DNA of 63,951 bases, filler included, from Nitrospinota bacterium (GTDB lineage Bacteria; JADFOP01), in assembly GCA_022562795.1 (NCBI GenBank). It is 3 parts of 3 records of this genome, joined end to end, with 100 filler letters (N's around TTAATTAATTAA, not from the genome) between each part and the next. Parts side by side here need not be neighbours in the genome. Positions count along the whole stretch, not along the records: positions 1 to 31,040 come from JADFOP010000024.1; 2 more parts are not named here. One strand, 5' to 3'. Of the stretch, positions 1 to 63,951 are shown one piece after another. How positions within the stretch are numbered: the first letter of the stretch is position 1; each line of letters begins with the position of its first letter. The translations under genes were made by a program, and so were the position numbers. The notes below the pieces were generated by a model. It ran no database searches. It was given only the letters and a program-made list of their open reading frames with translations, and was not told the origin of the DNA.

Positions 1-1946
1 GACTCCTCCACGCCCTCGGTAATAAGGAGGGCGCGGGCGGCCGTCGTCATGGCTTGATATGCCATTCGGGCTGCCTCGGTATAATTCCCTTGTTCGTACT
101 GGAGGTTGGCTTCAAAGAGCTCCCGCTCCGCCTCGCCCAGCTTCAGCTCCACCTCGGGGACCAATTGGCCGGCGCACTCGCCCGTTCCGACCCCCACGCT
201 GAACGGTTCCTCTTCACCCCAATCGACGTAGAAATCAGGCTGCTCGCTGATGTCAGGGACCTCCCGTAGATGGGCCAGCCCATCGCGGATGCCTTTCTTG
301 CCCACCCGCTCGGCCCACTCGTTAAAGCTCTCACCGTCGCTCCTCTCGTCCCGGTAGCGGCCCACCAGATGTTCTACCGTGGCGGGGATGTTCTTAGCCG
401 GGACCTTTAAGGTCGCCAGGCCGAACGAGTTGGCGTTTTCCGACTTCTGCCCACCCAAGAACAGATGATAGTTGGGCACCACGTTGCTGCCAACACGTTG
501 AGAGGAGCCGAAAAAGCCAATGTTGGCCACGTGGTGCTGACCGCAACTGTTCGGGCATCCGCTGACCTTGATGGAGAGGTCGCGGAACTCTTCGGGGAGG
601 GCCTCAGCTTCGGAGCCGTTGGAGGCAAGCATCTCGCGCAGCCTTAGCGCGAGGCTCTTAGAGGAAGTAATCCCCAGGATGCAGGTATCGGCGCCGGGGC
701 AGGCGGTGATGTCGAGCATCGTCTCGGCCCCCGGCTCGGACAGCCCCGCTTCGTCGAGCGCCTGGTAGAGCTCCCAGAGGTCGGATCGTCTCACCCAGCG
801 CATGAGGAAGTTCTGCTCTACGGTCGTCCGAAGGTTCTCGCCGTTGAATCTCCGAATAATGGAGGCCACGGCCCGAAGCTGTTTTGGATTTATATCGCCT
901 ATCGGCAAGGTGATGTAGACGGAGCAGAAGCCCTCTTGCTTCTGGGGGACGGCGTTGGTGGAGCACCATAGCTCGAAGGCTGGCGAGGTGCCCCCATTTC
1001 CGGGCGGCCCGTCGGGCAGAGCGGGCGACTCCTCCCCTCGCCGCACCACCAAAGGCCGTGAGAACCAGTAGGGATCGCTCCGGAGCACCTCAATCTCTTC
1101 ATGCACTTGACGGCGGAATTCCTCGATCCCAAGCTTCGCGACCAAAAACTTAAGCCGCGCCTTATTGCGGTTTTTCCGCTCGCCCCCTTTGTGAAAAACC
1201 GACAGAATCCCCGCTTGGTGCAGGATGATTTCCTCCGCAGGGAGGAACTCACTGTAGAGCTTGGCCGGATGGGGCTGCGCCCCAAGGCCACCACCGACCC
1301 ATACCTCGAAACCGTACTCGGTGCGGCCGTCGACCTCGCGGGTCCTGGCGATGTGGCCGATGTCGTGCATGTGGGCGAGCCCGCAGGGCTTGTCGGCGCA
1401 GCCGGAGAAGGCGATTTTGAACTTGCGGCCGAGCTGCTGGCATAGAGGATGTCGCAAGAAAGCATTCGTCGTAGCCCGAGCGATGGGCGTCACGTCAAAG
1501 GTTTCATCAGGGCAGACCCCGCTCAAGGAGCAGGCGGTGATGTTGCGGACCGTGTTGCCGCAGGCCTCTCTCGTTGTGAGCCCCACCGAAGCCAACCGGC
1601 GCATGATGGTTGGAACGTCCTCTAGCTGTACGAAGTGGTATTGAACGTCCTGCCTGGTGGTGACGTGGGCTAAGCCGTGGCCATGATTTTCGCTGATTTC
1701 GGCCAACATCTCGAGCTGGGTCGCGTTGAGCAGCCCTGAGGGAATCTTCACGCGCACCATATGGACGCCGGGCTGCCGCTGGCCGTAGATGCCGTGGTTC
1801 AGGCGGAAGTGCTTGAAATGCTCTTCCGATATTTTTCCCCGCTTCAAACGCTCGACCTCTACCTCGAAAATCTGAATCTCACGCTCAATCTCGGGCGCGA
1901 GCGCCTCTCTGTCTGAGGCAAAAAAAGAACGATGCTCCTCGCTCAT
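1..1946 (-). CDS. Siroheme/[4Fe-4S] nitrite/sulfite reductase with C-terminal helical (HEPN-like) extension; 3' end runs off window
   Basis: Absent from the ORF track. Manual translation from ATG 1946 (RBS AAGGAG) gives MSEEHRSFF...FRLNHGIYGQRQ...MVRVKIP...HVTTRQDVQ...REACGNTVRN...RKFKIAFSGC...CPGADTC...VSGCPNSCGQH, i.e. the CX5C and CX3C siroheme/Fe-S ligands. Confidence 0.9.
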   Translation of the reverse strand, partial: MSEEHRSFFASDREALAPEIEREIQIFEVEVERLKRGKISEEHFKHFRLNHGIYGQRQPGVHMVRVKIPSGLLNATQLEMLAEISENHGHGLAHVTTRQDVQYHFVQLEDVPTIMRRLASVGLTTREACGNTVRNITACSLSGVCPDETFDVTPIARATTNAFLRHPLCQQLGRKFKIAFSGCADKPCGLAHMHDIGHIARTREVDGRTEYGFEVWVGGGLGAQPHPAKLYSEFLPAEEIILHQAGILSVFHKGGERKNRNKARLKFLVAKLGIEEFRRQVHEEIEVLRSDPYWFSRPLVVRRGEESPALPDGPPGNGGTSPAFELWCSTNAVPQKQEGFCSVYITLPIGDINPKQLRAVASIIRRFNGENLRTTVEQNFLMRWVRRSDLWELYQALDEAGLSEPGAETMLDITACPGADTCILGITSSKSLALRLREMLASNGSEAEALPEEFRDLSIKVSGCPNSCGQHHVANIGFFGSSQRVGSNVVPNYHLFLGGQKSENANSFGLATLKVPAKNIPATVEHLVGRYRDERSDGESFNEWAERVGKKGIRDGLAHLREVPDISEQPDFYVDWGEEEPFSVGVGTGECAGQLVPEVELKLGEAERELFEANLQYEQGNYTEAARMAYQAMTTAARALLITEGVEE

Positions 1947-2291
1947 ATCCCCATCTCCTTCTTGAGAATAAATCTCCAGTCGGTCCAACAATCCGTCTGC
2001 TAGCTAGCACGGGCTCAAGATCGATGTGGAGTCCCCACGTTCTTCCTCACTATCAAGGCTGTCGATTGCACTGGTAACCTGGGCAGAGAAAGCACGTTAT
2101 TATGTGTATACCCTCTAACGAATCAGTGCAGTAGAGGCGCCGCAATGCGCAGCGATCGGACACGGAAACCCTAAGATTCTTAGCAACGCAAAACAAACCA
2201 TCGATGAGAGGCGTCATTCACCCTCCTCTATGGGCGGCCGCTCGTGTGGTGACACGAGGGCTCATGAATTTGGAAAAATGCATCGACCCTA

Positions 2292-2320
2292 TTGACATCA
2301 GATCTAAAGGCACTTATTAA
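2292..2320 (+). promoter_or_regulatory. Sigma70-like promoter for the Rrf2 gene
   Basis: TTGACA (2292-2297), 17 bp spacer, TATTAA (2315-2320), followed by tandem TATAGATAAA x2. Confidence 0.6.
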
Positions 2321-2374
2321 TATAGATAAATATAGATAAATCGATGAATAAATCAAGTATTAAATAAGGCTACC

Positions 2375-2860
2375 ATGATTTCTGCAACGTCCGAGCATGC
2401 TCTTCGTGCCATAGCCAGCATTGCTGCCGTGACCAATCCCACCTCCCCGGAAACCAGGGAGCCGATTTTGGCTCGCGACCTTTCCTCGAGAGCTGGGGTG
2501 CCCCTCAACTACCTCTCGAAAATCTTAGGAACCCTGAGCAGGGCGGGCATCCTGCAAGCGAGTCGTGGACGGGGCGGCGGATACCGTCTCGTCCGGTCCG
2601 CCGACCAGATCCCCCTCATCGACGTCGTCGAGCTGTTTGACGGGGTCACAGCCCGGCCGGACTGCTTTTTCGGAGGGGGTCGTAAGTGCTCCGACGATGA
2701 TCCCTGCACCGCGCATGATGCCTTTAAGCAGGTCCGGGAGCAGTACATAGATTTCCTTGAATCGACGACAATCGCCGATATCGCGGGCCCCACCTACGCG
2801 GACGGCGCGCCGGCCGGGGGGCTCCCTCCCTTGATCCGACAAGAAAATGCATTCTCTTGA
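2375..2860 (+). CDS. Rrf2 family transcriptional regulator (Fe-S binding, IscR/NsrR-like)
   Basis: wHTH with YLSKIL..L.RAG...S.RG.GGGY and three Cys (CFFGGGRKCSDDDPC). Confidence 0.92.
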   Translation: MISATSEHALRAIASIAAVTNPTSPETREPILARDLSSRAGVPLNYLSKILGTLSRAGILQASRGRGGGYRLVRSADQIPLIDVVELFDGVTARPDCFFGGGRKCSDDDPCTAHDAFKQVREQYIDFLESTTIADIAGPTYADGAPAGGLPPLIRQENAFS

Positions 2861-2871
2861 CTTAAGTCAAG
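2856..2871. promoter_or_regulatory. Perfect palindrome CTTGACTTAAGTCAAG, Crp/Fnr-type (TTGA-N6-TCAA) operator candidate
   Basis: Seen directly; identical copy at 21729-21744. Confidence 0.7.
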
Positions 2872-2982
2872 GCTCAAACGGGAGGGCGAACATACTTTTA
2901 TTGGAAGACCATAGTTGGAGCCATCCAGGTTGGCTCCTAATGAGGGTTCCGAGGTGAGAGCGAGAGCTCTTGGTTAGTAAAA

Positions 2983-3219
2983 ATGGGTACTTCTCGCCGC
3001 TTTGAGATTTTCCTGGACTGCCTGTGGGGCTTTCCGCTTCTCGCAGGCTTGCTCTTGATTCCGTTGAGCTTGATCACCTTAGATGCGTCGGGAGCGATTG
3101 GTGCTTCGGCCTTGTGGCTTCATCTCGTCTTGCTCGCCACGTTCGCCTACACCTTCAGCCTTCGACTCCGGCACCGATTTCCTTTGTTACAGCGAAAGAG
3201 GAAAAGTAATGAACTGTAG
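2983..3219 (+). CDS. Small hypothetical 2-TM membrane protein
   Basis: 78 aa with two hydrophobic stretches and a basic tail, first ORF of the run; weak RBS. Confidence 0.4.
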   Translation: MGTSRRFEIFLDCLWGFPLLAGLLLIPLSLITLDASGAIGASALWLHLVLLATFAYTFSLRLRHRFPLLQRKRKSNEL

Positions 3220-3286
3220 CGTAACTAGGCGTCGGGTGGCGAACAACCATGCGGATACGACTTATCACCCAGAGGGCAAAAGAAAG

Positions 3287-4414
3287 ATGAGGATCTTCCA
3301 GAGGTGCCTGCTTGAGCGACTGGTTGTGGCCGCCTGCATGGTGGCACTGCTTGGCGGGAGCGCTGCCTGGGGGGCCGAGAAGTATTCTCCTCTCGGCCCG
3401 CTTCCAGACCTGAAACAACCTGATTCGGCGAGGGTTGAGCTGGGGCGGTATCTCTTCTTCGATTCGCGGCTCTCGGGTGACACCGCCCTCAGCTGCGCCA
3501 GCTGCCACTTGCCGACCAAAGGTTGGACCGACGGCCTCCCGCTATCCAGAGCGTACCCGGGTTCCGAATACTTCCGAAACGCCAAGACCGTCCTCAACGC
3601 CGTCCACGCCGAGGTCTTATTCTGGGATGGCCGTCTCTCCTCCGACCCGTTTGAAACGCACGTCAGGGACCACCTCACCGAGAGCCACTTCATGAACATG
3701 GACGGGCGCCTCATGCAGGAGCGGATCAAGCAGATCCCAGAATACGTCAAGATGTTCAAGAACGCTTGGAATTCGGAGCCGTCTTTCGGGAAAATCCGCA
3801 ACTCAATCCGCGACTTTGAGAAGACCCTGGTCTCCCGGAACGTCCCCTTCGACAGGTTCATGAAGGGGGACAAAAGGGCGCTATCGGCCAAGGCCAAAAG
3901 AGGCTTGGCCCTATTCAAGGGCAAAGCAGGCTGCATGCGGTGCCACAACGGCGCTTATTTCTCCGACGGGAAGCCGTACAATCTTGGGGTTCCGACCAAC
4001 CCCGACATCGTAAAAAACCCCTTGCGTCACATCGGTATGCGCTCCTTCTTTCTGGGTATGGGGGTTCCAGGGTTTGAACACCTAACAGAGGACGTGGGCT
4101 ATTACACCGTCTCAAAGGTCGAGGCCGACAAGGGAAAGTTTGTGACCCCCACGCTCCGGGAATTATCCCGGACGGCGCCCTACATGCATAATGGGATGCT
4201 GAAGACCCTTGATGAGGTAATTAAGTTCTACGGCAGAGGTGGAGGAAAGAGTCCAAACAAGACGCCGTTGCTCAAACCACTTCGCCTCACCGCCAGCGAG
4301 AAGGCGGCTTTGGTGGAGTTTCTAAAGAGTCTCAGCGGGGATGAGGTTGTCGTCGCGGTTCCCGAGTTACCGAAATATGAGGTTATCAAAAACTGGCTCA
4401 AGGTAAAGAATTAA
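3287..4414 (+). CDS. idrP: Di-heme cytochrome c peroxidase/MauG family, IdrP-like (copy 1)
   Basis: Signal peptide, LG..LFFD.RLS, CASCH and CMRCH, TAPYMHNG; lies upstream of idrBA-like genes. Confidence 0.85.
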   Translation: MRIFQRCLLERLVVAACMVALLGGSAAWGAEKYSPLGPLPDLKQPDSARVELGRYLFFDSRLSGDTALSCASCHLPTKGWTDGLPLSRAYPGSEYFRNAKTVLNAVHAEVLFWDGRLSSDPFETHVRDHLTESHFMNMDGRLMQERIKQIPEYVKMFKNAWNSEPSFGKIRNSIRDFEKTLVSRNVPFDRFMKGDKRALSAKAKRGLALFKGKAGCMRCHNGAYFSDGKPYNLGVPTNPDIVKNPLRHIGMRSFFLGMGVPGFEHLTEDVGYYTVSKVEADKGKFVTPTLRELSRTAPYMHNGMLKTLDEVIKFYGRGGGKSPNKTPLLKPLRLTASEKAALVEFLKSLSGDEVVVAVPELPKYEVIKNWLKVKN

Positions 4415-4477
4415 TCGGGCTCGGATAGTAAAGGGGATGCGCAACAGCGTTTCGTCGACAGAGGAGAAGCAAAGCCC

Positions 4478-5629
4478 ATGAGAGTGCGATTTTGGATACT
4501 CATCCCAGTGCTCCTGGCTATCGTTTTGGGTCTCTTCCTGGCGCCCCGGCCTGACATCGCCACGGGGAAAGAACCCTTCCCGTCTCTCGGGCCGTTGGGG
4601 CCGGTACCCACCCCCCCGGACAATCCCACGACGCCGGCCAAAGTGGAATTGGGAAAGCTGCTCTTCTTTGATAACCGCCTCTCCGGCGATGGCAGCACTC
4701 CTTGCCTAAGCTGCCACGTCCCTCAAGTGGGCTGGGGGGACGGAGGGGACATATGTCACGGCTATCCCGGGACGAAGCACTGGCGTAACTGCCAAACGAT
4801 AGTCAATTCGGCGTATTACAATAAGCTGTTCTGGGCCGGCTCCTCCAAAAGCTTGGAGGCCCAGGCGGAGACGGCAGCAAGGGGAGCAGTGGCGGGCAAC
4901 GGGGAGCGTGATATGATGGAAGCCCGCCTCCTTCAGATCCCGGAATATGTCAAGCGGTTCAAGGAGGTCTTTGGGACACGCAGCCCCCATCTCAAGGACG
5001 CCTGGCGCGCCATCGCCGCCTTCGAGCGGACCATCGTTCAGCGAAACACCCCCTTCGACCGCTACATAAAGGGCGACAAGGGGGCGATGTCGGCAAAGGC
5101 CGTAAGGGGACTTGCCCTGTTTTCGGGTAAAGCCGGGTGCGTCCAGTGCCACAACGGCTCCCTCCTAACCGACCAGAAATACTACAATTTAGGCGTGCCA
5201 GAGAATCCCACCTTTCAGAGGGACGCCCAGCACCAGATTACCTTCCGGTTTGAGCAATACGCCAAGGGGGTTACCGAAGATATCTATCGGACGACGAAAA
5301 CCGACCTGGGTCTCTACTACCGGATGAAGCGCAAGGAGGATATGGGGAAGTTCCGGACTCCCTCCCTGCGGTATCTGGTCTACACCGCTCCTTATATGCA
5401 TAACGGGGTCTTTAGGACCCTCGAAGAAGTTATCAAGTTCTACAACAAGGGCGGTGGAGAAGATATCATCCATAGCCTATACGGGTTCAGTACAAAGACC
5501 AATAAAATCAAGCCACTCAATCTTACTGAAAACGAAAAGGGGGCGCTAAAGGCGTTCCTCGAGAGCTTGAGCGGAGAGCAAATCATCGTGAACCCTCCAA
5601 AGCTTCCCGAATACGCGGTCTATAAGTGA
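4478..5629 (+). CDS. idrP: Di-heme cytochrome c peroxidase/MauG family, IdrP-like (copy 2)
   Basis: Signal/TM segment, PPDNPTTPAKVELGK.LFFD.RLS, CLSCH and CVQCH, FRTPSLR, TAPYMHNG. Confidence 0.87.
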   Translation: MRVRFWILIPVLLAIVLGLFLAPRPDIATGKEPFPSLGPLGPVPTPPDNPTTPAKVELGKLLFFDNRLSGDGSTPCLSCHVPQVGWGDGGDICHGYPGTKHWRNCQTIVNSAYYNKLFWAGSSKSLEAQAETAARGAVAGNGERDMMEARLLQIPEYVKRFKEVFGTRSPHLKDAWRAIAAFERTIVQRNTPFDRYIKGDKGAMSAKAVRGLALFSGKAGCVQCHNGSLLTDQKYYNLGVPENPTFQRDAQHQITFRFEQYAKGVTEDIYRTTKTDLGLYYRMKRKEDMGKFRTPSLRYLVYTAPYMHNGVFRTLEEVIKFYNKGGGEDIIHSLYGFSTKTNKIKPLNLTENEKGALKAFLESLSGEQIIVNPPKLPEYAVYK

Positions 5630-5658
5630 TGAGCTGCGGGGAGAGGGGAAAAGGGACC

Positions 5659-6213
5659 ATGAATTCAGACCAAGCGCAAGAGAGACCCTGTATGACCAGG
5701 CGGCAGTTTCTGCTGGCCAGTGGGAGCGTTACCCTTACAACCGTCTTTCTGCCCTCGATTCCCGGCCTCCTAGGTCGGGCAGAGGCGGTCCCGGCGACGC
5801 TGACAAAATATCCGAAGAAAAAGGTCGGGAAGCTCAGCGCCTTGAAGACGGATGCGCCCAGGTACTTCAATTATCCCTTTAAAGATATGTATTCGCAGAA
5901 CATGCTCGTGAAATTGGGTGCCCCCGCATCGGGAGGCGTCGGGGCTGATCAAGATATCGTGGCCTTCAGCACCTTGTGCACCCACATGGGAGGACCCCTG
6001 GCCGGGAGATACAAGAGTCAAGATAAGGTCCTGGGGCCCTGCCCGCTCCACTTGACCACCTTTGACCTGACCCGGCACGGGATGGTCGTCGCCGGCCACG
6101 CCACCGAATCTCTGCCCCAGGTCGTCTTGGAGGTCCGGGGCGATACCATCTACGCCACGGGGATTCTGGGTCTGGTTTACGGCAAGCGCAATAACCTTGA
6201 TACGGGAAAGTAG
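5659..6213 (+). CDS. idrB: Rieske [2Fe-2S] small subunit of AioB/IdrB type, Tat-exported
   Basis: TRRQFLL Tat motif; CTHMG and CPLH Rieske ligands; GHATESLPQ motif. Confidence 0.88.
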   Translation: MNSDQAQERPCMTRRQFLLASGSVTLTTVFLPSIPGLLGRAEAVPATLTKYPKKKVGKLSALKTDAPRYFNYPFKDMYSQNMLVKLGAPASGGVGADQDIVAFSTLCTHMGGPLAGRYKSQDKVLGPCPLHLTTFDLTRHGMVVAGHATESLPQVVLEVRGDTIYATGILGLVYGKRNNLDTGK

Positions 6214-6254
6214 ATAGGGACCGTTATGGTCTTCCGGTGAGGAGGTAGGACATT

Positions 6255-8930
6255 ATGTCGGAACGGAAATACAAACGGCAGGACAAGGTCCCCTTGCCAC
6301 CGCCTGATGCGAAGGTGTTCACCACGGCCTGCGACTATTGCATTGTGGCGTGCGGGTATAAGGTCTACCGCTGGCCGGTGGGCAAGGAGGGGGGGCTCAA
6401 GGCCAAAGAAAACGCACTGGGCGTAGATTTTCCCGTCTCGCCGCTGAGCGGTAAGTGGGTTACCCCCAATATGCACAACGTGGTGAGGGCCGACGGACGC
6501 CTTCACAACGTTGTCGTCATTCCAGACGGCGATAGCAAGGTGGTCAATGTTGGCGGGACTCACAGCATCCGCGGGGGCTGTATCGCCCAAAAGGTCTTTA
6601 ACCCCGAAACGCCAACTAAGGATCGCCTGCAGCGTCCTCTCCTTCGGGTGGGGGGGAAGCTGACGCCGGTTTCGTGGGATACTGCCTTTGACATTATGGC
6701 CAAGGTCTCTAAGCACGTACTCGACACGCAAGGCGTCCATGCCTGGGCCATGAAGATGTTTTCCTACCATTATTATGAGAACACTTTCGCCTTGACAAAG
6801 TTGGCCTTTAGTTACATTGAAACACCGGCCTTTGCCTTTCACGACAATCCATCCGTGGCGCCCGACACCCCGGGGTTCCGGGATGTTGGATTTGACAACT
6901 TCTCAGCTTCATACGAAGACTGGTCCCTCGCCGACGTCCTCTACATCTCAGGGACCGATCCTTATGAGACCAAAACGGTCATCTTCACCCATTGGATTCT
7001 TAAAGGAATTAACACGCACAATATGAAATTGATCTACGCCCTCCCGCGCAAGACGACGGGCGTGGCTCATGCCGAGGCCACGGGGGGACTGCACCTATGG
7101 CTTATTCCCGGAACTGATACCGTGCTTCACATGGCCATAGCCCGGGTCATCTTGGAGAACGGATGGGAAGATAAGGAGTGGATTGCCCAGTTCACTAATA
7201 ATAAGTGGGGCACCGACTCCGGCTTTGGCCAGGGCACCCGGAACACACAGTGGCAGTGGCGAACCACGTGGGGCAAGCTCGAGACCAAGGGCTTTAAGGA
7301 CTACAAGGAGTGGATCCTGGCCCAGGAGGAGTCGAAGCTCGATGTCGCGGAGAAAATCACTGGGGTCCCCAGAGGCGACATCGTCCGGGCGGCGGAGATG
7401 ATGGCCAAGCCGCGGCCAGACGGGTCGCGCCCTAAGACCTCGATCGGAATCGAGAAGGGCAACTACTGGTCCAACAACTACCTAAACACCGCCTCGATCG
7501 GCTCCTTGGCATTGCTTTGCGGGGCGGGCAACAGGCCGGGCCAGATGGTCTCACGTTTCGGCGGCCACCAGAGGGGAGGCCGTAAAGGGGGCCGCTATCC
7601 CATGGAGAAGTCGCCGGAGAAGTACCCGGGCCGCCGCCGGAAATCTCTCGACCTCGACAGGTGGGTCGAGGCGGGCAATGTGCGGTTCTGCTGGTGCATT
7701 GGCACTACATGGGTTGGCTCCATGACGGCCTCTCAGGCCATGGAGGAGACTTTCAAACGCAGCACTGTTGCCAATCCGCATCAAATCAGGCGGAAAGATG
7801 CAAAGCATGCCGTTGAGGTTCTCAAGCAGCGTGTCGACAACGGCGGGATGATGCTCGTTTTCCAGGATATCTATCTACGCCAGCCGCTGGGTACGAAGTA
7901 TGCAGACCTGGTGCTGCCAGCGGCTACGTGGGGAGAAGAGGACTTCACCCGGTCCAACGGCGAGAGGAGAATTCGCCTTTATTCCAAGTTCTACGATGCG
8001 CCGGGGGAGTCGAAGCCTGATTGGTGGATTGCGGCCCAGTTTGCCAAGAAGATGGGCTCTAAGGGATTCAACTGGAAGGACTCCAACGAAGTCTTCGAGG
8101 AATCGGCCCGCTTCGGGCGCGGCTCCCGCACGGACTATTACCCCCTGGTCTGGCTCGCTAAAAAGAAGGGGATGAGGGCCCATGAGCTGCTTAGGAGCAT
8201 GGGGACTGAAGGTATCCAATGCCCTATCAGGTACGAAGACGGAAAGCTCGTTGGCACGAAGCGACTCCACGACTCCACCCTGAAACTGCCCGAGGGCGGG
8301 CCCGAGGGGCCCACAATCTGGCCCAAGTTCCTCACAGCCTTCAAATCCCAAACGGGCAAGGCCAATTTCATCAAGTCTCCCTGGAGTCTCTTTTCCGACT
8401 TTTACGAGTGGTTTAAGCCGAAGGGCGATGAGCTATGGATCACCAACGGCCGCATCAACGAGATTTGGCAGTCGGGTTACGACGATATGGAGCGGCGGCC
8501 ATACATCACCGAGCGATGGCCGGTCAACTTCATGGAAATCCACCCGGAGGACGCCGAGGCCCGGGGCATCGAAAGCGGGGATTGGGTGGCTGCCGAAAAC
8601 GATCGCGTTCCGGTCCAAGTCAGCGGGTTCTACGGCGTCCAACCCAACGACTTCACCTTTACGGAGCTGATGAAGGCAGGCCACATAAAGCTGACCAAGG
8701 CCAGGATTAACGCCGTGGCCTTAGTCACCCCAGCGGTCCGCAAGGGCGTGGCATGGATGTACTTCCTCGACCCCAAGCAGCCGGCCAACAGTTTAGTTGC
8801 GCGGGTGGTCGACCCCCTTACGAACAACTATCGCTTCAAGCTTGGGATGGGCCGGGTTCGAAAGACCGGCGAGTCACCCTACAAGCGGTCGTTGGAGGAA
8901 ATGTCCTTTGCGCGCCGGGATATTGCATAA
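6255..8930 (+). CDS. idrA: Molybdopterin oxidoreductase large subunit, AioA/IdrA family (iodate reductase-like)
   Basis: VPLPP..A...TTACDYCIVACGYKVYRWPVGKEGG, HSIRGG ([3Fe-4S] CX2CX3C...S); no Tat leader; HDNPS..PGFRD in place of the AioA HNRPAYNSE signature; flanked by two peroxidases. Confidence 0.85.
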   Translation: MSERKYKRQDKVPLPPPDAKVFTTACDYCIVACGYKVYRWPVGKEGGLKAKENALGVDFPVSPLSGKWVTPNMHNVVRADGRLHNVVVIPDGDSKVVNVGGTHSIRGGCIAQKVFNPETPTKDRLQRPLLRVGGKLTPVSWDTAFDIMAKVSKHVLDTQGVHAWAMKMFSYHYYENTFALTKLAFSYIETPAFAFHDNPSVAPDTPGFRDVGFDNFSASYEDWSLADVLYISGTDPYETKTVIFTHWILKGINTHNMKLIYALPRKTTGVAHAEATGGLHLWLIPGTDTVLHMAIARVILENGWEDKEWIAQFTNNKWGTDSGFGQGTRNTQWQWRTTWGKLETKGFKDYKEWILAQEESKLDVAEKITGVPRGDIVRAAEMMAKPRPDGSRPKTSIGIEKGNYWSNNYLNTASIGSLALLCGAGNRPGQMVSRFGGHQRGGRKGGRYPMEKSPEKYPGRRRKSLDLDRWVEAGNVRFCWCIGTTWVGSMTASQAMEETFKRSTVANPHQIRRKDAKHAVEVLKQRVDNGGMMLVFQDIYLRQPLGTKYADLVLPAATWGEEDFTRSNGERRIRLYSKFYDAPGESKPDWWIAAQFAKKMGSKGFNWKDSNEVFEESARFGRGSRTDYYPLVWLAKKKGMRAHELLRSMGTEGIQCPIRYEDGKLVGTKRLHDSTLKLPEGGPEGPTIWPKFLTAFKSQTGKANFIKSPWSLFSDFYEWFKPKGDELWITNGRINEIWQSGYDDMERRPYITERWPVNFMEIHPEDAEARGIESGDWVAAENDRVPVQVSGFYGVQPNDFTFTELMKAGHIKLTKARINAVALVTPAVRKGVAWMYFLDPKQPANSLVARVVDPLTNNYRFKLGMGRVRKTGESPYKRSLEEMSFARRDIA

Positions 8931-9056
8931 GAGCAACCTTGACCGTCGGAGGCTCACTGGATTCCTCACGGTGTGGGAGCCTTCGGATGGCAGAGATGCA
9001 GGTCAATGGACCGCTATGAGGATTATGTCGTTTATACCCACTTGGGAGGTGCGGCC

Positions 9057-12000
9057 ATGAGGAGAGGGATGACCCGACGGGAGTTTCTTCAGTGGGCTAG
9101 CGCTGCCGGCTTCGGTGCCTTCGTCGCCTCTGCCACCGACGCCTGGGGCCTTGATACGATTAAGAACCCCTTGGCGCACTATCCGAACCGCGGCTGGGAG
9201 AAGACGTATCGCGACATCTGGGACTACGACTCGCTCTTCACCTTCCTCTGCGCGCCCAACGATACGCATAACTGCATTCTAAACGCCTATGTTCGCTCTG
9301 GCGTGATGACCCGGATAGGCCCGACAATGGGCTACGGTAAAGCGACCGACCTTTACGGCAACCAGGCGAGCCACCGTTGGGACCCTCGGGTATGCCAGAA
9401 GGGGCTTGCGCTGACGCGTCGCTTCTACGGCGACCGGCGCGTGCGACACCCAATGGTCCGCGCGGGCTTCAAGCGGTGGGTGGAGGCAGGTTTCCCGCGT
9501 GGTGAGGACGGCCAGCCGCCGGCCGATTATTTCCAGCGCGGACGTGACGAGTGGGTGCGCGCCTCCCACGACGAGGCTGCGGCCATGGTCGCCTCGACCC
9601 TGAAGAACATTGCAGAGACCTACAGCGGCGAGAAGGGCGCAAGTCTGCTTCACGCCCAGGGCTATGACGAAGATATGATCGCCGCCATGAAGGGGGCCGG
9701 CACCCAGGCGCTCAAGTTCCGTGGCGGGATGCCGCTTCTTGGGATGACGCGCATCTTAGGCATGTATCGCATGGCCAACTCTTTGGCGTTGCTCGATGCC
9801 AAAATCAGGGGCGTCGGCCAGGATAAGGCTCTCGGCGGCCGTGGCTTCGATAACTACTCCTGGCACACAGACCTTCCCCCCGGACACCCAATGGTGACCG
9901 GCCAGCAGACGGTCGAGTTTGACCTAAGCGCCGTCGAGCACGCCAAGACCGCCATTGTTTGGGGCATGAACTGGATTAGCACCAAGATGCCAGACGCCCA
10001 CTGGCTGACCGAGGCGCGCCTCAAGGGGACGAAGATCGTTGTAATCGCCTGTGAGTACTCCTCCACGGCGAGCAAGGGTGACGAGGTGATAATCGTTCGT
10101 CCCGGCACGACGCCGGCGCTGGCCCTCGGACTGGCTGGCGTGCTCATACGGGAGAAACGCTACGACGCGGATTACGTCAAGAAATGGACCGACCTGCCGG
10201 TGCTGGTGCGCATGGACACTCTCAAGTACCTCCGGGCCGAGGAGGTCTTCGGCGGCGGTCCCGCACCGCTAAGGAATCAAACACGGGTCTTGCGCAAAGG
10301 TGAGAAGGCTCCTCCGCCCGGCGTTCAGCGTGAGCAGCTCATCCCCGAAGACCTCCGCAACGAGTGGGGCGACTACGTCTGGTGGGACCGCCGAACGAAA
10401 GCCCCGAAGCTCCTCACTCGAGATGAGGTTGGCAAAAAATCAGGGGTAGGCGACCCGCTCCTTGAGGGCTCCGTCAGGGTCACTCTAAAAGATGGATCGG
10501 AGGTCCGCTGCCGCCCGGTGTTCGACCTTGTGCGAGAGTATGTTGAGCATTTCGACCCCAAGACGGTGGAGGACCTCACCTGGGCCCCGGCGACGGCGGT
10601 CACATCCCTCGCCCGGCAGATTGCCAAGGAGCCCGGGACCACCCTCTTTGCGATGGGGATGGGCCCGAACCAGTTCTTTAACAACGATAATAAGGACCGC
10701 GCCGTCTTTCTCCTGGCGGCGCTGACCGGCAATGTCGGCAAGATTTCCGGAAACGTTGGCTCCTACGCGGGCAACTACCGCGTGGCCCTCTTCAACGGCC
10801 TGCCCCAGTACGTCGGCGAGAACCCCTTCGATATCGAGCTCGATCCCTCAAAGCCGGCCCGGCCCAAGAAGTTCTGGAAAGCTGAGTCAGCCCACTACTG
10901 GAACCACGAGGACAAGCCACTCCGGGTGGGCAAGCGCCTGCTGACCGGCGCCACGCACATGCCCACACCGACCAAGTCCCTCTGGTTCGCCAATGCGAAC
11001 TCCATCCTCGGCAACGTCAAGCACCACTACAACGTCGTAGTCAACGTGTTACCTAAGATGGAGATGATTTCGGTTCAGGATTGGTGGTGGACGGCCTCAT
11101 GCGAGTGGGCCGACGTCGTATTCGCGGCGGACTCCTGGGCGGAGCTCAAGCATCCCGACATGACCGCCTCGGTGACGAATCCATTCCTTACGGTCTTTCC
11201 GCGCACGCCTCTGCCGCGCGTTTTCGACACCATTGGGGACATTGAGATCTTGGCTCTCGTTGGCCGCAAGATGGCCGAGCTGACGGGGGACAATCGCTTC
11301 GACGACCACTGGCACTTCGTACGTGAGGGGCGGACCGACGTCTATCTCCAGCGGATTCTCGACCACTCCTCCAACACGAAGGGCTACCGGTTCACGGAGC
11401 TCGAGGAGAAGGCAAAGAAGGGGATACCCACCTTGATGATGAACCGGACCTACCCAAAGGCGGTGGGCTACGAACAGGCCGAGGAGTCGAGGCCCTGGTA
11501 CACCAAGACCGGACGCCTCGAGTTTTACCGCGAAGAGGACGAGTTCATCGAGGCGGGCGAGAATCTGCCGGTCCACCGCGAGCCGATCGACTCCACCTTC
11601 TACGAGCCGAACGTCATTGTCTCCGCGCCGTGTGAGGCCCTCCGGCCGGCCGGCCCGGAGGACTACGGGGTCTCTCCCGACGACCTCTCGAGCGAGACGC
11701 GCCAGGGGCGAAACGTAGTGAAATCCTGGGCCGAAATGAGCCGCTCGCACCATCCGCTGGCCAAGGACGGCTATAAGTTCATCTTCCACACGCCCAAGTT
11801 TCGCCACGGCGCCCACACCATGCCTGTCGATACCGACATGGTCGCCATGCTCTTCGGCCCCTTCGGCGACATCTATCGCCACGATAAGCGAATGCCATTT
11901 GTGGCTGAGGGTTACGTTGACATGAACCCGGACGACGCCAAGGACTTGGGGGTTGAGGACGGCGATTACGTCTGGGTTGACGCCGACCCGAGCGACAGAC

Positions 12001-12515
12001 CGTTCAGGGGTTGGCAGAAGAACAAGCGAGATTATGAGTTCTCGCGCCTGCTTTGCCGGGCCCGCTACTATCCCGGCACGCCGCGCGGGGTCACGCGCAT
12101 GTGGTTCAACATGTACGGGACTACCCCGGGCTCGAGGGAGGGGCACAAGACCCGGCCCGACGGGCTGGCGAAAAACCCGAAGACCAACTACCAGGCGATG
12201 TTCCGCTCGGGCTCACACCAGTCGGCCACTCGAGGGTGGCTGAAGCCCACTTTGATGACCGACTCGCTGGTGCGCAAGGGTGTCTTGGGCCAGGTCATCG
12301 GTAAGGGGTTCGTCCCCGACGTTCACTGTCCCACCGGCGCCCCGCGCGAGGCGTTTGTGAAAATCACCAAGGCCGAGCCGGGTGGCATCGGCGGAGAGGG
12401 CCTGTGGCGTCCCGCGAAGCTCGGCTATCGCCCTCGCTACGAAAGCAAGAAGATGAAGAAATACATCAAGGGGGCATTCATTAAGCAAGGCAAGGGCGAG
12501 GGAGGTAAAAGCTAA
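9057..12515 (+). CDS. nxrA: Periplasmic type II DMSO-reductase family alpha subunit, NXR/NarG-like (related to Nitrospira/anammox-type NxrA)
   Basis: RBS GGAGGT; Tat [15 protein letters not shown]...RVCQKG FS0 motif (C-D-C-C); [11 protein letters not shown] with Mo-ligand Asp; ~1150 aa. Direction and substrate not determinable. Confidence 0.82.
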
Positions 12516-13651
12516 TGCCGAACGTTCGTAATTGGCAGATCGGGCGGGATATGCCCTATCCCTATGAGGAGGTGCGGCCAAAGAAGCAGTTCGCAGGGGT
12601 TTTTGACATCAACAAGTGCATTGCCTGCCAGACCTGTACCCTCGCCTGCAAGACCACCTGGACGTCGGGAAAGGGCCAGGAGTACATGCTCTGGAACAAC
12701 GTGGAGACGAAACCATACGGCTCTCATCCATTAGGGTGGGACGTGCGAATCCTAAACGAGCTCGGCCCCCAAGAGTGGGACGGCGACAAGTACAAGGGGC
12801 GCACCATTTTCGAGGCGGCTCCTCCCGGAGAGCAGGTGCTCGGTTGGAAACCTGAGGATCTGGATTACGCCCACCCGAACGTCGGCGAAGACGACTCCGT
12901 CGGCAAGGTCGAGAAGGGGCTACACCTTCACGCGCCCCACATGAACTGGTTCTTCTACCTGGCCAAAACGTGCATGCATTGCACCTACCCCGCTTGCCTC
13001 GCCTCCTGCCCGCGCCAATCGATCTACAAGCGGCCCGAGGACGGCATCGTCTTGATAGACCAGGACCGTTGTCGAGGCTACCGAGAGTGCGTGAAGGGCT
13101 GCCCGTACAAGAAGGCCTACTACAACCCGATGACGGGGACCTCCGAGAAGTGCATTGGCTGCTATCCCAAGCACGATGTGAGTGGGCCAAAGGAGGCGCC
13201 GCAGTGCTTCGTCACCTGCATCGGGAAGATTCGGTGTGCCGGCTGGATCTCGCGGCCGGAGAAGGCTCGGGAAGACAACCCCATCGACTACCTCGTCCAC
13301 TTCCGCAAGGTCGCACTTCCGCTTTACCCCCAGTTCGGTCTCGAGCCGAACATGTACTACATCCCCCCGATTCACGTTCCCAAGCCCTTCTTGCGCCAGA
13401 TGTTCGGCCCGGGAGTTGACCACGCCATCGAAACCTACCGTAAGATACCCGACGACAAAGACCTGGCCGGCCTGCTGACGCTCTTCGGCTCCACTCCCCT
13501 GGTTTTCCCGCGGTGGAGGCGGAAGGGGGACACGGTCTTCGGGCTCGACGAGGACGGCAGCGAGATCGTGCGGGTGCCGATCACCGAGCCGGTCCACATC
13601 CGGGTCGCCTTTGATGCGACCCACGGTGTGGTGCGGACTAATATCCCATGA
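12515..13651 (+). CDS. nxrB: Fe-S beta subunit (NxrB/NarH-like)
   Basis: MPNV.NWQIGR.M.YPYEE N-terminus; [45 protein letters not shown]...CFVTC. Confidence 0.88.
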
Positions 13652-13664
13652 GGAGGCTGACGCC

Positions 13665-14528
13665 ATGCGACGATTAACCTGTCCTGTCGCCCTTCTGGTG
13701 CTTCTAGTTACGGTTGGGGCGCCCTTCGCCGTCGCTACACCCGAGGCTGCCGCCGAGGTAGTCGCCCTCCGGCGCGGTGTCCTTCCGGCCGATCCCGGTG
13801 ATGTCGCCTGGCGCAAGGCTCCAATGCATGTGGCGCCCCTAGTCCCGCAAAATCTGGTCGCGCCGAGGCTGATGGAGCCCTCGACCAAGGAGGTCCGGGT
13901 GCAAGCGATGACCGATGGAAACCGGGTTGCGTTCCGGCTCGCCTGGGCTGATTCGACTAATGACGACCTCCCTGGAGCAAAGCGCTTTACCGACGCCTGT
14001 GCCGTTATGCTTCCGCAGGACGCCATGGCCCCGGTCCCCTCTCCCATGATGGGCGCTGCCGGGACCCCGGTCGAAATAACCTACTGGTCGGCCTTCTGGC
14101 AGGCGGCGCTTGATGGTCGTGGCGATACGATCAAGGACATCTACCCCGGCGCGGCGGTGGACCACTATCCCTTCGAGGCCCCCTCGCTGAAGCCGGGCTC
14201 GAAAGAGCAGAGGGCGATGGCGATGAGATACGCTCCGGCCCGCGCCCTCGGCAATCGCCGGGTAGGGCCGCGTGAACGCCCGGTCGAGGACCTTGTGGCC
14301 GGGGGGCCGGGAACCATTACCCGGGCGGGTACGACCAAGTCCAACGGCCACGGTAGCCGGACCGAGGAAGGCTGGGCGGTCGTCATCTCCCGTCCCCTAA
14401 CGAAGGGCCTTCGCCCCGGGAGCCAGTCGCATGTTCAATTTGCCGTTTGGAATGGGTCTCATGGCGAGGTGGGCTCGCGCAAGATGTGGTCGGGCTGGAT
14501 TCCTCTACGCATCAAGGAGGATAGGTAG
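13665..14528 (+). CDS. Periplasmic heme-b gamma subunit (ethylbenzene dehydrogenase gamma/DOMON-like)
   Basis: RBS GAGGAGG, Sec signal, F.DA.AV..P, P.PMMG, FAVWNG...E.G.RK; position after alpha and beta. Confidence 0.8.
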   Translation: MRRLTCPVALLVLLVTVGAPFAVATPEAAAEVVALRRGVLPADPGDVAWRKAPMHVAPLVPQNLVAPRLMEPSTKEVRVQAMTDGNRVAFRLAWADSTNDDLPGAKRFTDACAVMLPQDAMAPVPSPMMGAAGTPVEITYWSAFWQAALDGRGDTIKDIYPGAAVDHYPFEAPSLKPGSKEQRAMAMRYAPARALGNRRVGPRERPVEDLVAGGPGTITRAGTTKSNGHGSRTEEGWAVVISRPLTKGLRPGSQSHVQFAVWNGSHGEVGSRKMWSGWIPLRIKEDR

Positions 14529-14530
14529 CC

Positions 14531-15127
14531 ATGGCTCGCCCTGACGCTCCGGAGGTTCAGGAATTCTTGGCTGAGGCGGCGGAGTGGCGCCTTATAGGTC
14601 TGCTGTTGGAGCGTCCTCGCTCCGGTTGGGAGGACGAGGTTAAGAGCCTTGGCAGCGAAGTGCTGGACGAGCCTCTTCGGGCGGCGGCCGAAGCTGCCCG
14701 GGAGGCCACCGAGGGAACCTACCTGGGCCTTCTGGGGCCGGGCGGCTTCGTCTCCCCCCGTGAGGTCGCCTACCGTCCCCAGGAGGACCCCGGTAAGATC
14801 ATGTCTGACCTGGCGGCTTTTTACGAAGCTTTCGCCTTCTCCCCCAAGGCCGAGGACCCGCTCGACCACATTGCGGTGGAGGCGGGCTTCGCTGGCTACC
14901 TCCGGTTGAAGGAATTATATGCCTTGGCGCGAAGAGATGAGAAGGGGGCCGCCACGACCGCCGAAGCACACCGCCACTTTCTGGAGGAGCACCTGGGAAC
15001 CTTCGTCGAGCCCTTTGCCCAAGGCCTGGAGCCTTCCGGGGTTTCCTACCTCGTTGCAGCCGCGCGTGGGCTCCTCGAACGAGTAAAGAAATCTTTGGAC
15101 GAAACGGCCGGCGTCTCCGAGCCATAA
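14531..15127 (+). CDS. TorD/DmsD-family molybdoenzyme maturation chaperone
   Basis: FYEAFAF...[13 protein letters not shown] and FLEEHL motifs. Confidence 0.85.
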
Positions 15128-15198
15128 GACGCCGCTCTGGGTCTATTATGGTCAATATGGATCATCAAGAACCTGTACCCCGCATGAAAGCGATCGAC

Positions 15199-16410
15199 AT
15201 GAATCTGCCCATTTACATGGACAATAACGCCACAACGCCTGTCGACGGGCGGGTCCTGGAGGCGATGCTTCCCTACTTTTGCGAGGAGTACGGTAACGCC
15301 GCAAGCCGAAACCATTCATTTGGTTGGCGGGCTGAGGAGGCCGTAGGGCGGGCCAGGGAGCAGGTCGCCCGGCTGATAGGAGCCAAGCCCAGGGAAATTA
15401 TCTTCACGAGCGGGGCGACCGAGAGCGACAACCTCGCTTTGAAGGGCGTGGCCGAGATGTATCGGGAGAAGGGCGATCACATCATCACCCAGGTGACCGA
15501 GCATAAAGCGGTGCTAGATTCGGCCAAGCGTCTCGAGCGGCAGGGCTTCGAGGTCACCTATCTGCCGGTCGACCGAGACGGGCTGGTAGACCCGGACGAC
15601 GTGCGGCGTGCGCTCAGGGAGACGACGATTCTCATCTCCATCATGGCTGCCAATAACGAGATTGGGGTGGTGCAGCCGTTGGAGGAGATCAGCCGTATCG
15701 CGAAGGAGCGTGGAGTGCTGTTTCACAGCGACGCGGCCCAGGCCGCAGGCAAGGTGCCGGTGGACGTGGAAGCCTGGGGGGTGGATCTTGTGAGTCTGAG
15801 CGCCCACAAGATGTATGGGCCTAAGGGGGTGGGCGCGCTCTACGTTCGGCGTCGAAACCCCCGGGTACGGCTCTCCCCGATGATGGACGGCGGCGGCCAC
15901 GAGCGTGGCATGCGTAGCGGTACCCTCGACGTTCCGGGCATAGTTGGGTTCGGAGCGGCTTGCGAGCTGGCTTACCGGGAGATGGAAGCGGAGGCCGAGC
16001 GACTTCGGTTCCTCAGGGACCGGCTGGAAGGGGGCATCCTGTCCCACGTAGAGGAGGTCTACCGTAACGGCCATGCCGAGCGGCGCCTGCCGGGCACGAG
16101 CAACCTCTCGTTCGCCTACGTGGAGGGCGAAAGCCTGATGATGGGCCTCAACGAGATTGCCGTCTCCAGCGGCAGCGCCTGTACCTCGGCCATCCTCGAG
16201 CCCTCGCACGTCCTGAGGGCGCTCGGAGTGGGCGAGGAGCTAGCCCATTCCTCCATCCGTTTCAGCCTCGGTCGGTTCAACACCGAAGAGGAGGTCGATT
16301 ACGTCATTCAGCGAGTTAAGGAAACAGTGGAGCGGCTCCGAGAGATGTCGCCCCTCTACGAGATGGTCAAAGAGGGGATCGACCTCTCGAGCGTTCAGTG
16401 GCAGACCTGA
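15199..16410 (+). CDS. iscS: Cysteine desulfurase IscS (start may be 15148 or 15184)
   Basis: [19 protein letters not shown] (PLP Lys), SSGSACTS. Confidence 0.97.
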
Positions 16411-16434
16411 GGCAGGCAAGGCGGGAACGCAATC

Positions 16435-16857
16435 ATGGCATACAGCGACAAGGTCATCGACCACTACAAAAACCCCCGCAATGTAGGCTCTTTCCCAAAG
16501 GAGGAGCTCGGCGTGGGGACGGGTATCGTCGGGGCCCCAGAGTGTGGCGATGTGATGAAGCTCCAGATCAAGGTCAACGAAGAGACCGAGGTCATCGAAG
16601 AGGCCCTGTTTAAGACCTTCGGTTGCGGCAGCGCCATCGCCTCCTCAAGCCTGGTGACCGAGTGGGTCAAGGGCAAGAGCATCGAGGAAGCTCTCAGTAT
16701 CAAGAACACGCAAATCGTCAACGAGCTGAGCCTTCCGCCGGTCAAGATTCACTGCTCTGTTCTTGCCGAAGACGCCATTAAGGCCGCCATTGCTGATTAC
16801 AAGAAGAAGATCGATCAGGCAGGCAACGAAGCTCATGGCCACCATCGAGACCAATAA
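16435..16857 (+). CDS. iscU: Fe-S scaffold IscU
   Basis: MAYSDKVIDHY.NPRNVG, GAPECGD, FGCGSA, LPPVKIHCS. Confidence 0.97.
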   Translation: MAYSDKVIDHYKNPRNVGSFPKEELGVGTGIVGAPECGDVMKLQIKVNEETEVIEEALFKTFGCGSAIASSSLVTEWVKGKSIEEALSIKNTQIVNELSLPPVKIHCSVLAEDAIKAAIADYKKKIDQAGNEAHGHHRDQ

Positions 16858-17545
16858 GCACACGGATCACCTCTGCTGGTCCTGTTACCAACCCACCGGA
16901 GGGAAACCCTTCTGCCCCGACTGCTTTAAGGTCCAGTTTCATCAGCCCAAGGCCGATTACTTCAGCATCTTGGGGCTGGATGCGAGAAGAATGAGTCTGG
17001 AGCCGGAGAGGCTGGAGGAGGCCTTCTACGCGCTGAGCCGACGTGTTCACCCGGACCACTATCAGAGCCGCAACCCAACGGAACGCCGGATTGTCGAAGA
17101 ATGCGCGGCCTTGGTCAACGTCGCTTACCGCACTTTGCGAGACCCCATCGCCCGAACGGAATACCTCCTTGAACTGGAGACAGGCTCCCCGCAGGAGCAC
17201 CGGGACCAGCCGCCGGCAGAGCTCCTTAGTCAGCTGATGGAAATCGAGGAGATAGTGGAGGCCTACCAAGGTTCGGGAGGAGCCGAACGAGGGGCCCTGA
17301 AAGACTCTCTAAAGGAGGTTCACCGCTCCCTTGAGGCCCGCCGGGAGGCAACAGAGACCGAGCTCCACGAGACCTTCGAACTCTGGGACCGTCTCGTGCT
17401 GGAAGAAGGCTCAGAAGAGCCCAAGGCCTCATTGCTCAAGCGCTTACGGGAGCTTCTTCATCATCGTAGTTATCTCACAACGACCATCCGGGACATCTCG
17501 GCTGCTCTCGCCGGTGACCCGCGCCCGGAGCCCGAGGTGGACTGA
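16835..17545 (+). CDS. hscB: Co-chaperone HscB with N-terminal tetra-Cys motif
   Basis: CWSC...CPDC, J-domain HPD, VNVAYRTLRDPIAR.EYLL. Confidence 0.92.
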   Translation: MATIETNKHTDHLCWSCYQPTGGKPFCPDCFKVQFHQPKADYFSILGLDARRMSLEPERLEEAFYALSRRVHPDHYQSRNPTERRIVEECAALVNVAYRTLRDPIARTEYLLELETGSPQEHRDQPPAELLSQLMEIEEIVEAYQGSGGAERGALKDSLKEVHRSLEARREATETELHETFELWDRLVLEEGSEEPKASLLKRLRELLHHRSYLTTTIRDISAALAGDPRPEPEVD

Positions 17546-17551
17546 CCCGCT

Positions 17552-19828
17552 ATGAGTCGCGTCGTCGGAATCGACCTGGGAACCTCCAACAGCCTTGTGG
17601 CCTATATGGATGGTGGCGGGCCTCGCGTTATCGCCGGGCCCGACGGAAGCAAGCTTGTCCCCTCGGTCATCAGCTTTGATGACGGCCAGGCCGTCATTGG
17701 CGAGCAAGCGAGGGCCAGACGCATCACCCGGGTGGACTCCACCGTCTACTCGGTAAAGCGCTTCATGGGCAAGGGGATCGAAGATCTTTCCGCTGAGCTC
17801 GCCTACCTTCCATTTCAGCTTACCGGCAACGAGCGCGAGATTGTCCAGATCAAAGTGGCCGGGAGGGACTACACTCCTATGGAGCTTTCGGCACTGATTC
17901 TTCGGGAGCTCAAGGGCCGAGCCGAGGCCTTCTTCGGCGGGCCGGTTACCAAGGCGGTCATCACCGTCCCAGCTTACTTCCACGACGTCCAGCGGCAGGC
18001 AACCAAGGACGCCGGCAAGCTCGCCGGCCTGGAGGTCTTGCGCATTGTCAACGAGCCCACGGCGGCCTGTCTGGCCTACGGGCTCGACAAGCGCCAAGAC
18101 GGTATCGTAGCCGTCTACGACCTTGGCGGGGGCACCTTCGACATCTCCATCCTCAAGCTCAAGGACGGCATATTCGAGGTGCTCTCAACCAGCGGGGATA
18201 CGATGCTCGGCGGCGACGACCTCGACCACAGGCTCATGGAGCTCATCCTCAATGAGGTTGAGGCTGCCGGTGGCCAGGGCCTCCGCAGTCGGCCGGAGGT
18301 CCTCGAGCGGGTTCGGGCGGCTGCCGAGGAGGCTAAAGTGGCCCTGTCCGAGGCCGAAGAGACATGGATTGTTATCGAGGGCGAAGGGCTAGGGAGCGAC
18401 CTCGACTACCGCCGGCTCCTTACACGGGAAGAATTTGAGGCTCTTGTGGGCGACCTCGTTCAAAAAACCGTTCGCCCCTGCCTCCAGGCTTTGGAGGATG
18501 CCCGTCTCACACCTGAGGAAATTGATGAGGTCCTCCTTGTGGGAGGCTCCACACGGGTGCCAATGGTGCGCCGGGTTGTGGCAGAGACCTTCTCTCGAGA
18601 ACCCCACAGCGAGCTGAACCCGGAGGAGGTCGTCGCTCTGGGGGCGGCCATTCAGGCCGACATCCTGGCGGGGAACAACCAAGAGCTGCTCCTGCTCGAC
18701 ATTACACCTCTGTCGCTCGGCATCGAGACCATGGGCGGCGTGGTGAGTACGCTCATCCCCCGAAATACTACAATTCCCACGCGGGCGACCGAGGTCTTCA
18801 CCACCTTCGTTGACGGCCAGGTCAACGTCGAGATTAACGTGCTCCAGGGCGAGCGGGAGCTGGCCCAGGACTGCCGAAGCCTAGCCTGCTTCACGCTCAC
18901 CGGCATCGAGCCTCAGCCAGCGGGTATACCTCGCATCAAAGTGACCTTTCTCATCGATGCCAACGGTATTCTCAACGTCACGGCACACGATCAGCGGAGC
19001 GGCAAAGCCCAAACGGTGGAGGTTTCCCCTTCCTACGGGCTCGCCGAAGACGAGGTGGAGAGGATGCTCAGGGATAGCATAGAGCACGCTGAAGCCGACG
19101 TCTCCACCAGGCTGCTCATCGAGACCCGCAGCGAGGCCGACATAATCCTCAATGCCACGGCAAGGGCCCTGGCCACTGATGAGGTTGAGATTCCGGCCGA
19201 GGAGCGCTCGGCCATCGAAGAGGCCGTTTCACGGCTGGAAGAGGCAAAGGGCGGCCTCGACCACCATCGGCTGAGGGACGAGATTGAACGGCTCAACGCC
19301 GCGACCAGGCCACTGGCTGAGCGCATCATGGGTGCGGCTCTCGAGGCGGCCCTGAAGGATCGTCCCTTCTCCGAGATTCTCGACTCTCAGGATGCGCTGA
19401 CCATGCCAAAGGTGACGTTCCTGCCGGACAACGAGACGGTCGAGGTGGAGGAGGGCTCCTCCATCCTCGATGCTGCGCTTGATAACGACCTCTGGCTGGA
19501 CCACAACTGCGGTGGTTGCTGCGCCTGCACAACCTGCCACGTGATCGTCAAGGCCGGAGAAGACAGCCTCTCGGAGATGGAGGAGGATGAAGACGTCCGG
19601 CTGGATGGCGCTGAAGGGCTCACCCTGGCCTCCAGGCTGGGCTGCCAGGCCCGGATATTCGGAGACGTGGTGTTGGAAATTCCCGCCCCACCGGGAGCGG
19701 TCCGCATTGTGGATAAGGCTCAGCTCGCGGCCGGCCAAATCGACGAGGAGACCTACAAGGAGCGCTTCAAATCCACAGAGCTAGCTCGCGGCAGGGAAGG
19801 CAGCAAGACAGGGGAGACGAGACGATGA
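17552..19828 (+). CDS. hscA: HscA chaperone fused in-frame to ISC-type [2Fe-2S] ferredoxin
   Basis: [28 protein letters not shown]. From 19403: MPKVTFLP...[13 protein letters not shown]...SRLGCQ, with no intervening stop. Confidence 0.92.
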
Positions 19829-20043
19829 AACTCTACTGGCAAGACGCCGAAGAAATTGCCATCGAGCTTCACGAAAAATTCCCCGAGGTTGATCCTCTGG
19901 ACGTGCGCTTCACCGACCTCCACCGCTGGGTCTGCGAGCTTCCAGACTTTGAAGACAAGCCCAGTAAGAGCACCGAGGGCATCCTTGAGGCCATCCAGAT
20001 GGCCTGGTGGGAAGAGTGGAAGGAGGCCCAAGTGGGCCGGTAG
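19825..20043 (+). CDS. iscX: Fe-S assembly protein IscX (YfhJ)
   Basis: LYWQD..EIAIEL....P.VDP..VRFTDLHRWV..L.DF.D.P..S.E.ILEAIQ.AW. Confidence 0.93.
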   Translation: MKLYWQDAEEIAIELHEKFPEVDPLDVRFTDLHRWVCELPDFEDKPSKSTEGILEAIQMAWWEEWKEAQVGR

Positions 20044-20059
20044 GAGGAGGAACCAGCCC

Positions 20060-21166
20060 GTGAGGCAAGCCAAATGGCAAATGGCCGCCTACAGCAGGGC
20101 CGATTTTGACCGAAGTCCCTTTTTGGTCTTCTGGGAGATCACACAGGCCTGCGACTTGGTCTGCAAACATTGTCGAGCGTGCGCACAGCCGGACCGTCAC
20201 CCTGCTGAGCTCAACGGCCACCTCTGCCGCCGGCTTATCGAACAGCTTGCCACCTTCCCTCACAAGCCCGTGCTCGTCCTAACCGGGGGCGATCCCATGA
20301 AGCGCGATGATGTGTTCGACATCGTCCGCTCAGGCGTCGAGGCGGGTCTCACTGTAACGATGACCCCTTCACCCACGCCCTTGGTGACGCCCCAGGCGAT
20401 TGAGCAGCTGCAGGCGGCTGGGCTCAGCCGCCTGGCCGTCTCGCTCGACGGCGCCGATGCCGCCACTCACGACGGTATCCGAGGGGTGTCCGGCAGTTTC
20501 CAGCGCGCCCTCCAGGTCATTCGCGAGGCCCGCGCCACGGGTCTCCCCGTCCAGATAAACACCACCATCTCCAAGCGCAACGTCGAGCAGGTCGATGCGA
20601 TGGCCGCCTTCATCGCCAACCTCGACATCATCCTCTGGTCCGTTTTCTTTCTCGTGCCGGTCGGCCGAGGCGTGGACGAGGAGCGGATCGAACCCGAGCA
20701 CTACGAAGCGGTTTTCGAGCGTCTATGGCGCCACGCCCAGCGGAAGCCCTACAGCATCCAGACCACCGAAGCGCACCACTACCGCCGCTTCGTGTTACAA
20801 GATGGCGGCAACCCCCAGCGCGGCACCGGCGAAGTCGCGGCGGGGGCCGACCCGGTTCAACGCGCCCCGCTCGGCGTGAGCGACGGCAAAGGATGCATGT
20901 TCGTAAGCCACATCGGCCAGATCTTCCCCAGCGGCTTCTTGCCCATCGAGGCTGGCCGCTTCCCCCGCGATTCGGTCGTGGACGTGTACCAAAACGCTCC
21001 TCTTTTCATGGAGCTGCGCGACCCCGACCGTTTCGGAGGGAAGTGCGGGCGCTGCGAGTTCCGTCATATCTGCGGGGGCTCACGCGCCCGGGCCTACGCC
21101 GTCACCGGCGATTACCTGGCCGCCGAACCCGACTGCGTCTATCAGCCAGCCGAGCCTAGAGACTAG
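20060..21166 (+). CDS. Radical SAM/SPASM protein, NirJ/AhbD-like (heme biosynthesis related)
   Basis: GTG start after GGAGGAGG; FWEITQACDLVCKHCRA; GKCGRCEFRHICGGSRARAY...EPDC SPASM domain. Confidence 0.85.
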   Translation: MRQAKWQMAAYSRADFDRSPFLVFWEITQACDLVCKHCRACAQPDRHPAELNGHLCRRLIEQLATFPHKPVLVLTGGDPMKRDDVFDIVRSGVEAGLTVTMTPSPTPLVTPQAIEQLQAAGLSRLAVSLDGADAATHDGIRGVSGSFQRALQVIREARATGLPVQINTTISKRNVEQVDAMAAFIANLDIILWSVFFLVPVGRGVDEERIEPEHYEAVFERLWRHAQRKPYSIQTTEAHHYRRFVLQDGGNPQRGTGEVAAGADPVQRAPLGVSDGKGCMFVSHIGQIFPSGFLPIEAGRFPRDSVVDVYQNAPLFMELRDPDRFGGKCGRCEFRHICGGSRARAYAVTGDYLAAEPDCVYQPAEPRD

Positions 21167-21181
21167 GTGTGGCGGCGTCGT

Positions 21182-21616
21182 TCAAGGGCCTGGAGGCTGG
21201 AGGGAGACAACGGGAGGAGAGGCCATCCGGACGGTGGTCAACATATTGACAATGAAGAGGCCGATGCCAGCAGTGATAGCCACGCCAAAGATTCCCGCTA
21301 AGTGCTCCCAGCTCTTTGCGCCCCTCGCACCCAGAGTCCATGTTATCGCCATACCGATCAGCCCTACGTTGGTCAGCCAGAAGTGGGGCCAGATGAGCCT
21401 GGGGTATCGCATGGGCCGGCCGCTGAACCGGGGCATTACGTGATAAGTCACCCCGAAGATCATCATGCTCACCCACCCGAGGAGGTTGATGTGCGCGTGC
21501 ACCCGAAAAATGACCGCCATCGCGGCCGGATGAAAGATCATCACCAGGCCGAGGACGGCCCCAACGGCAAGGTAGAAGAGACTCATATAGACAAACCAGA
21601 GGGTGCTTTTATCCAT
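21182..21616 (-). CDS. 4-TM membrane protein resembling the N-terminus of heme-copper oxidase subunit I
   Basis: HAHINLLGWVSMMIFGVTYHVMPRF motif; four hydrophobic helices. Confidence 0.75.
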   Translation of the reverse strand: MDKSTLWFVYMSLFYLAVGAVLGLVMIFHPAAMAVIFRVHAHINLLGWVSMMIFGVTYHVMPRFSGRPMRYPRLIWPHFWLTNVGLIGMAITWTLGARGAKSWEHLAGIFGVAITAGIGLFIVNMLTTVRMASPPVVSLQPPGP

Positions 21617-21728
21617 GTCTAATCTCCTATATCAGAGAAATTATCGCAAAAGCATACTTTGTGGCGACCATGGGGTTCAGCTGTCGCACCGAGACACCTT
21701 TGATGAACTACATTTTCCCTTGTTATAC

Positions 21729-21744
21729 CTTGACTTAAGTCAAG
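21729..21744. promoter_or_regulatory. Second copy of palindrome CTTGACTTAAGTCAAG in a divergent promoter region
   Basis: Exact match to 2856-2871. Confidence 0.7.
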
Positions 21745-21835
21745 CATGCTACCCGCGGAGAATCATATATTAAATAGAGCTATCATATCCATCCCCAAGG
21801 GGTTCTTGACCGGGACATATAGAGGAGACCAACGT

Positions 21836-22588
21836 ATGATAACCAGGGACCAGACTATCAATGAAATAACCCGCAGCTACCCTTATACCATCGAAATCTT
21901 CAACCGGTTCAGAGTCGACGCCTGCTGCGGCGGAGCCCATTCCATAGCCGAGACGATAGGAGCCAATGGGCTAGAGGACCTCACGTCACTGCTGCATTCC
22001 CTCAATCGAAAGACACGTGGGCTCGGAGATAAGTCCCTCGCCGAGGTGATTGAGGAGATCGAGACATCTCACCACGTCTACCTAAAGCAGGAACTCCCTG
22101 CATTGCAGGAAATATTAGATCGACTGGCTGATGAGGCCGAGGGGGGGCCTGCGGCCGCTCCAGCCTTGGAGCTTCGCCGGGCTTTGTCTGCCATGGCAGT
22201 CGAGATCAACGAGCACCTCTTTAAAGAGGAACGGATTCTGTTCCCCACAATCCTGCGGATCGAGGCAGCCCTAGGCGGTGAGGGCCGGATCGACCAGTCC
22301 ATTTTCGGATGCGGCACGAAAGGGCCAATCGACCATATGCACTACGAACACAAGCAGGCCAAGGGTGGGCTCGAGCGGATCGACGAGGCCCTGCGGGCGC
22401 TCGAAGCGACGGGCACGGTGGCTGAGGCAACGGCGATGCTTAGGCCCCGGCTGGAAAGGCTCCACGACGATCTGCTTGAACATATCCGGGCCGAGGAGGA
22501 GGACCTCTTCCCCCGTGCCTTGGACCTGGAGGAACAAGCCCTAGCACAGGTGGGCCAAGCCCCCCCTGACTCAGGAGGGAGGGGATAA
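21836..22588 (+). CDS. ric: Iron-sulfur cluster repair di-iron protein (Ric/YtfE/ScdA)
   Basis: DACCGG N-terminal motif; hemerythrin ligands HH.YL, HLFKEE..LFP, MHYEH, HIRAEE..LFP; RBS GAGGAG. Confidence 0.88.
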   Translation: MITRDQTINEITRSYPYTIEIFNRFRVDACCGGAHSIAETIGANGLEDLTSLLHSLNRKTRGLGDKSLAEVIEEIETSHHVYLKQELPALQEILDRLADEAEGGPAAAPALELRRALSAMAVEINEHLFKEERILFPTILRIEAALGGEGRIDQSIFGCGTKGPIDHMHYEHKQAKGGLERIDEALRALEATGTVAEATAMLRPRLERLHDDLLEHIRAEEEDLFPRALDLEEQALAQVGQAPPDSGGRG

Positions 22589-22589
22589 C

Positions 22590-24521
22590 ATGACGCGTGG
22601 GGTCGCCCAGAAGGTGCTGGAGGCGCACCTTGTCTCCGGCACGCTCCGGGCCGGTGAAGAGATCGCCATCACGATCGACCAGACTCTTACCCAAGATGCG
22701 ACGGGAACGATGGCCTGCCTCCAGTTCGAAGCCCTGGGACTGTCCACGGTCCGGACCAAGCGCTCAGTGAGTTATGTAGACCACAACACTCTCCAGACCG
22801 GATTTGAGAGCGCCGACGATCACCTGTTTCTACAAACGATGGCAGCGAGGTACGGTATCTACTTCTCTCGCCCTGGCAACGGCATCTGCCACCAGGTCCA
22901 CATCGAGCGGTTCGGCGTTCCTGGCGAAACCCTCCTGGGCAGCGACAGCCACACGCCGACTGGCGGCGGCCTCGGCATGATCGCAATCGGCTCCGGAGGG
23001 CTCGATGTCGCCGTAGCGATGGGGGGCGGGCCGTTCTGGCTGACCATGCCGAAGATTCTTTACGTCAACCTCACCGGTCGCCTTCGGCCGTGGGTATCGG
23101 CCAAAGACATCATCCTTGAGTTACTACGGCGCTTGTCTGTCAAAGGGGGCATCGGCCGTATCCTTGAGTACGGCGGCCCGGCCGTCAAATATCTCTCGGT
23201 CCCCGAGCGCTCGACCATCGCCAACATGGGGGCCGAGCTCGGGGCTACGACGAGCATCTTCCCCAGCGATGAGCGGACAAGGGCCTTCCTCAAGGCGCAG
23301 CGCCGGGCGAAGGACTGGCGAGAGCTGAAACCAGACAATGGTGCCCAGTACGACGAGGAGATGGAAATCAGCCTTCGTGAGCTGGAGCCGCTTATCGCCT
23401 GTCCCCACAGTCCTGACAACGTCAAGAAAGTTAACGAGATACAAGGAACGAAAGTCCACCAGGTCTGTGTTGGAAGCTGCACCAACTCTTCCTTTATGGA
23501 TCTCATGGTCGTAGCTCAGACCCTCAAGGGAAGGCACATCCATCCTGGGCTTTCCATGGTCCTCACCCCAGGCAGCAAACAGGTGCTGCAGATGATCTCG
23601 GAAAACGGGGCCCTCACCGACCTCATTGCCGCCGGGGTCCGGGTGCTCGAGAGCGCCTGCGGGCCGTGCATCGGCATGGGGCAAGCGCCTCCTTCGGGCG
23701 CCGTTTCGGTTCGGACCTTCAACCGGAACTTCGTGGGCCGATCTGGCACCATGGACGCCCAGGTCTATCTCTCAAGCCCAGAGACTGCCGTTGCATGTGC
23801 GCTAGCGGGCGAAATTACCGACCCTCGGACCCTTGGCCCATATCAGCGCTATGCGCTCCCGAGGCGGTTTGCGGTGGACGATACGATGATAATCACCCCG
23901 GCTCCTGCCGAGGAGGCAAAAAAAGTCCGGGTGGTCCGGGGGCCAAACATCGCCCCGTTGCCAATCAGCAACCCCCTGCCCGACGAGATCAAGGCAGAGG
24001 TGCTATTGAAGCTCGGGGACAATATCACCACCGACCATATATTGCCCGCCGGCGCAAAGGTCCTGCCGCTTAGAAGCAACATCCCGAAAATCAGCGAATT
24101 TGTCTTCTCCGGAGTGGACCCGTCCTTCTGCGAGCGGGCCAAAGCCGCCGGGGCTGGCGTCGTCGTGGGCGGCGAGAACTACGGCCAGGGCTCGAGCCGC
24201 GAGCACGCCGCCCTGGCCCCCATGTACCTGGGGATCAAGGCCGTGCTTGCCAGGTCCTTCGCCCGCATCCACTACGCCAACCTTATCAATTTCGGCATCC
24301 TACCATTGACGTTTGCGGACCCTGCAGATTACGAGAAAATCGAGCAGGGCGATACTCTGGAGATGACCAACCTACTGAAGACCCTTCGAGAGGAGGAACC
24401 TCTGACGGTCGAGAACATTACCAAAGAGGTTACGATCCCGTTAACCTGCGACCTGACACCTCGCCAGAAGGAGATCATCATCCACGGCGGCCTGCTCAAC
24501 GCTACCAAACAAGCGTCATGA
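22590..24521 (+). CDS. Aconitate hydratase (short single-chain type)
   Basis: QDATGT, GICHQVH, GSDSHT, VGSCTN, CGPCIGMG, NYGQGSSREHA. Confidence 0.93.
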   Translation: MTRGVAQKVLEAHLVSGTLRAGEEIAITIDQTLTQDATGTMACLQFEALGLSTVRTKRSVSYVDHNTLQTGFESADDHLFLQTMAARYGIYFSRPGNGICHQVHIERFGVPGETLLGSDSHTPTGGGLGMIAIGSGGLDVAVAMGGGPFWLTMPKILYVNLTGRLRPWVSAKDIILELLRRLSVKGGIGRILEYGGPAVKYLSVPERSTIANMGAELGATTSIFPSDERTRAFLKAQRRAKDWRELKPDNGAQYDEEMEISLRELEPLIACPHSPDNVKKVNEIQGTKVHQVCVGSCTNSSFMDLMVVAQTLKGRHIHPGLSMVLTPGSKQVLQMISENGALTDLIAAGVRVLESACGPCIGMGQAPPSGAVSVRTFNRNFVGRSGTMDAQVYLSSPETAVACALAGEITDPRTLGPYQRYALPRRFAVDDTMIITPAPAEEAKKVRVVRGPNIAPLPISNPLPDEIKAEVLLKLGDNITTDHILPAGAKVLPLRSNIPKISEFVFSGVDPSFCERAKAAGAGVVVGGENYGQGSSREHAALAPMYLGIKAVLARSFARIHYANLINFGILPLTFADPADYEKIEQGDTLEMTNLLKTLREEEPLTVENITKEVTIPLTCDLTPRQKEIIIHGGLLNATKQAS

Positions 24522-24602
24522 GGAAGGCGGGGCAGTGTGAAATGAACCCCCATTGGAATCTTTCTTAGAGATGGCGTTGATAGGTTGAAGATGTAAAGTC
24601 CC

Positions 24603-25886
24603 ATGAAGGAAGCTGCTTGTCTAGTGACTACTCCTTCGTACTCTCCTAACGTTACCCTCCTTTCCCGGCTCGCCGCGCTTGGGGAGCCCGAATCCGGCCA
24701 GGTAGCGGCGGTACTGGATCGGGCCTGCCAGGCCAAGGGCCTGGTACCCGAGGAGGCGGCGGTGTTATTGGCTGTCACCGATCCTGAGACTCTCCAGGCT
24801 ATCTTCCAGGCTGCCCACGATGTCAAAACAGCCATCTGGGGGCCGCGAGTACGGCTCTTTGCCCCCCTCTATCTGACGAACGACTGCCATAGCAATTGCC
24901 TCTACTGTGGATTCCGGAGCGACAACGTCTTGCTGAAGCGGCGCACCCTGACTATGGAGGAAGCGCTGGCCGAGGGCCGCTTCCTGGAACAGGAGGGCTT
25001 CCAGCGCATCCTCTTGGTCTGCGCCGACGTGCGGGAGCTTTCCTATCTCGACGAGGTGCTCCGCATCATGGAGGCCCTCTACGAGCAGATTGGGCTTCGA
25101 ACCATCAACCTCAACATCGCTCCGCCGTCGGTCGCCCAGCTGCGGCGGTTTCGGGAGGCGGGCGCAGCGATGTATCAGAGCTTCCAGGAGACATACCACC
25201 CTGAGGTCTACCGCTGGGTTCACCCTGAGGGGCGAAAGAAGGTTTTCGCCTGGCGGCTCGCCTCCATGGAGCGTGCCCTGGAGGCGGGATTCACCCTCCT
25301 CGGAATGGGGACCCTCTTGGGCCTTTGCCCGTATCGCTATGATGTCCTTGCCCTCATCGACCACGTCCTCCACCTGCGGGAGCGCTACGGCGTGACCCCG
25401 GCCGCAATCAACGTCCCCCGGATGAGGCCGGCTCTTGGTGCTCCTTTGACCGAAGCCCCTAACCCTGTCGACGACGAGGCCCTCAAGCAAATCATCGCGG
25501 TCTACCGGCTGGCGGTGCCTGAGGCGAGCATTGCCGTCTCCACGCGGGAGCCGGCGGCCCTGCGTGAGGAGACGCTCTTTCTCGGCGCTTCTCAGCTCTC
25601 GGCCGGATCGCGCACCGATCCGGGGGGCTACCATGAGGCTGACCATGCTTCCGCCGAGCAGTTCGTAATACAAGATGACCGGCCCTTAAAGATGGTCATT
25701 GGAGCCCTCCTGCGCCGTGGGCTGCTGCCGGACCTTTACGCACCCCGGTGCCTGGGCAACGGGGAGGAGGAGCCTTACGCCCTGACCGCCCTGTTGCCTT
25801 CCCCCGGCGCAGCCGATCAGACCAGGGCGCTCCTGGCGCTCGCCGACTATTTGGAGCGTCGGCCCCCCCTATCACAATTATGCTGA
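24603..25886 (+). CDS. Radical SAM tyrosine-lyase family protein (ThiH/HydG-like, BATS domain)
   Basis: FAPLYLTNDCHSNCLYCGF, FQETYH, STRE, SAGSRTDPGGY, QF...D.R. Confidence 0.85.
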   Translation: MKEAACLVTTPSYSPNVTLLSRLAALGEPESGQVAAVLDRACQAKGLVPEEAAVLLAVTDPETLQAIFQAAHDVKTAIWGPRVRLFAPLYLTNDCHSNCLYCGFRSDNVLLKRRTLTMEEALAEGRFLEQEGFQRILLVCADVRELSYLDEVLRIMEALYEQIGLRTINLNIAPPSVAQLRRFREAGAAMYQSFQETYHPEVYRWVHPEGRKKVFAWRLASMERALEAGFTLLGMGTLLGLCPYRYDVLALIDHVLHLRERYGVTPAAINVPRMRPALGAPLTEAPNPVDDEALKQIIAVYRLAVPEASIAVSTREPAALREETLFLGASQLSAGSRTDPGGYHEADHASAEQFVIQDDRPLKMVIGALLRRGLLPDLYAPRCLGNGEEEPYALTALLPSPGAADQTRALLALADYLERRPPLSQLC

Positions 25887-25936
25887 GTGCTGTTGGGGTG
25901 TCTTTGAACACCCCGATGGTGCCGTTAGTGGTCTTT

Positions 25937-27256
25937 ATGGACCCTCGCCTATTAGATAGCATTCTGGGTATCATTATTGGAAGCGCCGAGGGGGCCTTTT
26001 TACAGGTCACCGTCTTCGTGGGGGCGGTTCTCCTGCTTTTTAGTTACATTAACTTCCGCAGCCACGGGGCGCTCATCCGCACCATTCAGGAGCGAAAACA
26101 ATGGCAGCCCGTCATCGGAGCCTTTTTGGGCCTTACCCCGGGATGTGGAGGAGCCATTTTCATAATGCCCCTCTACCTCAAGGGCTCCGTTACCTTCGGG
26201 ACGGTCGTGGCGACGCTCATCGCCACGGCGGGTGACTCGGCGTTTGTGATGATTTCAAAGCTTCCCCTGCACTTCGTCGTGATAAGTCTCCTCTCGCTCC
26301 TCGCCGCAATTCTTACGGGCTACGTGGTGGACTATTACGGCTTCGGGGAACACTTGATTCGGGCGCGAGAGAAAAAGAGCGAGCAAGAGCTAGAGAGGAT
26401 GCATCAAAAGGCCGACCATATGCTGCAAAACGTGGAGTGCGCTACTATCACCGGCGGACAGAGTGATCTCATCACCCATATAGGCCATGAGGAAGGAGAC
26501 GAGGTCGACCTCATAATGCATCATACAGTCAAGGGGCATCAGCGGCTCGACACCCTCGGTTATTGGGTCACGCACAAAGGCAGCGGATTCTATTGGGCGT
26601 TTATCACCATCGGGTTGGTCTTGGGCATCATGCTGCTGTTCCAGGTTGGTGTCAACCAATTGAGAATCCCAAAACTGGTTACCGCAATCGGTGTAACGGG
26701 CACCGCATTTTCCATCGTCCTCATGGTCATGGGCGAAAAGTTTCTGGCGGACGACACTCTCGAAGAGGCAGAATTGAAGCTGATGTCGTTGAAGGAGACG
26801 TTAATTCACAATGCCCAGGAGACTGCTTTCGTTGGGACGTGGGTGTTTATCGCGTATCTTCTGTACGGATCCGTGATATTACTGATGGGAGAAGGAGACT
26901 ACGCCCGGGGCGAGCTTCTCGCGCAGGGCCTGATGACCTCTGCGGGGTTGGCGGCGGTAGTTGTCGGAGTCCTCATCGGTCTCATCCCAGGATGTGGGCC
27001 TCAGATTATTTTTGTCACGTTATTCGTCAAGGGATGGCTACCGTTCTCCGCGCTCGTGGCCAATGCAATTTCCCAAGACGGGGATGCGCTGTTTCCTCTC
27101 ATCGCGATGGATAAACGATCGGCTCTGTGGGCAACAGCTATTACTACCGTGCCCGCCTTGATCTTTGGAGTGTCCCTGTATTATCTAGAAATCAGTTGGA
27201 TAGGAGATACGTTAAAGGTTGCCGTAGACAGCCTGGTGACCATGTTCTTCGGATAA
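25937..27256 (+). CDS. Putative manganese/heavy-metal transporter (multi-TM)
   Basis: Duplicated LTPGCGGA / LIPGCGPQI motifs, ANAISQDGDALFP, His-rich loop; start uncertain. Confidence 0.8.
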   Translation: MDPRLLDSILGIIIGSAEGAFLQVTVFVGAVLLLFSYINFRSHGALIRTIQERKQWQPVIGAFLGLTPGCGGAIFIMPLYLKGSVTFGTVVATLIATAGDSAFVMISKLPLHFVVISLLSLLAAILTGYVVDYYGFGEHLIRAREKKSEQELERMHQKADHMLQNVECATITGGQSDLITHIGHEEGDEVDLIMHHTVKGHQRLDTLGYWVTHKGSGFYWAFITIGLVLGIMLLFQVGVNQLRIPKLVTAIGVTGTAFSIVLMVMGEKFLADDTLEEAELKLMSLKETLIHNAQETAFVGTWVFIAYLLYGSVILLMGEGDYARGELLAQGLMTSAGLAAVVVGVLIGLIPGCGPQIIFVTLFVKGWLPFSALVANAISQDGDALFPLIAMDKRSALWATAITTVPALIFGVSLYYLEISWIGDTLKVAVDSLVTMFFG

Positions 27257-27407
27257 TCTTAAGCCTCTTGTTTGTTGGCAAACTCTAGAGATAGTAGCTT
27301 GTCCATCGGTTGGATAAGAGAAGCGTCTCGGTAGGATCGGTGGGGGCGATGAGCGCCGCTTTTCCGAAATCAAGTACAACGCAGCAAAAGCCTAATGGGT
27401 CCGCCAT

Positions 27408-30400
27408 ATGATTGACTCCGCCCACACTCGCGCCGCCATCAGTGATCTACTCCAGGCGACCTCCTGCGGCCAACGGGAGCTCCGCCTGCTGAAGTCTCTT
27501 GGCTTCACGGACGTGAAGCGGGCCTGGACAAACATCGCTTCGCTTCGAGAGACCATCGGCCCGGCCGACCCGACCGGCCACCTTCTGCCAACCTTCCTGT
27601 CCGAGCTTGTACAGGGGTTCGACGCCGAGGTTGGCCTCAATGCCGCGGAGCGGCTCGCAGCCTCCCTGGAGACACCCGAGCGCCTCGTTCCGCTCTGCCT
27701 GGAGGACGCCTCGAGCCGGCGGGCCCTGGTGGCTTGCCTATCGGGTAGCCCCTACCTCTCTGAGATGCTCATAAGCGAACCTAAGCTCCTGGAGGAAGTC
27801 TTCGGAAGCGGCGAGCTTGGCCGTAGTGTCTTCAAGGACGAGCTAGAGGCTGAGCTCGCTCGCCAGCTGGAAAAGGCCGAGGGAATGGAAGGGGCCATGA
27901 AGGTCTTGCGGCGCTTCCGCCGACGGGCCTTCCTCCGCCTCGGCCTTAGGGACCTCATGAGGGAGGCGGAGTTGACCGAAACGGTAGAGGACCTCTCCAA
28001 CTTGGCCGATGCCTGCCTCGATGCTGGCCTCGGCTTCGTGGAGAACCTCCTTAGAGCTCGATTCGGCGAGCCCCGCTACACCGACAGTGAGGGGGTCGAG
28101 CGCCTGGGCGAGTTTTGCGTCATCGGGATGGGAAAGCTCGGCGGCCAGGAGCTCAACTTCTCATCCGACATCGATCTTATGTACGTCTACGCCTCCGAGC
28201 GGGGTAAAACGACAGGGATTAGAGAACCCTCCGGCCGCCTGACGGGCCAGATCGAGCTCCACGAGTATTACACCCGACTCTCCCAGGAACTCACCCGGCT
28301 CATCGGGGAGCGGACGGCCGACGGGGTCGTCTTCCGCGTAGACCTCCGCCTTCGACCCGAGGGAAAAAGCGGTAACATCTGCGCAAGCCTGAGGACCTAC
28401 GAGCTCTACTACGAGTCGTGGGGCCAAACGTGGGAGCGCCAAGCGCTCCTTAAGGCCCGGCCCGTAGCCGGAAGCCGCCAGCTGGGTGAGGCCTTTCTTG
28501 CCACCATTACCCCCTTCATCTTTCGCAAATACCTTGACTTCGACGCCATCCAGGAAATCCGGGGGATGAAGGAGCGAATCGACAGCCGCCTGGGCATCTC
28601 CGCCCCTAAGGGAGCCCACCACGTCAAGCTCGGGGCTGGCGGCATCCGGGAAGTGGAGTTCGTCATCCAGGCGTTCCAGATGCTGTATGGGGGCCAAGAC
28701 CAATGGCTTCGGGAGGACAACTCCCTGCGGGCCCTCCACCGGCTCTCCGAGCGTGGCCACATCACGTTTGACGAGTACGCCAAGCTCACTAAGGCCTACA
28801 CGTTCCTCAGGGAGCTGGAAAACCGCATTCAGATGACCTACGGCCTCCAGGCCCATAAGATCCCGGATGACGAGAAATCCCGGGCCGCCCTGGCCAGGAA
28901 AATGGGCTTGGAGGGCGACACACCAGACGAGCTCGCCTCCGCGCTATTGAACGCCTACGAGCACCACACGGCTCGGGTCCGGACGGTCTATAACAAATTC
29001 TTCTACACGGCGGATGTGGAGGAGGCAAGCGTCCCGGATAAGGAATATGGCTGGCTCTTCGATCCGGAACTTCGCACGGAAGCCCTCAAGCGCCTCGAAG
29101 CCCTGGGATTCGCTCACCCTGAGAGGGCGGCCAATGACCTCATTCTCCTCCACGATGGCTCCCCCGGCCGCCACCCCTCGGCCCACAGCAGGTTGCTCCT
29201 TCGGCGCCTGGTCCCCACACTCCTGGAGCACCTCAAGACGTTGGCCGACCCCGATATGGCGCTCCGCCACTTCGAGGCATTCATCAACGCCTCTGAGGCG
29301 AGGGAAATGGAAATTTCGATGCTACTGGACCACCCAAGCCTCCTTAAACACCTCCTGGCCCTCTTCGGCCACTCGGAGTTTCTATCCTCCGTCCTCCTTC
29401 GCCAGCCCAACCTGTTTAACACCCTTGTAGACCCGGCCATCATCACTGAACCTGTATCGGCCCCTGCCTTTGAGCGAGAGCTTCACCGAACCCTGGATGC
29501 GATCGACGGCCCAGAGCGGCGCCGAGAAGAGCTCCGTCGGCTAAAAAAGGCGGCGGAGCTTAGAATCGGGCTACGCCACCTCTGGGGCGAGTGCGATCTT
29601 AAGGAGGCCTTTGGCGAGCTAACGGTCGTGGCCGAGGCCGCCCTTCGCTGGGCATTGGCCTCGGCCGAGGAAGAGGCCCTCTCCACCTACGGCCAGCCCC
29701 GCGAGGGGCGAGAAGGGCAGTACCGACCGGCAACCTTCACCGTTATCGGCCTTGGCAAGCTCGGTGGTCGTGAGCTCGACTTCGGCTCAGACCTCGATGT
29801 CATGTTTGTCTTTTCCAAAGAGGGGACCACCGACGGGCGCGGAGCAACGGGCGAGGCCCTGACCAATAGCGCATATTTCTCCCTGCTTGCCCAGCGCATC
29901 ATTCACATCCTCTCATCGACAACCCAGAGCGGCTACGCCTACAAAGTCGATGCCAGGCTTCGGCCAGATGGGATTCATGCGCCCCTGGTCCACAATCTGG
30001 CCGGCCTGAAAGCTTATTACCCGGAGCGTGGCCGGCTCTGGGAGCGGCAGGCCATGATCCGGGCCCGCGCCGTGGCGGGCGAAGAGGCGCTGGGCCGTGC
30101 CGTCATCGAACTGCTGGAGGCGTTCGCATACGGAAGCCCCATCGGCCCAGAGGACATCTTGGCTATGGACGCCATGCGTCGCCGTATGGAGCGAGAGCGG
30201 GTACGGGAGGGCACGGGACGGCGCAACTTTAAGCTTGGTCGGGGTGGGCTGGCCGACATCGAGTTTGCCTGCCAAATTCTCCAGCTCGCCTACGGGCGAG
30301 AGCACCCGGAGGTCCGGGGCCCCAACACCCTCAAGGCGATAGAGCGGCTAGTGGCTGCGGGGGGGCTTGAGCCTACAGAGGGCGAAACCCTAGCAGAGGC

Positions 30401-30632
30401 CTATGGGTTCCTGAGGCGGGTGGAGAAACAGCTCCGCGTCGAAATGGACCGCCCGGTGGAGGTTCTACCGGCGGCGGAGGAAAAGCTCGCCGCCCTCGCC
30501 CGGCGGATGGGTCGCCAGGATGGAAGCCCGGCCGCCCTCGCCGAAGCCTTTCTCGGGGAGTACGATCGCCAGACCAGCCTTGTCAGAGACCTTTACGACG
30601 CCATCCTCACAAGGGAAAGACGTGCCCGGTAA
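27408..30632 (+). CDS. glnE: Bifunctional glutamine synthetase adenylyltransferase/deadenylase
   Basis: Two GKLGG.EL...SD.D nucleotidyltransferase motifs, RVDLRLRPEG, WERQA, KLG.GG. Confidence 0.95.
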   Translation: MIDSAHTRAAISDLLQATSCGQRELRLLKSLGFTDVKRAWTNIASLRETIGPADPTGHLLPTFLSELVQGFDAEVGLNAAERLAASLETPERLVPLCLEDASSRRALVACLSGSPYLSEMLISEPKLLEEVFGSGELGRSVFKDELEAELARQLEKAEGMEGAMKVLRRFRRRAFLRLGLRDLMREAELTETVEDLSNLADACLDAGLGFVENLLRARFGEPRYTDSEGVERLGEFCVIGMGKLGGQELNFSSDIDLMYVYASERGKTTGIREPSGRLTGQIELHEYYTRLSQELTRLIGERTADGVVFRVDLRLRPEGKSGNICASLRTYELYYESWGQTWERQALLKARPVAGSRQLGEAFLATITPFIFRKYLDFDAIQEIRGMKERIDSRLGISAPKGAHHVKLGAGGIREVEFVIQAFQMLYGGQDQWLREDNSLRALHRLSERGHITFDEYAKLTKAYTFLRELENRIQMTYGLQAHKIPDDEKSRAALARKMGLEGDTPDELASALLNAYEHHTARVRTVYNKFFYTADVEEASVPDKEYGWLFDPELRTEALKRLEALGFAHPERAANDLILLHDGSPGRHPSAHSRLLLRRLVPTLLEHLKTLADPDMALRHFEAFINASEAREMEISMLLDHPSLLKHLLALFGHSEFLSSVLLRQPNLFNTLVDPAIITEPVSAPAFERELHRTLDAIDGPERRREELRRLKKAAELRIGLRHLWGECDLKEAFGELTVVAEAALRWALASAEEEALSTYGQPREGREGQYRPATFTVIGLGKLGGRELDFGSDLDVMFVFSKEGTTDGRGATGEALTNSAYFSLLAQRIIHILSSTTQSGYAYKVDARLRPDGIHAPLVHNLAGLKAYYPERGRLWERQAMIRARAVAGEEALGRAVIELLEAFAYGSPIGPEDILAMDAMRRRMERERVREGTGRRNFKLGRGGLADIEFACQILQLAYGREHPEVRGPNTLKAIERLVAAGGLEPTEGETLAEAYGFLRRVEKQLRVEMDRPVEVLPAAEEKLAALARRMGRQDGSPAALAEAFLGEYDRQTSLVRDLYDAILTRERRAR

Positions 30633-30951
30633 TTGATGATTCGATATTAGCCCTTACAGCCTGTTTTCAAGATTCATTTTTGAAGCTTCAAAACACCTTT
30701 TTCCTTCATAAACCGAGGGACTGTCGCTCTGTCACAACCTATACGGCAGTCTAATACCTTGCGGGGACAGCGGTGTGGGAGAGGCGCAAGCAGGATCCTA
30801 AGACTATACTCATCGACCTGGTACGCAAGCCCACTAAGGTGGAATCCCCCCCCTCCGGAGGCTAGAGATATCCCTACTATCTCCCGCTTCTCCACCCGGT
30901 GTCCGCCCAAAACGAATGAGCCCAGAACTCATTGAATCCCGGGCTCTAAGA

Positions 30952-31027
30952 TGGAGCGGGCAACGGGTCTCGAACCCGCGACCTCCGGCTTGGGAAGCCG
31001 ACGCTCTACCAGCTGAGCTATGCCCGC
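30952..31027 (-). tRNA. tRNA-Gly (CCC)
   Basis: Reverse complement GCGGGCATAGCTCAGCTGGTAGAGCGTCGGCTTCCCAAGCCGGAGGTCGCGGGTTCGAGACCCGTTGCCCGCTCCA; 76 nt, encoded CCA. Confidence 0.97.
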
Positions 31028-31040
31028 CCCTATTTCATCG

Positions 31041-31140
31041 NNNNNNNNNNNNNNNNNNNNNNNNNNNNNNNNNNNNNNNNNNNNTTAATTAATTAANNNN
31101 NNNNNNNNNNNNNNNNNNNNNNNNNNNNNNNNNNNNNNNN
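31041..31140. other. Artificial contig-joining linker
   Basis: N44-TTAATTAATTAA-N44 (stops in all six frames). Confidence 0.97.
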
Positions 31141-31814
31141 GAGGCCGCCTCATCCTCAACCTCGGCGGCATCGCCAACATCTCGGCGCTTCCCCCCGGCC
31201 CCCGTGGTAAAAGCCCCTCGGACGTCCTGGCCTTCGATACGGGCCCGGGCAACATGGTCCTCGATGCCCTGATGGAGGAGCTGAGCCGGGGCCGGGAGAC
31301 CTTCGACCGAAGCGGCCGGGCCGCGGCCCGCGGAAGAGCGGACGAAACGCTTCTCGCCAGACTCCTCAAGCATCCATATTTCTGGGATTCTCCGAATAAG
31401 AGCACCGGACGAGAGACATTCGGCCGCGCCTATGCCATGCGATTGCTGAGAAGCGCCCGCCGGCGCGGCGGCGATCCCGAAGACGCCCTGGCCACCGCCA
31501 CCGCGCTGACGGCTCAATCTATCGCCGATCAACTGGAGCGCTTCGTCTTCGGACAAGGCACGTATAGGGAGCTCTATCTGTCGGGCGGGGGAGCTAAAAA
31601 CCGAACCCTGGTGAGAATGATTCAAGAGGCTCTTCCGGCCCTCGCGGTCCAGCCCGTCGACGCCCTCGGCATCTCCGCCGACGCCCTCGAGGCGGTCATT
31701 TTCGCTCTGCTAGCAGCAGAGACCATTGACGGTAGAGCCGTCTGGCTGCCCCACGCCACGGGCTCCCGGCACCCGGTCCTGCTTGGGACCATCGTCCCGG
31801 GCCGGGCGGGGTGA
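31141..31814 (+). CDS. anmK: Anhydro-N-acetylmuramic acid kinase, 5'-partial
   Basis: LNLGGIANIS, AFDTGPGNMVLD, KSTGRETFG, GGGAKN, EAVIFA. Confidence 0.93.
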
Positions 31815-31832
31815 CGCCCCCTCGTCCCTCCC

Positions 31833-33281
31833 CTACCTATAGAAAAAGTTAGAAAGCCCTCGGGGCAGGTGGGCGAAGATGGACTGATCGTCGAATTTGA
31901 GGTGGAGGTCCCGCGCCGAAGAGCGTCTGATGCGCTCCATTAGTTCTGTAAACTCGGCGTTTTCCGTCTCAAACGGGTCGTCCAAGACGATTTTTATGTT
32001 CAGGAAGTTGTTGAGCCTGATGTAGGACCAGTCGATGTCGTACTGGAGGCGCTTCTCCCGGGCCAGCCGAATGAACTCACCCCTAAGGCGCGCCCGCGTG
32101 TCGGCGGGCGGAGTCGAGCGGGCTTCCTCGATCTCCTCGTCGTTGAGAATCCGATCGACGAGGCCGTTGCGCTCCAAAAGGTAGTAAAGGCCCTTGTCCC
32201 GGCGGATGTTGTGGTACTGGAGATCGAGCATGAGGAGCCGGTCGTTGTTCCATGAAATATCATGGTACTCCTGGTAGGTTTCAATCAGTCGCTTCTTGAT
32301 GACCCAGTCAATCTGCCGGTCAAGTTGCATCGGGTCGGTGGCCAGGGCCTCGAGGACCGCGCCCCACCGCTGAAGCATGTCGGCCGCAATGGGGCCCGCT
32401 CCACGGCTTTCGAAGTAGCGGACGCTCAACTCGTAGTACGCCTGTTGAATCTCCAGGGCGCTCATCTTTCGCCCGTCTTCCAAGTCCACCCGTCGGGTGA
32501 GGGTCGTGTCGTGCGAGATGTCCTTGATGGCCTTGACCGGGTTGCGCAGCGCAAAGCCCTTATTAATCCCCCCCTCCTCGATGACCTCCAGCACGAGGGC
32601 CGTGGTGCCGAACTTCAGATAGGTTGTGTACTCGCTCATGCTGCTGTCGCCGACGATGACGTGGAGGCGTCGGTATTTTTCGCGGTCCGCATGGGGCTCG
32701 TCGCGGGTGTTGATGATGGAGCGGTCGTTGGTCGTGGCCCCGGAGATTTTCTGGCACACGTGTTCGGCCCGCTGCGAGATGAAATAGTCGGTGCCCCAAC
32801 GGGTTTTGAAGAGTTTGCCGGCGCCGGTGAAAATCTGGCGGGCCACCAAGAAGGGGATGAGGCGCTCGGCCAGGTAGTTGAAATCAACGGCACGGTCAAC
32901 GAGGTAGTTCTCATGGCAGCCGTAGGAGTTGCCCACAAAGTCGGTGTTGTTCTTGAAGATGGAGAGGTTGCCGGCGAGGCCTTCCTTGGTGGCTCTCCGC
33001 TCGGCGAAGTGTAGTAGGTCTTCGATAATCCGCTCACCGGCCTTGTCGTAGCGAATAACATCATGCAGGGACGCGCATTCAGGGGTTGCGTATTCCGGAT
33101 GGTAGCCAGTATCGAGGTAGAATTTTGCACCGTTATCGAAAAAGACGTTAAGGAAACCCTCCATGGTGTCGAGCTTCTCGAAGAGGTACCGGACGGCCTT
33201 CTCCACCGGGAGGGTCTTCTTCCCATCGGTGGTAAAGATGATTCCGTACTCGCTCTCCAACCCGTAGATGCGCTTTTTCAT
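31833..33281 (-). CDS. pafA: Pup-protein ligase
   Basis: RIYGLESEYG, NGAKFYLDTGYHPEYATPEC, NSYGCHENY, LDLQYH; lacks the Dop loop. Confidence 0.93.
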   Translation of the reverse strand: MKKRIYGLESEYGIIFTTDGKKTLPVEKAVRYLFEKLDTMEGFLNVFFDNGAKFYLDTGYHPEYATPECASLHDVIRYDKAGERIIEDLLHFAERRATKEGLAGNLSIFKNNTDFVGNSYGCHENYLVDRAVDFNYLAERLIPFLVARQIFTGAGKLFKTRWGTDYFISQRAEHVCQKISGATTNDRSIINTRDEPHADREKYRRLHVIVGDSSMSEYTTYLKFGTTALVLEVIEEGGINKGFALRNPVKAIKDISHDTTLTRRVDLEDGRKMSALEIQQAYYELSVRYFESRGAGPIAADMLQRWGAVLEALATDPMQLDRQIDWVIKKRLIETYQEYHDISWNNDRLLMLDLQYHNIRRDKGLYYLLERNGLVDRILNDEEIEEARSTPPADTRARLRGEFIRLAREKRLQYDIDWSYIRLNNFLNIKIVLDDPFETENAEFTELMERIRRSSARDLHLKFDDQSIFAHLPRGLSNFFYR

Positions 33282-33973
33282 GAAGCCCCCTGCTCCAGGA
33301 GGCGTGCTACCGCCTCATTGGAAAGCCTTTTGAAGGTGCGATCCTCAGCCCGCTCCTCGAGCATCGCCACCTCCAGATGCTCGTGAGGGATCGAGCGCTT
33401 CTCCACGTGGGCGATGGTATCACTCGACAGCCGGAGAGCCTCGCCCAGGCTGAGGCCCGCTCTGTAGTGCTCAGAGAGGTAGCTTTCCAGCTCCTTGGTC
33501 TGGCCCCCAATGGCGGAGAAGTCTTGGTGGTCGGAGATGGAGCCGTCATACAGGATATGGAAGATTCGATTGCCCGCACGCCCTGCGCCACCCACCTCCA
33601 CGATAAGAATCTCAACCTCGAGGGGCTTGAGCTGCTGGGTGAAGATCTCCCCGATGACCTGACTGAAGGCGTTGGCCAGGCTCTTGGCGGTGACGTCCTC
33701 GCGGCTGTAGGCGAACCCTTTGAGGTCGGCGTACCTGATGGCGGCCTTGCGGAGGTTCTCAAACTCGCTGTACTTGCCCGCTCCCGCGAAGGCGATGCGG
33801 TCGTAAACCTCGCTGATCTTGTTTAGGCTCGCAGAGGGGTTCTCTCCGGCCAGCAACAGCCCTTCGGAGAACTCCACCGCCACGAGGCTTTTGCTCTTGG
33901 CTATCCCCTTTCGGCAGTACTCCACCTTGTCCTGGACCAACTGCTCGGGGGTTACGTAGAAAGGTATTGTCAT
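33278..33973 (-). CDS. prcA: 20S proteasome alpha subunit
   Basis: PFYVTPEQ...DK.EY.RKGIA, ENPS.SL.KISEVYDRIAF, YSREDVTAK. Confidence 0.95.
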   Translation of the reverse strand: MTIPFYVTPEQLVQDKVEYCRKGIAKSKSLVAVEFSEGLLLAGENPSASLNKISEVYDRIAFAGAGKYSEFENLRKAAIRYADLKGFAYSREDVTAKSLANAFSQVIGEIFTQQLKPLEVEILIVEVGGAGRAGNRIFHILYDGSISDHQDFSAIGGQTKELESYLSEHYRAGLSLGEALRLSSDTIAHVEKRSIPHEHLEVAMLEERAEDRTFKRLSNEAVARLLEQGAS

Positions 33974-33976
33974 CTC

Positions 33977-34762
33977 TTAGCTCTTTTGTCGGGCCGCTGT
34001 CAGGGTCTCGATTATGGAGCGGACCTCATCTTCGGGAACTTCGTGGACCCCCTCGGCGGAGATAACCTTTACCGTGGGGAAGATACCTCGAAAAATATCG
34101 GGCCCACCCGTTCCAACGTCCTCGTCGGCGGCATCCATAAGGGCCTCGAGCCCGATGCGGATTCCTTCATCCGTGGGCAGCTCATCCCTGTAAAGCTTTT
34201 TCAAGGCCGCTTTTGCCTCGCGGCCTCCGCTTCCCGTGGCGTGGTAGTCATCCTCCTCGTAGCGGCCCCCCGTGATGTCGTACTTGAAGATTCGGCCCAC
34301 CCCGGAACGGTCATCGTATCCGGCTAAGATGGGGATGACGATGAGCCCTCGAAGGGCTGAAGGCAAGTTTGCCCGGACCATCTGGGCCAGCTTATTAGCC
34401 TTGCCCTCCAATACAAGCTGCTCGCCCTCGATTTTCTCGTAGTGCTCAAGCTCGGTCTGAAAGAGGCGGACCGCCTCGAGGCACGGTCCCGCTACCCCGG
34501 CTATAGCGATAAGGGTGGACCCGTCGGCCTTGAAGACCTTCTCGATTCGTCGGTCCGAGACGTGGAAGCCTTCGGTGGCCATCCGGTCGCCTACCATCAC
34601 GACGCCGTCGGCCACCTTGAGGGCCAGGATGGTTGTCCCGTGAGGCTGGCTGGGCGGCAGCTCGGCGCCGGGCTCAAGAAGTACGCTAGGGACGAGGTCA
34701 GGAGTGTCGGTCCTCAACAGCTCCCAGAAACTGCTACCCTGGTACTGAGTGGGGAGTTGCAC
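33977..34762 (-). CDS. prcB: 20S proteasome beta subunit
   Basis: Propeptide cleavage site PHG|TTILA, GDRMAT, GSGG. Confidence 0.95.
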   Translation of the reverse strand: MQLPTQYQGSSFWELLRTDTPDLVPSVLLEPGAELPPSQPHGTTILALKVADGVVMVGDRMATEGFHVSDRRIEKVFKADGSTLIAIAGVAGPCLEAVRLFQTELEHYEKIEGEQLVLEGKANKLAQMVRANLPSALRGLIVIPILAGYDDRSGVGRIFKYDITGGRYEEDDYHATGSGGREAKAALKKLYRDELPTDEGIRIGLEALMDAADEDVGTGGPDIFRGIFPTVKVISAEGVHEVPEDEVRSIIETLTAARQKS

Positions 34763-34763
34763 C

Positions 34764-35018
34764 TCACTGACCTCCCCGCTGGACGTAGTTGCGGACGAAC
34801 TCCTCGGCGTTTTCTTCCAGCACCTCGTCTATCTGGTCGATGAGTTGATCGAGGTCCTCTTTGAGTTTCTGGTCCTTGTCGGATGATACACTCTTGGCGC
34901 TCTCGGTCTGCTCGGTTTCCTGGGGTTCGCGACTGCGTTGACGCTGCTCCTGCCCACCCGTCGCCCAGGCACCAACGCCCACCCACGAGTCTGAACGCCT
35001 GGATTGCGGAACCTGCAT
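34764..35018 (-). CDS. pup: Prokaryotic ubiquitin-like protein Pup
   Basis: DQLIDQIDEVLEENAEEFVRNYVQRGGQ C-terminus; RBS GAAGGAG. Confidence 0.93.
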   Translation of the reverse strand: MQVPQSRRSDSWVGVGAWATGGQEQRQRSREPQETEQTESAKSVSSDKDQKLKEDLDQLIDQIDEVLEENAEEFVRNYVQRGGQ

Positions 35019-35059
35019 AGAGTCTTCTCCTTCTTCCATCGGGGCGCGCCGTGCGGCCC

Positions 35060-36544
35060 TCACTGAGTGATGTTTTTCACGAGGTCATGGGCCGATCCCG
35101 AGGCGTTGAGCAGCTCCTCCACGTGGGCCCGCGTGCCCCGCAACGGCTCAGCCATGATAATTCGTTTGATGGGCTCTGTGCCGCCCAGGTTAAAAGAGAT
35201 CGAGGCCCAGTTGACGCCGTAGACCTCGTCACTGTACCGCATCAGACACTGCCCTCGGAAGTATGCGCGGGTGCCTTCGGGCGGCTTATGCATTGCATCC
35301 TCGATGTCCTCATCTGTCGTAAGCCTCTCGACGCGGCCCTGCCTCTCCAAAAGGTGATAAAGCCCTCGATCCTCGCGCGTATCGTGGTACTGGAGGTCCA
35401 TCATGGCGATGCGGGGGTCGCCCCAAGCCACACCCTTTTTCTCCTGGTACGATCTTAGCAGAAAGCGCTTGGTCACCCAGTCGAGCTGGCCGATAAGCTC
35501 GTCGGGATCGCGAGCCAAGGCATCGAGGGCCGCCTCCCAGCGATCGCAACAAGCCTCCAGCTCGGCCCCCTGGGGTTTCCGGGCGATGTACTGGCGGGCC
35601 TGGTCGAGGTATTCGCGCTGAATTTCCAGAGCGGTCATCCGCTGTCCATCTTCCATTTCCAAGGGCTGGCGAAGCGAGAGGTCCCGGCTCACTTGTTTCA
35701 TGGCGGCCACGGGCTTCCGGATGGCCAGGTTAGGGAGGAAGACGTTGTCTTCGATCATTTTCAACACAAGCAGGGTGGTGCCCCACTTGAGGAAGGTCGC
35801 CACCTCCGCCATGTTCGAATCCCCCACGATTAAATGGAGGCGCCGGTACTTCTCCCTGTCGGCGTGAGGCTCGTCGCGGGTGTTGACGATCGCACGCTTA
35901 TTCATGGTATCGAGTCCTACCTCGACCTCGAAGAAGTCGGCACGCTGTGAGATCTGGAAATCACAGGTCGGTGCATTGTTTTCTGCCATCGCCTTGCCGG
36001 CCCCGCAGAAAATCTGACGGGTGACAAGAAACGGAATGATGTGCTCGACGATGAGCTTAAAGGGGGCACGGCGGTCCATTAAGTAGTTTTCGTGGTAACC
36101 GTAGGAGTTGCCCTTCTGGTCGGAGTTGTTCCGGTAGATGATGAGGGCACGGCCGGGCGGGAGAGTGGCGTTGGCGTTACGGCGGCAGTTATCAATTATC
36201 CGCTCTCCGGCCTTCTCATAAGTGATGAGTTCGATTACCGAGGAGCACTCGGGCGTCGAGAACTCCGGATGGGCGTGGTCCACGTAGAGGCGCGCCCCGT
36301 TGATGAGCATCTTGTTGATCTGGACGTTGTCAGCGTAGCTCGGAACCTCGAGCTGCTCCTCGACTTGAAACCCGCGCGCGTCGGCATACGGGTTTTCCTC
36401 CTCGTAGTCCCATATGACGTTGGCCGTGGTCTGGTGGCTGTTGACCAGGAGGATGGAGTTGGTTACGGCGTCGAAGTCCTCTTCCCCCAACAGGGAAATG
36501 CCGTACTCCGTCTCCGAGCCAATTATGTGGCCGGGAAGCGCCAT
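35060..36544 (-). CDS. dop: Pup deamidase/depupylase
   Basis: GSETEYG, WDYEEENP..DARGF loop, NGARLYVDHAHPE, SQRADFFEVEVGL. Confidence 0.94.
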   Translation of the reverse strand: MALPGHIIGSETEYGISLLGEEDFDAVTNSILLVNSHQTTANVIWDYEEENPYADARGFQVEEQLEVPSYADNVQINKMLINGARLYVDHAHPEFSTPECSSVIELITYEKAGERIIDNCRRNANATLPPGRALIIYRNNSDQKGNSYGYHENYLMDRRAPFKLIVEHIIPFLVTRQIFCGAGKAMAENNAPTCDFQISQRADFFEVEVGLDTMNKRAIVNTRDEPHADREKYRRLHLIVGDSNMAEVATFLKWGTTLLVLKMIEDNVFLPNLAIRKPVAAMKQVSRDLSLRQPLEMEDGQRMTALEIQREYLDQARQYIARKPQGAELEACCDRWEAALDALARDPDELIGQLDWVTKRFLLRSYQEKKGVAWGDPRIAMMDLQYHDTREDRGLYHLLERQGRVERLTTDEDIEDAMHKPPEGTRAYFRGQCLMRYSDEVYGVNWASISFNLGGTEPIKRIIMAEPLRGTRAHVEELLNASGSAHDLVKNITQ

Positions 36545-36569
36545 GTATAACCCAGTGAATTAACCCCGA

Positions 36570-38396
36570 CTACATATATTGACGGGCTATGACGTCTTCA
36601 ATGTCACTTCTTGGAGGGACATGGCCTCGAAGAAGCGTGCGCACGTTGACGATTCGCTCGCCCTTGCGGCCGGCGATTCGCGCCCAATCGTCCGGGTTGG
36701 TGGTATTGGGCAGGTCCTCGTTCTCTTTGAACTCCTCTCGGACGGACTCGAGAAGGTCAGATGCCCTAAGGCCCCTCTCCTCGCCGGCGATGGAGCGCTT
36801 AAGCGCCAGCTTCTTGGCCCGCCGGACGATATTCTCTATCATGGCGCCAGAGGCGAAGTCTTTGAAGTAGAAGACCTCTTTATCCCCTTTCGCGTAGGTC
36901 ACCTCGAGGAACCGGTTATCGTCGTTCGAGGCGTACATGGCCTTGACGGTCACGTCGATAAGGCGAGCGACGCAGGCCTCCGGGCCATCGCCGTCGACGG
37001 CGAGCTCCTCGCTGTGGATTGGAAGTGTGGAAAGGAGGTATTTGGAGAAAACCTCTTTGGCCGCCTCTTCGTCGGGCCTGTCCACCTTGATTTTGAGGTC
37101 CAGCCGGCCGGGCCGGAGGATGGCCGGATCGATGAGGTCTTGGCGGTTGCTCGCCCCAATGATGATCACGCCCCGGAGGGACTCGACTCCATCGATTTCG
37201 CTGAGGAATTGGGCGACGATGGTCGTCTCCACGTCCGATGAGATGCCGCTGCCCCTTATGCGGAAAAGGGCGTCCATCTCATCAAAGAAAACGATGACCG
37301 GACACTTCTCATTGGCCTTGGCCTTGGCTTTTTTGAAGACCTCCCGAATCTTAAACTCCGTCTCACCCACATACTTGTTGAGCAGCTCCGGGCCCTTGAT
37401 GTTGAGGAAGTAACCCTTGGTCTCCTCGCCCGTCCTAAGGCTCATCTCGGTTGCGAGGCTGTTGGCGATGGCCTTCGCGATCATTGTTTTTCCGCACCCC
37501 GGCGGACCATAAAGGAGGATACCCTTAGGAGGGTCAAGCCGGAAGGCAGCGAACTCTTCCGGGTAGAGGTAGGGCAACTCAATGGCGTCTCGCAACGCCT
37601 CGATCTGCTCGGAAAGCCCACCGACGTGGTCGTATGTGACGTCGGGCACCTCTTCGAGGACAACCTCCTCCACCTGAGTTTTGGGGATCTTCTCCAGAGC
37701 GAAGCCACTGCGAGAGTCAACCATCAAGGGGTCACCCACCTGTGGCATATCCACGCGCAGGGGCTCAGATAGTTGGAAGACCCGTTCTTCGTCGACCCTT
37801 CCGAGCAGCACGACGCGATGGTCGTCAAGGAAGTCCTTGACAATCATCACCTCACCCTTCGTTTCAAACTCGCGGGCGGCCACGGCGTTGAGCGCCTCGT
37901 TGAGTATGAGGGACTGGCCGGGCTCGAGGGACTCCGGATCCATCCCTGGATGGACATTGACCCGGATTCGGCGGCCGTCTAGGTCAACGTCCACCGTCCC
38001 GTCAGCGTTGAGGGCGATGAACTTTCCGTAGGAATTGGGTGGCGCGGAGAGCTTATCAACCTCCTCTTTCAGCAGATCGATTTGGTGCTTGGCCTCTTGA
38101 AAGGCCATGACCAGCTTCTCGTTTTGCTTCCTTGCGTCAGAGAGCTGCCCGGTGATGCTCTGGTTGGTCTGCTTCATGTCGTCAAAGTCGGAACGCAACT
38201 GCTCTAAGCGCTCAGAAAGATCGGTCGATTCGCCCTCGATATACCCCAACTGGCCAAGGAGGTCCTCAATGAGGCTCTCGTATTGGGTCAACTTTTCGTC
38301 CAGCCCAGACTCCGATCTTGGGATGTAGTCGGACACCTTCTTTACAGTATCCCGAACGACCCACTTGCGCTCTCGGTCTTTGAAGGACTTCCCCAT
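36570..38396 (-). CDS. arc: Proteasome AAA ATPase ARC/Mpa
   Basis: Coiled coil plus [45 protein letters not shown]-terminal QYM (HbYX). Confidence 0.96.
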
Positions 38397-38642
38397 GGTC
38401 TTCTCCCGCGGCTGTAAGGAGCAAATGGAAAGCGACTAGACCCCATTAGATGGTAACATCTTTTATGTGCAAGTCAAGGGAGGTAAAGCTAATATGGCTA
38501 GCTATTATAATTTCTTATGGGAACTTGGCTTGTGATAACTTGACCCGGCGCGGGACCTATTATCGGGGGGGGGTGCGCCTCACTTCGGTAAGGTCTAAGA
38601 CAATCTCTATAGCGACCAATAGGGCAAGTGGAGCCAATGTCC

Positions 38643-39026
38643 TCAGAGGCCCAGCTCCCGATGCCGTTTCTGGGCAAGCTCCATCTCCGACTGGCAATCG
38701 CGGCAGTATGGCGCGAGGGGAAGTGCTTGCAACCGCTTGGCGCCGATAGTCTTCTCGCAACGCTCGCAGACCCCGTATAGCCCAGCTTCAATCTTCTCGA
38801 GGGCCTCCTCGATGGCACGCAGCTCTTCTCGCTCCCGGCTGGAGAGCATGTAGTTGATATCCCGGTCACGGGAGGCGGCGGCCCTGTCAAGGTCGTCTCC
38901 CCGATCGAGCTCTATGGCGCTTTCCTCCCGCTTGCTCTCGGCCAACTTTCGGACGAGTTGCTCGCGCTTTTCCAGCAATAGCTGCTTCTGAGACTCAGAT
39001 TTCTTTGTTGGCTTCGGTGTGGTCAT
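38643..39026 (-). CDS. dksA: TraR/DksA C4 zinc-finger family protein
   Basis: GDDLDRA, YGVCERCEKTIGAKRLQALP...YCRDC. Confidence 0.85.
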   Translation of the reverse strand: MTTPKPTKKSESQKQLLLEKREQLVRKLAESKREESAIELDRGDDLDRAAASRDRDINYMLSSREREELRAIEEALEKIEAGLYGVCERCEKTIGAKRLQALPLAPYCRDCQSEMELAQKRHRELGL

Positions 39027-39040
39027 GCTCGCATCCGTCG

Positions 39041-39949
39041 TTATCCGTTCCCGGTAAGATCGAGGCAGAAGAGGTATCCGACCATTTTGTACAGCAGCTT
39101 GGCCGCCAGGACATCGGGAGCCCTCAGGCCAGGAATGGGGGCCAGCTCCATGAGGTCAAACCCTACAATCTCGCGCCGGGCCGCCAGCGTCTTCATTAGG
39201 AGCGTCACCGTTGACCAGTCGAGGCCCCCCGGCTCCGGGGTGCCCACGGCGGGCATTACGGCCGGGTCGAAGACGTCGAGGTCGATGGTGACGTAAACCC
39301 TCTCGCCGAGCGACGAACAGACGGCCTCGGCCCATGTTGCATCGCCGGTTGCCTCGCTCGCCCAGAAGCACTCCCCGCCTCTCTCGGTCAGCCAGCTACG
39401 CTCTTCGGCGGAGCAGCTCCTAACCCCCACAGCAGTCACTGGAGCCACGTCCCATACCCGCCGCATCACACAGGCGTGGCTAAAGGCGCTGTCATGGTAA
39501 GTGTCACGCAGATCTAAGTGGGCGTCAAGCTGGAGGACGCTTAGGCTCCCGTAGGCCGTCACGTGAGCTCCTACGGCCGCCCTCGTCAGGGTATGCTCCC
39601 CGCCTACCGTGGCCACGGTCTTACCCTGATCAATCAAATATGAGACGAGGGCCTCCACCCTGTCCAGCATGGCCTTTGGGTCGCCGGCCACCGGCTCCAC
39701 CTCAGGAGATGTGTAAATCCCCACGGTGCAGGGCTCGACCCCCAGCTCCTCGTCGTACTCCTCAAGGTATCGGGATGCATCGATTATTGCCCGCGGACCG
39801 AACCGACAGCCCGGCTGGTAGGAGGTCGTGGCGTCGTAGGGAACCGGGAGGATAGCCACACGAGCCCGCTCCCATCCGGCCTGCTCCTCGTCGAGGGCTA
39901 AGAACCGATTGGGTAGAATGGGGGCATGGGCCTCGAAGGGGTTCTTCAC
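39041..39949 (-). CDS. speB: Agmatinase
   Basis: PYDATTSY.PG.RFGP, GGEH, DAHLD, TIDLDVFDP..MPAVGTPEPGG; GTG start after AAGGAGG. Confidence 0.93.
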   Translation of the reverse strand: MKNPFEAHAPILPNRFLALDEEQAGWERARVAILPVPYDATTSYQPGCRFGPRAIIDASRYLEEYDEELGVEPCTVGIYTSPEVEPVAGDPKAMLDRVEALVSYLIDQGKTVATVGGEHTLTRAAVGAHVTAYGSLSVLQLDAHLDLRDTYHDSAFSHACVMRRVWDVAPVTAVGVRSCSAEERSWLTERGGECFWASEATGDATWAEAVCSSLGERVYVTIDLDVFDPAVMPAVGTPEPGGLDWSTVTLLMKTLAARREIVGFDLMELAPIPGLRAPDVLAAKLLYKMVGYLFCLDLTGNG

Positions 39950-40053
39950 GCCTCCTTCTCCTCCGTTACGAGAGAGATTCACCGCATAGTTCCCAGCTAA
40001 GTGGAGCGCCGGGAAAGATGCATGTGGCAGGCCGCGCCACCGGGTCGAGGCAG

Positions 40054-40479
40054 TTAACCGAAGCGCACGAGCCGGTCCTGGCGAACCAGGTCGCCGGCCT
40101 TGTCGATCTCCGTGGGAAACTCCCTGCCTCGATCGAAGCTCTGGACCTCCAGCTTATCAAGCCCGAAGGTCACTTCCACCTCCTTGGAGGCGGCCTCCGT
40201 GTCAAACCACTTACAGGAAAAGAAGTCCACGCTCAAGAACCCCTTCTCCGGAAAGGTATGTACGGTGATGTGGCTCTCGGCGATCAGGACCACGCCGGAG
40301 AGCCCCCAATCCTCGGGCTTGGAGCCTTTGTATTCAAAGACGTACGGGGGCATGATTTTCGTCATGCCCATCTTCGCAGGGTATTCATCCAGGAAGCGGT
40401 AGAGACCCTCCAAATCCGTCAGACGATCCCGCTCCCCGCCGTATCCGTCAATTATCAGGTGCTTTCCAAATCCCATCAT
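40054..40479 (-). CDS. speD: Pyruvoyl-dependent decarboxylase proenzyme, SpeD (AdoMetDC) family
   Basis: FGKHLIIDGYG, GVVLIAESHITVHTFPE, DFFSCK. Confidence 0.88.
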   Translation of the reverse strand: MMGFGKHLIIDGYGGERDRLTDLEGLYRFLDEYPAKMGMTKIMPPYVFEYKGSKPEDWGLSGVVLIAESHITVHTFPEKGFLSVDFFSCKWFDTEAASKEVEVTFGLDKLEVQSFDRGREFPTEIDKAGDLVRQDRLVRFG

Positions 40480-40695
40480 TGCACCTTCCTCCCCCCGGAC
40501 GGCTCAATCGAGCTTCGTCCGTCCCTCAAATGGAAGGTGAGGTCTGCTGTCCTTCCAGTTTTCTCGTGGTCCAAATCCCCCGCCTGCCCGGCGGGCGGAG
40601 CCAAACGGCCCTTCCGTTAAGTCCGTGTTCCGGACGCTACGGGAGAGAGTAATGGGGCCGACAGCGGCGGGCCCCTCCGTATCGGAAGAAGTCCA

Positions 40696-40794
40696 TCAGG
40701 ATTTTAAGAAGGGAGGGCGCGGAACACACGCCCTCTCGGCTCCTATGGCCGGTAGCCCTCTACTGCCGGTGTGGTGAACATCCACCCTTCGCAT
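40696..40794 (-). CDS. Candidate leader peptide (uORF) upstream of speD
   Basis: Strong RBS GGAGGAG 8 nt before ATG; MRRVDVHHTGSRGLPAIGAERACVPRPPFLKS. Confidence 0.4.
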   Translation of the reverse strand: MRRVDVHHTGSRGLPAIGAERACVPRPPFLKS

Positions 40795-40915
40795 GGTGGT
40801 TGCTCCTCCCATCCTTGGTGCGGCTTCGGAGCGGAAGGCTCCTCGTCTCGGTGGGGGAATGGAACGACCGGCCAGCACGCCACACCCGTGCCGGCCGGCT
40901 TATAGTAACCGCATT

Positions 40916-40943
40916 AATATACAGCCTTTATCTAGCCTGTCAA
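40916..40943 (-). promoter_or_regulatory. Sigma70-like promoter for the speD-speB leader
   Basis: Minus strand TTGACA-16 bp-TATATT. Confidence 0.55.
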
Positions 40944-40964
40944 TAGCGAAGTTCCATTGTCCGC

Positions 40965-41891
40965 CTACTGGGTTTCGCGGCCCACGACAAGCCGTTTCTT
41001 CGACGGCATTAGACGCTGCCAGAAGACGAGGATGGGGCTCGCCACGAAGATGGAGGAATAGGTTCCGACGACGATGCCCACCAAGAGGGCAAAGGCGAAG
41101 TCGTGGATAACCTCTCCTCCAAGAAAAAAGAGGGCCAGGACGACGAGCATGGTGGTGAAGCTGGTAAGGATGGTCCTGGAGAGGGTTTCGTTGATGCTTC
41201 GGTTGAAAACCGCCTCGTAGCTCTCCCGTCGAAATAGCTTCAGATTTTCCCGGATGCGGTCGAAGACGACGATGGTGTCGTTGAGCGAGTAGCCGACGAT
41301 GGTGAGAAAAGCGGCGATGACCGGCAAGGAGAGCTCCTTGTTGGTCACGGCAAAAGCCCCGAGGGTGATGAGTACGTCGTGGACGAGCGCTAAGATGGCG
41401 GCCACGGCGAAGCGAAACTCGAAGCGGATGGTAATGTAGATGAGTATCCCAATGAGCGCATAGGCCATCGCAAGGGCAGCCTGCTTGCGAAGGGCCGCGC
41501 CTACCTGAGGGCCCACCACCTCGGTGCGCCGAAGCTCTATCTTGCCCTGTCCGTAGACCACCTCAAGGGCCTTGATGATCTCGCCCTGAAGGCCCTCGAT
41601 TCTCTTAGGGCTCCGCATCATCCGGATGAGAATCTCGTCCTTCGAGCCGTAGTGTTGGATGGTGCTGTCGCCCATGCCGATGCCTCGAAGCTCACGCCTC
41701 ACGTCCTCGATGTCGACGTCCCTTGGCATCCTCAGCTCCACCAGCGTCCCACCGGCGAAGTCTATTCCGTAGTTGAGCCCGCGAATGCCGGCCGTCAGGA
41801 GGCCGATGACGATCAGGACGGCTGAGGCGGATATTGCTATCCATCGGCGGCCGATAAAATCAAATGTGGTTCCAGGTTTAATGAACTCCAT
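40965..41891 (-). CDS. secF: Protein translocase subunit SecF
   Basis: GLNYGIDFAGG, VGPQVG, GYSLNDTIVVFDRIRE. Confidence 0.96.
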   Translation of the reverse strand: MEFIKPGTTFDFIGRRWIAISASAVLIVIGLLTAGIRGLNYGIDFAGGTLVELRMPRDVDIEDVRRELRGIGMGDSTIQHYGSKDEILIRMMRSPKRIEGLQGEIIKALEVVYGQGKIELRRTEVVGPQVGAALRKQAALAMAYALIGILIYITIRFEFRFAVAAILALVHDVLITLGAFAVTNKELSLPVIAAFLTIVGYSLNDTIVVFDRIRENLKLFRRESYEAVFNRSINETLSRTILTSFTTMLVVLALFFLGGEVIHDFAFALLVGIVVGTYSSIFVASPILVFWQRLMPSKKRLVVGRETQ

Positions 41892-41899
41892 GGCCGGCC

Positions 41900-43438
41900 T
41901 CAGATGGAGAGCTTCGTAACCCGCTGGGTCTTGATGTATATGTCGAAGACCACTCGTGAGACGAAGAGGGCAGTGAACATGCTGGCCGCAATTCCAATAG
42001 AGAGTGTTACGGCGAAGCCTTTGACCGTCCCGGTTCCGAACTGAAAGAGGACCAAAGCGGCAATGAACGTCGTCACGTTGGCGTCGAAAATTGTCCAGAA
42101 GGCCTTGCTGAACCCGGCCTCCACACTGGCCTTGACGCTTTTTCCGGTGCGGAGCTCTTCACGTATCCGTTCAAATATCAAGACGTTGGCATCGACCGCC
42201 ATACCGATGGTCAAGATGATCCCGGCGATGCCCGGCAGGGTCAGGGTCGCTCGAAGGTAGCCCATCGCCCCGACGAGGATGATGAGGTTCAGCATCAGGG
42301 CGATGTCGGCCACCGAGCCGCTGAAGCGGTAGTAGAAAACCATAAAGACGATGACGAGAATGCTGCCGATGATGATGGACCGCAGCCCCTGGCGGACGGA
42401 GTCGGCCCCGAGCGACGGCCCCACGGTGCGGTTCTCCAGAATCTCCACGGGAGCGGGAAGGGCGCCAGCTCTCAAGACGATCGCCACGTCCTTCGCCTCT
42501 TCCAGGTTATCTATGCCCTCGATGATAGCGCTCCCGCCCTCGATCTTCGCCCTGATCACGGGGGCGGTCCTCACCACATTGTCAAGCACTATGGCGAGCC
42601 GCTCACCCACGTGATCGCCTGTGATGCGGGCGAAGCGACGCCCTCCCACCCGGTCAAAGCGGATATTGACGATGGGTTGGTTGAACTGCCCCCCCAGCGA
42701 GACGGAGGCGTTGGTGAGGTGCTCGCCCGTCATCAGGGTACGGCGCTTTACGACAATGGGCGTCACGACGTCCCGACCCGACTGGCTGTCGCGTCGCCGG
42801 TAGGAAAGGATCTCGGAATCGGCCGGAACCCGCCCTGCTCGCGTATCGGCCTGGCTAACGCTGGCGTCGACGAGGCGAAACTCCAGCTGGGCGGTCCGCC
42901 CGATTAGGCGCAACGCCCGCTGTGGGTCCTTGATCCCGGAGAGTTGGATGAGGATTTGTCGGCCGCCCTGGCGCTGGATGACGGGCTCGGCAACGCCGAA
43001 TTGGTCCACCCGGTTGCGGATGGTCTCAAGCGCCTGGCTGACGGCGTTGTCTTTGACCTGCTCGGCGTATGCGGACCTTAGGCGAAAGCGCAGCGTTGGC
43101 GGCCCCGCCTCCTCGGGGATGACGGGGAAGTCCTTGAGCAGCGCGGCGGCACGCTCCATGTCGCGTGGGCGGATTATGACGACCTCGATGGAGTTGTCCG
43201 GGCCGCGGGCCGAACGGCTGACACGCACCTGATTCTCCCGAAGGAGCCTGCCCATATCCTCGGCCATTTGCTCGACGGTGTTCTCCACGGCTTTGTCCGT
43301 CTGGACCTCCAGCACCAAGTGAATGCCGCCTTGGAGATCGAGACCAAGGTTGATTTTCTTCTTCAGGGGTGTGGCGGACCAGATGGAGACCCCTACGACA
43401 AGGACGATGAGCAGCGGTTTCCAGCGTCCTGCGCCCAT
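41900..43438 (-). CDS. secD: Protein translocase subunit SecD
   Basis: LGLDLQGG, RNRVDQFGVAEP, GMAVDANVLIFERIREE. Confidence 0.96.
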   Translation of the reverse strand: MGAGRWKPLLIVLVVGVSIWSATPLKKKINLGLDLQGGIHLVLEVQTDKAVENTVEQMAEDMGRLLRENQVRVSRSARGPDNSIEVVIIRPRDMERAAALLKDFPVIPEEAGPPTLRFRLRSAYAEQVKDNAVSQALETIRNRVDQFGVAEPVIQRQGGRQILIQLSGIKDPQRALRLIGRTAQLEFRLVDASVSQADTRAGRVPADSEILSYRRRDSQSGRDVVTPIVVKRRTLMTGEHLTNASVSLGGQFNQPIVNIRFDRVGGRRFARITGDHVGERLAIVLDNVVRTAPVIRAKIEGGSAIIEGIDNLEEAKDVAIVLRAGALPAPVEILENRTVGPSLGADSVRQGLRSIIIGSILVIVFMVFYYRFSGSVADIALMLNLIILVGAMGYLRATLTLPGIAGIILTIGMAVDANVLIFERIREELRTGKSVKASVEAGFSKAFWTIFDANVTTFIAALVLFQFGTGTVKGFAVTLSIGIAASMFTALFVSRVVFDIYIKTQRVTKLSI

Positions 43439-43461
43439 GGATGTCGGCTCCAGTCGTAGGC

Positions 43462-43827
43462 TTAGTCAGCGGCCTTTTCTTTTTTGGATGGCTTGGACCG
43501 CAGTCCTGTGATGGCGCTCTTGGATACGCGCAAGCGCACGCCTTCGGCAACTTCCAGCGACACCGTCTCGTCCTTAATCTTGTAGATGGACCCATATAGG
43601 CCGCCCTGTGTGAGCACTTCATCGCCCTTCTTTAGTTCCTCGAGCATCTTGGAATGCTCCTTACGCTGCTTCTGCTGAGGCCTGATGAGGAGGAAGTAGA
43701 ATATGGCTATGAGAAGGCCGAACGTAATGAAGGGGGCCGCGAAGCCTCCAGCGCCGGCGTCACCGGTTCCGCCCGGCCTACCGCCCAAGGCGTGGGCCGC
43801 ACGCAACCAGGGCAGAAGTAAGTCCAT
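43462..43827 (-). CDS. yajC: Preprotein translocase subunit YajC
   Basis: FYFLLIRPQQKQ...LKKGDEVLTQGG. Confidence 0.94.
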   Translation of the reverse strand: MDLLLPWLRAAHALGGRPGGTGDAGAGGFAAPFITFGLLIAIFYFLLIRPQQKQRKEHSKMLEELKKGDEVLTQGGLYGSIYKIKDETVSLEVAEGVRLRVSKSAITGLRSKPSKKEKAAD

Positions 43828-43898
43828 GGCGGGGGTCTCCAGGGATCAGGGAAGGCAAAGCCCTTGATTCGCAATGAAGGGAGTTTTTATCAGATTTT

Positions 43899-45071
43899 CT
43901 AGGCGATGTCAACAGGACCGACCGCCTCGCCCTCCTCGTTGTGGCCTCCCGCCTCGGCTCCGGCCGGCATGAAATTCGCTTCTACCCGCTCTCTGATGGT
44001 CTCCAGGCCCCCCTTCGGGATGGCCCCGCGTATCTCGGCCATGAGCCGCATGTAGAAGGTAAGGTTGTGGAGGGTATTGAGCCGGGAGGCGAGAATTTCG
44101 CCCGCCTGGAACAGATGACGGAGATATGAGCGGGTGAAGGTCGCGCAAGTGTAGCACGGACAGTCGGGATCGAGGGGCCGCAGGTCGTCTAGGTAACGGG
44201 CGTGTTTAATGATGATGCGGCCCTGGCTTGTGTAAAGCGTCCCGGTCCGGGCGTTGCGTGTCGGTAGGACACAGTCAAATAGGTCGATGCCCCTCATTAC
44301 CTGCTCGACCAGGTCCAAGGGAGTGCCGACTCCCATGAGGTAGCGGGGGCTAGCTTCGGGCAGCAACGGCACCGTCGCCTCCACAACGGTTCTCAAATGC
44401 TCCTTGCTCTCGCCCACGCTCAGGCCTCCGATGGCGTAGCCGTCGAACTCGAGAGCCGTAATGGCCCGGGCGCTTTCGGCCCGAAGGTCGGCGAACATCC
44501 CCCCCTGGACGATCCCGAACAAGGCCTGGTCGTCCCGACGTTTGGCCGCCCTGCATCGCTCGGCCCAGCTGTTGGTCAGGACCATGGACTCGCGGGCGTA
44601 GTCATAGGTCGTCGGGTAGGGGGCGCACTCATCGAGGGCCATGATGATGTCGGCCCCCAGGGCCTCCTGGATGGCGACAGCCTTCTCGGGGCTCAAGAGG
44701 TGCTCGGAGCCGTCGAGGTGGCTTTGAAACATGACGCCGTCCGAGGTGATCTTCCTTAGTTTCGCCAAGCTCATCACCTGGAACCCCCCGCTGTCGGTCA
44801 AAAGCGGGCCGTCCCAGCCCATGAATCGGTGAAGCCCCCCGTGGGCCTCCACCACCTCCACTCCGGGCCGCAGGTAGAGGTGGTAGGCGTTGGCCAAGAG
44901 GATCTCGGCCCCGAGTGAGCGGCACTCGTCCGGGGTCATGGCCTTAACAGTGGCTTGGGTGCCGACCGGCATGAAAGCGGGGGTGGCCACACGCCCGTGG
45001 GGGGTTGTGAGAACGCCGAGACGGGCCTTCGAGGCGGCGTCGGTTTTCGTAACTCTAAAGGAGCATCCCAC
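43899..45071 (-). CDS. tgt: Queuine tRNA-ribosyltransferase
   Basis: TPAFMPVGTQ, TDSGGFQ, FDCVLPTRNAR, CPCYTC. Confidence 0.97.
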   Translation of the reverse strand: MGCSFRVTKTDAASKARLGVLTTPHGRVATPAFMPVGTQATVKAMTPDECRSLGAEILLANAYHLYLRPGVEVVEAHGGLHRFMGWDGPLLTDSGGFQVMSLAKLRKITSDGVMFQSHLDGSEHLLSPEKAVAIQEALGADIIMALDECAPYPTTYDYARESMVLTNSWAERCRAAKRRDDQALFGIVQGGMFADLRAESARAITALEFDGYAIGGLSVGESKEHLRTVVEATVPLLPEASPRYLMGVGTPLDLVEQVMRGIDLFDCVLPTRNARTGTLYTSQGRIIIKHARYLDDLRPLDPDCPCYTCATFTRSYLRHLFQAGEILASRLNTLHNLTFYMRLMAEIRGAIPKGGLETIRERVEANFMPAGAEAGGHNEEGEAVGPVDIA

Positions 45072-45079
45072 GGCGAGGC

Positions 45080-46000
45080 CTACGCCGACGCCTCAGGTCG
45101 AGGGATGCCAACCAGCTCGTCGTAGAGGATTGTAATGAGCACGGCGTGGGCGGGAAATAGCAGGCCGCCGATCACAAGATCGCCCGCAAAGAGGAGGCTC
45201 GGCCAGTTGACGATTTCTGCCACAGCCGACAAAGACATCAACACCAGGAAGCTCACCACCGTGATGCAGAGCTCCGTCAACACGATTATGGCCAAGACCT
45301 GCAGGGCCTGCTGGAAGCCACTGCGGCCGATGACCAAACGGGGGCTCGCCTGGAGGGCCTCCCAAGCGGTGGCCTTGTCGAGTACGACCAGCGGCTGCAC
45401 CATGCTGAGCAGCGACAGGGCTGCAAGCCCCGGGACGATGAGGAGCAGGAAGCCGGTAAATATAGCGAGCCCGTATGCCACTGTCGCAAGCCAGAGAACG
45501 CCGATGGTGCCCCAAGGTGGTTGGGAGTAGAAGGGCCCTAAAGCCAGATCCTCGTCCCGCACGGAAAAGGCCGTCAAGACGACGAGGTAGTAGGAGGCCA
45601 ATGTCACGAACCCAGTCAGTAGCGTTGTGACGGCTAGTATTGAGCCGCTGGAGGCCCGGCCCTCCATCACCGCGTTCGATATCTCGATATAGCCAAGCTG
45701 AATGGGAATGACGAGCAGGAGCAAGCCTGGCACAAAGGGCCCCAGGATACGCCTGTAGTGGATTAGGACGCGTCGCAAGGTGCGACCTACGAACCCCGCA
45801 GCCGGCGGCCGCCGGTCCTTCCAGTCGGTCGGCGGCGGCGATACGGGAGCCTCGGGGCTCTCCAAGACGCCCCAGGCCTCCCCGCCATCTGTTCCAGCTT
45901 CCTCCTCCGGTCTCTCGGTCTCGGGCCGGGGCTTACCGCAATCTACGCACCGGACGTTGTGATCGATATTTGCACGCCCACAGTCGCATAGCCAAATCAT
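45080..46000 (-). CDS. Membrane protein with N-terminal RanBP2-like zinc finger
   Basis: WLCDCGRANIDHNVRCVDC plus ~6 TM helices with LLLIVPG and A..AL..S..LV motifs. Confidence 0.7.
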   Translation of the reverse strand: MIWLCDCGRANIDHNVRCVDCGKPRPETERPEEEAGTDGGEAWGVLESPEAPVSPPPTDWKDRRPPAAGFVGRTLRRVLIHYRRILGPFVPGLLLLVIPIQLGYIEISNAVMEGRASSGSILAVTTLLTGFVTLASYYLVVLTAFSVRDEDLALGPFYSQPPWGTIGVLWLATVAYGLAIFTGFLLLIVPGLAALSLLSMVQPLVVLDKATAWEALQASPRLVIGRSGFQQALQVLAIIVLTELCITVVSFLVLMSLSAVAEIVNWPSLLFAGDLVIGGLLFPAHAVLITILYDELVGIPRPEASA

Positions 46001-46002
46001 CT

Positions 46003-46944
46003 CTACCCACTCTCACCAGTAACCGGCGGCATTGTACCATAAGCTCCGCTCTTCGGGGGCAGTGGCGCGAGAGCATCGTGCCTGGAGCTCAGCCCCACGT
46101 AAAAGAGCGTCGGAATGATGGCCCAGAAGGGCCCGAAGAGGGCCTGGACTAGCATGGCGCTGCCGCCTGTCCAGAGGTGAAGGATGGTCCGGGCTGTCGT
46201 CCACGTCCCCCAAACCGACCATAAGGAGCCTCCAAGGGCGATGCTGCCTACAACGGTCGCTAGAAACATGATGAAGAAGGCCCCTAAGACCGACCAGAAG
46301 CGGCCCCTCACCAGCCGGCTGCTACGCTTCATCGCCGCAACGGGCCTGAGGCCCTCGCAGACGATCACGGGCAGGGTCAGGGAGAGTTTTACCGCAACGT
46401 AGATCCCGGGAATTATAAACATCAGGGATGCGAAGCCCGTGGCCACGGATATCAGAGCCTGCGCGAGGAGCGCCCAGGCGAACGTCGAGGCCGAGAGCCT
46501 GCTCACTGCTTCGCCCAGCCCCTCGGCGAACCCCCCTATCTCGTCGGCGGCCAGGCGAATCATCACGACCACCCAAAAGACGTTCCAGAGCGCAAGGAGG
46601 GCAGCTCCCATTAATGGAGGCCCGATACCCTTAAAAAGGCCCATATGATCGGCGCGCCACTGCCAGGCCTGAAAGAGGAAGAGCGGGAGGGCCATCAAGA
46701 GGCCGGCTGCAACGAAGCCTAGAACCCTACGGGCGTAGAGCGAGGCGGAGTCGGCCATGACCGCCCAGGCCCGGGCGGAAGCGAGGGAGCGGTAGCGGGC
46801 CTCGTCACGCGGGAGCTCGCCGTGGGGGGCGCCAGGCCGTTGCGCAGTGCATGCGAGGCAGACCTTTGCCTCGACAGGGTTGGTATGACCACAGAGGCAG
46901 GTCCATCTCATTGGCGAACCCGTGTTCTCTGCACCCCTAACCAT
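46003..46944 (-). CDS. Paralogous membrane protein with N-terminal RanBP2-like zinc finger
   Basis: WTCLCGHTNPVEAKVCLAC plus TM helices, FIIPGIY, AMKRSSRLVRGRFW. Confidence 0.7.
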   Translation of the reverse strand: MVRGAENTGSPMRWTCLCGHTNPVEAKVCLACTAQRPGAPHGELPRDEARYRSLASARAWAVMADSASLYARRVLGFVAAGLLMALPLFLFQAWQWRADHMGLFKGIGPPLMGAALLALWNVFWVVVMIRLAADEIGGFAEGLGEAVSRLSASTFAWALLAQALISVATGFASLMFIIPGIYVAVKLSLTLPVIVCEGLRPVAAMKRSSRLVRGRFWSVLGAFFIMFLATVVGSIALGGSLWSVWGTWTTARTILHLWTGGSAMLVQALFGPFWAIIPTLFYVGLSSRHDALAPLPPKSGAYGTMPPVTGESG

Positions 46945-46998
46945 TACCCGGGGGGTCGCAAGGCTTAAGGCAAGCGGGGTGACGGTGTTGAGGGGTGA

Positions 46999-47916
46999 TT
47001 ACGGACGCACCTTGGCTCGCTCAATTTCCATGAAGATAGAACCATTCTTGAAGATGCGGACGTCACCCGTGGACTCAGAGATGACGATTGCCAGGGCGTC
47101 GGTGGCCTCGGTGATTCCAGCCGCAGCTGCGTGGCGGCTGCCCAATCCCATGGGCATCTTTTCGGTATCCAGAGCCGCGGCCAGATGGCGGCCGGCCGAT
47201 ACAATGACCCCGTCGCCGCGGATAATGAAGGCGCCGTCCATCATGGAGAACTCCTTGATCGTCTCCCGGAGCCTGCGGTCAAGGATGTTGCGCTCAGATT
47301 CGGGATAGCCCTTAAAAGGGTTGATGATCAACTGACGCGAGATCGGGAGGACTCTTTCTTGATCGCCAAGGACAAAGGTAGTCCCTATGGGCTTGCCCTC
47401 ACGGCCCTCGCTGGCGAGCTCCACGGCGAGATTGAGAACCCCCTCAAAGACTTCCGGGTTAACGCCCGACGAGACGGCGGAGACATCCTCACTCGTCAGA
47501 AGCTCGAACTCCCTGCTGATGTCCAATACCACGAGGCTGTCCAGCGTCTTGAGCTTTGGCAGGCCCGAGAGGCAAACGATTTTCTCATCACTTCCGACGA
47601 GGTTTGCTGCGAGGCTCATGATGACGCCCATCTTAACCTGACCCATGCGCGTCAGGGCGACCTTGGGCACCATGAGGACGTTGTCCAACACCTTGCTGGC
47701 CTCTTCGTAGGTTTCCTCGTCGCGGGTGGCGAAGACCACCTTGAATCGGCCTTTGAAGCCCTCGAAGAACTCCCAGTCTTCGAGCAGGTCGCTTACGACC
47801 AGGATGGTGTCGGCCCCAATTTTGTCGGCGATGAGGCAGGCGTGCTCCAGCATGAGGCGATTGACCGCCTTGATGCCCTTCCCCTTTGTGGCGCCCTTGG
47901 CTGGCTTCTTCATCAT
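46999..47916 (-). CDS. Diadenylate cyclase (DisA_N/DAC domain, DacZ-like architecture)
   Basis: EGREGKPIG, MDGAF, GLGSRHAAA, ISESTG. Confidence 0.88.
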   Translation of the reverse strand: MMKKPAKGATKGKGIKAVNRLMLEHACLIADKIGADTILVVSDLLEDWEFFEGFKGRFKVVFATRDEETYEEASKVLDNVLMVPKVALTRMGQVKMGVIMSLAANLVGSDEKIVCLSGLPKLKTLDSLVVLDISREFELLTSEDVSAVSSGVNPEVFEGVLNLAVELASEGREGKPIGTTFVLGDQERVLPISRQLIINPFKGYPESERNILDRRLRETIKEFSMMDGAFIIRGDGVIVSAGRHLAAALDTEKMPMGLGSRHAAAAGITEATDALAIVISESTGDVRIFKNGSIFMEIERAKVRP

Positions 47917-48428
47917 GGCGACCCCCAGGTCATTGAAAGAACTAAAGTAAATATAGCACGTTAGAGCCCCTCAAGCAACGCCTTTCGCTCCGTGGTTGGG
48001 GTAGGGGAAGGGATAAGAATCGGAGCCGCTGCCTGGGTCGGCTCCCCCTTTGCCTTGATTTGCATCCTCACAAATTGCTATTCTCTTACACCAACGACTC
48101 CTTAAGACTTAACACGTGGCGGACGCCGTGCTCTGCCACTTCGAGGACGAGACGGCCTAATCCCCCACTCAAAAATGACCCCCCACGCAAGCCGGTAGGC
48201 TATACCCCATATTGGTTGATAAACTCAGACAGAATTTTACCGATAAATAAGATAAGCTGCGTGCCTTCGCCGGGACCGCCAGGACGGCGGACGAATAAGG
48301 GATCGAGAAGGGGTGACAACCACTCACACGTCCCTCTTGGGAGGCACAAAATACTAACCAAAGGCACTTCAAGGACTCAGACGAGCCCTTGGATGGCTAT
48401 ACGGCGTGCCTCTGGCAAGCCGGAGGGT

Positions 48429-48569
48429 ATGAACGTGGGTGCTCTTGAGTATGTCTTTTGGATGGGCTTAATGCTACCGCCGCCTGAATCCATGATGACG
48501 CCCTGGCTCTCGATTGTAGCTGTGGTGGGCATGTTCTGGTTCTGGTACGCTAAGCTTCCCAACATCTAA
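48429..48569 (+). CDS. Small hypothetical membrane protein
   Basis: RBS GGAGGG; 46 aa MNVGALEYVFW...WLSIVAVVGMFWFWYAKLPNI. Confidence 0.4.
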   Translation: MNVGALEYVFWMGLMLPPPESMMTPWLSIVAVVGMFWFWYAKLPNI

Positions 48570-48637
48570 GCCTGCCTCGCCCCAGGGGTCCGCTCTCCCG
48601 CCGAGCGAACCGCGCCGTGTGGCACTCCTGCTGCGCA

Positions 48638-49150
48638 TCACTTAAGTGATGCGACAATATCCTCCTTCGTATAATCGACAATCGCTGCAAGCTCGCGCCG
48701 TTCAGCCTCAGGCACCTTGAACTTATCAAGGGTCTTTTGGAACTCGGCCATCATGACCTTCCATTCGGCCTCGGAGATTTTGAGCCCATCGTGGGCCTCC
48801 ACCATCGAGCGCCCAATGTAGGTGCAGGGGCCACCGGTGGCTTGGCAGAAGTACTCCGTAAACATGAACTTGGGCACGGCCGGGTGGGTCCGAAGATGGG
48901 CCGCCTGGACGGCTGGGTTTTCATTGATGATGGGGTTGAAATAGAGCCGGTCGATCAAATCGTCCATCATCGCGGCAATCTTCGGCACTCCGCCCAGCCG
49001 ATCATAGAGCGTCTTGGCGGCCTGCTCGCTGCCCACTGCGGCCTTCGCGTAGTACCCAATAACCAGCCCAACGACAAACAAAACCGGCAGGACCAGGATC
49101 AACAGGCTCGAGGCCTTCCACGGACGGCCGATACGGCGTAGAACAGTCAT
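48638..49150 (-). CDS. Group I truncated hemoglobin with N-terminal TM/signal segment
   Basis: TLYDRLGG, ATGGPCTYIGRSMVEAH..L.IS..EW; RBS AAGGAGG. Confidence 0.9.
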   Translation of the reverse strand: MTVLRRIGRPWKASSLLILVLPVLFVVGLVIGYYAKAAVGSEQAAKTLYDRLGGVPKIAAMMDDLIDRLYFNPIINENPAVQAAHLRTHPAVPKFMFTEYFCQATGGPCTYIGRSMVEAHDGLKISEAEWKVMMAEFQKTLDKFKVPEAERRELAAIVDYTKEDIVASLK

Positions 49151-49288
49151 AGCTCTTCTCCTCCTTGGAAAGGGGACCGCGTCTTGGGCCTTTCCGCCCT
49201 CATTTCTCCTATGCTCCAACATTATTCATTACGCGACCCACCCACACTATAGGCTTCGAGAATCAAAGCCTGACTTCGATACCACCGG

Positions 49289-50122
49289 TCATGGGGCATC
49301 AACAGTCTCGAGGTGAGCCTCGAGGTAGGCCATGCTGGCATCGATATCTGAAAGTGAATTCATTTCCAAGATGACAGGGACACCGGCTTCAAAACATCGC
49401 TGAATAACTGCGCCTTCGATCGTCCCCGTCCCTAGAGGAAGGTGCTCATCGCGGATACCGGAATTGTCGTGCAGGTGAATGCCGGCCAAGTACGGCTGGA
49501 GGCGTTTCAAGTACGAGGCGAGATCCACGCCGAATGTATTGGCATGTCCGACGTCCAAGAGGGCTTTCAGGGCGGGGCTTGCGACCTCCTTTATGAGGGC
49601 GGCGTGCTCGTCCCCGTTGGTGATGAGCGGGTAGTTCTCCCCCTTCCAGCCGTTTTCCAAGGCGACCGTCACCCCAGCGGCCTTCGCTTCGGCGCTAAGG
49701 GTGGCCAGGCTTTCGTGCAGGCTTGAACGGGCCTCGGGTAGGAGCGAAGGGGGATAGTCCCTGTTCAGGTTGCCCGCATGGACGACGAGGAACTCGGCCT
49801 CGAGATAGGCCGCCAGCTCCAGACACCGAAGCGTTTGGCGGAGCGCCGCCTCCCGAAGGTAGGGGTTCAGGCTTGATAAATTCAACTCGACGTAGGAGGC
49901 GTGAACGGTGGGGAGCAAGCCGTGGCTCCTCAACAGCTCCTTGATCTGGCGCCAACGGGCCTCCCCACCCCCATCGGGGAGATCCCAGAACCGCTCTGCC
50001 ACGATCTCCAGATATTGGGCCCCGCATCGGCCGGCGACGGCCGCAACATCCTCGATGGTCTTGTCCTTGACGTGAGCCGAAAGGCCGAGGCGGCTCTTCC
50101 ACGTCGGGCCAGCAGCATCCAT
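49289..50122 (-). CDS. Sugar-phosphate isomerase/epimerase (xylose isomerase-like TIM barrel)
   Basis: ALEN, LDVGHA, HLHDN.G..DEHLPLG.G. Confidence 0.85.
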   Translation of the reverse strand: MDAAGPTWKSRLGLSAHVKDKTIEDVAAVAGRCGAQYLEIVAERFWDLPDGGGEARWRQIKELLRSHGLLPTVHASYVELNLSSLNPYLREAALRQTLRCLELAAYLEAEFLVVHAGNLNRDYPPSLLPEARSSLHESLATLSAEAKAAGVTVALENGWKGENYPLITNGDEHAALIKEVASPALKALLDVGHANTFGVDLASYLKRLQPYLAGIHLHDNSGIRDEHLPLGTGTIEGAVIQRCFEAGVPVILEMNSLSDIDASMAYLEAHLETVDAP

Positions 50123-50160
50123 AGGGGCTCCTCCTTAGAAGAACACCAAAGAAGAAAGCC

Positions 50161-51555
50161 TTATTCCAGGGCCTTTTTGACCGTATAGAGCCGAAGGATG
50201 GTCACCAGATTCGGGACCACGGCTAAGAAGTAGATGGCCAGCCGCAGCTGGTTAAAGATTCCCCCGAGAAAGATGACGAAGAGGCGGACGTCCCTGGAGT
50301 AGGGGAGGTATCGCAAGAGCCCGTCATCCTCATCCACGTAATTGCGCTTTGCCTCGGCCAGGAACTTGGCCCGGTGGATGGACGAGAGCGGGAGGCCCAT
50401 GAGGGCCACAAAGCCTACGAAGATGATGGAGAAGCTGCCTGAAAGCAGGTAGGAGGAGTAGACCATGCCCATGACCGTCAGACCATCAACGTACCGGTCG
50501 AGCATGTGTTCGAAGTAAGCCCCATATGGGCTGACCTGGTGCTTGAGCCGGGCGATCTCCCCGTCCACGCCGTCGAGGATCGAGGAGGTCTGGACGAGAA
50601 TGCCAGCCAGGGCCGAGAGCAACCAAACGAGCACAGGGCGCCCGGCGGCCACGAGGCCCATGGCAAAGAAACAGGCGGCCCCGAGGATACCCAGGGCGAA
50701 ACCGACCAGGGATATCTGGTTGGGGGAGATGGGATAGGGTGCCAGCAGGCGGGTCACCTTGATGGAGAAAAACCGGTTGATTTGCTGGCTGACCGGGCCG
50801 TCTATGCGCTTGGCAAGCTTGAGTCTCGCAAGGAGACGCTCCTCTCCCGCGATGAGCGCCTCCGGGGTGTCGACGTCTAGCCAGAAGCGCCCGCCGATCT
50901 CCACCGCCCGGATTCCGCCATTCGCGATCAGGCGGCGAATTCCTCCTGAGAGGGAGCCGTCGCCTAGCCGCCGTGCATCTCCAAGGGCCTCAAAGAGCAT
51001 CGGCTGACACAGGAAAATGCCCGTATCGGCGGCGTCGGGCTCCTCAAGCCCCTTTCCGATGGCGGTGATGGCTTCTCCCTCGAGGCGCACCAAAGTGGCG
51101 TCGTCCGGATCAAATAGATCGCTCAAGCGGCGGTCCACGGCCAGAAGGCATTCCCCGCTCCCATTATCAGCGGCCAAGAGATTTTTAAGAAGGGCTGGCT
51201 CGAAAAGATGGTCGCACATTAGAACGAGGAAGGGACCCGAGACGTACGGGGAGCAGGCGGCCACGGAGGTGCCGTTGCCGGCCTCCCAATCGGGGTTATC
51301 CACCACCCTAATGGTCAAGTCGTTCCGCTCCTGGAGCCGTTCCACATGAGGCAGAATCTCTTCCTTCCGGTGCCCCACGACGACGAGGAACTCCCGCACA
51401 CCCACCTCCAGACAAGAGAGAATGGAGCGCTCCAGAAGTGTGAGCCCCAACAGGGGGATCAGCGGCTTGGGTAGGTCTCGCCCGCCCTCCCGCAGGCGGC
51501 TGCCCTCCCCGGCAGCCAGGATCACCGCAGGAGGAGTTGCCGCCTTAGCGGTCAC
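50161..51555 (-). CDS. Bifunctional IPCT/DIPPS-like protein (nucleotidyltransferase + CDP-alcohol phosphotransferase)
   Basis: ILAAGEGSRL..PKPL, WLDVDTPE; DGPVS..INR..S, DGVDGEIAR....S.YGA...LDRY. Confidence 0.88.
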   Translation of the reverse strand: MTAKAATPPAVILAAGEGSRLREGGRDLPKPLIPLLGLTLLERSILSCLEVGVREFLVVVGHRKEEILPHVERLQERNDLTIRVVDNPDWEAGNGTSVAACSPYVSGPFLVLMCDHLFEPALLKNLLAADNGSGECLLAVDRRLSDLFDPDDATLVRLEGEAITAIGKGLEEPDAADTGIFLCQPMLFEALGDARRLGDGSLSGGIRRLIANGGIRAVEIGGRFWLDVDTPEALIAGEERLLARLKLAKRIDGPVSQQINRFFSIKVTRLLAPYPISPNQISLVGFALGILGAACFFAMGLVAAGRPVLVWLLSALAGILVQTSSILDGVDGEIARLKHQVSPYGAYFEHMLDRYVDGLTVMGMVYSSYLLSGSFSIIFVGFVALMGLPLSSIHRAKFLAEAKRNYVDEDDGLLRYLPYSRDVRLFVIFLGGIFNQLRLAIYFLAVVPNLVTILRLYTVKKALE

Positions 51556-51564
51556 GGCGTTTCC

Positions 51565-52728
51565 CTAGCTCTCTTGCAGGAAGGGGCCCTCGGTGAGGGC
51601 CTCGGCGCCGTCCAGGGTGGGTGCGGCGAACCGCTTCAGCATCTCCCGCGCCTCCGAGTCGTCATACTGCTCTACCGGCGACTTGAAGAGATAGGCGCTC
51701 GCCTCGACGATGGGCCCGGAAAGCCCCCGGTCCAGCGCCACCTTGGCCGCCCGCACTGCATCCATCATGACGCCCGCCGAGTTGGGGGAGTCCTCCACAG
51801 ATAGGCGGACCTCGATGTCCATGGGGACCCCGCCGAACTGCTCGGCCTCGATCCGCAAGAAACAGAGCTTGTTGTCGTTGAGCCAGGGCACGTAATCGCT
51901 GGGTCCGATGTGGAGGTCGTCGGGGTCGAGAGGTTGGCCGTCCATCTGGCTCACTACCGACTGGGTTTTGCTGACCTTTTTGCTCTGCAGGCGGGAGCGG
52001 TCCAGCATGTTGAAGAAATCGGTGTTACCCCCCACGTTCAACTGGTAGGCCCTCTTGACCGGATGGCCACGGTCGTGGAAGAGCTTCGTCAAGACCCGGT
52101 GGACGATGGTGGCGCCCACTTGGGACTTGATGTCGTCGCCCAGCACAGGGAGCCCCGCCTCTCTGAACCGTTCGCCGTAAAGCTTGGAGATGAAGACCGG
52201 TACGGCGTTGACGAAGGCGCACCCGGCCTCAATAGAGCAGTCGGCGTAGAAATAGGTGTTCCGCTCACTTCCCACAGGCAGATAGTTGATCACCACGTCC
52301 ACTTGCTTATCCCGCAAGGAGCGTACGATGGCCTCCTGGGCCTCCGCCTCGCTGGCGTAAATATTTCTCCTCGGCATGAACCGCCGCTCCTCCGGGATCA
52401 TGTCGTTGTGCTCCGGGATACTGTCGATCACGTATCCCATCTCGACCGGACAATCGAGATACGGAATTTCTGGCTGGAAGACGACGGTGCAGTTCGGCTC
52501 GGCAAAAACCGCCTCGGAAAGGTCCAGGCCCACCTTACGCTCATCCAGGTCAAACGCGGCGACAAACTGAATATCGCATGCCCGATAGCCGGCGAAGTCC
52601 TTGGTGAGCAGGCCTGGAATCTCGGCCTCCGGATCCGCGTAATAGAATCGCCCCTGGACCAGCGAGCTTGCGCAGTTTCCCACACCGATTATGGCTGTTC
52701 TAATACCATTCCAAGTGGACGCACTCAT
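51565..52728 (-). CDS. ino1: Inositol-3-phosphate synthase
   Basis: GVGNCASSLVQG, GDDIKSQVGATI.HR, NVGGNTDF.NM, EDSPNSAG. Confidence 0.95.
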   Translation of the reverse strand: MSASTWNGIRTAIIGVGNCASSLVQGRFYYADPEAEIPGLLTKDFAGYRACDIQFVAAFDLDERKVGLDLSEAVFAEPNCTVVFQPEIPYLDCPVEMGYVIDSIPEHNDMIPEERRFMPRRNIYASEAEAQEAIVRSLRDKQVDVVINYLPVGSERNTYFYADCSIEAGCAFVNAVPVFISKLYGERFREAGLPVLGDDIKSQVGATIVHRVLTKLFHDRGHPVKRAYQLNVGGNTDFFNMLDRSRLQSKKVSKTQSVVSQMDGQPLDPDDLHIGPSDYVPWLNDNKLCFLRIEAEQFGGVPMDIEVRLSVEDSPNSAGVMMDAVRAAKVALDRGLSGPIVEASAYLFKSPVEQYDDSEAREMLKRFAAPTLDGAEALTEGPFLQES

Positions 52729-53286
52729 ATGTTCTCCTCCCTCCATAAAATCAATTGATCCTATAGCTCTCCTCCCCAAGATAGGATGAATTGGGTTAAA
52801 CCGTCTCGACCACGCGAGACCATCCTTGTCGCATTGTGCATTCACTACCCTCCAACGCCTCGAGCAAGGCGTCCCTCAAGGTCGCCACGCCGCCCACACC
52901 CAAGTACGGTGGATGCGAAATGAACATTATTCGGCGCGAAGGGTAAAGCTTACAAAACTGTGACTCGTTTGCTCCTCACGTACTGCGGCCCCTCGACCGA
53001 AGCCGACGACAATACAGCCAACCATCTCATGGGACGGCAAAGAGGCCTAAAAGTTCTCGTCGGGCTAATATGTGAGGAACTAAAAAAACTATATCACAAT
53101 AATACAGCTAAAGCAAGCCCTACTGAGGAGCGGGGGCAAATTGTGCCAGGCCGCCCAAAGAGTACGCACCTATGGGACCTGTGTCCTCGCCAGTGCCTAA
53201 GAGGACCAAACAGTCCAGAAAATGCTCTAATTGGCTGGATTTGAAGGTAAACGGGTCTCAGCAGGGTCGCGAATGCTTTATGCCTC

Positions 53287-53661
53287 TCAGCAGCAACCGT
53301 CCTTGTACCGACATCGCGGACAGCGCCAACTGGCATGAGACCAGACCATTGAGGTACTGCACACCGGACAGGGCTCCTGTTCCCATACGAGCCCGACGGG
53401 CGGTCTATCCAGATTCCACCGGTCCTCCAGCGAAGAAATCGGGCTTCGACAGTCCGGGCAGGCCCAGCGCCAAGGCGTCGGGACTGAACCCCAGAGCACG
53501 ACCTCACCTCGCAGCGCCTGGTCCTCTAGCGCGGGAGTGGGCTCACCAACCACCAAAGGAACGGCGGCCACCTCCCTGGAACAGGCCTGGCAACTGAGCT
53601 TTTGAGCGCCCCAGGAAGTTTCCGTTCTCTTCAACGAGTCAGCCCCTTGCATGCCCCCCAA
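53287..53661 (-). CDS. Small Cys-rich zinc-ribbon protein
   Basis: CQAC, CPDC, CPVC, CPRC..DGCC. Confidence 0.6.
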   Translation of the reverse strand: MGGMQGADSLKRTETSWGAQKLSCQACSREVAAVPLVVGEPTPALEDQALRGEVVLWGSVPTPWRWACPDCRSPISSLEDRWNLDRPPVGLVWEQEPCPVCSTSMVWSHASWRCPRCRYKDGCC

Positions 53662-53707
53662 TATAGCATACCCGTGCTGCTACGGCCACGGGGCTTGCGT
53701 GCACGAG

Positions 53708-54853
53708 TCACACCCCCGCCACATCGAGCCGGTAGAGCTTTTGGGCATTACCGTGGAGGATCGCCTCAGCCGCCTCCAGCGCCTCCTCTTCCGTGAGGGA
53801 GCCGAAGGCCACTATCTCGCCCAGGGTGGCCGCCAGGGCCTGCTTGGCGTGGGTTGCGCCCCACCAGTAGAGCTCGGGAATGGTAAAGCCGTCGGAGCCG
53901 TACAGGACCTTGCTCCAGGGAGCAATCCCCAGAAGGTCGCCCAGGATGGAGACCATGCTGTAGTGGACGAACGGGATGGCCAGCGAGAGCCCCACGTAGA
54001 CATTCGCGTAGAGGCTCACCAGGTAGCCCGCTTCTCGAACAAAGGGGTAGCCGGCGTGGAGCAGCACGACTGAGGCCCCATCGCAGACCTCATCTTCCAG
54101 GAGCGAGCGCAGGTGGAGAGGGTTACTCAGCCTTAGGTCAAGGTCGGAGTCCCCGAACCCGGTGTGGAATTGAATTGGAACCTTCAGCCTGCCGCTCATC
54201 TCAACACCCTGCCAGATGCAGTAATCGAGCAGTTGTTTGTGCTGGAGCCGGATGGCACCCTTCCGTTCGGCCTCGCTGCGCACTTCGTCGAAGGCCGCCC
54301 CGGCCTCATCCACAGTGGTTGGCTCCAAGGCAAGCCCGGTCCGGTAGGCGATAATGCTTTTCAGGGCCACACAGCCGGCCGCAACCCCGGCCTCCACCTC
54401 CTCCCGGTACCGCGACAGAAAGGAGGTGAAGTCGTTCTCCTCCATTATGAGCCGTTCCAAAAGGTCTTCGAGGCGAAGGATGGGATGGACCTGGCACGGA
54501 AGCAGCGCCCGCAGCTCAGAGACGGGAAGGCTCCCCGGGGGGAAGGCCTCGTCGACGAGCAGCGCTACGATTCTCGCCTCAGTGACGAGCCTCCCCCCAT
54601 AAGCGGCGATGTCTTGAGCCTTGCGGGCCCGGAGGATTGCCGTCAGTGTGGGCTCACACCCAAGCAGCGAGCTCCAGTCTTTTATCGCCCGGCGGAAAAA
54701 GAGCGAAGTGGGCACGTGGTGGCGGGCCTGGTCGCGCTCGTCGCTCTCGCTGAACAGAGCCAGGGCCTCTTCTTCGCCAAGCGGGACATGGGGCGGGGAG
54801 AGGGAATGGCAATGATGGTCGATGACGGGGAGTTCTAGGATGGAGAGGCGCAT
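53708..54853 (-). CDS. Amidohydrolase (FluG/NodGS N-terminal-like)
   Basis: IDHHCH, KSIIAYRTGL, QFHTGFGD.D, KVLYGSDG..IPE. Confidence 0.9.
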   Translation of the reverse strand: MRLSILELPVIDHHCHSLSPPHVPLGEEEALALFSESDERDQARHHVPTSLFFRRAIKDWSSLLGCEPTLTAILRARKAQDIAAYGGRLVTEARIVALLVDEAFPPGSLPVSELRALLPCQVHPILRLEDLLERLIMEENDFTSFLSRYREEVEAGVAAGCVALKSIIAYRTGLALEPTTVDEAGAAFDEVRSEAERKGAIRLQHKQLLDYCIWQGVEMSGRLKVPIQFHTGFGDSDLDLRLSNPLHLRSLLEDEVCDGASVVLLHAGYPFVREAGYLVSLYANVYVGLSLAIPFVHYSMVSILGDLLGIAPWSKVLYGSDGFTIPELYWWGATHAKQALAATLGEIVAFGSLTEEEALEAAEAILHGNAQKLYRLDVAGV

Positions 54854-54857
54854 GGGC

Positions 54858-56210
54858 TTAAAACTTGTAGAAGTGCTGGGCCAGCTCGAACTCCAGGTCC
54901 TTATCTTTGAAGCCTTCCCAGACGGCCCGCTTCACGATGATGTACTCTTTTGCCAGGACCGGCCCCATGGCCTCGCAGAGGACCTCATCCTGCTCGAGGG
55001 CGTTGATGGCTTCTTCGAGCGTGGTGGGCAGGCGTTCGATGCCGCGGGAAGCCCGCTCCTCCTCGCTCAGGCGCGCCGGGTCGACCATCAACGGCTCGCC
55101 CGGGTCTATCTCTTTTTCAATCCCGTCCAGCCCGGCGGCCAGCAGCCCTCCCAGGGCGATGTAGGGGTTGTTGCTAGGGTCGGAGCACTTGAGCTCGAGG
55201 TTGAGGCTCTTCATCTCCCGCTCCCAGTAGCCCGAGGCGATGCGGACCGCCGCCTCCCGGTTGTCGGGCCCGTAACAGGTGTAGGCGGACGCCCATGTCT
55301 GAGGCTGAAGCCGCCGGTAGGAGTTGACGCTGGGGGCGGTAAGGGCAACAAGGGCGGGCAGGTGGGCAAGGACCCCACCGATAAAGTGATAGCCGTGGCG
55401 ACTGAGGCGATGGGGGTCATCGGCGTCGAAGAATAGATTCAGCTGGCCGTCCTCGTCCCAGGCGCTAAGGTGGATGTGGCAGCCGTTGCCCGGGAGGTCG
55501 GCGAATGGTTTGGGGGCGAAGGTAGCCCACAGCCCGTGGGTGCGCGCCACGCCCCGGATCGTCTCTCTAAAGACGATCTGGTTGTCCGCCGCCTTGAGGG
55601 CCGTAGTGTGGACGATGGGAATCTCCTGCTGGCCTGGACCCAGCTCGGGGAAGTATTTTTCCACCCTGACGCCCTGCTCGCTCAGGGCGTCGATCATCTC
55701 ATGGATAATCGCCTCGGCCTCGTCCATACCGATGGAGCTGAAACAGAGGCTCTGGTCAATGGGCAAAAAGCTCTCCCCGCTTTGTCGGACGAGGTAGAAC
55801 TCGTTCTCGAATGCCGCTTGCCACTTAATCCCCCGCCGGCTGGAGCGCTCGATCATTCGACCGAGGAACGAGCGAGGGCAGGCCTCCCAGGGCGTGCGGT
55901 CGTGCTCGACGAGGTTAACCAGCATCCTGGCGCTTCGGGGCGCATACGGCAACTGGGTGAACGACTCTAAGTCGGGAACCATCCGAATCTCCCCCACGGG
56001 GCCGAAAGTCCCCTCAGGAGCGATGGCGTCCAGCATGATGAACGACTGCATGGCGACGGTGAGTCCGATCCCAGATTCCATGGAGGACTTGAGAAAATCG
56101 ATGTGGGTTGTCTTGCCCCGGATGACCCCGTCGCTGTCACAATAGAGAAAGCGGACGAGCTGGACCCCGGCCTCGCGGGCTCGGGCGATAACACGATCCG
56201 GATCAGACAT
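54858..56210 (-). CDS. Glutamine synthetase-like gamma-glutamyl ligase
   Basis: FENEFYL, E.GPGQQE, PKPF...GNGCHIH.S, NSYRRL, DNREAAVR, NPYIAL. Confidence 0.9.
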   Translation of the reverse strand: MSDPDRVIARAREAGVQLVRFLYCDSDGVIRGKTTHIDFLKSSMESGIGLTVAMQSFIMLDAIAPEGTFGPVGEIRMVPDLESFTQLPYAPRSARMLVNLVEHDRTPWEACPRSFLGRMIERSSRRGIKWQAAFENEFYLVRQSGESFLPIDQSLCFSSIGMDEAEAIIHEMIDALSEQGVRVEKYFPELGPGQQEIPIVHTTALKAADNQIVFRETIRGVARTHGLWATFAPKPFADLPGNGCHIHLSAWDEDGQLNLFFDADDPHRLSRHGYHFIGGVLAHLPALVALTAPSVNSYRRLQPQTWASAYTCYGPDNREAAVRIASGYWEREMKSLNLELKCSDPSNNPYIALGGLLAAGLDGIEKEIDPGEPLMVDPARLSEEERASRGIERLPTTLEEAINALEQDEVLCEAMGPVLAKEYIIVKRAVWEGFKDKDLEFELAQHFYKF

Positions 56211-56550
56211 GGGGCACCTCAGATTATCGGCGAAGGAGCGTGAAATATTTCCGAATACCCTATCGGCTCACGGTCGGCGCGGGCTCGCCCGAGGCCCAAA
56301 AGCCCCCTTATTCGGAAAATCGCGGAAAATCGCGGAAAAAACCCTGCCCCATTATAAAGCCTCCCGCCGCGTACCGCAAAACCATTTCGGGGGATTCGCG
56401 CATTTTCACGGTCCTCCTCGCCATCGCCGCCGATTCCTCGGCCCCTTCCTATAGGGATTTTCTCTTGTCAACGGCCGGGCGTTGTGCTATCTAGAATGGA
56501 AAGCCCCCGGTATGGAATCGGGCGCTCACCATTTGTTGATTTCAATCTCC

Positions 56551-56955
56551 ATGCGCCGACCCAAAGCATCGAAGAAGGGCCTCCCGCCGAGCATCGGACA
56601 GCGCCTTCGGATGGCGCGCCTCGCCCACGGGCTGACCCTCAGAGAGGTGGAGCTGGTCACCGGGATCGGTGTCTCCCACCTCTCGCAGATCGAAAACGGC
56701 TACAGAAACGTCAACGTCGTCAAGCTCGAGGCCATGGCCGTCTGTTACGACTGCGCCGTGGCGGACTTCTTCCCCCGGGCCGGCGAGCCAAAGCCGGATT
56801 TCTACAAGGCCAAGCGCCTGACCCCCACCCAGCGCAAGGTGCTCAACGCCATGGAGAATGAGGCGATGGCCGGGCACCTCCTCGAGCAGGCCCGAATGAA
56901 GGTCAAGTACAAGGCCGCCAAGGCCCGCCGCCGCCGGGCGGCCAAGGAGCGCTAG
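56551..56955 (+). CDS. XRE-family HTH transcriptional regulator
   Basis: IGQRLRMARLAHGLTLREV...TGI..SHLSQIENG. Confidence 0.8.
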   Translation: MRRPKASKKGLPPSIGQRLRMARLAHGLTLREVELVTGIGVSHLSQIENGYRNVNVVKLEAMAVCYDCAVADFFPRAGEPKPDFYKAKRLTPTQRKVLNAMENEAMAGHLLEQARMKVKYKAAKARRRRAAKER

Positions 56956-56961
56956 TCAGCC

Positions 56962-57419
56962 GGAACCCCGACACCTTTTTGAACCATCCGGGTAGTCGGG
57001 CCGACTCAGCCTCAGGTCCGCCTCAGGCGGACTACATAACCAGAATTCGATGGTTTGGGGACGAATCTCGTGTAGGGACAGGGTTTACCCTGTCCGCAAA
57101 GAAAACCCGGACAGCCTAAAGGCTGTCCCTACATCTTTATTACCAAAAAACAGGCGGGCCTGTCGTCACGCACTTCTTCCCGAATGGAGAGCGTTTTTTT
57201 GCTATTTTAGTCGATCCGGGTAGGTCCGCCTCAGGCGGAACCCCGACACCTTTTTGGCCGGACAGCCACAAGGGGCGTTCCTGCGTTGGCCTTTTCCCCT
57301 GTAGGGACAGGGTTTACCCCTGTCCGTGGGTTTTTCCCTTCCGGGTAGTCGGGGTCGCCCCCGACCCCGACACCTTATCCTACCCTAAAGGCCGGACAGC
57401 CATAAAGGCTGTCCCTACA
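56962..57419. repeat. Cluster of REP-like palindromic repeats
   Basis: TGTAGGGACAG...CTGTCCCTACA doublets (57071-57133; 57300-57419), CCGCCTCAGGCGG copies, ACCCCGACACCTT x3, CCGGGTAGTCGGG copies. Confidence 0.75.
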
Positions 57420-57472
57420 TGGTCTGTTACAGGGTTTTGTGAGCGCTTGATCTCGACCAGGAAGGGCATCTA

Positions 57473-57679
57473 CTATTGGCCCGACCCCGATTCTTCGAGA
57501 TAGGTTCGGAAGGGCCTCGATGGTTCGTCCTTTCGCTCCTCCATGAGCGCCAGGTCCATCAGGTCGTGCCGGATGCGTTTGTCTTTGATGATTTTGGCCA
57601 GCACCTCCTGCCTTTCCTCCTTCGGCAGGGCCTTGAAAGCGGTCCAGAAAACCTCGGCTGTCGCCTGAGTTTTTGTCAT
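57473..57679 (-). CDS. Putative antitoxin of a RelE/ParE-type pair (orphan)
   Basis: 68 aa with RBS GGAGG, F.AL..EERQEV...I, ending E.SRPF..YL; followed by a toxin-like stub. Confidence 0.6.
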   Translation of the reverse strand: MTKTQATAEVFWTAFKALPKEERQEVLAKIIKDKRIRHDLMDLALMEERKDEPSRPFRTYLEESGSGQ

Positions 57680-57857
57680 TGGCTATCGCCTCCCTCATCC
57701 AGGGCCTCGAGCGTCTCTTCAGTATACCAGCCCTACACCGGAGGAGGGAAGGGAGAGTTAGGCGATCCGGGTAGTCGGGCTCGCAATGCCCCACCTCAGG
57801 CGGACCTCTACAAAAGGAGGACCCCTAGGCCCTAAAAAAAGAACTGTCCGCGATTAA

Positions 57858-58649
57858 TTACGCAAAAGCCGGGAGAGGTTCAACTAAACGTTGTGGCTTG
57901 ACCTTACGAGTAGGTCTATCTTTTGCCTGAGGCAGTTCATCCCATGTCCTGCCATCTAACAACCTACCATTGTTTTTCTTTCTCACGCCTCCCCACTGCT
58001 TGAAAAAGAAAGGAACTCCATGCTCAATGCATCGATCCCGGATTTGACGAACCCAATCAGGGTCCATGGGCCGACACCGGGGGCCTGACTCTCCTCCAAC
58101 GATCACCCAATCCACGCCATTCAGAGGCAATCGGGGAATCGGCTCCAGCAAAGGCTCAACAGATAAGAACCGTACTGCAGCAGGGACCTCACGAAGGTCA
58201 CGAATCCGGCGAACATAGTGGGGCGACTCGACACTCACGCCCATCCAGATATTCTTGGGCCATGGGAGACGGGGGGCAAGTTCGGCAAGCCTTTCGGAGC
58301 GTTTTGTCAAAATCTGAAAGGTGTGCCAATGGGCAGTAACCATCGTTTCGAAAACGGCATGCACAAATGGTTCTGGGACTATTTCATGAAACAAGTCGCT
58401 CATGGAATTGACAAAGATAAGGCGGGGCTCGCGCCAGCGAAGCGGGAGCCTCAAAATATCCGGTTGGAGGGTAACATCGAACCCGTTGCGGTAGCGCTTC
58501 TGCCCCATTGCTTTCAGGCGCTTTGCCATTCGCTCAGCATAGCAGTTTTTGCACCCCGGACTGACTTTGGAGCACCCGGTCACCGGGTTCCACGTTGACT
58601 CTGTCCACTCTATACTAGACCGTTGTGCAGCCACGAAAGATAACCTCAC
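57858..58649 (-). CDS. DUF5131 / phage Gp37-Gp68 family radical-SAM-like protein
   Basis: [54 protein letters not shown]. Confidence 0.93.
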
Positions 58650-59506
58650 TCAAAGGGTAACGCAGGTTGGTCGGGCACGTACCTAAGCGCTTGTTCCCAA
58701 AATTTTCGACCCCGATCACTTCTGGAAAAAAACGCTAAGTAATAGAGCGATAAGTCTCTATCTGAAGGCGTTATTCTCTTCATTTTTTCAAGAGAAGTAC
58801 CTGTGTATCCAATAGTTTCCATCTGGGATGCATATTTCTTTGCAAGGAACGTTCGGAACATAACACCCTTCTTCCGTCTTTCTTGTTCCCACTCATCCCG
58901 CCAGTTAATATCACCCAAGAAATAATCTACGCGCGTTACATCTGGCCTACAATAATGTGACTCATTACGTTGGGCATCCATACCTAATGCCAGGACCATA
59001 AGAAAGTCTATAAAAAAGTCACTAAGTCTTCGGACAGTTTCAAAGTGTATGTCGATATTATAGGGGTCTATAAAGCAAAATGACAGAACAGTTCTCCTTG
59101 GAGAGGGCTTTGGTATAGCAGCACAAATCTCATCAACCATCTCATTACAATCACCAAGCACATACTTGACATCCGCATGGGAGTATTCCTTTTCGATGCG
59201 AGATTTTAAAGCTTCCATTAGTTCTTCATCTTTCTCGCAAATTATGTACTTGTCGTATTGGTCCGGCACACCAAGAGCCAAGAGTGGGGAACCGGCAAGG
59301 ATTTTGTTGGTGCGTCGAATCCTTGATCTTCCTGCTCCGGCAAAGAGGTCAATGTATGTCCGACAATCCCATCTGTCCTTCATACTTGTAGAGAAAAGTT
59401 TATTGTAATAGCTGACGTACTTATATTTTTCCTCTGCCCAAGGGCCGACTTCAGGAGTTAGCAGTTCATCGTCGTCGAGATATTCGAGCTTCTCTGGAGG
59501 TGTCAT
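58646..59506 (-). CDS. tcmP: Three-Cys-motif partner protein TcmP (methyltransferase-like)
   Basis: [33 protein letters not shown]; overlaps the DUF5131 gene; low GC. Confidence 0.88.
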
Positions 59507-59616
59507 GCCCTCGTCCCCTACTAGAAATTGCCTTTATTAACCGACGGTCGGCAAAGACGATCACTTACCATTTTTCTTCATACAAATTTACAAACCTCTC
59601 TAGAAACTTCCCATTA

Positions 59617-59716
59617 NNNNNNNNNNNNNNNNNNNNNNNNNNNNNNNNNNNNNNNNNNNNTTAATTAATTAANNNNNNNNNNNNNNNNNNNNNNNNNNNN
59701 NNNNNNNNNNNNNNNN
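59617..59716. other. Artificial contig-joining linker
   Basis: N44-TTAATTAATTAA-N44. Confidence 0.97.
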
Positions 59717-59718
59717 GC

Positions 59719-59880
59719 ACGGTGTCCGTTCTGGCCTGGTTGGTTGCTTGGGCAGTGTTGCACCGCATGTGGAAGCACCGTCAAATGAATTTTGGCAAAG
59801 TTTTTCTCGCGACGCTGATTCTAATAACTCTGGGGCTTCTGGGAACCTTCCCACCGTTCTTTGAGGCGTTCGGAGGATAG
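59719..59880 (+). CDS. 3' fragment of a membrane protein (5'-partial)
   Basis: Manual translation TVSVLAWLVAWAVLHRMW...LILITLGLLGTFPPFFEAFGG*; two TM helices. Confidence 0.6.
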   Translation, partial: TVSVLAWLVAWAVLHRMWKHRQMNFGKVFLATLILITLGLLGTFPPFFEAFGG

Positions 59881-59962
59881 CCCTCTCCCCTGGATGTGAT
59901 GCAAGAAGGCGTGGAGTTATGGTGTGGTGGGTTTGTTGCTTGCTATTCCGTGATTAACAGCC

Positions 59963-60131
59963 GGCAAGCCCACCCAAACCCACCTGAGCCAGCTTTGCGC
60001 TGTACACTCCGAGCCGGACGGAGGCGAAAGCCTCCCCCGGCTCTTGCTCGTAAAGCCGGATGGCATGTGCAGCGAACAGCTCGATCTTCTCCGTGGCGAG
60101 GGCGGACTACACGATTAAAGTGGGATTTGCC
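59963..60131. ncRNA. Candidate structured ncRNA (long rod-like hairpin)
   Basis: Nested complementarity around GGAGGC-GAAA-GCCTCC; lies between convergent genes. Confidence 0.35.
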
Positions 60132-60194
60132 CCCGATCTGCCCGGTATCATATTTCGTTCAAATATCCCCTTGTAGGCGTCCTGCAAGGGCGGG

Positions 60195-60587
60195 CTAGCC
60201 GAGGTAGGCGATGCAGTCGGCTTCGATCCGCGCCCCTCGGGGGAGGGCCGCCGCCTGGATGGTCGCCCGGGCGGGTTTAGATGCGCCGAAGTACTCCTCG
60301 TAGACCTCGTTCACGGTGGCGAAGTCGGCCAGGTCGGCCAGGTAGACGGTCACCTTGACCACGTCGTCCAGGCTCGCCCCGGCGGCCTCCACGACAGCCT
60401 TCAGGTTTTCCAGCACCTGGCGGGCCTGGGCTTCGATCTCACCCGAGACCATCTCGCCGCTCGCCGGCTCTAAGGGAATCTGCCCTGAGCAAAAGAGGAA
60501 CTCCCCGGCGCGGACGGCCTGGCTGTAGGGGCCGATGGCAGCCGGAGCGCCGTCGGTGGAGATGGGTTTGGGAGTTGGTCGCGTCAT
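60195..60587 (-). CDS. ridA: RidA/YjgF family enamine-imine deaminase
   Basis: [31 protein letters not shown]...LP.G..IE. Confidence 0.94.
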
Positions 60588-60597
60588 GCCTGCCTCC

Positions 60598-60876
60598 TCA
60601 GTATTTGACGCCGAATCTCGTAAACTCGCCGGTCGGCTCGCGCCACTCCACGCGGACATCCTCGACGAGCGCGGCCCTCGGCCCAATCCAGCACCATTTG
60701 ATGAAGGCCTCCATCCCTTCGGCCGGCCCCTCGGCGACAATCTCCACGTGGCCGTCCCGGGTGTTGCGGACCCACCCGACGAGCCCGTGCTCGGTGGCGC
60801 TGCTGACGGCGCTGTAGCGGTATACCACCATCTGGACCCGACCTGTGACGACGATGTGAGCCTGCTTGACGGTCAC
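60598..60876 (-). CDS. acyP: Acylphosphatase
   Basis: VTGRVQ.V.YR, GWVRN..DG.VE..AEG. Confidence 0.9.
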
Positions 60877-60921
60877 GGCTTCCCCGTAATTTGCAATGGC
60901 TCGTAGGCCACGAAGATGCGA

Positions 60922-61677
60922 TCAGCCCGCGGCTGCGGCATCGTCCTCCATCTCCAGGACCTCCTTGGGGGCGGTCCACCGGGTCAGCAATATCGAGACC
61001 TCATAGAGGATCAACAGGGGCACGGCCATCAGCACCTGGGTGAAGACGTCCGGCGGCGTCAGGACCGCCGCCACCAGGAAGCTCAGGACGATGACGTACC
61101 TGCGGTTTCTAGAAAGCATCTGCGGGGTCACCAGGCCGAGCTTGCCCAGGAGCACCATGACGACGGGCAGCTCGAAGATGGCGCCGAAGGCGATGAGGAG
61201 CCGCACCGAGAAGGAGATGTACGCCCCGACGCTAATCATGGGCACGAGCGTGGCGCTCCCGTAGCCCAGCAGGAGGGCCATTCCGTAGGGCAAAATTAGG
61301 GTGTAGACGAAGCTCCCCCCGAGGAGGAACATGAATGTGGCGCTCACGACGAAGGGCACCATGTAGCGGCGCTCCTTCTCGTATAGGCCCGGGACGACGA
61401 AGGCCCACGCCTGGTAGCAGAGGTAGGGCCAGACCAGCACAAGGCTTGCGAGGAAGGCCACCTTTAGGTGGGCGAAGAAGGCCTCGGTGGGGGCGATGAA
61501 GACGAGCTCCCGCCCCGCTGGAAGCCAGAGAAAGTAAAGCAGGCGTTCGGCGAAGGCGTAGCAGAGGCAAAAGGCCAGGGCCATTGCCACGAGGCTCCGG
61601 ATGAGCCTGCCCCGAAGCTCCCCCAGGTGGACCGTGAAGGGCATCTCGCCGCCGGTAGCGGAGCGCTTCTTCTTCAT
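60922..61677 (-). CDS. tatC: Twin-arginine translocase subunit TatC
   Basis: MPF..HL.ELR.RL, FVVPGLY.KE, FELP, TPPD..Q..MA.P...LYE. Confidence 0.96.
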   Translation of the reverse strand: MKKKRSATGGEMPFTVHLGELRGRLIRSLVAMALAFCLCYAFAERLLYFLWLPAGRELVFIAPTEAFFAHLKVAFLASLVLVWPYLCYQAWAFVVPGLYEKERRYMVPFVVSATFMFLLGGSFVYTLILPYGMALLLGYGSATLVPMISVGAYISFSVRLLIAFGAIFELPVVMVLLGKLGLVTPQMLSRNRRYVIVLSFLVAAVLTPPDVFTQVLMAVPLLILYEVSILLTRWTAPKEVLEMEDDAAAAG

Positions 61678-62012
61678 GAGGTCCTCTCGGTGGAGGTCTC
61701 TTCGGCCTCGTCTAGCGTTGAGGGATCGGCCACCTCATCGGCCTCGCCAGGCTCGGGGTGCTCGAATGCTTCATTGGGGTCGCCCGGCGCCGGCGGCAGG
61801 TCGTCATCAGCCTCCTCATCCTCATCGGGCTCCTCGTCCTCTTCCTCCTCAACGTCGAAGTCCACCGAGGAGCGGAGGTCCTGCGTGGCCCGCTGGAGCT
61901 CGGCGAAAGCCCTCCCGAGGGTCCGGGCCATCTCCGGGAGCTTCTTAGGCCCCAAGATGATGAGGGCGATTACGAGGACTATCAAAAGCTCCTGCATCCC
62001 TATGCCGAACAT
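61674..62012 (-). CDS. Twin-arginine translocase TatA/TatB subunit
   Basis: MFGIGMQELLIVLVIALIILGPKKLPE; acidic tail. Confidence 0.92.
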   Translation of the reverse strand: MFGIGMQELLIVLVIALIILGPKKLPEMARTLGRAFAELQRATQDLRSSVDFDVEEEEDEEPDEDEEADDDLPPAPGDPNEAFEHPEPGEADEVADPSTLDEAEETSTERTS

Positions 62013-62144
62013 CGTCTATCTCCTGGCGCCGCATGGCGGCAACCGCTTTAAAACAGGGGGCTTACACCCTACAGAGGGGCAATGCGAGTATATCAGAGCC
62101 ACCTGGCGGCTGGCAAGGACCGATTGCCCTTGAGCTCAGAGGCG

Positions 62145-63485
62145 CTACGGGCTCGCGAGCGCCGTGAGCAGGCGCTCGGCCGCTTCTCTACCCTGGCGGA
62201 TGCAGTCGGGGATGCCGAGGCCCCGGTAGGATGCCCCGGCGAGGGTGAGGCCGGGGTGGTGCTCTAAGGCGGCCTCGATGGCCGAGACCCGCTCTATGTG
62301 GCCCATCGTGTATTGAGGGATGGCCCGAGGCCAGCGAAAGATGCGGACGAAAAGAGGCTCGCTTCTAATGGAAAGAATTTCGGATAAGTCGGCCCGGACC
62401 ATCTCGACGAGGGCCTCGTCGTTAAGCTCTGCCAGAGCCTCCTGCTTGGCGCCTCCCACGAAGGCCCGGATGAGAACGCGTCCGGGCGGGGCCCGTCCCG
62501 AGAACTTCTCAGAGCTCCACGTGCAGGCCGTGATGGAGCGGCCCTCGCCCCGGGCCACGACGAAGCCCGAGCCGTCCAGGGGATGCCCGACGTCATCCCT
62601 CTTCCAGGCCACCGCGACGGTGGCCGATGAGACCCACGGGATCGATTCCAGGAGGGAGGCCAGGTGCGGGTCTGAGGCGGCCAGGAGGGTGGCGGCCCGC
62701 CAGCTGGGGACGGTCAAGGCGACGGCGTCGGCATCGATCGGCTCGTCCCCATTAAGTTGGATGCGCCAGCCGCCAGAGGGCGCGGGGGCGACGGCTTCCA
62801 CGGCGGCGCCGAGGCGAACGTCCACGTCGTCGAGGGCCGCCACCATGCGGTCGACGAGCCCGTCCATGCCGCCCGTGAGAGTGAGGAAGAGGCTCGCCGG
62901 ACGCCCCGACGCCTCCTTCGGAGCCTGCGCCTCGGCTCTCAGGGCCCGCATCGCGCGGATCAGACTCCCGTAGCGGCGCTCATATTCGTAAAATCCCGGA
63001 AAAGTCGCACGCATGCTCAAGGCCTCGGGGTCCCCGGCATGGATTCCGGCCATCAGCGGCTCGGCGACCCTCTCGAGGGCCTCCCGGCCCAGCCGCCGGA
63101 GGACGAAGGACGCAAGGCTCTCGTCGTCGTCGTCGAGCCGAGGGGGGACGAATCGTTCCATGACCATCCGGAGCTTGCCCGGCCAGGAGAAGAGGGTTGA
63201 GGAGAGCAAAGGCCCGACGGCCGTCGGCACCGTGAGGACGAAGCCCTCTGGCAGAGGGTGGAGGCGCCGGCCGGAAAGGACGTAGACGCGACGGCTGGCG
63301 GGCTCGGTCCCGATCAAGTCCTCTTCGATGCCGAGCTCGGCGCAAAGCTCCCGGGCCCAGGGCTTCTCTGCGAGGAAGGAGTCCGGGCCACCTTCGACAA
63401 GGAATCCGTCCCGCCGCTCCGTGACGATGCAACCCCCCAACCGCTCGGCCCGCTCTACAAGGGTGATGGACGCCTTCCTTCCCAT
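62145..63485 (-). pseudogene. hemG: Protoporphyrinogen/coproporphyrinogen oxidase HemY/HemG, 5'-truncated
   Basis: E...RLGG.I.T, EGGPDSF, IPQY..GH, G.GIPDCI.QG; N-terminal GxGxxG FAD motif missing. Confidence 0.8.
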
Positions 63486-63933
63486 TGGGAAAAAAGAAAA
63501 TTTTTCCCTTTTCGCTGATGCCGCCGAGGCGGGTTTAAAACGCGGCTTTGCATTTTCGATTTTAAGCCCCGATGGCACAAATTTTGGCATGTTCAACCTT
63601 GGCGGGGATCTGGGTGAGAAGGAGTTTCAAGCGACCATTCAAGGGTCTGGCGCCTTTCTCCATGCCGCCGCGATCCAAACCCATCTTCACATCCGTTCGT
63701 TACAGGAAGAGGTTCGGATTCCCCCCGTTCGCCATGTCAAATTAACGAACCAGCAAAGGGTTACCCTGTCTTATTTGGGGGAGGGATTAGGCCAGAATGA
63801 GATTGCTTTTAAAATGAACATTTCCATTCGCACCGTTCGCCATCACTTAGATCAGCTGAAACAAACCCTTGGCGTTTCAACTCGCCGCGAAGTTTTTCCT
63901 ATGGCTGTAAAGTTGAGATTATTAAAGTTTTAA
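63480..63933 (+). pseudogene. LuxR-family regulator, 3' part only
   Basis: DAAEAGLKRG (autoinducer-binding domain end), LT..Q...L..L.EG....EIA..MNIS.RTV.HH HTH; lower GC; no start. Confidence 0.65.
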
Positions 63934-63951
63934 GCCCTGCCGGTTGCCAAA

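Follow-up and report, generated by a model that had tools for sequence, protein, structure and literature searches.

A putative iodate-reductase cassette adjoins a predicted periplasmic NXR-type gene set in a Nitrospinota genome

Introduction

The DNA analysed here, a stretch of 63,951 nucleotides from a Nitrospinota bacterium (GenBank assembly GCA_022562795.1; hereafter the window), contains two sets of genes for predicted periplasmic molybdoenzymes, separated by a short spacer. The locus raises two questions: what the two enzymes are, and whether they work together. A preliminary description had read the pair as a co-regulated hub of an iodate reductase and an NXR-like complex, and its author was aware of no operon reported to combine the two.

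Results

Organization of the locus

All genes of the block are on the + strand, in the order Rrf2 gene, idrP2-idrP1-idrB-idrA, a 126-nt gap, nxrA-nxrB-nxrC, a NarJ-type chaperone gene and iscSU-hscBA:

2375-2860, +: Rrf2-family [Fe-S] transcription regulator (PF02082, 6e-27; TIGR00738, 97.6 bits, cut-off 73.3)
3287-4414, +: idrP2-position di-haem cytochrome c peroxidase, 375 aa (PF03150, 1e-41; CCP_MauG)
4478-5629, +: idrP1-position di-haem cytochrome c peroxidase, 383 aa (PF03150, 4.8e-44; CCP_MauG)
5659-6213, +: idrB, putatively Tat-exported Rieske [2Fe-2S] small subunit (TIGR02694, 124 bits, cut-off 95.7; PF00355)
6255-8930, +: idrA, molybdopterin catalytic subunit with 3Fe-4S domain, 891 aa (PF18465, Rieske_3; PF00384, Molybdopterin; PF01568, Molydop_binding)
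8931-9056, +: idrA-nxrA spacer, 126 nt, with a GGGAGG ribosome-binding site ahead of nxrA
9057-12515, +: nxrA, alpha subunit of a type II DMSO reductase, Tat-exported, 1152 aa (7B04_B, 928 bits; TIGR03479, 4.5e-94)
12515-13651, +: nxrB, four-cluster Fe-S beta subunit (TIGR03478, 2.5e-72; PF13247)
13665-14528, +: nxrC, periplasmic haem-b gamma subunit of EB_dh fold, 287 aa (PF09459, 5.8e-22; TIGR03477, 5.9e-36)
14531-15127, +: nxrD, NarJ/TorD-type assembly chaperone (PF02613, 1.1e-10; TIGR03482)
15148-19828, +: iscS, iscU, hscB and hscA-fdx, Fe-S assembly (NF010611, 660 bits; TIGR01999; hscB; HscA; fdx_isc)

All parts named in the preliminary description (two peroxidases, a Tat Rieske protein, an AioA/IdrA-type molybdenum subunit and a Tat alpha/beta/gamma/chaperone set) are present on this strand, and the spacer has the length it gave if nxrA starts at the ATG at 9057. 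The ORF finder begins nxrA at a GTG at 8973; the ATG at 9057 is preceded by the GGGAGG motif, yields the Tat motif TRREFL and gives a protein equal in length to its 98%-identical relatives. The idrP2 reading frame runs from 3083 to 4414, and its true start is the ATG at 3287, because the resulting product exactly equals a called protein, as does that of nxrC. The idrB frame extends from 5626 to 6213, with starts at 5659 or 5692 in called proteins. IdrB bears the Tat motif TRRQFL, IdrA has no N-terminal signal, and both peroxidases have hydrophobic N-termini, as read by eye.

The 12-kb block, which here separates the Rrf2 gene from iscS, is framed at its 5' end by this IscR-like gene and at its 3' end directly by the isc genes, which are the fixed downstream frame of the locus. 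The regulator is IscR-like, yet it scores below the IscR equivalog cut-off (TIGR02010, 69 bits; cut-off 207); its C-terminal half holds three Cys and one His. An untranslated stretch of 426 nt lies between the Rrf2 gene and idrP2. Upstream of the block, a divergent NirA-like gene is located beside the Rrf2 gene; elsewhere in the window, a gene of the 'arsenic efflux protein' family occupies 25748-27256.

Identity of the first module

The A subunit is 55-73% identical to proteins sitting in idrP-P-B-A cassettes; identity to IdrA of Azonexus hydrophilus NCP973 is 56%, against 32-35% to four AioA. In a tree of 48 rows chosen from 115 extracted sequences (IQ-TREE quick search, LG+G4), the Idr clade and the four AioA are split with 100% SH-aLRT, and the window protein falls inside the Idr clade with NCP973, nested above the NCP973 branch. 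All 17 clade-discriminating columns are in the Idr state. In the AioA numbering, which we take to be His195, Glu203, Arg419 and His423 for these sites, the residues aligned with His195, Arg419 and His423 are conserved, and Glu203 is replaced by Asp; among 111 Idr-clade proteins this position is Ser in 78 and Asp in 28. The closest solved structure to the A subunit is AioA (312 bits).

The neighbourhood agrees with the tree. A search of reference genomes with the A subunit yielded 80 loci, all of which carry idrB-idrA. One or more peroxidase genes directly precede these in 77; in the remaining three the contig breaks off within 1.2 kb upstream of idrA. The peroxidase at the idrP2 position shares 41-60% identity with the first peroxidase of idr cassettes, and that at the idrP1 position shares 50-74% with the second. 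None of the four AioA reference loci has peroxidase genes; they adjoin aioR or ars genes, and no aioXSR or ars gene was found next to the window cassette. A neighbourhood with or without peroxidases is how Reyes-Umana et al. (PMC8692401) tell IdrA from AioA.

These data support assignment of the first block as a putative idrP2P1BA-type iodate-reductase cassette, not a canonical aioBA. The idrABP1P2 composition proposed at the outset is thus borne out by cassette order, clade and likeness to the NCP973 protein, and the A subunit does not group with canonical AioA. Both subunits exceed the NCBIfam cut-offs for arsenite oxidase (arsenite_ox_L, 476 bits, cut-off 359; arsenite_ox_S, 124 bits, cut-off 95.7); since an Idr-clade protein scores above the cut-off, the model does not separate IdrA from AioA.

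Identity of the second module

Compared with solved structures, the alpha subunit scores 928 bits against Kuenenia NxrA, 184 against PcrA, 152 against EbdA and 129 against NarG. The match to NxrA is full-length, residues 5-1143 aligning with 3-1145 of chain 7B04_B. The N-terminus of NxrC resembles a signal sequence, and no membrane anchor is visible at the C-terminal end of the protein. A complete, presumably periplasmic NXR-type set of alpha, beta, EB_dh gamma and chaperone is supported, in line with the NXR-like type II DMSO-reductase set first described; the far lower score against PcrA tells against the accompanying suggestion of stepwise (oxy)halogen reduction as far as the second enzyme is concerned. 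Enzymes of this type are described as bidirectional, and the working direction cannot be read from sequence (PMC10732223).

The junction

A 3946-nt contig from an independent study (run X12) covers 5201-9146 and bridges the junction, and 14 DNA runs of seven studies each contain at least half of the words sampled from 7800-10200. The junction is real and not a misjoin. The spacer at 8931-9056 contains no recognisable terminator or separate promoter, as judged by consensus search and RNA fold (z-score -0.36); a single transcript from idr into nxr, and co-regulation, are therefore possible. No repeat or operator common to 2100-3300 and 8860-9060 was found. In one sediment RNA library, short contigs match idrP2, idrP1, idrA and nxrA at 96-99%, none of them bridging the junction.

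The idr genes look foreign in composition. In tetranucleotide usage they correlate with the remainder of the window at 0.853, whereas nxr reaches 0.920, isc 0.947 and no 6-kb control window falls below 0.907; their GC content is 57.5% against 60% for the whole window.

Variants of the locus

In another run (X3), one contig joins position 2895 to 8867 (shorter side 34 letters, 90% likeness threshold), skipping 5971 nt that comprise the idr cassette minus its last 64 nt. This contig has a depth of 4.5, whereas contigs carrying idr in that run have 12-14. The 64 nt retained encode the family-invariant IdrA residues S874, K877 and R888, which marks this variant as a deletion derivative. All other variants were deduced from accession-number order and matched contig sizes rather than from DNA. 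One record appears to lack idr, with Rrf2 (accession ending 641) and NxrB (643) close together, and a contig of 10,356 nt seems to carry Rrf2 and NxrA-D, being too short for idr as well. A single-cell record lists Rrf2 (124), IdrP2 (123), IdrA (120) and IscU (118), the last two so close in order that there would be no room for nxr; in this relative the regulator gene would head an Rrf2-idr-iscS arrangement. In one metagenome-assembled genome, IdrA (926) and NxrA (957) are about 30 genes apart. The Rrf2 gene heads the 5' end in every variant deduced. Thus, idr and nxr look like separate modules, each of which can apparently be lost, and not like parts of one machine; with close relatives carrying either cassette without the other, the notion of a co-regulated hub is weakened.

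The pairing is rare elsewhere. An NXR-like alpha subunit lies within 10 kb in one of the 80 reference idr loci (L011, on the opposite strand, 41% identity), and anywhere in the genome in five of the 15 idr-bearing genomes searched. It is not confined to the window lineage, as it recurs in one unrelated metagenome lineage: two loci (L110 and L120, 99.5% identical to each other) carry an idr cassette and, downstream of it on that strand, Mrp/NUBPL, Rrf2 and NXR-like ABC plus chaperone genes. The alpha subunit of these loci is 54-55% identical to that of the window, and their IdrA is the nearest tree neighbour of the window IdrA (SH-aLRT 88). Since the NXR lineage involved is a different one, this recurrence may point to linkage being under selection. 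At a further locus (L083), the genes after idrA encode a di-haem cytochrome c and then proteins resembling NxrB and NarJ. No Rrf2 gene was found in the flanks of five other NXR-like loci examined, two of which ended early at contig ends.

Previous description of the layout

The layout itself is already known. Section 10 of PMC11009272 describes, in genomes of Ca. Nitrosediminicolota, NxrABC with NxrD, an 'arsenite oxidase' upstream, and iscS, iscU and hscAB downstream, which overturns the initial impression that no such operon had been described. The window lineage matches this published putative nitrite oxidiser of marine sediments. The two accounts differ in that the upstream genes, there named arsenite oxidase, form an idr cassette in the window, and in that a thiosulfate reductase, also reported upstream, is absent from the window. 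Our literature search found no paper naming these upstream genes Idr. Judged from its genes, the published 'arsenite oxidase' beside NXR is a putative iodate-reductase cassette. The same source places NxrA nearer Nitrotoga and the Chloroflexota nitrite oxidisers, and argues for nitrite oxidation on ecological and genomic grounds (an aa3-type oxidase, the rTCA cycle and few transporters for organic substrates).

Discussion

The locus probably harbours two independent, separately dispensable periplasmic molybdoenzyme modules sharing a common cytochrome c pool, adjacent through the horizontal arrival of idr. The observed gene content, clade, junction and locus variants form the basis of this reading. 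Placed head to tail between the Rrf2 regulator gene and the isc genes, each module would be self-sufficient. By analogy with characterised Idr, IdrB would carry IdrA through the Tat pathway, IdrAB would draw electrons from periplasmic cytochrome c and reduce iodate, and the two di-haem peroxidases would clear the peroxide by-product. Soluble periplasmic NxrABC would interconvert nitrite and nitrate and trade electrons with the same pool. Idr would offer the cell iodate as an additional sink for electrons under low oxygen. The idr genes would have arrived beside nxr in a variable locus, with no obligate two-enzyme machine resulting. These substrates, electron routes and modes of regulation are proposals drawn from the genes and their relatives.

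A less probable, though still credible, arrangement is a single Rrf2-controlled operon for anaerobic respiration, in which both enzymes are terminal reductases, with NXR reducing nitrate, and the two acceptors, nitrate and iodate, are consumed one after the other. The position of the Rrf2 gene at the head of the block, the long untranslated region ahead of idrP2 and, in L120, an Rrf2 gene directly before the NXR-like genes are consistent with such control, and the bidirectionality described for this type of NXR (PMC10732223) would permit the direction. All five isolated iodate respirers have nitrate reductase genes, and in two of the five nitrate delays idr expression and iodate reduction (PMC13455634). 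However, the idr-deleted variant lost nearly all of the Rrf2-idrP2 spacer and kept nxr, so nxr probably has its own promoter or is reached by readthrough from rrf2. The lack of a common operator in the two regions searched and of Rrf2 beside the five other NXR-like loci (two truncated by contig ends) also speaks against it, and the published genome analysis favours nitrite oxidation (PMC11009272).

Direct coupling of the two enzymes is unlikely as the explanation of the locus. Here NXR would oxidise nitrite and pass electrons through cytochrome c to IdrAB, with iodate replacing oxygen, allowing anaerobic nitrite oxidation. Taking +0.72 V and +0.43 V as the standard potentials, we calculate the reaction to be exergonic by about -56 kJ per nitrite. 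The common strand, the narrow spacer with no terminator found, the periplasmic location of both enzymes as judged from Tat motifs, the recurrence in L110 and L120 and the matches to both gene sets in the sediment RNA library agree with coupling, and published work has proposed that iodate drives the seemingly anaerobic oxidation of nitrite in oxygen-deficient zones (PMC8114937, PMC11373643). Against it, close relatives miss either cassette at the same locus, NXR is absent from the vicinity of 79 of the 80 reference loci for idr, only one in three of the idr-bearing genomes searched encodes an NXR-like alpha subunit, and no RNA contig crosses the junction. A purely periplasmic route would release and consume protons on the same side, creating no gradient by itself. 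Moreover, PMC8114937 reports iodate to be depleted in the core of the zone, and its reduction to be mostly undetectable there with nitrite present. Slightly more doubtful still is the further idea that this oxygen-independent path, from nitrite through NXR, cytochrome c and IdrAB to iodate, makes idr-plus and idr-minus marks of cells able and unable to oxidise nitrite anaerobically.

An arsenite-oxidase identity for the first module, which both NCBIfam subunit models and the naming in PMC11009272 would imply and which the arsenic efflux family gene and the retained His195, Arg419 and His423 equivalents might suggest, is very improbable given its place in a peroxidase-linked clade fully split from the distant AioA, its two peroxidases with no adjacent aioXSR or ars genes, the Asp at the Glu203 position and the neighbourhood criterion of PMC8692401.

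If the path from nitrite to iodate did operate, it would provide the enzymes so far lacking from proposals of iodate-driven nitrite oxidation in oxygen-deficient waters and sediments. In any case, the lineage concerned, a candidate phylum of nitrite oxidisers, is abundant in oligotrophic marine sediments, and its published 'arsenite oxidase' beside NXR would on present evidence be an iodate reductase. The predicted physiology shifts with it, iodate becoming a possible electron acceptor for a nitrifier; this ties together the nitrogen and iodine cycles, whose coupling oceanographers have suspected. The case illustrates how automatic annotation mixes IdrA with AioA. Forms with and without idr occur naturally at one fixed site, and public metagenomes allow this idr-plus/idr-minus polymorphism to be tallied across gradients of redox state.

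Comparison with known systems

The AioBA enzymes of NT-26, Alcaligenes faecalis and Thermus share the two-subunit build of the first module, with a Tat Rieske protein and a 3Fe-4S/Mo-bisPGD subunit; they differ in forming a separate clade and having no peroxidase pair, and the window is without their aioXSR/ars neighbourhood. The Idr systems of Pseudomonas sp. SCT, Denitromonas iodatirespirans IR-12 and Azonexus hydrophilus NCP973 have the same genes in the same order, P2-P1-B-A, with the Tat motif on the Rieske subunit and the 3Fe-4S Cys motif in the A subunit. In NCP973, a cultured iodate respirer (PMC13455634), the plasmid locus runs peroxidase-peroxidase-small-large, as in the window; cytochrome c and moaA genes follow idrA there, where the window has nxrA. 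The nearby regulator is Rrf2 in the window, a sensor kinase with a sigma-54 activator in NCP973 and a NarXL-like pair in L120. The hosts of these Idr systems are heterotrophic denitrifiers, whereas the window host is a putative chemolithoautotrophic nitrite oxidiser. The second module has the same Tat alpha, beta, EB_dh haem-b gamma and chaperone composition as the NXR of Kuenenia stuttgartiensis (7B04), Nitrospira, Nitrospina and Nitrotoga.

Organization of the locus

All large open reading frames over 2375–15127 lie on the + strand, and prediction of open reading frames combined with Pfam and NCBIfam profiles confirmed the gene content and order of the preliminary description.

Genes between 2375 and 15127 (coordinates, strand, description)
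2375–2860, +, Rrf2 regulator; member of the Rrf2 superfamily, scoring 69 bits against the IscR equivalog (cut-off 207)
3083–4414 (real start 3287), +, di-haem peroxidase in the idrP2 position (CCP_MauG)
4478–5629, +, di-haem peroxidase in the idrP1 position (CCP_MauG)
5626–6213 (called starts 5659 or 5692), +, Rieske subunit idrB, arsenite-oxidase small-subunit type, Tat motif TRRQFL
6255–8930, +, molybdopterin subunit idrA, 891 amino acids, 3Fe-4S domain at the N-terminus
9057–12515, +, type II DMSO-reductase alpha subunit nxrA, matching Kuenenia NxrA, Tat motif TRREFL
12515–13651, +, Fe-S beta subunit nxrB (TIGR03478)
13665–14528, +, EB_dh haem-b gamma subunit nxrC (PF09459)
14531–15127, +, NarJ/TorD chaperone nxrD (PF02613)

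The 375-residue product starting at 3287 in the idrP2 position is identical to a called protein. For nxrA, the ORF finder picks a GTG at 8973; the ATG at 9057 has GGGAGG ahead of it and the Tat motif TRREFL, and the resulting protein, at 1152 amino acids, equals its 96–98%-identical relatives in length. With this start, the gap between idrA and nxrA is 126 nt, as previously noted. From 15148 onwards, iscS, iscU, hscB and hscA-fdx follow, with genes for a radical-SAM protein, RIC and aconitase after them, none of which the preliminary description mentions. With an IscR-like gene on one side and isc genes on the other, the 12-kb block is enclosed between them.

In the window, hscA and the isc ferredoxin form a single frame of 758 amino acids (17552–19828). 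In the relatives, HscA stops at ...ILDS (612 amino acids) and a separate 117-residue ferredoxin begins five codons on; the window has the sense codon CAG where the relatives must carry a stop. The C-terminus of the 758-residue protein is also unlike the 117-residue ferredoxins, and the same long form occurs in one Logan contig.

On the − strand, divergent from rrf2 and running off the window start, lies a NirA-like sirohaem ferredoxin-nitrite/sulfite reductase gene (3–1991), a candidate assimilatory nitrite reductase beside a nitrite-handling locus. The region upstream of rrf2 contains a TTGACA hexamer at about 2292–2297 and an exact tandem duplication (2320–2339) of the 10-nt AT-rich unit ATATAGATAA; this stretch (2290–2340) may serve the Rrf2 protein as an operator. 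Some 10 kb past nxr, at 25748–27256, is a gene assigned to the 'arsenic efflux protein' family (NF037962, 246 bits), the only one with an arsenic-related name in the annotated stretch.

The iodate-reductase-like module

A protein search with IdrA returned more than 1500 relatives, the best 120 being 59–99% identical, and a scan of one genome per species gave 80 loci at 55–70% identity. The idrB-idrA pair is present in all 80 of these reference loci, and 77 have one or more peroxidase genes immediately upstream; the three remaining contigs stop less than 1.2 kb before idrA. One of the 80 (67% identity) comes from a Methylomirabilis bin, the idrP2P1BA cluster of which has been published as an iodate reductase (PMC10989891). 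Among 72,556 plasmids, 58 records match IdrA; of the best 40, two do so at 55% (Azonexus hydrophilus and a Vibrio) and 38 at 29–33%. The Azonexus record belongs to strain NCP973, described as a cultured iodate respirer (PMC13455634), and its locus runs peroxidase, peroxidase, small subunit, large subunit, cytochrome c, moaA. In contrast, none of four AioA reference loci (NT-26, Nitrobacter hamburgensis, Thermus thermophilus and a Burkholderia) has peroxidase genes; aioR or ars genes adjoin instead. The same peroxidase-containing neighbourhood is what distinguishes IdrA from AioA according to Reyes-Umana et al. (PMC8692401).

In a tree of 48 of the 115 extracted sequences, the Idr proteins split from the four AioA with an SH-aLRT support of 100% on both sides. 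The window IdrA is nested within the Idr clade, above the Azonexus branch, and thus does not group with canonical AioA, the grouping that would have counted against the preliminary description. In the full 115-row alignment it is 56% identical to the NCP973 protein and 32–35% to AioA, and it has the Idr state in 17 of 17 discriminating columns (those without variation in AioA in which at least 95% of the Idr proteins share a different residue). Three of the four residues that we take to form the substrate site of A. faecalis AioA (His195, Glu203, Arg419 and His423) are identical in the window protein, while the Glu aligns with an Asp; across 111 Idr-clade proteins, the column of Glu203 holds Ser in 78 and Asp in 28.

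NCBIfam arsenite-oxidase models score above their cut-offs on this module, which explains the database names. An aioBA reading is nevertheless contradicted by the separate clade, the low identity to AioA and the presence of peroxidase genes; judged by its sequence, the first module is an idr cassette.

The nitrite oxidoreductase module

Over its full length, the nxrA product aligns with NxrA of Kuenenia stuttgartiensis (7B04), scoring 928 bits, against 184 bits for perchlorate reductase, 152 for ethylbenzene dehydrogenase and 129 for NarG, scores that rule out a perchlorate or chlorate reductase as the identity of the alpha subunit. At least 120 protein clusters are related to it at 76–98% identity, and their named sources belong to very different phyla (Kryptonia, Pirellulales, Thermoanaerobaculia). 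These matches identify the second module as a periplasmic NXR, the catalytic direction of which is not readable from sequence.

The junction between the two modules

At least half of the sampled words of 7800–10200 are present in 14 DNA runs from seven studies, and in each of three runs from three studies aligned on 2000–16500, 30 of 30 bins are covered. A 3946-nt contig from one public DNA run (X12) spans 5201–9146, reaching from idrB into nxrA, and a 5976-nt contig from another (X2) spans 3078–9053; the X12 contig bridges the idrA-nxrA junction, so that a misjoin, one of the concerns raised in the preliminary description, is ruled out. Nor did consensus scans find a promoter or terminator in 8931–9056, which had been the other concern at this site; the spacer folds no better than shuffled sequences (z-score −0.36).

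One sediment RNA library (X19) yielded short contigs matching idrP2, idrP1, idrA and nxrA at 96–99%. None crosses 8931–9056 and many pieces continue into unlike sequence, so they speak neither for nor against co-transcription. No common operator or repeat was found in the rrf2-idrP2 and idrA-nxrA spacers.

Occurrence of the pairing in other genomes

An NXR-like alpha gene lies within 10 kb of idr in one of the 80 reference loci, from a Rokubacteria MAG (L011), where it is on the opposite strand and 41% identical to that of the window. Anywhere in the genome, such a gene was present in 5 of the 15 idr-bearing genomes searched. A metagenome scan with IdrA, which lacks the 84–99% relatives known from the protein search, gave 79 loci. 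Thirty-eight (L124–L161) are 22–27% matches to other molybdoenzymes and were left out of the synteny table, which holds the 41 IdrA-like loci (L083–L123) and two NXR-like loci (L081–L082).

Two of these 41, L110 and L120, carry idr near an NXR-like set on one strand; being 99.5% identical, they were counted as one lineage. The order in L120 (2680–22168) is a NarX/NarL-like sensor with regulators, idrP-P-B-A, an Mrp/NUBPL-like ATPase, Rrf2, NXR-like A, B and C, and the chaperone, after which come a cupin and a CoxB/NosZ-type cupredoxin gene. Its IdrA is the nearest neighbour of the window IdrA in the tree (SH-aLRT 88). Its NXR-like alpha is 54% identical to that of the window, which suggests that the two idr-linked NXRs are from different lineages. 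In the metagenome contig L083 (47% GC), idrP-P-B-A precedes genes for a di-haem cytochrome c, a four-cluster protein resembling NxrB (423 amino acids, 47% identical to the window NxrB), a NarJ-like chaperone and another cytochrome c (9205–12933), with no type II alpha gene between idrA and the beta-like gene.

Searched for in other genomes, as had been proposed, the pairing is thus rare yet not absent. Adjacency has come about two or more times, involving different NXR lineages, which leaves room for selection on the linkage. No Rrf2 gene was found beside five other NXR-like loci, two of which end at a contig edge, which argues against Rrf2 as a general NXR partner.

Two phylum sets reached via Nitrospinota-labelled idr loci contain no close relatives of the window, GlnE identity not exceeding 45% in one set (51 genomes) and 41% in the other (33 genomes). 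An idr cassette (L007) is also carried by a MAG labelled Nitrospinaceae (G002); neither G002 nor any of the 33 genomes of its phylum set has an NxrA match at E ≤ 1e-100.

Separability of the cassettes

A contig from a third public DNA run (X3) joins position 2895, 35 nt past the rrf2 stop, to 8867, 64 nt ahead of the idrA stop, via 18 other letters and thereby leaves out 5971 nt; this contig has a depth of 4.5, compared with 12–14 in the idr-bearing contigs. The 64 nt that are kept encode family-invariant IdrA residues, so the variant would have arisen from the layout of the window by deletion of idr. A short arm is what a contig ending at the merge of two assembly paths should show, yet with just 34 letters on the shorter side of the joint this deletion is put forward tentatively. 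Further layouts point in the same direction.

Layouts in other genomes, inferred from accession order and contig sizes rather than from the DNA
One MAG: Rrf2 ...641 and NxrB ...643, with idr genes ...530–533 on another contig; Rrf2-nxr, idr elsewhere
A contig of 10,356 nt: seems to carry Rrf2 and NxrA–D; no room for idr too
A single-cell genome: Rrf2 ...124, IdrP2 ...123, IdrA ...120, IscU ...118; Rrf2-idr-iscS-iscU without nxr
A MAG with a 90%-identical NxrA: IdrA ...926, NxrA ...957; idr and nxr some 30 genes apart
Several other contigs: both cassettes, adjacent (for example ...872, ...873); layout of the window

In composition, too, the idr cassette (3287–8930) stands apart. Its tetranucleotide frequencies correlate with those of the remaining window at 0.853, when the minimum for 6-kb control windows is 0.907 and nxr and isc reach 0.920 and 0.947; its GC content is 57.5% versus 60% in the window overall. 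On balance, the evidence speaks for idr and nxr as independent modules. The preliminary description, which had proposed one co-regulated two-molybdoenzyme hub, is therefore supported in part: the hub itself is not, because the cassettes appear to come and go separately, both in the X3 variant and in the inferred layouts.

Possible function

The analysis shows which genes are present, which export motifs they carry and to which clades they belong, as well as the junction and one or more deletion variants; beyond this, a mechanism for idr may be transposed from its characterised relatives (PMC13455634, PMC10989891). MAG-derived idr clusters have already been studied in a host (PMC13455634). By analogy, periplasmic IdrAB would reduce iodate with electrons from cytochrome c, IdrP1 and IdrP2 would remove peroxide, and NXR would trade electrons with the same cytochrome c pool as IdrAB. 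In the reading that we favour, idr and nxr are independent modules and iodate is an additional sink, supplied with electrons from the quinol side at low oxygen. A bolder, minority reading couples NXR and Idr directly, from nitrite to iodate. Taking the standard potentials of iodate/iodide (+0.72 V) and nitrate/nitrite (+0.43 V), the oxidation of nitrite by iodate would be exergonic, at about −56 kJ per nitrite; however, the path would be wholly periplasmic and, as protons would be released and taken up on one side of the membrane, it would build no gradient by itself, which is why independent modules are preferred.

Iodate has been suggested as a possible oxidant of nitrite in oxygen-deficient waters (PMC8114937, PMC11373643), and this published suggestion makes the locus worth testing. 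Its interest is moderate, because the re-annotation as idr and the natural idr polymorphism render an old biogeochemical idea directly testable.

Comparison with the published locus

Proteins at least 90% identical to those of the window are labelled 'Nitrospinae/Nitrospinota bacterium' or 'bacterium' at NCBI. We found no paper tying this lineage, or the nxr locus of any nitrite oxidiser, to idr in a literature search that took in the main text of PMC11009272. The word 'iodate' is absent from the main text of that paper, and from the Nitrospinota comparative paper PMC10839748 and PMC10203281. The supplements (Fig. S4 and notes) may hold locus variants and the unplaced 'thiosulfate reductase' named in PMC11009272.

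For Ca. Nitrosediminicolota genomes, PMC11009272 describes an NxrABC+NxrD operon, preceded by 'thiosulfate reductase and arsenite oxidase' and followed by iscS, iscU and hscAB. The window matches this description gene for gene, save for the thiosulfate reductase, none of which is seen in it. The claim that no operon with this pairing had been described is thus not supported. Both sets of genes are ordinary representatives of known systems, and their side-by-side arrangement has been published before, though mis-named.

Follow-up and report, generated by a model that had tools for sequence, protein, structure and literature searches.

Closest described systems

Dissimilatory iodate reductases have been demonstrated in the heterotrophic Proteobacteria Pseudomonas sp. 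SCT and Denitromonas IR-12. According to the text of PMC8692401, these enzymes are periplasmic and related to the arsenite oxidase AioAB, their four genes are arranged in the order idrA-B-P1-P2, and the two adjacent peroxidase genes distinguish idr from aio neighbourhoods. AioAB itself (1G8K, 4AAY) has the same architecture, with a large subunit that carries a 3Fe-4S cluster and Mo-bisMGD and a Tat-exported Rieske small subunit, but it forms its own clade, has other motifs next to the active site and, as described in the same paper, is encoded in neighbourhoods without two peroxidases. A further four-gene set, idrP2-P1-B-A, was described in Ca. Methylomirabilis iodofontis (PMC10989891; L013 hereafter), for which iodate reduction was deduced from the genome alone; its 10.7-kb contig stops at idrA and has no NXR-like or isc genes.

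For nitrite oxidoreductases (NXR), the reference is the soluble alpha/beta/gamma enzyme NXR-ABC of Kuenenia stuttgartiensis (7B04), which runs in both directions, so that the sequence does not fix the direction of catalysis (PMC8387239). In marine sediments, Ca. Nitrosediminicolota (genomes of 1.6-2.5 Mb, about 60% GC) has, according to the text of PMC11009272 (2024), an NxrA nearest to those of Nitrotoga and the nitrite-oxidising Chloroflexota; in the same text its nxrABCD is preceded by 'thiosulfate reductase and arsenite oxidase' and followed by iscS, iscU and hscAB. For the oxidation of nitrite without O2 in oxygen-poor waters and sediments, iodate is one of the proposed oxidants, as cited in PMC8114937.

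Gene content and order of the locus

The window, i.e. the whole analysed stretch of 63,951 nucleotides (three records of GCA_022562795.1, Nitrospinota bacterium, joined with filler), comes from a marine-sediment bacterium and contains an idr-type gene set directly 5' of the sole nitrite-oxidoreductase operon of this genome. The genes follow each other on the + strand, and the co-oriented run extends past 15127 to 19828:

2375-2860, + strand: Rrf2-family regulator, 5' end of the co-oriented run (Pfam Rrf2, E 6e-27)
3083-4414, + strand: first of two idrP-like di-haem cytochrome c peroxidases (CCP_MauG, E 1e-41)
4478-5629, + strand: second of the two idrP-like di-haem cytochrome c peroxidases (CCP_MauG, E 5e-44)
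5626-6213, + strand: idrB-like Rieske [2Fe-2S] small subunit, AioB-type (TIGR02694, 124 bits, cut-off 96)
6255-8930, + strand: idrA-like molybdopterin catalytic subunit (TIGR02693, 476 bits, cut-off 359)
8931-9056, + strand: idrA-nxrA spacer, 126 nt if nxrA starts at ATG 9057
9057-12515, + strand: nxrA-like gene for the alpha subunit of a type II DMSO reductase (Kuenenia NXR-A of 7B04, 928 bits over residues 5-1143)
12515-13651, + strand: nxrB-like Fe-S beta subunit (Fer4_11, E 4.5e-25)
13611-14528, + strand: nxrC-like haem b gamma subunit (EB_dh, E 6e-22; 7B04 chain C, E 1.5e-15)
14531-15127, + strand: nxrD, NarJ-type chaperone (Nitrate_red_del, E 1e-10; TIGR03482)
15148-19828, + strand: iscS, iscU, hscB and an hscA-ferredoxin fusion, Fe-S assembly operon (NCBIfam)

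The initial annotation had recognised a pair of di-haem peroxidases together with a Tat Rieske protein and a Mo subunit of the AioA/IdrA family, followed 126 nt downstream on the same strand by a Tat-exported alpha/beta/gamma/chaperone set with NXR-type motifs. Pfam and NCBIfam searches recovered all four genes of the first group on the + strand, and the second group was found as described, at this distance given the nxrA start at ATG 9057. The pattern is not due to chance, because the two CCP_MauG genes and the NxrA-like gene are the only copies in the genome.

The pairing had also been put forward as absent from any described operon. This no longer holds, since PMC11009272 already gives the gene order of the window, with idr unrecognised: the words peroxidases, idr and iodate do not occur in its text or in its six searchable supplement files (Fig. 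S4, an image, apart). In our literature search, which among the papers naming the lineage covered the text of this one, no paper linking idr and NXR in one genome was found. The re-annotation as idr and the indel described below are new here.

The regulator contains a C-x8-C-x5-C-x2-H pattern of cluster ligands, scored below the NCBIfam equivalog cut-offs for IscR, NsrR and RirA, and is 99.4% identical to its copy in a genome of the same genus. At the opposite end of the run, IscS, IscU and HscA were identified with NCBIfam scores of 660, 217 and 722 bits, and HscB and fdx_isc were also matched; iscS possibly starts at 15183 rather than 15148. This isc set is the only complete one found in the genome, in which a second iscS copy stands alone.

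The A subunit belongs to the IdrA clade

In the idr-like module (3083-8930), both peroxidases contain two CxxCH motifs, at residues 138 and 284 in the first copy and at residues 76 and 221 in the second. The likely start of the first copy is Met69 (position 3287), which leads to a Sec-type signal peptide with a hydrophobic segment at residues 71-99, and the second copy has an N-terminal hydrophobic signal peptide. The Rieske protein carries a Tat motif (MTRRQFLL) at residue 23 and a CTH...CPLH (CxH...CxxH) motif. The A subunit, which consists of an N-terminal Rieske_3 3Fe-4S domain followed by Molybdopterin and Molydop_binding domains, has no signal peptide and would be co-exported with the Tat-bearing B subunit. 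The idrABP1P2 composition proposed earlier, i.e. an AioA-like A, a Tat Rieske B and two peroxidases, was confirmed, here in the order P-P-B-A.

The same order, likewise with Sec signals on P and a Tat signal on B, is found in Ca. M. iodofontis, a member of a different phylum, whose IdrA is 67% identical to that of the window and is one of its nearest neighbours in the tree. Upstream of A, a Rieske gene and at least two peroxidase genes are arranged as P-P-B-A on the same strand in 67 of the 70 assessable idr loci (those with at least 3.3 kb upstream). The proteobacterial A-B-P1-P2 sets, as presented in PMC8692401, differ in order and are likened to the window by their description. When compared with the same-genus copy, idrA gave a dN/dS of 0.021 and the two peroxidase genes and idrB gave values of 0.12-0.17; the purifying selection on the idr module is strong.

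In a quick maximum-likelihood tree of 42 rows, 24 of them from named loci, the idrA of the window grouped with L013 and two others (97% SH-aLRT), inside a 26-row clade that contains all 24 named-locus rows, whereas canonical AioA formed a separate clade with 100% support. As the tree does not include the experimentally verified IdrA of Pseudomonas sp. SCT or Denitromonas IR-12, the clade labels rest on the M. iodofontis locus, PDB scores and published statements; members of the AioA clade were labelled by PDB scores (P0278, 1288 bits to 4AAY; P0266, 754 bits to A. faecalis AioA). Against the solved AioA chains (1G8K, 4AAY), the idrA of the window scored 305-312 bits, versus 750-1290 bits for true AioA representatives. 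The signature HD.P/GGHQRG of the clade to which it belongs is opposed to HNRP/GGHQEG in AioA, the window having HDNP...D and GGHQRG where AioA has HNRP...E and GGHQEG. The separate clades, bit scores and motif differences place the A subunit outside canonical AioA, as the earlier view required, and indicate at the sequence level that it is a member of the IdrA clade.

An arsenite oxidase function of A and B, with As(III) as electron donor to cytochrome c beside NXR, is thus very improbable. His196, Arg434 and His438 of the A subunit, which align with three of the four residues of the AioA arsenite site, count in favour of such an activity. So do the TIGR02693 and TIGR02694 scores, both above cut-off, and the name used by automatic annotation and in the text of PMC11009272. 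The low bit scores, the position outside the AioA clade, the replacement of HNRP...E by HDNP...D and of HQEG by HQRG, and the two adjoining peroxidases, which are a hallmark of idr and not of aio as stated in PMC8692401, all point the other way. The identification of A/B as canonical AioAB was rejected on the separate clade, the AioA motifs that are not kept and the low scores. What has been called 'arsenite oxidase' before the NXR in this widespread sediment lineage is an idr-type module. This singles out one organism and its genes as concrete candidates for the proposed oxidation of nitrite by iodate, and the putative iodate reducers gain a new phylum-level lineage.

The NXR-like set

The ATG at 9057 is preceded by GGGAGGTG and opens an nxrA product with the Tat motif MTRREFLQ; a longer ORF from GTG 8973 is probably unused. 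Residues C65, N68, D69, C73 and D272 align with C67, N70, D71, C75 and D275 of the Kuenenia protein. With the roles mapped via PMC8387239, C65, D69 and C73 correspond to FS0 ligands, Asn68 to the substrate residue and Asp272 to the Mo ligand. The alpha subunit therefore presents the features by which an NXR/NAR active site is recognised, namely Tat export, Asp as the Mo ligand, Asn at the substrate position that is Ile in EBDH, and the FS0 motif. Furthermore, a beta subunit, an EB_dh gamma subunit and a NarJ-type chaperone lie in one operon with it, as is characteristic of NXR.

The beta subunit reached 243 bits with TIGR03478, below the subfamily cut-off; scores with the NCBIfam type II subfamily models fall below their cut-offs. 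For the gamma subunit, the likely start at 13665 gives a signal peptide, and no membrane anchor was detected by hydropathy. The haem ligand Met155 is aligned; opposite Lys305 stands an Arg directly followed by a Lys, which is the probable second haem ligand. Kuenenia NXR has the same soluble alpha/beta/gamma organisation, 3Cys/1Asp ligation of FS0, Asn for the substrate, Asp as Mo ligand and haem-ligating Met in gamma. However, it is distant (928 bits, about 45% identity over the first aligned block), and the NXR-T/tubule genes and anammox context of Kuenenia are not found in the window.

The nxrABCD order is kept in the 79 closest metagenome loci, with 72-79% identity of the alpha subunits. 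In the closest NXR relatives the cassette is preceded by Rieske, cytochrome b and multihaem c genes, and the window cassette is without these partner genes, so that its electron partner here might conceivably be Idr. The set is the sole nitrite oxidoreductase or nitrate reductase of its type in the genome.

Spacer, junctions and assembly

No terminator-like or sigma-70-like site was found when 8931-9056 was searched, in line with the single run proposed at first, and the fold of this spacer is not unusual (z-score -0.46). A misjoin at this place was also discounted, as contigs of three other studies bridge the junctions. X12 record 1 covers 5500-9146 and X2 record 17 reaches 9053, both running across the idrA stop into the spacer or nxrA. 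The nxrD-iscS boundary is crossed by two contigs that cover 14807/14827-15224, X2 record 21 and X3 record 31.

It is true that the genome is a draft in 84 contigs and that contigs from other runs tend to end near 8927-9146. Nevertheless, since both sides of the NXR-like set are crossed in independent studies, the GC and tetranucleotide composition of both blocks is unremarkable (19th-85th percentiles of the genome) and the text of PMC11009272 reports the identical order for several genomes, an assembly or binning artefact as the origin of the adjacency is scarcely credible.

The NXR block is an indel

Comparison with the same-genus genome showed that a block of about 6.2 kb (8943-15182, + strand), consisting of spacer and nxrABCD, is missing there as one piece, idrA being followed by iscS within about 25 nt. 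By blastn, positions 1-8942 of the window correspond to 700-9641 of the relative (L001) with 95.3% identity and no gaps, and positions 15207-20031 correspond to 9674-14497 with 87.7% identity; homology to the NXR-less relative stops at 8942, inside the spacer. No NxrA-like gene was found in this relative, which is 85% complete, so that the absence is surer for the locus than for the genome. In the text of PMC11009272, Ca. Nitrosediminicolota genomes without NXR are put down to incompleteness, whereas the same-genus contig has a clean NXR-less junction. Genomes of the same genus can thus differ in having NXR, and lineage-wide counts of nitrite oxidisers, or incompleteness as an explanation, may mislead.

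As for synteny elsewhere, an NXR-like gene lies within 10 kb in 4 of the 80 idr loci. The clearest of them is a Methylomirabilales MAG (L021) with an idr-Rrf2-NXR-like run on one strand, and the three others are looser. In the other direction, idr was found in none of the 79 closest-NXR loci (69 of which have at least 1.5 kb upstream). The expectation that the pairing recurs is therefore borne out by these four loci and by the order published for Ca. Nitrosediminicolota, but not by the closest NXR relatives or the same-genus genome. The idea of a dedicated, co-evolved two-enzyme hub was not sustained, the NXR block having been gained or lost as a single 6.2-kb piece within one genus and idr being absent beside its relatives. 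The modules probably adjoin because of one insertion or deletion at the idrA/iscS junction, not because of joint evolution. L021 and the three looser cases nevertheless give a hint of a neighbourhood that is perhaps favoured rather than accidental.

Possible functions of the tandem modules

We consider it probable that the tandem enclosed by Rrf2 and iscSU-hscBA consists of two soluble molybdoenzyme modules of the periplasm that evolved separately and share a cytochrome c pool. By analogy with the idr family, electrons from periplasmic cytochrome c would pass through the Rieske and 3Fe-4S centres of the first module to iodate, and the two peroxidases would clear a reactive by-product. In the second module, nxrABCD would pass electrons from, or to, the haem b of NxrC. 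Given the orientation and the short spacers, transcription is likely to read through from the Rrf2 end across both modules. The isc context fits, because both modules depend on Mo-bisMGD, on Tat export and on numerous Fe-S clusters. The modules would probably meet only via the shared periplasmic cytochrome c pool, into which NXR would feed electrons and from which they would be drawn by a haem-copper oxidase (with O2) or by Idr (with iodate, when O2 is scarce); a full COX1 gene is present in the genome.

Two more specific readings have to be weighed against this one. According to the first, idrP-P-B-A and nxrABCD are transcribed as one unit and serve a dedicated coupling, in which electrons from nitrite go from NXR through NxrC, directly or via a soluble carrier such as cytochrome c, to IdrBA, iodate thereby oxidising nitrite without oxygen. 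We regard it as unlikely. The short terminator-free distance on one strand, the predicted signals that place both modules in the periplasm as soluble enzymes, the cassette without its usual partner genes and the second same-strand run in another phylum (L021) speak for it, and iodate has been proposed as a nitrite oxidant in oxygen-deficient waters (Babbin 2017, cited in the text of PMC8114937). One sediment RNA library contains contigs that match idrA and nxrA at 98-99% identity, a hint in the same sense that is weak because DNA carry-over is possible. However, added iodate failed to support nitrite oxidation in anoxic ODZ samples, as reported in the same text, none of the closest-NXR loci has idr, and the NXR-less relative of the same genus retains its idr genes under strong selection. 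The coupling appears thermodynamically possible, with no obvious energy conservation: since both enzymes are soluble and periplasmic, the protons of nitrite oxidation would be consumed by periplasmic iodate reduction, no charge would cross the membrane, and a direct transfer would build no proton gradient by a known mechanism.

According to the other reading, which we hold to be unlikely, both enzymes are periplasmic terminal reductases, of nitrate and of iodate, fed by quinol via a membrane complex and cytochrome c, in an island for anaerobic respiration. The ligand set is common to NXR and NAR, Idr is a reductase in every tested organism as far as described in PMC8692401 and PMC11445184, and a tree legend of PMC11009272 marks nitrate-reducing phenotypes among relatives. 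The text of the latter paper, however, argues for nitrite oxidation from the few organic-substrate transporters, the rTCA cycle and the oxic oligotrophic habitat. In addition, haem b ligation of the Met/Lys type, as is probable for NxrC, goes with a high redox potential in the Kuenenia enzyme (PMC8387239).

The significance of the tandem modules is limited by the fact that both are of known families, that their order has already been figured in print and that no energy conservation is known for the direct transfer. If iodate did oxidise nitrite here, the locus would give the proposed anaerobic oxidation of nitrite by iodate its first genetic basis, in an abundant uncultured marine-sediment lineage, and L021, with its independent juxtaposition in Methylomirabilales, would be marked by this trait as well.

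Gene organization of the idr-like and NXR modules

Window positions 1-31040 form a single contig of G000, a draft genome of 2.15 Mb in 84 contigs with a completeness of 97%. The N runs at 31041-31140 and 59617-59716 part three different contigs, and the finding is contiguous with 1-31040 only. Across 2375-19828, every credible gene is carried by the + strand. Pfam and NCBIfam searches recovered the genes named in the initial annotation within a longer run, as follows.

Features of the gene run
2375-2860, +, Rrf2 regulator bearing cluster ligands (Pfam)
idr-like module, +, two di-haem peroxidases, CCP_MauG (Pfam)
idr-like module, +, AioB-type Rieske protein (Pfam, NCBIfam)
idr-like module (to 8930), +, AioA-like molybdopterin (A) subunit with a 3Fe-4S 'Rieske_3' domain (Pfam/NCBIfam)
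Downstream of the A subunit (9057-15127), +, type II DMSO-reductase alpha, beta, gamma (EB_dh) and NarJ-like chaperone, nxrABCD (Pfam, NCBIfam)
15148-19828, +, iscS, iscU, hscB and an hscA-ferredoxin fusion (Pfam, NCBIfam)

The first peroxidase probably starts at 3287. The start of nxrA is the ATG at 9057, which yields a Tat motif and gives the 126-nt gap reported initially; nxrC probably starts at 13665 and iscS perhaps at 15183. Sec-type signals were present in both peroxidases and NxrC, and Tat motifs in the Rieske protein and NxrA. Inspection of the export signals revealed no membrane anchors in the proteins of either complex, and these signals fit two soluble periplasmic complexes.

HscA carries a fused ISC-type [2Fe-2S] ferredoxin (17552-19828; 758 aa in all, with the fdx_isc match spanning residues 617-711); more often, hscA and fdx are distinct genes.

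The A subunit is placed outside canonical AioA

A word-indexed search returned 1539 relatives of the A subunit among 6612 candidates, the best 120 of which, at 59-99% identity, span many phyla. In species-representative genomes, the pattern matched 601 times, and 590 of these matches encoded a relative; the 80 highest-ranking loci of this search were retained as the idr locus set. Where at least 3.3 kb of upstream sequence was available, the A subunit was preceded on the same strand by a Rieske gene together with two or more peroxidase genes in 67 of 70 loci, the exceptions being L020, L042 and L051. In Reyes-Umana et al., this neighbourhood is the criterion that delimits idr from aio (PMC8692401).

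A quick maximum-likelihood tree (short search) was built on 42 rows. Besides the window and 24 named loci, it contained 17 representatives of 50% clusters, taken from 150 listed and of near-full length. The window A subunit fell into a four-row clade (97% SH-aLRT) with two other sequences and that of Ca. Methylomirabilis iodofontis, the last of these having been assigned to the iodate reductases in its original description (PMC10989891). This clade is enclosed in a 26-row clade containing all 24 named-locus rows. In contrast, canonical AioA formed a separate clade with 100% support, labelled by the scores of two cluster representatives against PDB chains (P0278, 1288 bits to 4AAY; P0266, 754 bits to A. 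faecalis AioA); the window A subunit scored only 305-312 bits to those chains. Furthermore, the HNRP...E and GGHQEG motifs of AioA are changed to HDNP...D and GGHQRG in the alignment of the window and its clade. In the A. faecalis structure, these motifs reportedly line the arsenite site of AioA. The idr-type identity proposed initially is supported by the tree and the peroxidase layout. For the 'arsenite oxidase' of the published lineage discussed below, re-annotation as a putative idr-type module is supported, the IdrA label being that of a clade with no experimentally verified IdrA in the tree.

The second module resembles Kuenenia NXR

The alpha subunit aligned full-length with the Kuenenia stuttgartiensis NXR-A structure at 928 bits; its matches to perchlorate reductase, EBDH and NarG were far poorer. 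Active-site residues were mapped according to Chicano et al. (PMC8387239) on the printed alignment, C115 lying beyond the mapped part. The conserved residues are the FS0 ligands C65, D69 and C73, the substrate residue Asn68 and Asp272, which ligates Mo. For the haem of NxrC, the Met ligand aligns and the Lys ligand is shifted by one residue. The score and the retained ligands argue for the NXR-type assignment made at the outset. As the Kuenenia enzyme is described as catalysing both directions (PMC8387239), the catalytic direction is not fixed by the sequence.

This alpha subunit is the sole NxrA-like gene in G000. For the phylum to which the Nitrospinaceae-labelled locus L018 belongs, 33 genomes were searched at E<=1e-100 and no NxrA was found. 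Members of the NXR clusters, all from MAGs, are named only 'molybdopterin-dependent oxidoreductase' or 'nitrate reductase alpha subunit'.

The gene order has been published

The pairing had initially been considered undescribed, which was not borne out. Zhao, Jorgensen and Babbin describe Ca. Nitrosediminicolota as a marine sediment lineage with a small genome of roughly 60% GC, and by their account its nxrABCD lies downstream of 'thiosulfate reductase and arsenite oxidase' and is followed by iscS, iscU and hscAB (PMC11009272). The window has the same order, so it most likely belongs to this lineage or a close one. Iodate, idr and peroxidase do not occur in the main text of that paper, nor do iodate, aioA and 'arsenite oxidase' in the text of its six searchable supplement files (the Fig. 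S4 image aside), where 'Peroxidase' occurs in one COG table only. In our literature search, no paper tied idr to NXR in a single genome. What is new here is the idr-type re-annotation, the NXR indel polymorphism within one genus and a second same-strand case in Methylomirabilales.

The NXR block is an indel within one genus

A same-genus contig, L001 (genome G001 = G006, 85% complete), aligned to window 1-8942 at 95.3% identity with no gaps, and the alignment resumed at 15207 at 87.7% identity. In L001, iscS follows within about 25 nt of idrA, so that the 6.2 kb of spacer and nxrABCD constitute a single indel. No NxrA-like gene was found in this genome, nor in a third genome of the GTDB phylum (96% complete). 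PMC11009272 ascribes the lack of NXR in some genomes to incompleteness; the clean junction in L001 indicates that true absence also occurs.

No convincing direct or inverted repeats flank the cassette, whose two ends share only a loose 10-nt similarity, AACCT(T/G)(G/T)ACC. For the idr, nxr and isc blocks, GC falls between the 19th and 80th percentiles of the genome and tetranucleotide distance between the 76th and 85th; composition shows no anomaly and was uninformative as a mark of recent transfer. For these reasons, insertion and deletion are indistinguishable.

Compared with its same-genus copy, idrA showed 99.7% amino-acid identity and a dN/dS of 0.021, and the other three idr genes gave 0.12-0.17. 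Since all are intact in both genomes, these low values indicate that the idr module is maintained with or without NXR.

Synonymous divergence between window 1-24010 and L001 is mosaic (0.024 in Rrf2, 0.069 in idrA, 0.14-0.21 in the Rieske and peroxidase genes, 0.33 in the nitrite/sulfite reductase gene), and identity is 87.7% in the isc genes and 80% in the radical SAM region before returning to 95% at 22566-24010. The range of about 0.02-0.33 suggests recombination between lineages.

The respiratory genes (idr, and here also nxr) appear to split open an Fe-S assembly operon between Rrf2 and iscS-iscU-hscB-hscA. In the other family of the phylum (locus L182), idr is absent, and about 800 nt separate an Rrf2 gene from iscS-iscU. 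G000 carries a second iscS (C58:19320-20525), 86% identical to that of the window and with neither iscU nor hscBA; the same-genus genome likewise has an extra iscS (77%).

The junction and its transcription

A misjoin at the idrA-nxrA boundary had been raised initially. Contigs from three different studies cross the breakpoint, and the junction is real: X12 record 1 spans 5500-9146, X2 record 17 runs to 9053, and two further contigs (X2 record 21, X3 record 31) cross from nxrD into iscS. The spacer (8931-9056) had also been singled out for a terminator or separate promoter. Scans for terminator-like and sigma-70-like sites found none there and, overall, no more than in shuffled sequences, which says little about promoters as the model may not be that of the organism; the fold of the spacer is ordinary (z-score -0.46). 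In one sediment metatranscriptome library, short contigs matched idrA (97.6-98% identical) and nxrA (99%), and more divergent contigs matched iscS/iscU; such contigs cannot prove a single transcript, and DNA may have been carried over.

The pairing in other genomes

The closest NXR relatives were 79 metagenome loci (L093-L171) with an alpha subunit 72-79% identical to that of the window. The ABCD order was kept in all that reached far enough, and none of the 79 contained idr genes (69 had at least 1.5 kb upstream and 43 at least 6 kb). The genes usually seen upstream encode a multihaem cytochrome c of 550-630 aa (54 loci), cytochrome b (46), a GltD-like FAD/Fe-S protein (42), a Rieske protein (27) and Rrf2 (10), on the NXR strand (e.g. 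L096:3732-10001, L125:4362-9979). The set resembles a complex of Rieske protein and cytochrome b, attached to NXR and equipped with an NAD(P)-linked subunit (GltD-like, FAD/NAD(P)-binding). It is missing from the window and from G000, where the best multihaem cytochrome c match reached 25 bits.

Conversely, an NXR-like alpha or beta gene lay within 10 kb in only four of the 80 idr loci, 56 of which had at least 4 kb downstream. In a Methylomirabilales MAG (L021:6902-17042), idrP-P-B-A, Rrf2 and an NxrA-like gene follow on one strand, the contig ending inside the operon; this alpha subunit is 55% identical to that of the window and scored 848 bits to Kuenenia NXR (7B04). In L011 the NXR-like gene is 6.3 kb downstream of idr, and in L032 and L033 the NXR-like genes are on the opposite strand. 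The L021 genome holds a further NxrA-like copy with its own Rrf2 upstream (L087). By three tests, namely the NXR-less same-genus junction, the closest NXR loci and the idr loci, idr and NXR are not a unit.

Proposed electron flow

The region is best taken as two independent modules, presumably periplasmic, set into an isc operon. They would have cofactor needs in common, might be covered by one read-through transcript, and would make contact only via the cytochrome c pool. NXR would feed electrons into this pool, from which a haem-copper oxidase would withdraw them with O2, and Idr under oxygen limitation. Such a condition is that under which idr acts in aerobic marine bacteria (PMC11445184). 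A full COX1 gene is present in G000 (contig C45).

The iodate/iodide potential is reportedly about +0.72 V. With a nitrite/nitrate potential of +0.42 V (PMC8387239), a direct chain in which nitrite oxidation by NXR is dedicated to iodate reduction by Idr would be downhill. This idea is kept alive mainly by the four idr loci with NXR-like neighbours, a number exceeding what a random neighbour would give. However, both half-reactions would be periplasmic, so that protons cancel, no charge crosses the membrane and the chain alone would not support growth. Because of this argument, the relative that keeps idr without NXR and the lack of idr in all 79 closest NXR loci, we consider such dedicated coupling improbable and prefer two independent modules meeting at the cytochrome c pool.

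Other genes

A chlorite-dismutase-family gene elsewhere in G000 (58 bits) was set aside as evidence, since the family also includes haem-biosynthesis enzymes. On the - strand, the match of a 144-aa ORF (21182-21616) to cytochrome oxidase subunit I (44 bits) is confined to the first third of that subunit; the ORF represents either a fragment or a small independent protein. A NIR_SIR nitrite/sulfite reductase ORF (3-1991, - strand) is open-ended at the contig start; its N-terminal-side extension has a weak HEPN match (residues 618-662), and the HEPN part could stem from an adjacent gene. The isc and TIGR04053 radical SAM genes are closely followed by a ScdA/hemerythrin 'repair of iron centres' gene (21746-22588), which in combination with the Rrf2 regulator is reminiscent of NsrR-type nitrosative-stress regulons.

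Follow-up and report, generated by a model that had tools for sequence, protein, structure and literature searches.

A predicted iodate-reductase-type gene cluster and a variable nxrABCD cassette within the isc operon of a Nitrospinota bacterium

Two molybdoenzyme modules were found side by side on one strand of the window, by which we mean the whole stretch of 63,951 nucleotides (filler included) analysed here from the Nitrospinota bacterium assembly GCA_022562795.1. By synteny and phylogeny, the first module (3083-8930) is a predicted iodate-reductase-type (idr) cluster, and it is followed by a set of nitrite oxidoreductase (NXR)-type genes, nxrABCD. The pairing of idr with nxr is not conserved. 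Within the genus, NXR is a variable cassette while idr is retained. We favor a model, to which we give a probability of roughly 55%, of two separate periplasmic Mo modules, each self-sufficient, that lie inside an isc operon, with Idr acting as a low-oxygen iodate reductase and NXR as the nitrite input to the oxidase. The adjacency itself is known, and what is new here is a better name for the upstream genes and a testable idea. The features of the locus are as follows.

2375-2860, +: Rrf2-family regulator (PF02082, E 6e-27; TIGR00738, 98 bits)
3083-4414, +: di-heme cytochrome c peroxidase, first idrP-type (PF03150, E 1e-41; two CxxCH)
4478-5629, +: di-heme cytochrome c peroxidase, second idrP-type (PF03150, E 5e-44; two CxxCH; hydrophobic N-terminus)
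5626-6213, +: Rieske 2Fe-2S subunit, idrB-type, predicted Tat-exported (TIGR02694, 124 bits, cut-off 96; PF00355)
6255-8930, +: AioA-like molybdopterin subunit, idrA-type clade (TIGR02693, 476 bits, cut-off 359)
8931-9056, +: idrA-nxrA spacer, 126 bp, with GGGAGG before the ATG at 9057
8943-15206, +: variable block of 6.26 kb, comprising part of the spacer and nxrABCD; missing in same-genus G001/L003
9057-12515, +: NxrA-type alpha subunit, type II DMSO-reductase family, predicted Tat-exported (TIGR03479, 316 bits; TRREFL)
12515-13651, +: NxrB-type Fe-S beta subunit (TIGR03478, 244 bits; PF13247)
13611-14528, +: NxrC-type heme b gamma subunit, EB_dh domain (PF09459, TIGR03477)
14531-15127, +: NarJ/NxrD-type chaperone (PF02613, TIGR03482)
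15148-19828, +: iscS, iscU, hscB and an hscA-ferredoxin fusion (NF010611, 660 bits; TIGR01999, TIGR00714, TIGR01991, TIGR02007)

Every gene reported by the initial annotation was found again, co-oriented on the + strand and with unchanged coordinates, and the same-strand run extends past nxrABCD into the iscS-iscU-hscB-hscA/fdx genes. The first peroxidase more likely starts at Met69 (3287), ahead of a signal-like segment. The gamma subunit likely starts at 13665, where a signal peptide follows, and comparison with L003 puts the likely start of iscS at 15184. The Rieske subunit has a TRRQFL twin-arginine motif together with CxH and CxxH motifs. The AioA-like subunit carries a 3Fe-4S motif (Cx2Cx3C) and lacks a signal peptide.

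The data show which genes and families are there, where the nxr block is present or absent, and how both modules are distributed across genomes; the substrates, catalytic directions, co-transcription and electron routes of the favored model are inferred. An IscR-like Rrf2 gene would stand before the two modules, with iscSU-hscBA-fdx behind them. The Tat signal of the Rieske subunit would carry the signal-less Mo subunit into the periplasm, where the Idr complex would take electrons from a c-type cytochrome for the reduction of iodate. The two di-heme peroxidases would handle reactive by-products, as in published Idr models, and Idr would likely be an auxiliary terminal reductase at low oxygen. 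The second module (9057-15127) would be a soluble periplasmic nxrABCD nitrite oxidoreductase. Electrons taken from nitrite would travel along its Fe-S clusters and heme b, reach cytochrome c and end at an A-type (aa3) cytochrome c oxidase. A CtaD-type subunit I of such an oxidase is present (669 bits), and bd oxidase was not found in the genome. The modules would not be obligate partners; a high demand for Fe-S clusters in both, together with a shared transcriptional context, may explain why they adjoin each other and isc.

The composition of an idr cluster had been noted in the first module from the start, and this holds for the gene order as well. Among 76 other idr loci, 61 show the order peroxidase-peroxidase-Rieske-A, and 11 of the 15 remaining loci are cut off by a contig end within 350 nt. 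A homologue of the first peroxidase gene also occupies the equivalent position in 61/76 loci, and the second peroxidase is 51-77% identical to its counterparts. In a tree of 46 rows, the A subunit of the window fell inside a 35-row idr-synteny clade (SH-aLRT 100), with members from Planctomycetaceae and NC10 as its nearest neighbors, while four canonical AioA representatives formed a separate clade (SH-aLRT 100). The initial annotation had left the choice between AioA and idr to such a tree, and the A subunit falls outside canonical AioA. The link from this tree to verified IdrA (Pseudomonas sp. SCT, Denitromonas sp. IR-12), which is not among its rows, is made through the clade description in the consulted part of PMC8692401 and through named marine-genus homologues. 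Those of Vibrio, Moritella and Sedimenticola belong to the same family as the window A subunit, which is 55% identical to the homologue of Moritella viscosa.

In the portion of PMC8692401 consulted, idrABP1P2 synteny is the mark of iodate reducers, and deep members are placed in Planctomycetaceae and NC10. The window cluster resembles the idrABP1P2 genes of the two strains above (the "iodate reduction island" of that paper) in its four gene families and their order. It also resembles them in carrying a Tat signal on the Rieske subunit only, with a signal-less A subunit, and this A subunit lies among the deep members (Planctomycetota, Methylomirabilota) that the same portion of the paper counts as IdrA. 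Unlike those cases, the host of the window cluster belongs to a candidate phylum and is putatively a nitrite oxidiser, and the cluster sits inside an isc operon, with an Rrf2 gene before it and iscS after it. In aerobes, Idr operates when oxygen is limiting, and 0.1 uM iodate induces it, according to the available text of PMC11445184. The idr cluster is a candidate low-oxygen electron acceptor route for these putative nitrite oxidisers.

The window genome fits what the consulted sections of PMC11009272 (2024) say of Ca. Nitrosediminicolota, a group of putative nitrite oxidisers living in marine sediment. Those sections report an "arsenite oxidase" upstream of the NXR operon, with iscS, iscU and hscAB downstream, and nxrABCD lies in the same way between such a gene and the isc genes in the window. 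An A-type cytochrome c oxidase, no bd oxidase, a marine sediment origin and a genome of ~2 Mb are further likenesses. The initial annotation knew of no described operon with this pairing. This has to be withdrawn, since the arrangement is already in print under the other name. The words iodate, idr and peroxidases have 0 occurrences each in the main text of PMC11009272, and the upstream enzyme labeled "arsenite oxidase" there is read here as idr-type. Such a renaming alters the predicted physiology of putative nitrite oxidisers in an abundant sediment phylum.

The dedicated two-enzyme hub proposed by the initial annotation was not borne out by comparison with other genomes. Against L003, from the same-genus genome G001, the window aligned without gaps over 1-8942 (95.3%) and the alignment resumed at 15207, with ~32 bases of L003 in place of 8943-15206. 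The nxr block is an exact 6.26-kb presence/absence difference. No NxrA was found anywhere in the G001 genome (85% completeness). Flanking repeats of the block were not found, and its tetranucleotide make-up is within the range of the genome (73rd percentile). Of 56 other idr loci whose sequence continues downstream for 3.5 kb or more, one is followed by NXR and 55 are unpaired; of 59 nxr loci preceded by 3 kb or more of sequence, none has idr upstream. The absence of NXR from some genomes was put down to incompleteness in the text consulted of PMC11009272; in contrast, the same-genus genome here shows a true absence at the locus. Since idr is retained and NXR is variable in the genus, a genome lacking NXR need not mean an assembly gap, and some members of the genus need not be nitrite oxidisers.

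A second, independent idr-then-nxr juxtaposition occurs in L009/G041. Its NxrA is 54% identical to that of the window, Mrp-like and Rrf2 genes lie between its two modules, and a NarX/NarL-like two-component system lies ahead of its idr genes. The recurrence is a hint that the adjacency is not due to chance alone.

The adjacency could reflect a direct chain, in which NXR would pass electrons from nitrite through periplasmic cytochrome c to IdrAB, allowing anaerobic nitrite oxidation with iodate. We consider this unlikely, although several observations are in line with it. Both enzymes are predicted to be periplasmic and are encoded on one strand, and the 126-bp gap between them was confirmed at 8931-9056. 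The initial annotation had also raised a terminator or separate promoter in the gap; simple scans of 8931-9056 gave no terminator-like or sigma-70-like site. The spacer folded no better than shuffled sequence (z = -0.36), and no Rfam families matched in 1900-16500. With no terminator predicted in the 126-bp gap, the modules may well be co-transcribed. The standard redox potential of the iodate/iodide couple lies above that of nitrate/nitrite, which counts for coupling, as does the second juxtaposition in L009 with its distant NxrA. Iodate has been proposed as a nitrite oxidant in oxygen-deficient waters (cited in the consulted text of PMC8114937 and PMC11373643), and one species of Ca. Nitrosediminicola reaches high abundance in anoxic layers, which is left unexplained in the sections of PMC11009272 consulted.

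However, nitrite oxidation would release protons and iodate reduction would take them up, both in the periplasm, so the cytochrome-c shortcut alone would, judging from topology, give no proton gradient. The retention of idr in G001 without NXR and the unpaired state of nearly all other idr loci and of all 59 nxr loci also argue against direct coupling. In shipboard incubations of anoxic nitrite-bearing water, there was little iodate reduction, as far as the part of PMC8114937 consulted reports. It is similarly doubtful that the idr enzyme is a terminal acceptor branch for NXR electrons, with oxygen-free nitrite oxidation at the expense of iodate and with L009 as a sign of selection for the pairing. 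To our knowledge, iodate-driven nitrite oxidation has never been linked to an organism or gene set; both are now available for testing this old idea.

Another possible explanation is that the first module is an arsenite oxidase, a second electron input beside NXR, with electrons from both enzymes going to cytochrome c and the aa3 oxidase. This is the label given by automatic annotation and by the text consulted of PMC11009272, and a grouping of two input enzymes would be physiologically sensible. Like AioAB (PDB 1g8k, 4aay), the window genes combine a 3Fe-4S and Mo subunit with a Tat-Rieske partner, the fold family is common to both, and both TIGR02693 and TIGR02694 are passed. Nevertheless, this explanation is quite improbable. 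Canonical AioA representatives, which form the separate clade described above, score 854-1193 bits with TIGR02693, compared to 476 bits for the window and 352-455 for idr-side representatives, and the match of the window A subunit to PDB AioA is only 312 bits. The AioA pocket residues, which we take to be His, Glu, Arg and His from the A. faecalis structure, are retained as His196, Arg434 and His438, and Asp204 stands in the Glu column. This replacement is conservative and would suit an arsenite oxidase, but Glu is found in this column in 0/35 rows of the idr clade and in 11/11 rows outside it. The two di-heme peroxidase genes upstream also speak against an arsenite oxidase, given that cytochrome c peroxidases are missing from aioA neighborhoods in the account consulted of PMC8692401. 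The proteobacterial idr group has Ser in the Glu column. Because the window differs from that group in having Asp, the deep "Asp" group could differ in substrate from it, and iodate reduction by the window enzyme is a prediction from sequence.

The second module was, as initially annotated, a complete Tat-exported NXR-type set of alpha, beta, gamma and chaperone genes, based on profile matches and on alignment with Kuenenia NxrA. The window NxrA matched PDB 7b04 chain B with 928 bits over its full length (residues 5-1143), and its gene is single copy in genome G000. As in Kuenenia stuttgartiensis NxrABC, the alpha subunit is Tat-exported, the beta subunit is an Fe-S protein and the gamma subunit is a heme protein of the EB_dh type. 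Unlike Kuenenia NXR, the window NXR is encoded by a compact nxrABCD operon that includes a chaperone gene, and its branch is a different one, which the consulted part of PMC11009272 gives as the Nitrotoga/Chloroflexota type. Among metagenome loci, a large NxrA family is 72-79% identical to that of the window and always keeps the nxrABCD order.

Both modules might instead be terminal reductases, with the NXR-type enzyme working backwards to reduce nitrate in the periplasm and Idr acting on iodate, in an anaerobic oxyanion-respiration island. NXR is reversible (PMC11373643, as consulted), and the 72-79% family spans many phyla not known for nitrite oxidation, Kryptonia, Pirellulales and Thermoanaerobaculia among them. 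The NarX/NarL-like system of L009 would also be in keeping with this. However, the NxrA of Ca. Nitrosediminicolota group with those of Nitrotoga and Chloroflexota nitrite oxidisers, some of them validated, and nitrite oxidation is argued for in the sections of PMC11009272 consulted. The same sections argue against heterotrophic or lithotrophic denitrification in the lineage and describe an oligotrophic oxic sediment, few electron donors and no organic-substrate transporters. Two reductases are very unlikely.

A misjoin at the spacer, which the initial annotation had wanted excluded, was looked for in the contigs and depths of sequencing runs, and the assembly was judged to be real. Contigs from independent runs of two studies reach from idrA to 9053, a single contig covers 9117-15220 into iscS, and the idr and nxr parts have similar depth in 3 DNA runs. 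No joint skipping the nxr block and no bridge over 9054-9116 was seen among the joints and contig pieces listed from these runs, and contig breaks fall at polymorphic sites 9104 and 9138. That the idrA-nxrA adjacency is an assembly or binning artefact is hardly credible. The unbridged stretch and the absence of the block from a same-genus genome would allow it, but the relative is collinear on either side of the block, and a chance misjoin would require two exact breakpoints. The two-study contigs hold idrA together with block-specific spacer, and the places where contigs break are polymorphic. The block also has a composition typical for this genome, and an equivalent neighborhood is described in several genomes from different places (PMC11009272, sections consulted).

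At the head of the locus, the Rrf2 gene is 99% identical in G001, and in the same-class genome G002 an Rrf2 gene and iscS share a strand, the former being two genes upstream. The spacing of Cys and His in its protein is presumably like that of the IscR ligands. The gene (2375-2860) probably heads the isc operon as an IscR-type regulator. In G001, the isc genes come directly after idrA.

An unbroken series of genes on the plus strand was found at 2375-19828, as listed below. The initial annotation had described an iodate-reductase-like module followed by an NXR-like complex, and every item of its gene content and coordinates for both modules was correct as judged by profile matches, motifs and translations.

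2375-2860, +, Rrf2 regulator
3083-4414, +, di-heme cytochrome c peroxidase 1 (PF03150, two CxxCH motifs)
4478-5629, +, di-heme cytochrome c peroxidase 2 (PF03150, two CxxCH motifs)
5626-6213, +, Rieske protein (TRRQFL twin-arginine motif; TIGR02694, 124 bits)
6255-8930, +, AioA-like molybdopterin subunit of 891 residues (TIGR02693, 476 bits; Cx2Cx3C 3Fe-4S motif; without a signal peptide)
8931-9056, gap of 126 bp between idrA and nxrA
9057-12515, +, type II DMSO-reductase-family alpha subunit (ATG at 9057 behind GGGAGG; TRREFL motif)
12515-13651, +, Fe-S beta subunit
13611-14528, +, EB_dh heme gamma subunit
14531-15127, +, NarJ-like chaperone
15148-19828, +, iscS, iscU, hscB and an hscA-ferredoxin fusion

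Upstream of the run, a NirA-like nitrite/sulfite reductase ORF (3-1991, minus strand) runs off the window end. It has a HEPN-domain match at residues 618-662, which reflects either a gene fusion or a read-through of two genes. HscA (17552-19828) carries a C-terminal 2Fe-2S ferredoxin of the ISC type (Fer2, residues 625-701; TIGR02007, 96 bits). The window joins three contigs (N runs at 31041-31140 and 59617-59716), and only 1-31040 carries the idr and nxr genes.

Scanning one genome per species turned up 128 relatives of the A subunit (the AioA-like protein), and the 80 best were carried forward. Among these, the order peroxidase-peroxidase-Rieske-A subunit (P-P-B-A) was found on one strand in 61 of the 76 loci of other lineages (L004-L079), and the window A subunit is 45-70% identical to such loci. 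Of the remaining 15 loci, 11 break off at a contig end less than 350 nt from the first idr gene. L051 gave no Rieske match, L073 has a single peroxidase, L075 is on a short contig (1,927 nt), and in L054 the A gene and P-P-B stand at opposite ends of the locus. The available text of PMC8692401, on the idrABP1P2 iodate reduction island, uses precisely this type of synteny to define likely iodate reducers and places Planctomycetaceae and NC10 among the deep members. It also mentions the genera Vibrio, Moritella and Sedimenticola, and homologues so named fall in the same family as the window A subunit, which shares 55% identity with the Moritella viscosa protein.

Solved AioA structures matched the window A subunit at just 312 bits. 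TIGR02693, the curated AioA model, gives 854-1193 bits for canonical representatives, 476 bits for the window protein and 352-455 bits for the idr-side representatives. A maximum-likelihood tree was built from 46 rows, 29 from loci and the window and 17 representatives from a 50%-identity library; it contains no experimentally verified IdrA, and none was present among the 120 relatives listed for the protein P0121. The window protein and its same-genus copy lie inside a 35-row clade (SH-aLRT 100) that includes every idr-synteny locus, and four canonical AioA rows form a separate clade (support 100). The tree proposed by the initial annotation thus puts the A subunit with the idr-synteny loci and outside canonical AioA; its nearest neighbors are proteins of Planctomycetota, Verrucomicrobiota and Methylomirabilales. 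At the column of the AioA substrate-pocket Glu, which we assume to be the position seen in the A. faecalis structure, Glu was found in 11 of 11 rows outside the 35-row clade and in 0 of 35 inside, where Asp, Ser, Ala or Thr occurs instead. The window residue is Asp204, a less drastic substitution than the Ser found in the proteobacterial group. Synteny and tree together support the identification of the first module as idr-type, not a canonical arsenite oxidase. In the same-genus genome G001 (locus L003), the A subunit is 100% identical in protein (rounded, tblastn) to that encoded at 6255-8930, while the DNA is 95-99% identical and the genes neighboring idrA share 88-97% protein identity. This pattern suggests that idrA is under strong purifying selection.

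Residues 5-1143 of the alpha subunit of the second module align full length to Kuenenia NxrA (PDB 7b04) at 928 bits. Other structures were far behind: perchlorate reductase at 184 bits, ethylbenzene dehydrogenase at 152 bits and NarG at 129 bits. It is the sole NxrA copy in the window genome and belongs to a large family at 72-79% identity from many habitats and phyla, and the A-B-C-D order was kept in all 79 metagenome loci fetched, wherever the contig permits. The full-length match supports this module as a bona fide periplasmic NXR-type enzyme, as had been suggested. Its assignment to an NxrA clade follows PMC11009272, as the 14 control genomes include no nitrite oxidizer and few of the matches are named.

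The initial annotation had also held that the pairing was undescribed, and this was not the case. Zhao, Jorgensen and Babbin (2024; PMC11009272) described Ca. Nitrosediminicolota, putative nitrite oxidizers with 1.8-2.5 Mb genomes that live in oligotrophic marine sediment. According to the available text, their nxrABCD operon is of Nitrotoga/Chloroflexota type, preceded by genes for "thiosulfate reductase and arsenite oxidase" and followed by iscS, iscU and hscAB. Their cytochrome c oxidase is A1-type, and oxidases of the bd and cbb3 types are lacking. The adjacency was therefore already on record, with the upstream enzyme named arsenite oxidase. Like Ca. Nitrosediminicolota, the window genome encodes an A-type CtaD (669 bits) with subunits III and IV, and no bd oxidase was found in it. 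It is likewise a deep lineage, whose 40 nearest relatives include one genome of the same genus and one of the same class, and its stretch occurs in sediment metagenomes of several studies. The words iodate, idr and peroxidase do not occur in the main text of PMC11009272. Literature searches on iodate reductase genes, alone and together with nitrite oxidoreductase, found no paper placing idr in a nitrite oxidizer. As far as these searches reach, reading the published "arsenite oxidase" as an idr-type cluster is new.

The soundness of the junction, where a misjoin had been raised as a concern, was examined by placing contigs of runs from different studies on 2000-17000. Pieces from the DNA runs X2 (6852-9053) and X4 (3078-9053) extend from idrA through the block-specific spacer to 3 bases before the nxrA start, and a single X2 piece (9117-15220) covers nxrA into iscS. 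No bridge over 9054-9116 was found among the pieces listed in X1 (a third such run), X2 and X4, with 319 further pieces beyond the list; polymorphic sites at 9104 and 9138 coincide with the contig breaks near this interval. A misjoin is very unlikely because the idr and nxr parts have similar depths in all three runs, no joint skipping the nxr block is among those listed, and both flanks of the block are collinear with G001.

The G001 locus, on a 46-kb contig of "Nitrospinae bacterium AH_259_B05_G02_I21", aligns without gaps to 1-8942 at 95.3% identity and resumes from 15207. About 32 bases take the place of 8943-15206, so that idrA ends about 20 nt ahead of the iscS start. NxrA was absent from all of G001 (85% completeness) and from the same-class genome G002 (96% completeness). 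Neither block is an outlier in composition compared with random 6-kb chunks of the genome (idr at the 83rd percentile, nxr at the 73rd), and no direct or inverted repeats flank the nxr block. These two observations give no mark of a mobile element, and the difference is a clean gain or loss of the block as a cassette. Loss in G001 would be the simpler reading, since NXR was reported at this place in several species in the available text of PMC11009272. The genomic comparison thus adds a new point, that idr keeps its place beside isc and NXR is a cassette that varies.

The initial annotation had proposed a search for the same synteny in other genomes, and it returned one further case. Among the idr loci from the best 80 of the 128 relatives, 56 of 77 extend 3.5 kb or more beyond the downstream end of idrA, and NXR was found there only in L009. 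Conversely, upstream sequence of at least 3 kb is present in 59 of the 79 nxr loci, and idr was found in 0 of 59. Weak NxrB-like matches in L018 and L019 (34% over 154 residues, 6 kb upstream of idr) were rejected as an NXR; they are generic Fe-S proteins. Two Nitrospinota MAGs (L015, L017) and Nitrospira sp. RSF151 (L073) carry idr and gave no NxrA match at E 1e-30; the assemblies may be incomplete, so this is not evidence of absence. The L009 locus (G041:C3, 2680-22665) opens with a two-component system of NarX/NarL-like sensor and regulator; P-P-B-A comes next, then genes for an Mrp-like Fe-S carrier and Rrf2, and finally nxrABCD with a CoxB-like protein behind it. Its NxrA is just 54% identical to that of the window, and a further NxrA-like gene (43% identity) is 28 kb off on the same contig. 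L009 is therefore a second, putatively independent idr-then-nxr arrangement with another NXR branch, again with Fe-S and Rrf2 genes.

Simple scans predicted no terminator-like or sigma-70-like site in 8931-9056, where the initial annotation had suggested looking for a terminator or separate promoter. The gap has no unusual fold (z = -0.36), and no Moco riboswitch or other RNA element was matched in the spacers (Rfam, E up to 1, 1900-16500). With short gaps, no predicted terminator, and idrA and iscS about 20 nt apart in G001, co-transcription of idr, nxr and isc is plausible. In G002, Rrf2, a 221-residue ORF, iscS and iscU lie on one strand. Since Rrf2 is upstream of iscS there, the window Rrf2 is probably the head of an isc operon in which idr and nxr are nested before iscS. 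Such nesting would link two Fe-S-rich enzymes to Fe-S assembly genes, a link to NXR also noted in PMC11009272.

The sole RNA-labeled run among those compared (X18, RNA-Seq PolyA, from seawater) covers only 9057-14271, from nxrA to nxrC, at 90-99% likeness. The loose contig end just ahead of the nxrA ATG encodes a thrombin-site/NdeI linker, which we take to be typical of His-tag expression vectors. Because of this linker, X18 was rejected as native nxr transcription and is uninformative on native expression, also where it leaves the window uncovered; it looks like cloned nxr of a close relative.

The families, export signals, cofactor motifs and distribution across genomes are observations, and the functional two-enzyme hub envisaged by the initial annotation is an unproven reading of the sequence. 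IdrAB would be exported through the Tat signal of the Rieske subunit and would use electrons drawn from cytochrome c to reduce iodate. The peroxidases may clear reactive by-products, after two published models (PMC10989891). NxrABC would oxidize nitrite in the periplasm and pass electrons through cytochrome c to the aa3 oxidase (PMC11009272). According to the available text of PMC11445184, the idr clusters found in aerobic marine bacteria work when oxygen is limiting, and iodate at 0.1 uM elicits a response. Such action would suit an aerobe at the oxic-anoxic boundary. Redox potentials allow direct electron transfer from nitrite to iodate. PMC8114937 and PMC11373643 cite a proposal that this transfer takes place in oxygen-deficient waters. 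We infer that the shortcut alone would conserve no energy, because both sites are periplasmic and proton release and uptake cancel. The supplement of PMC11009272 has peroxidase gene clusters in both oxic and anoxia-tolerant species, so Idr by itself does not explain the niche difference.

Further downstream, a 144-residue ORF (21182-21616, minus strand) matches PF00115 (heme-copper oxidase subunit I) over its N-terminal third at 41 bits and has no NCBIfam match. A similar fragment is present in G001 (C55:29445-29735).
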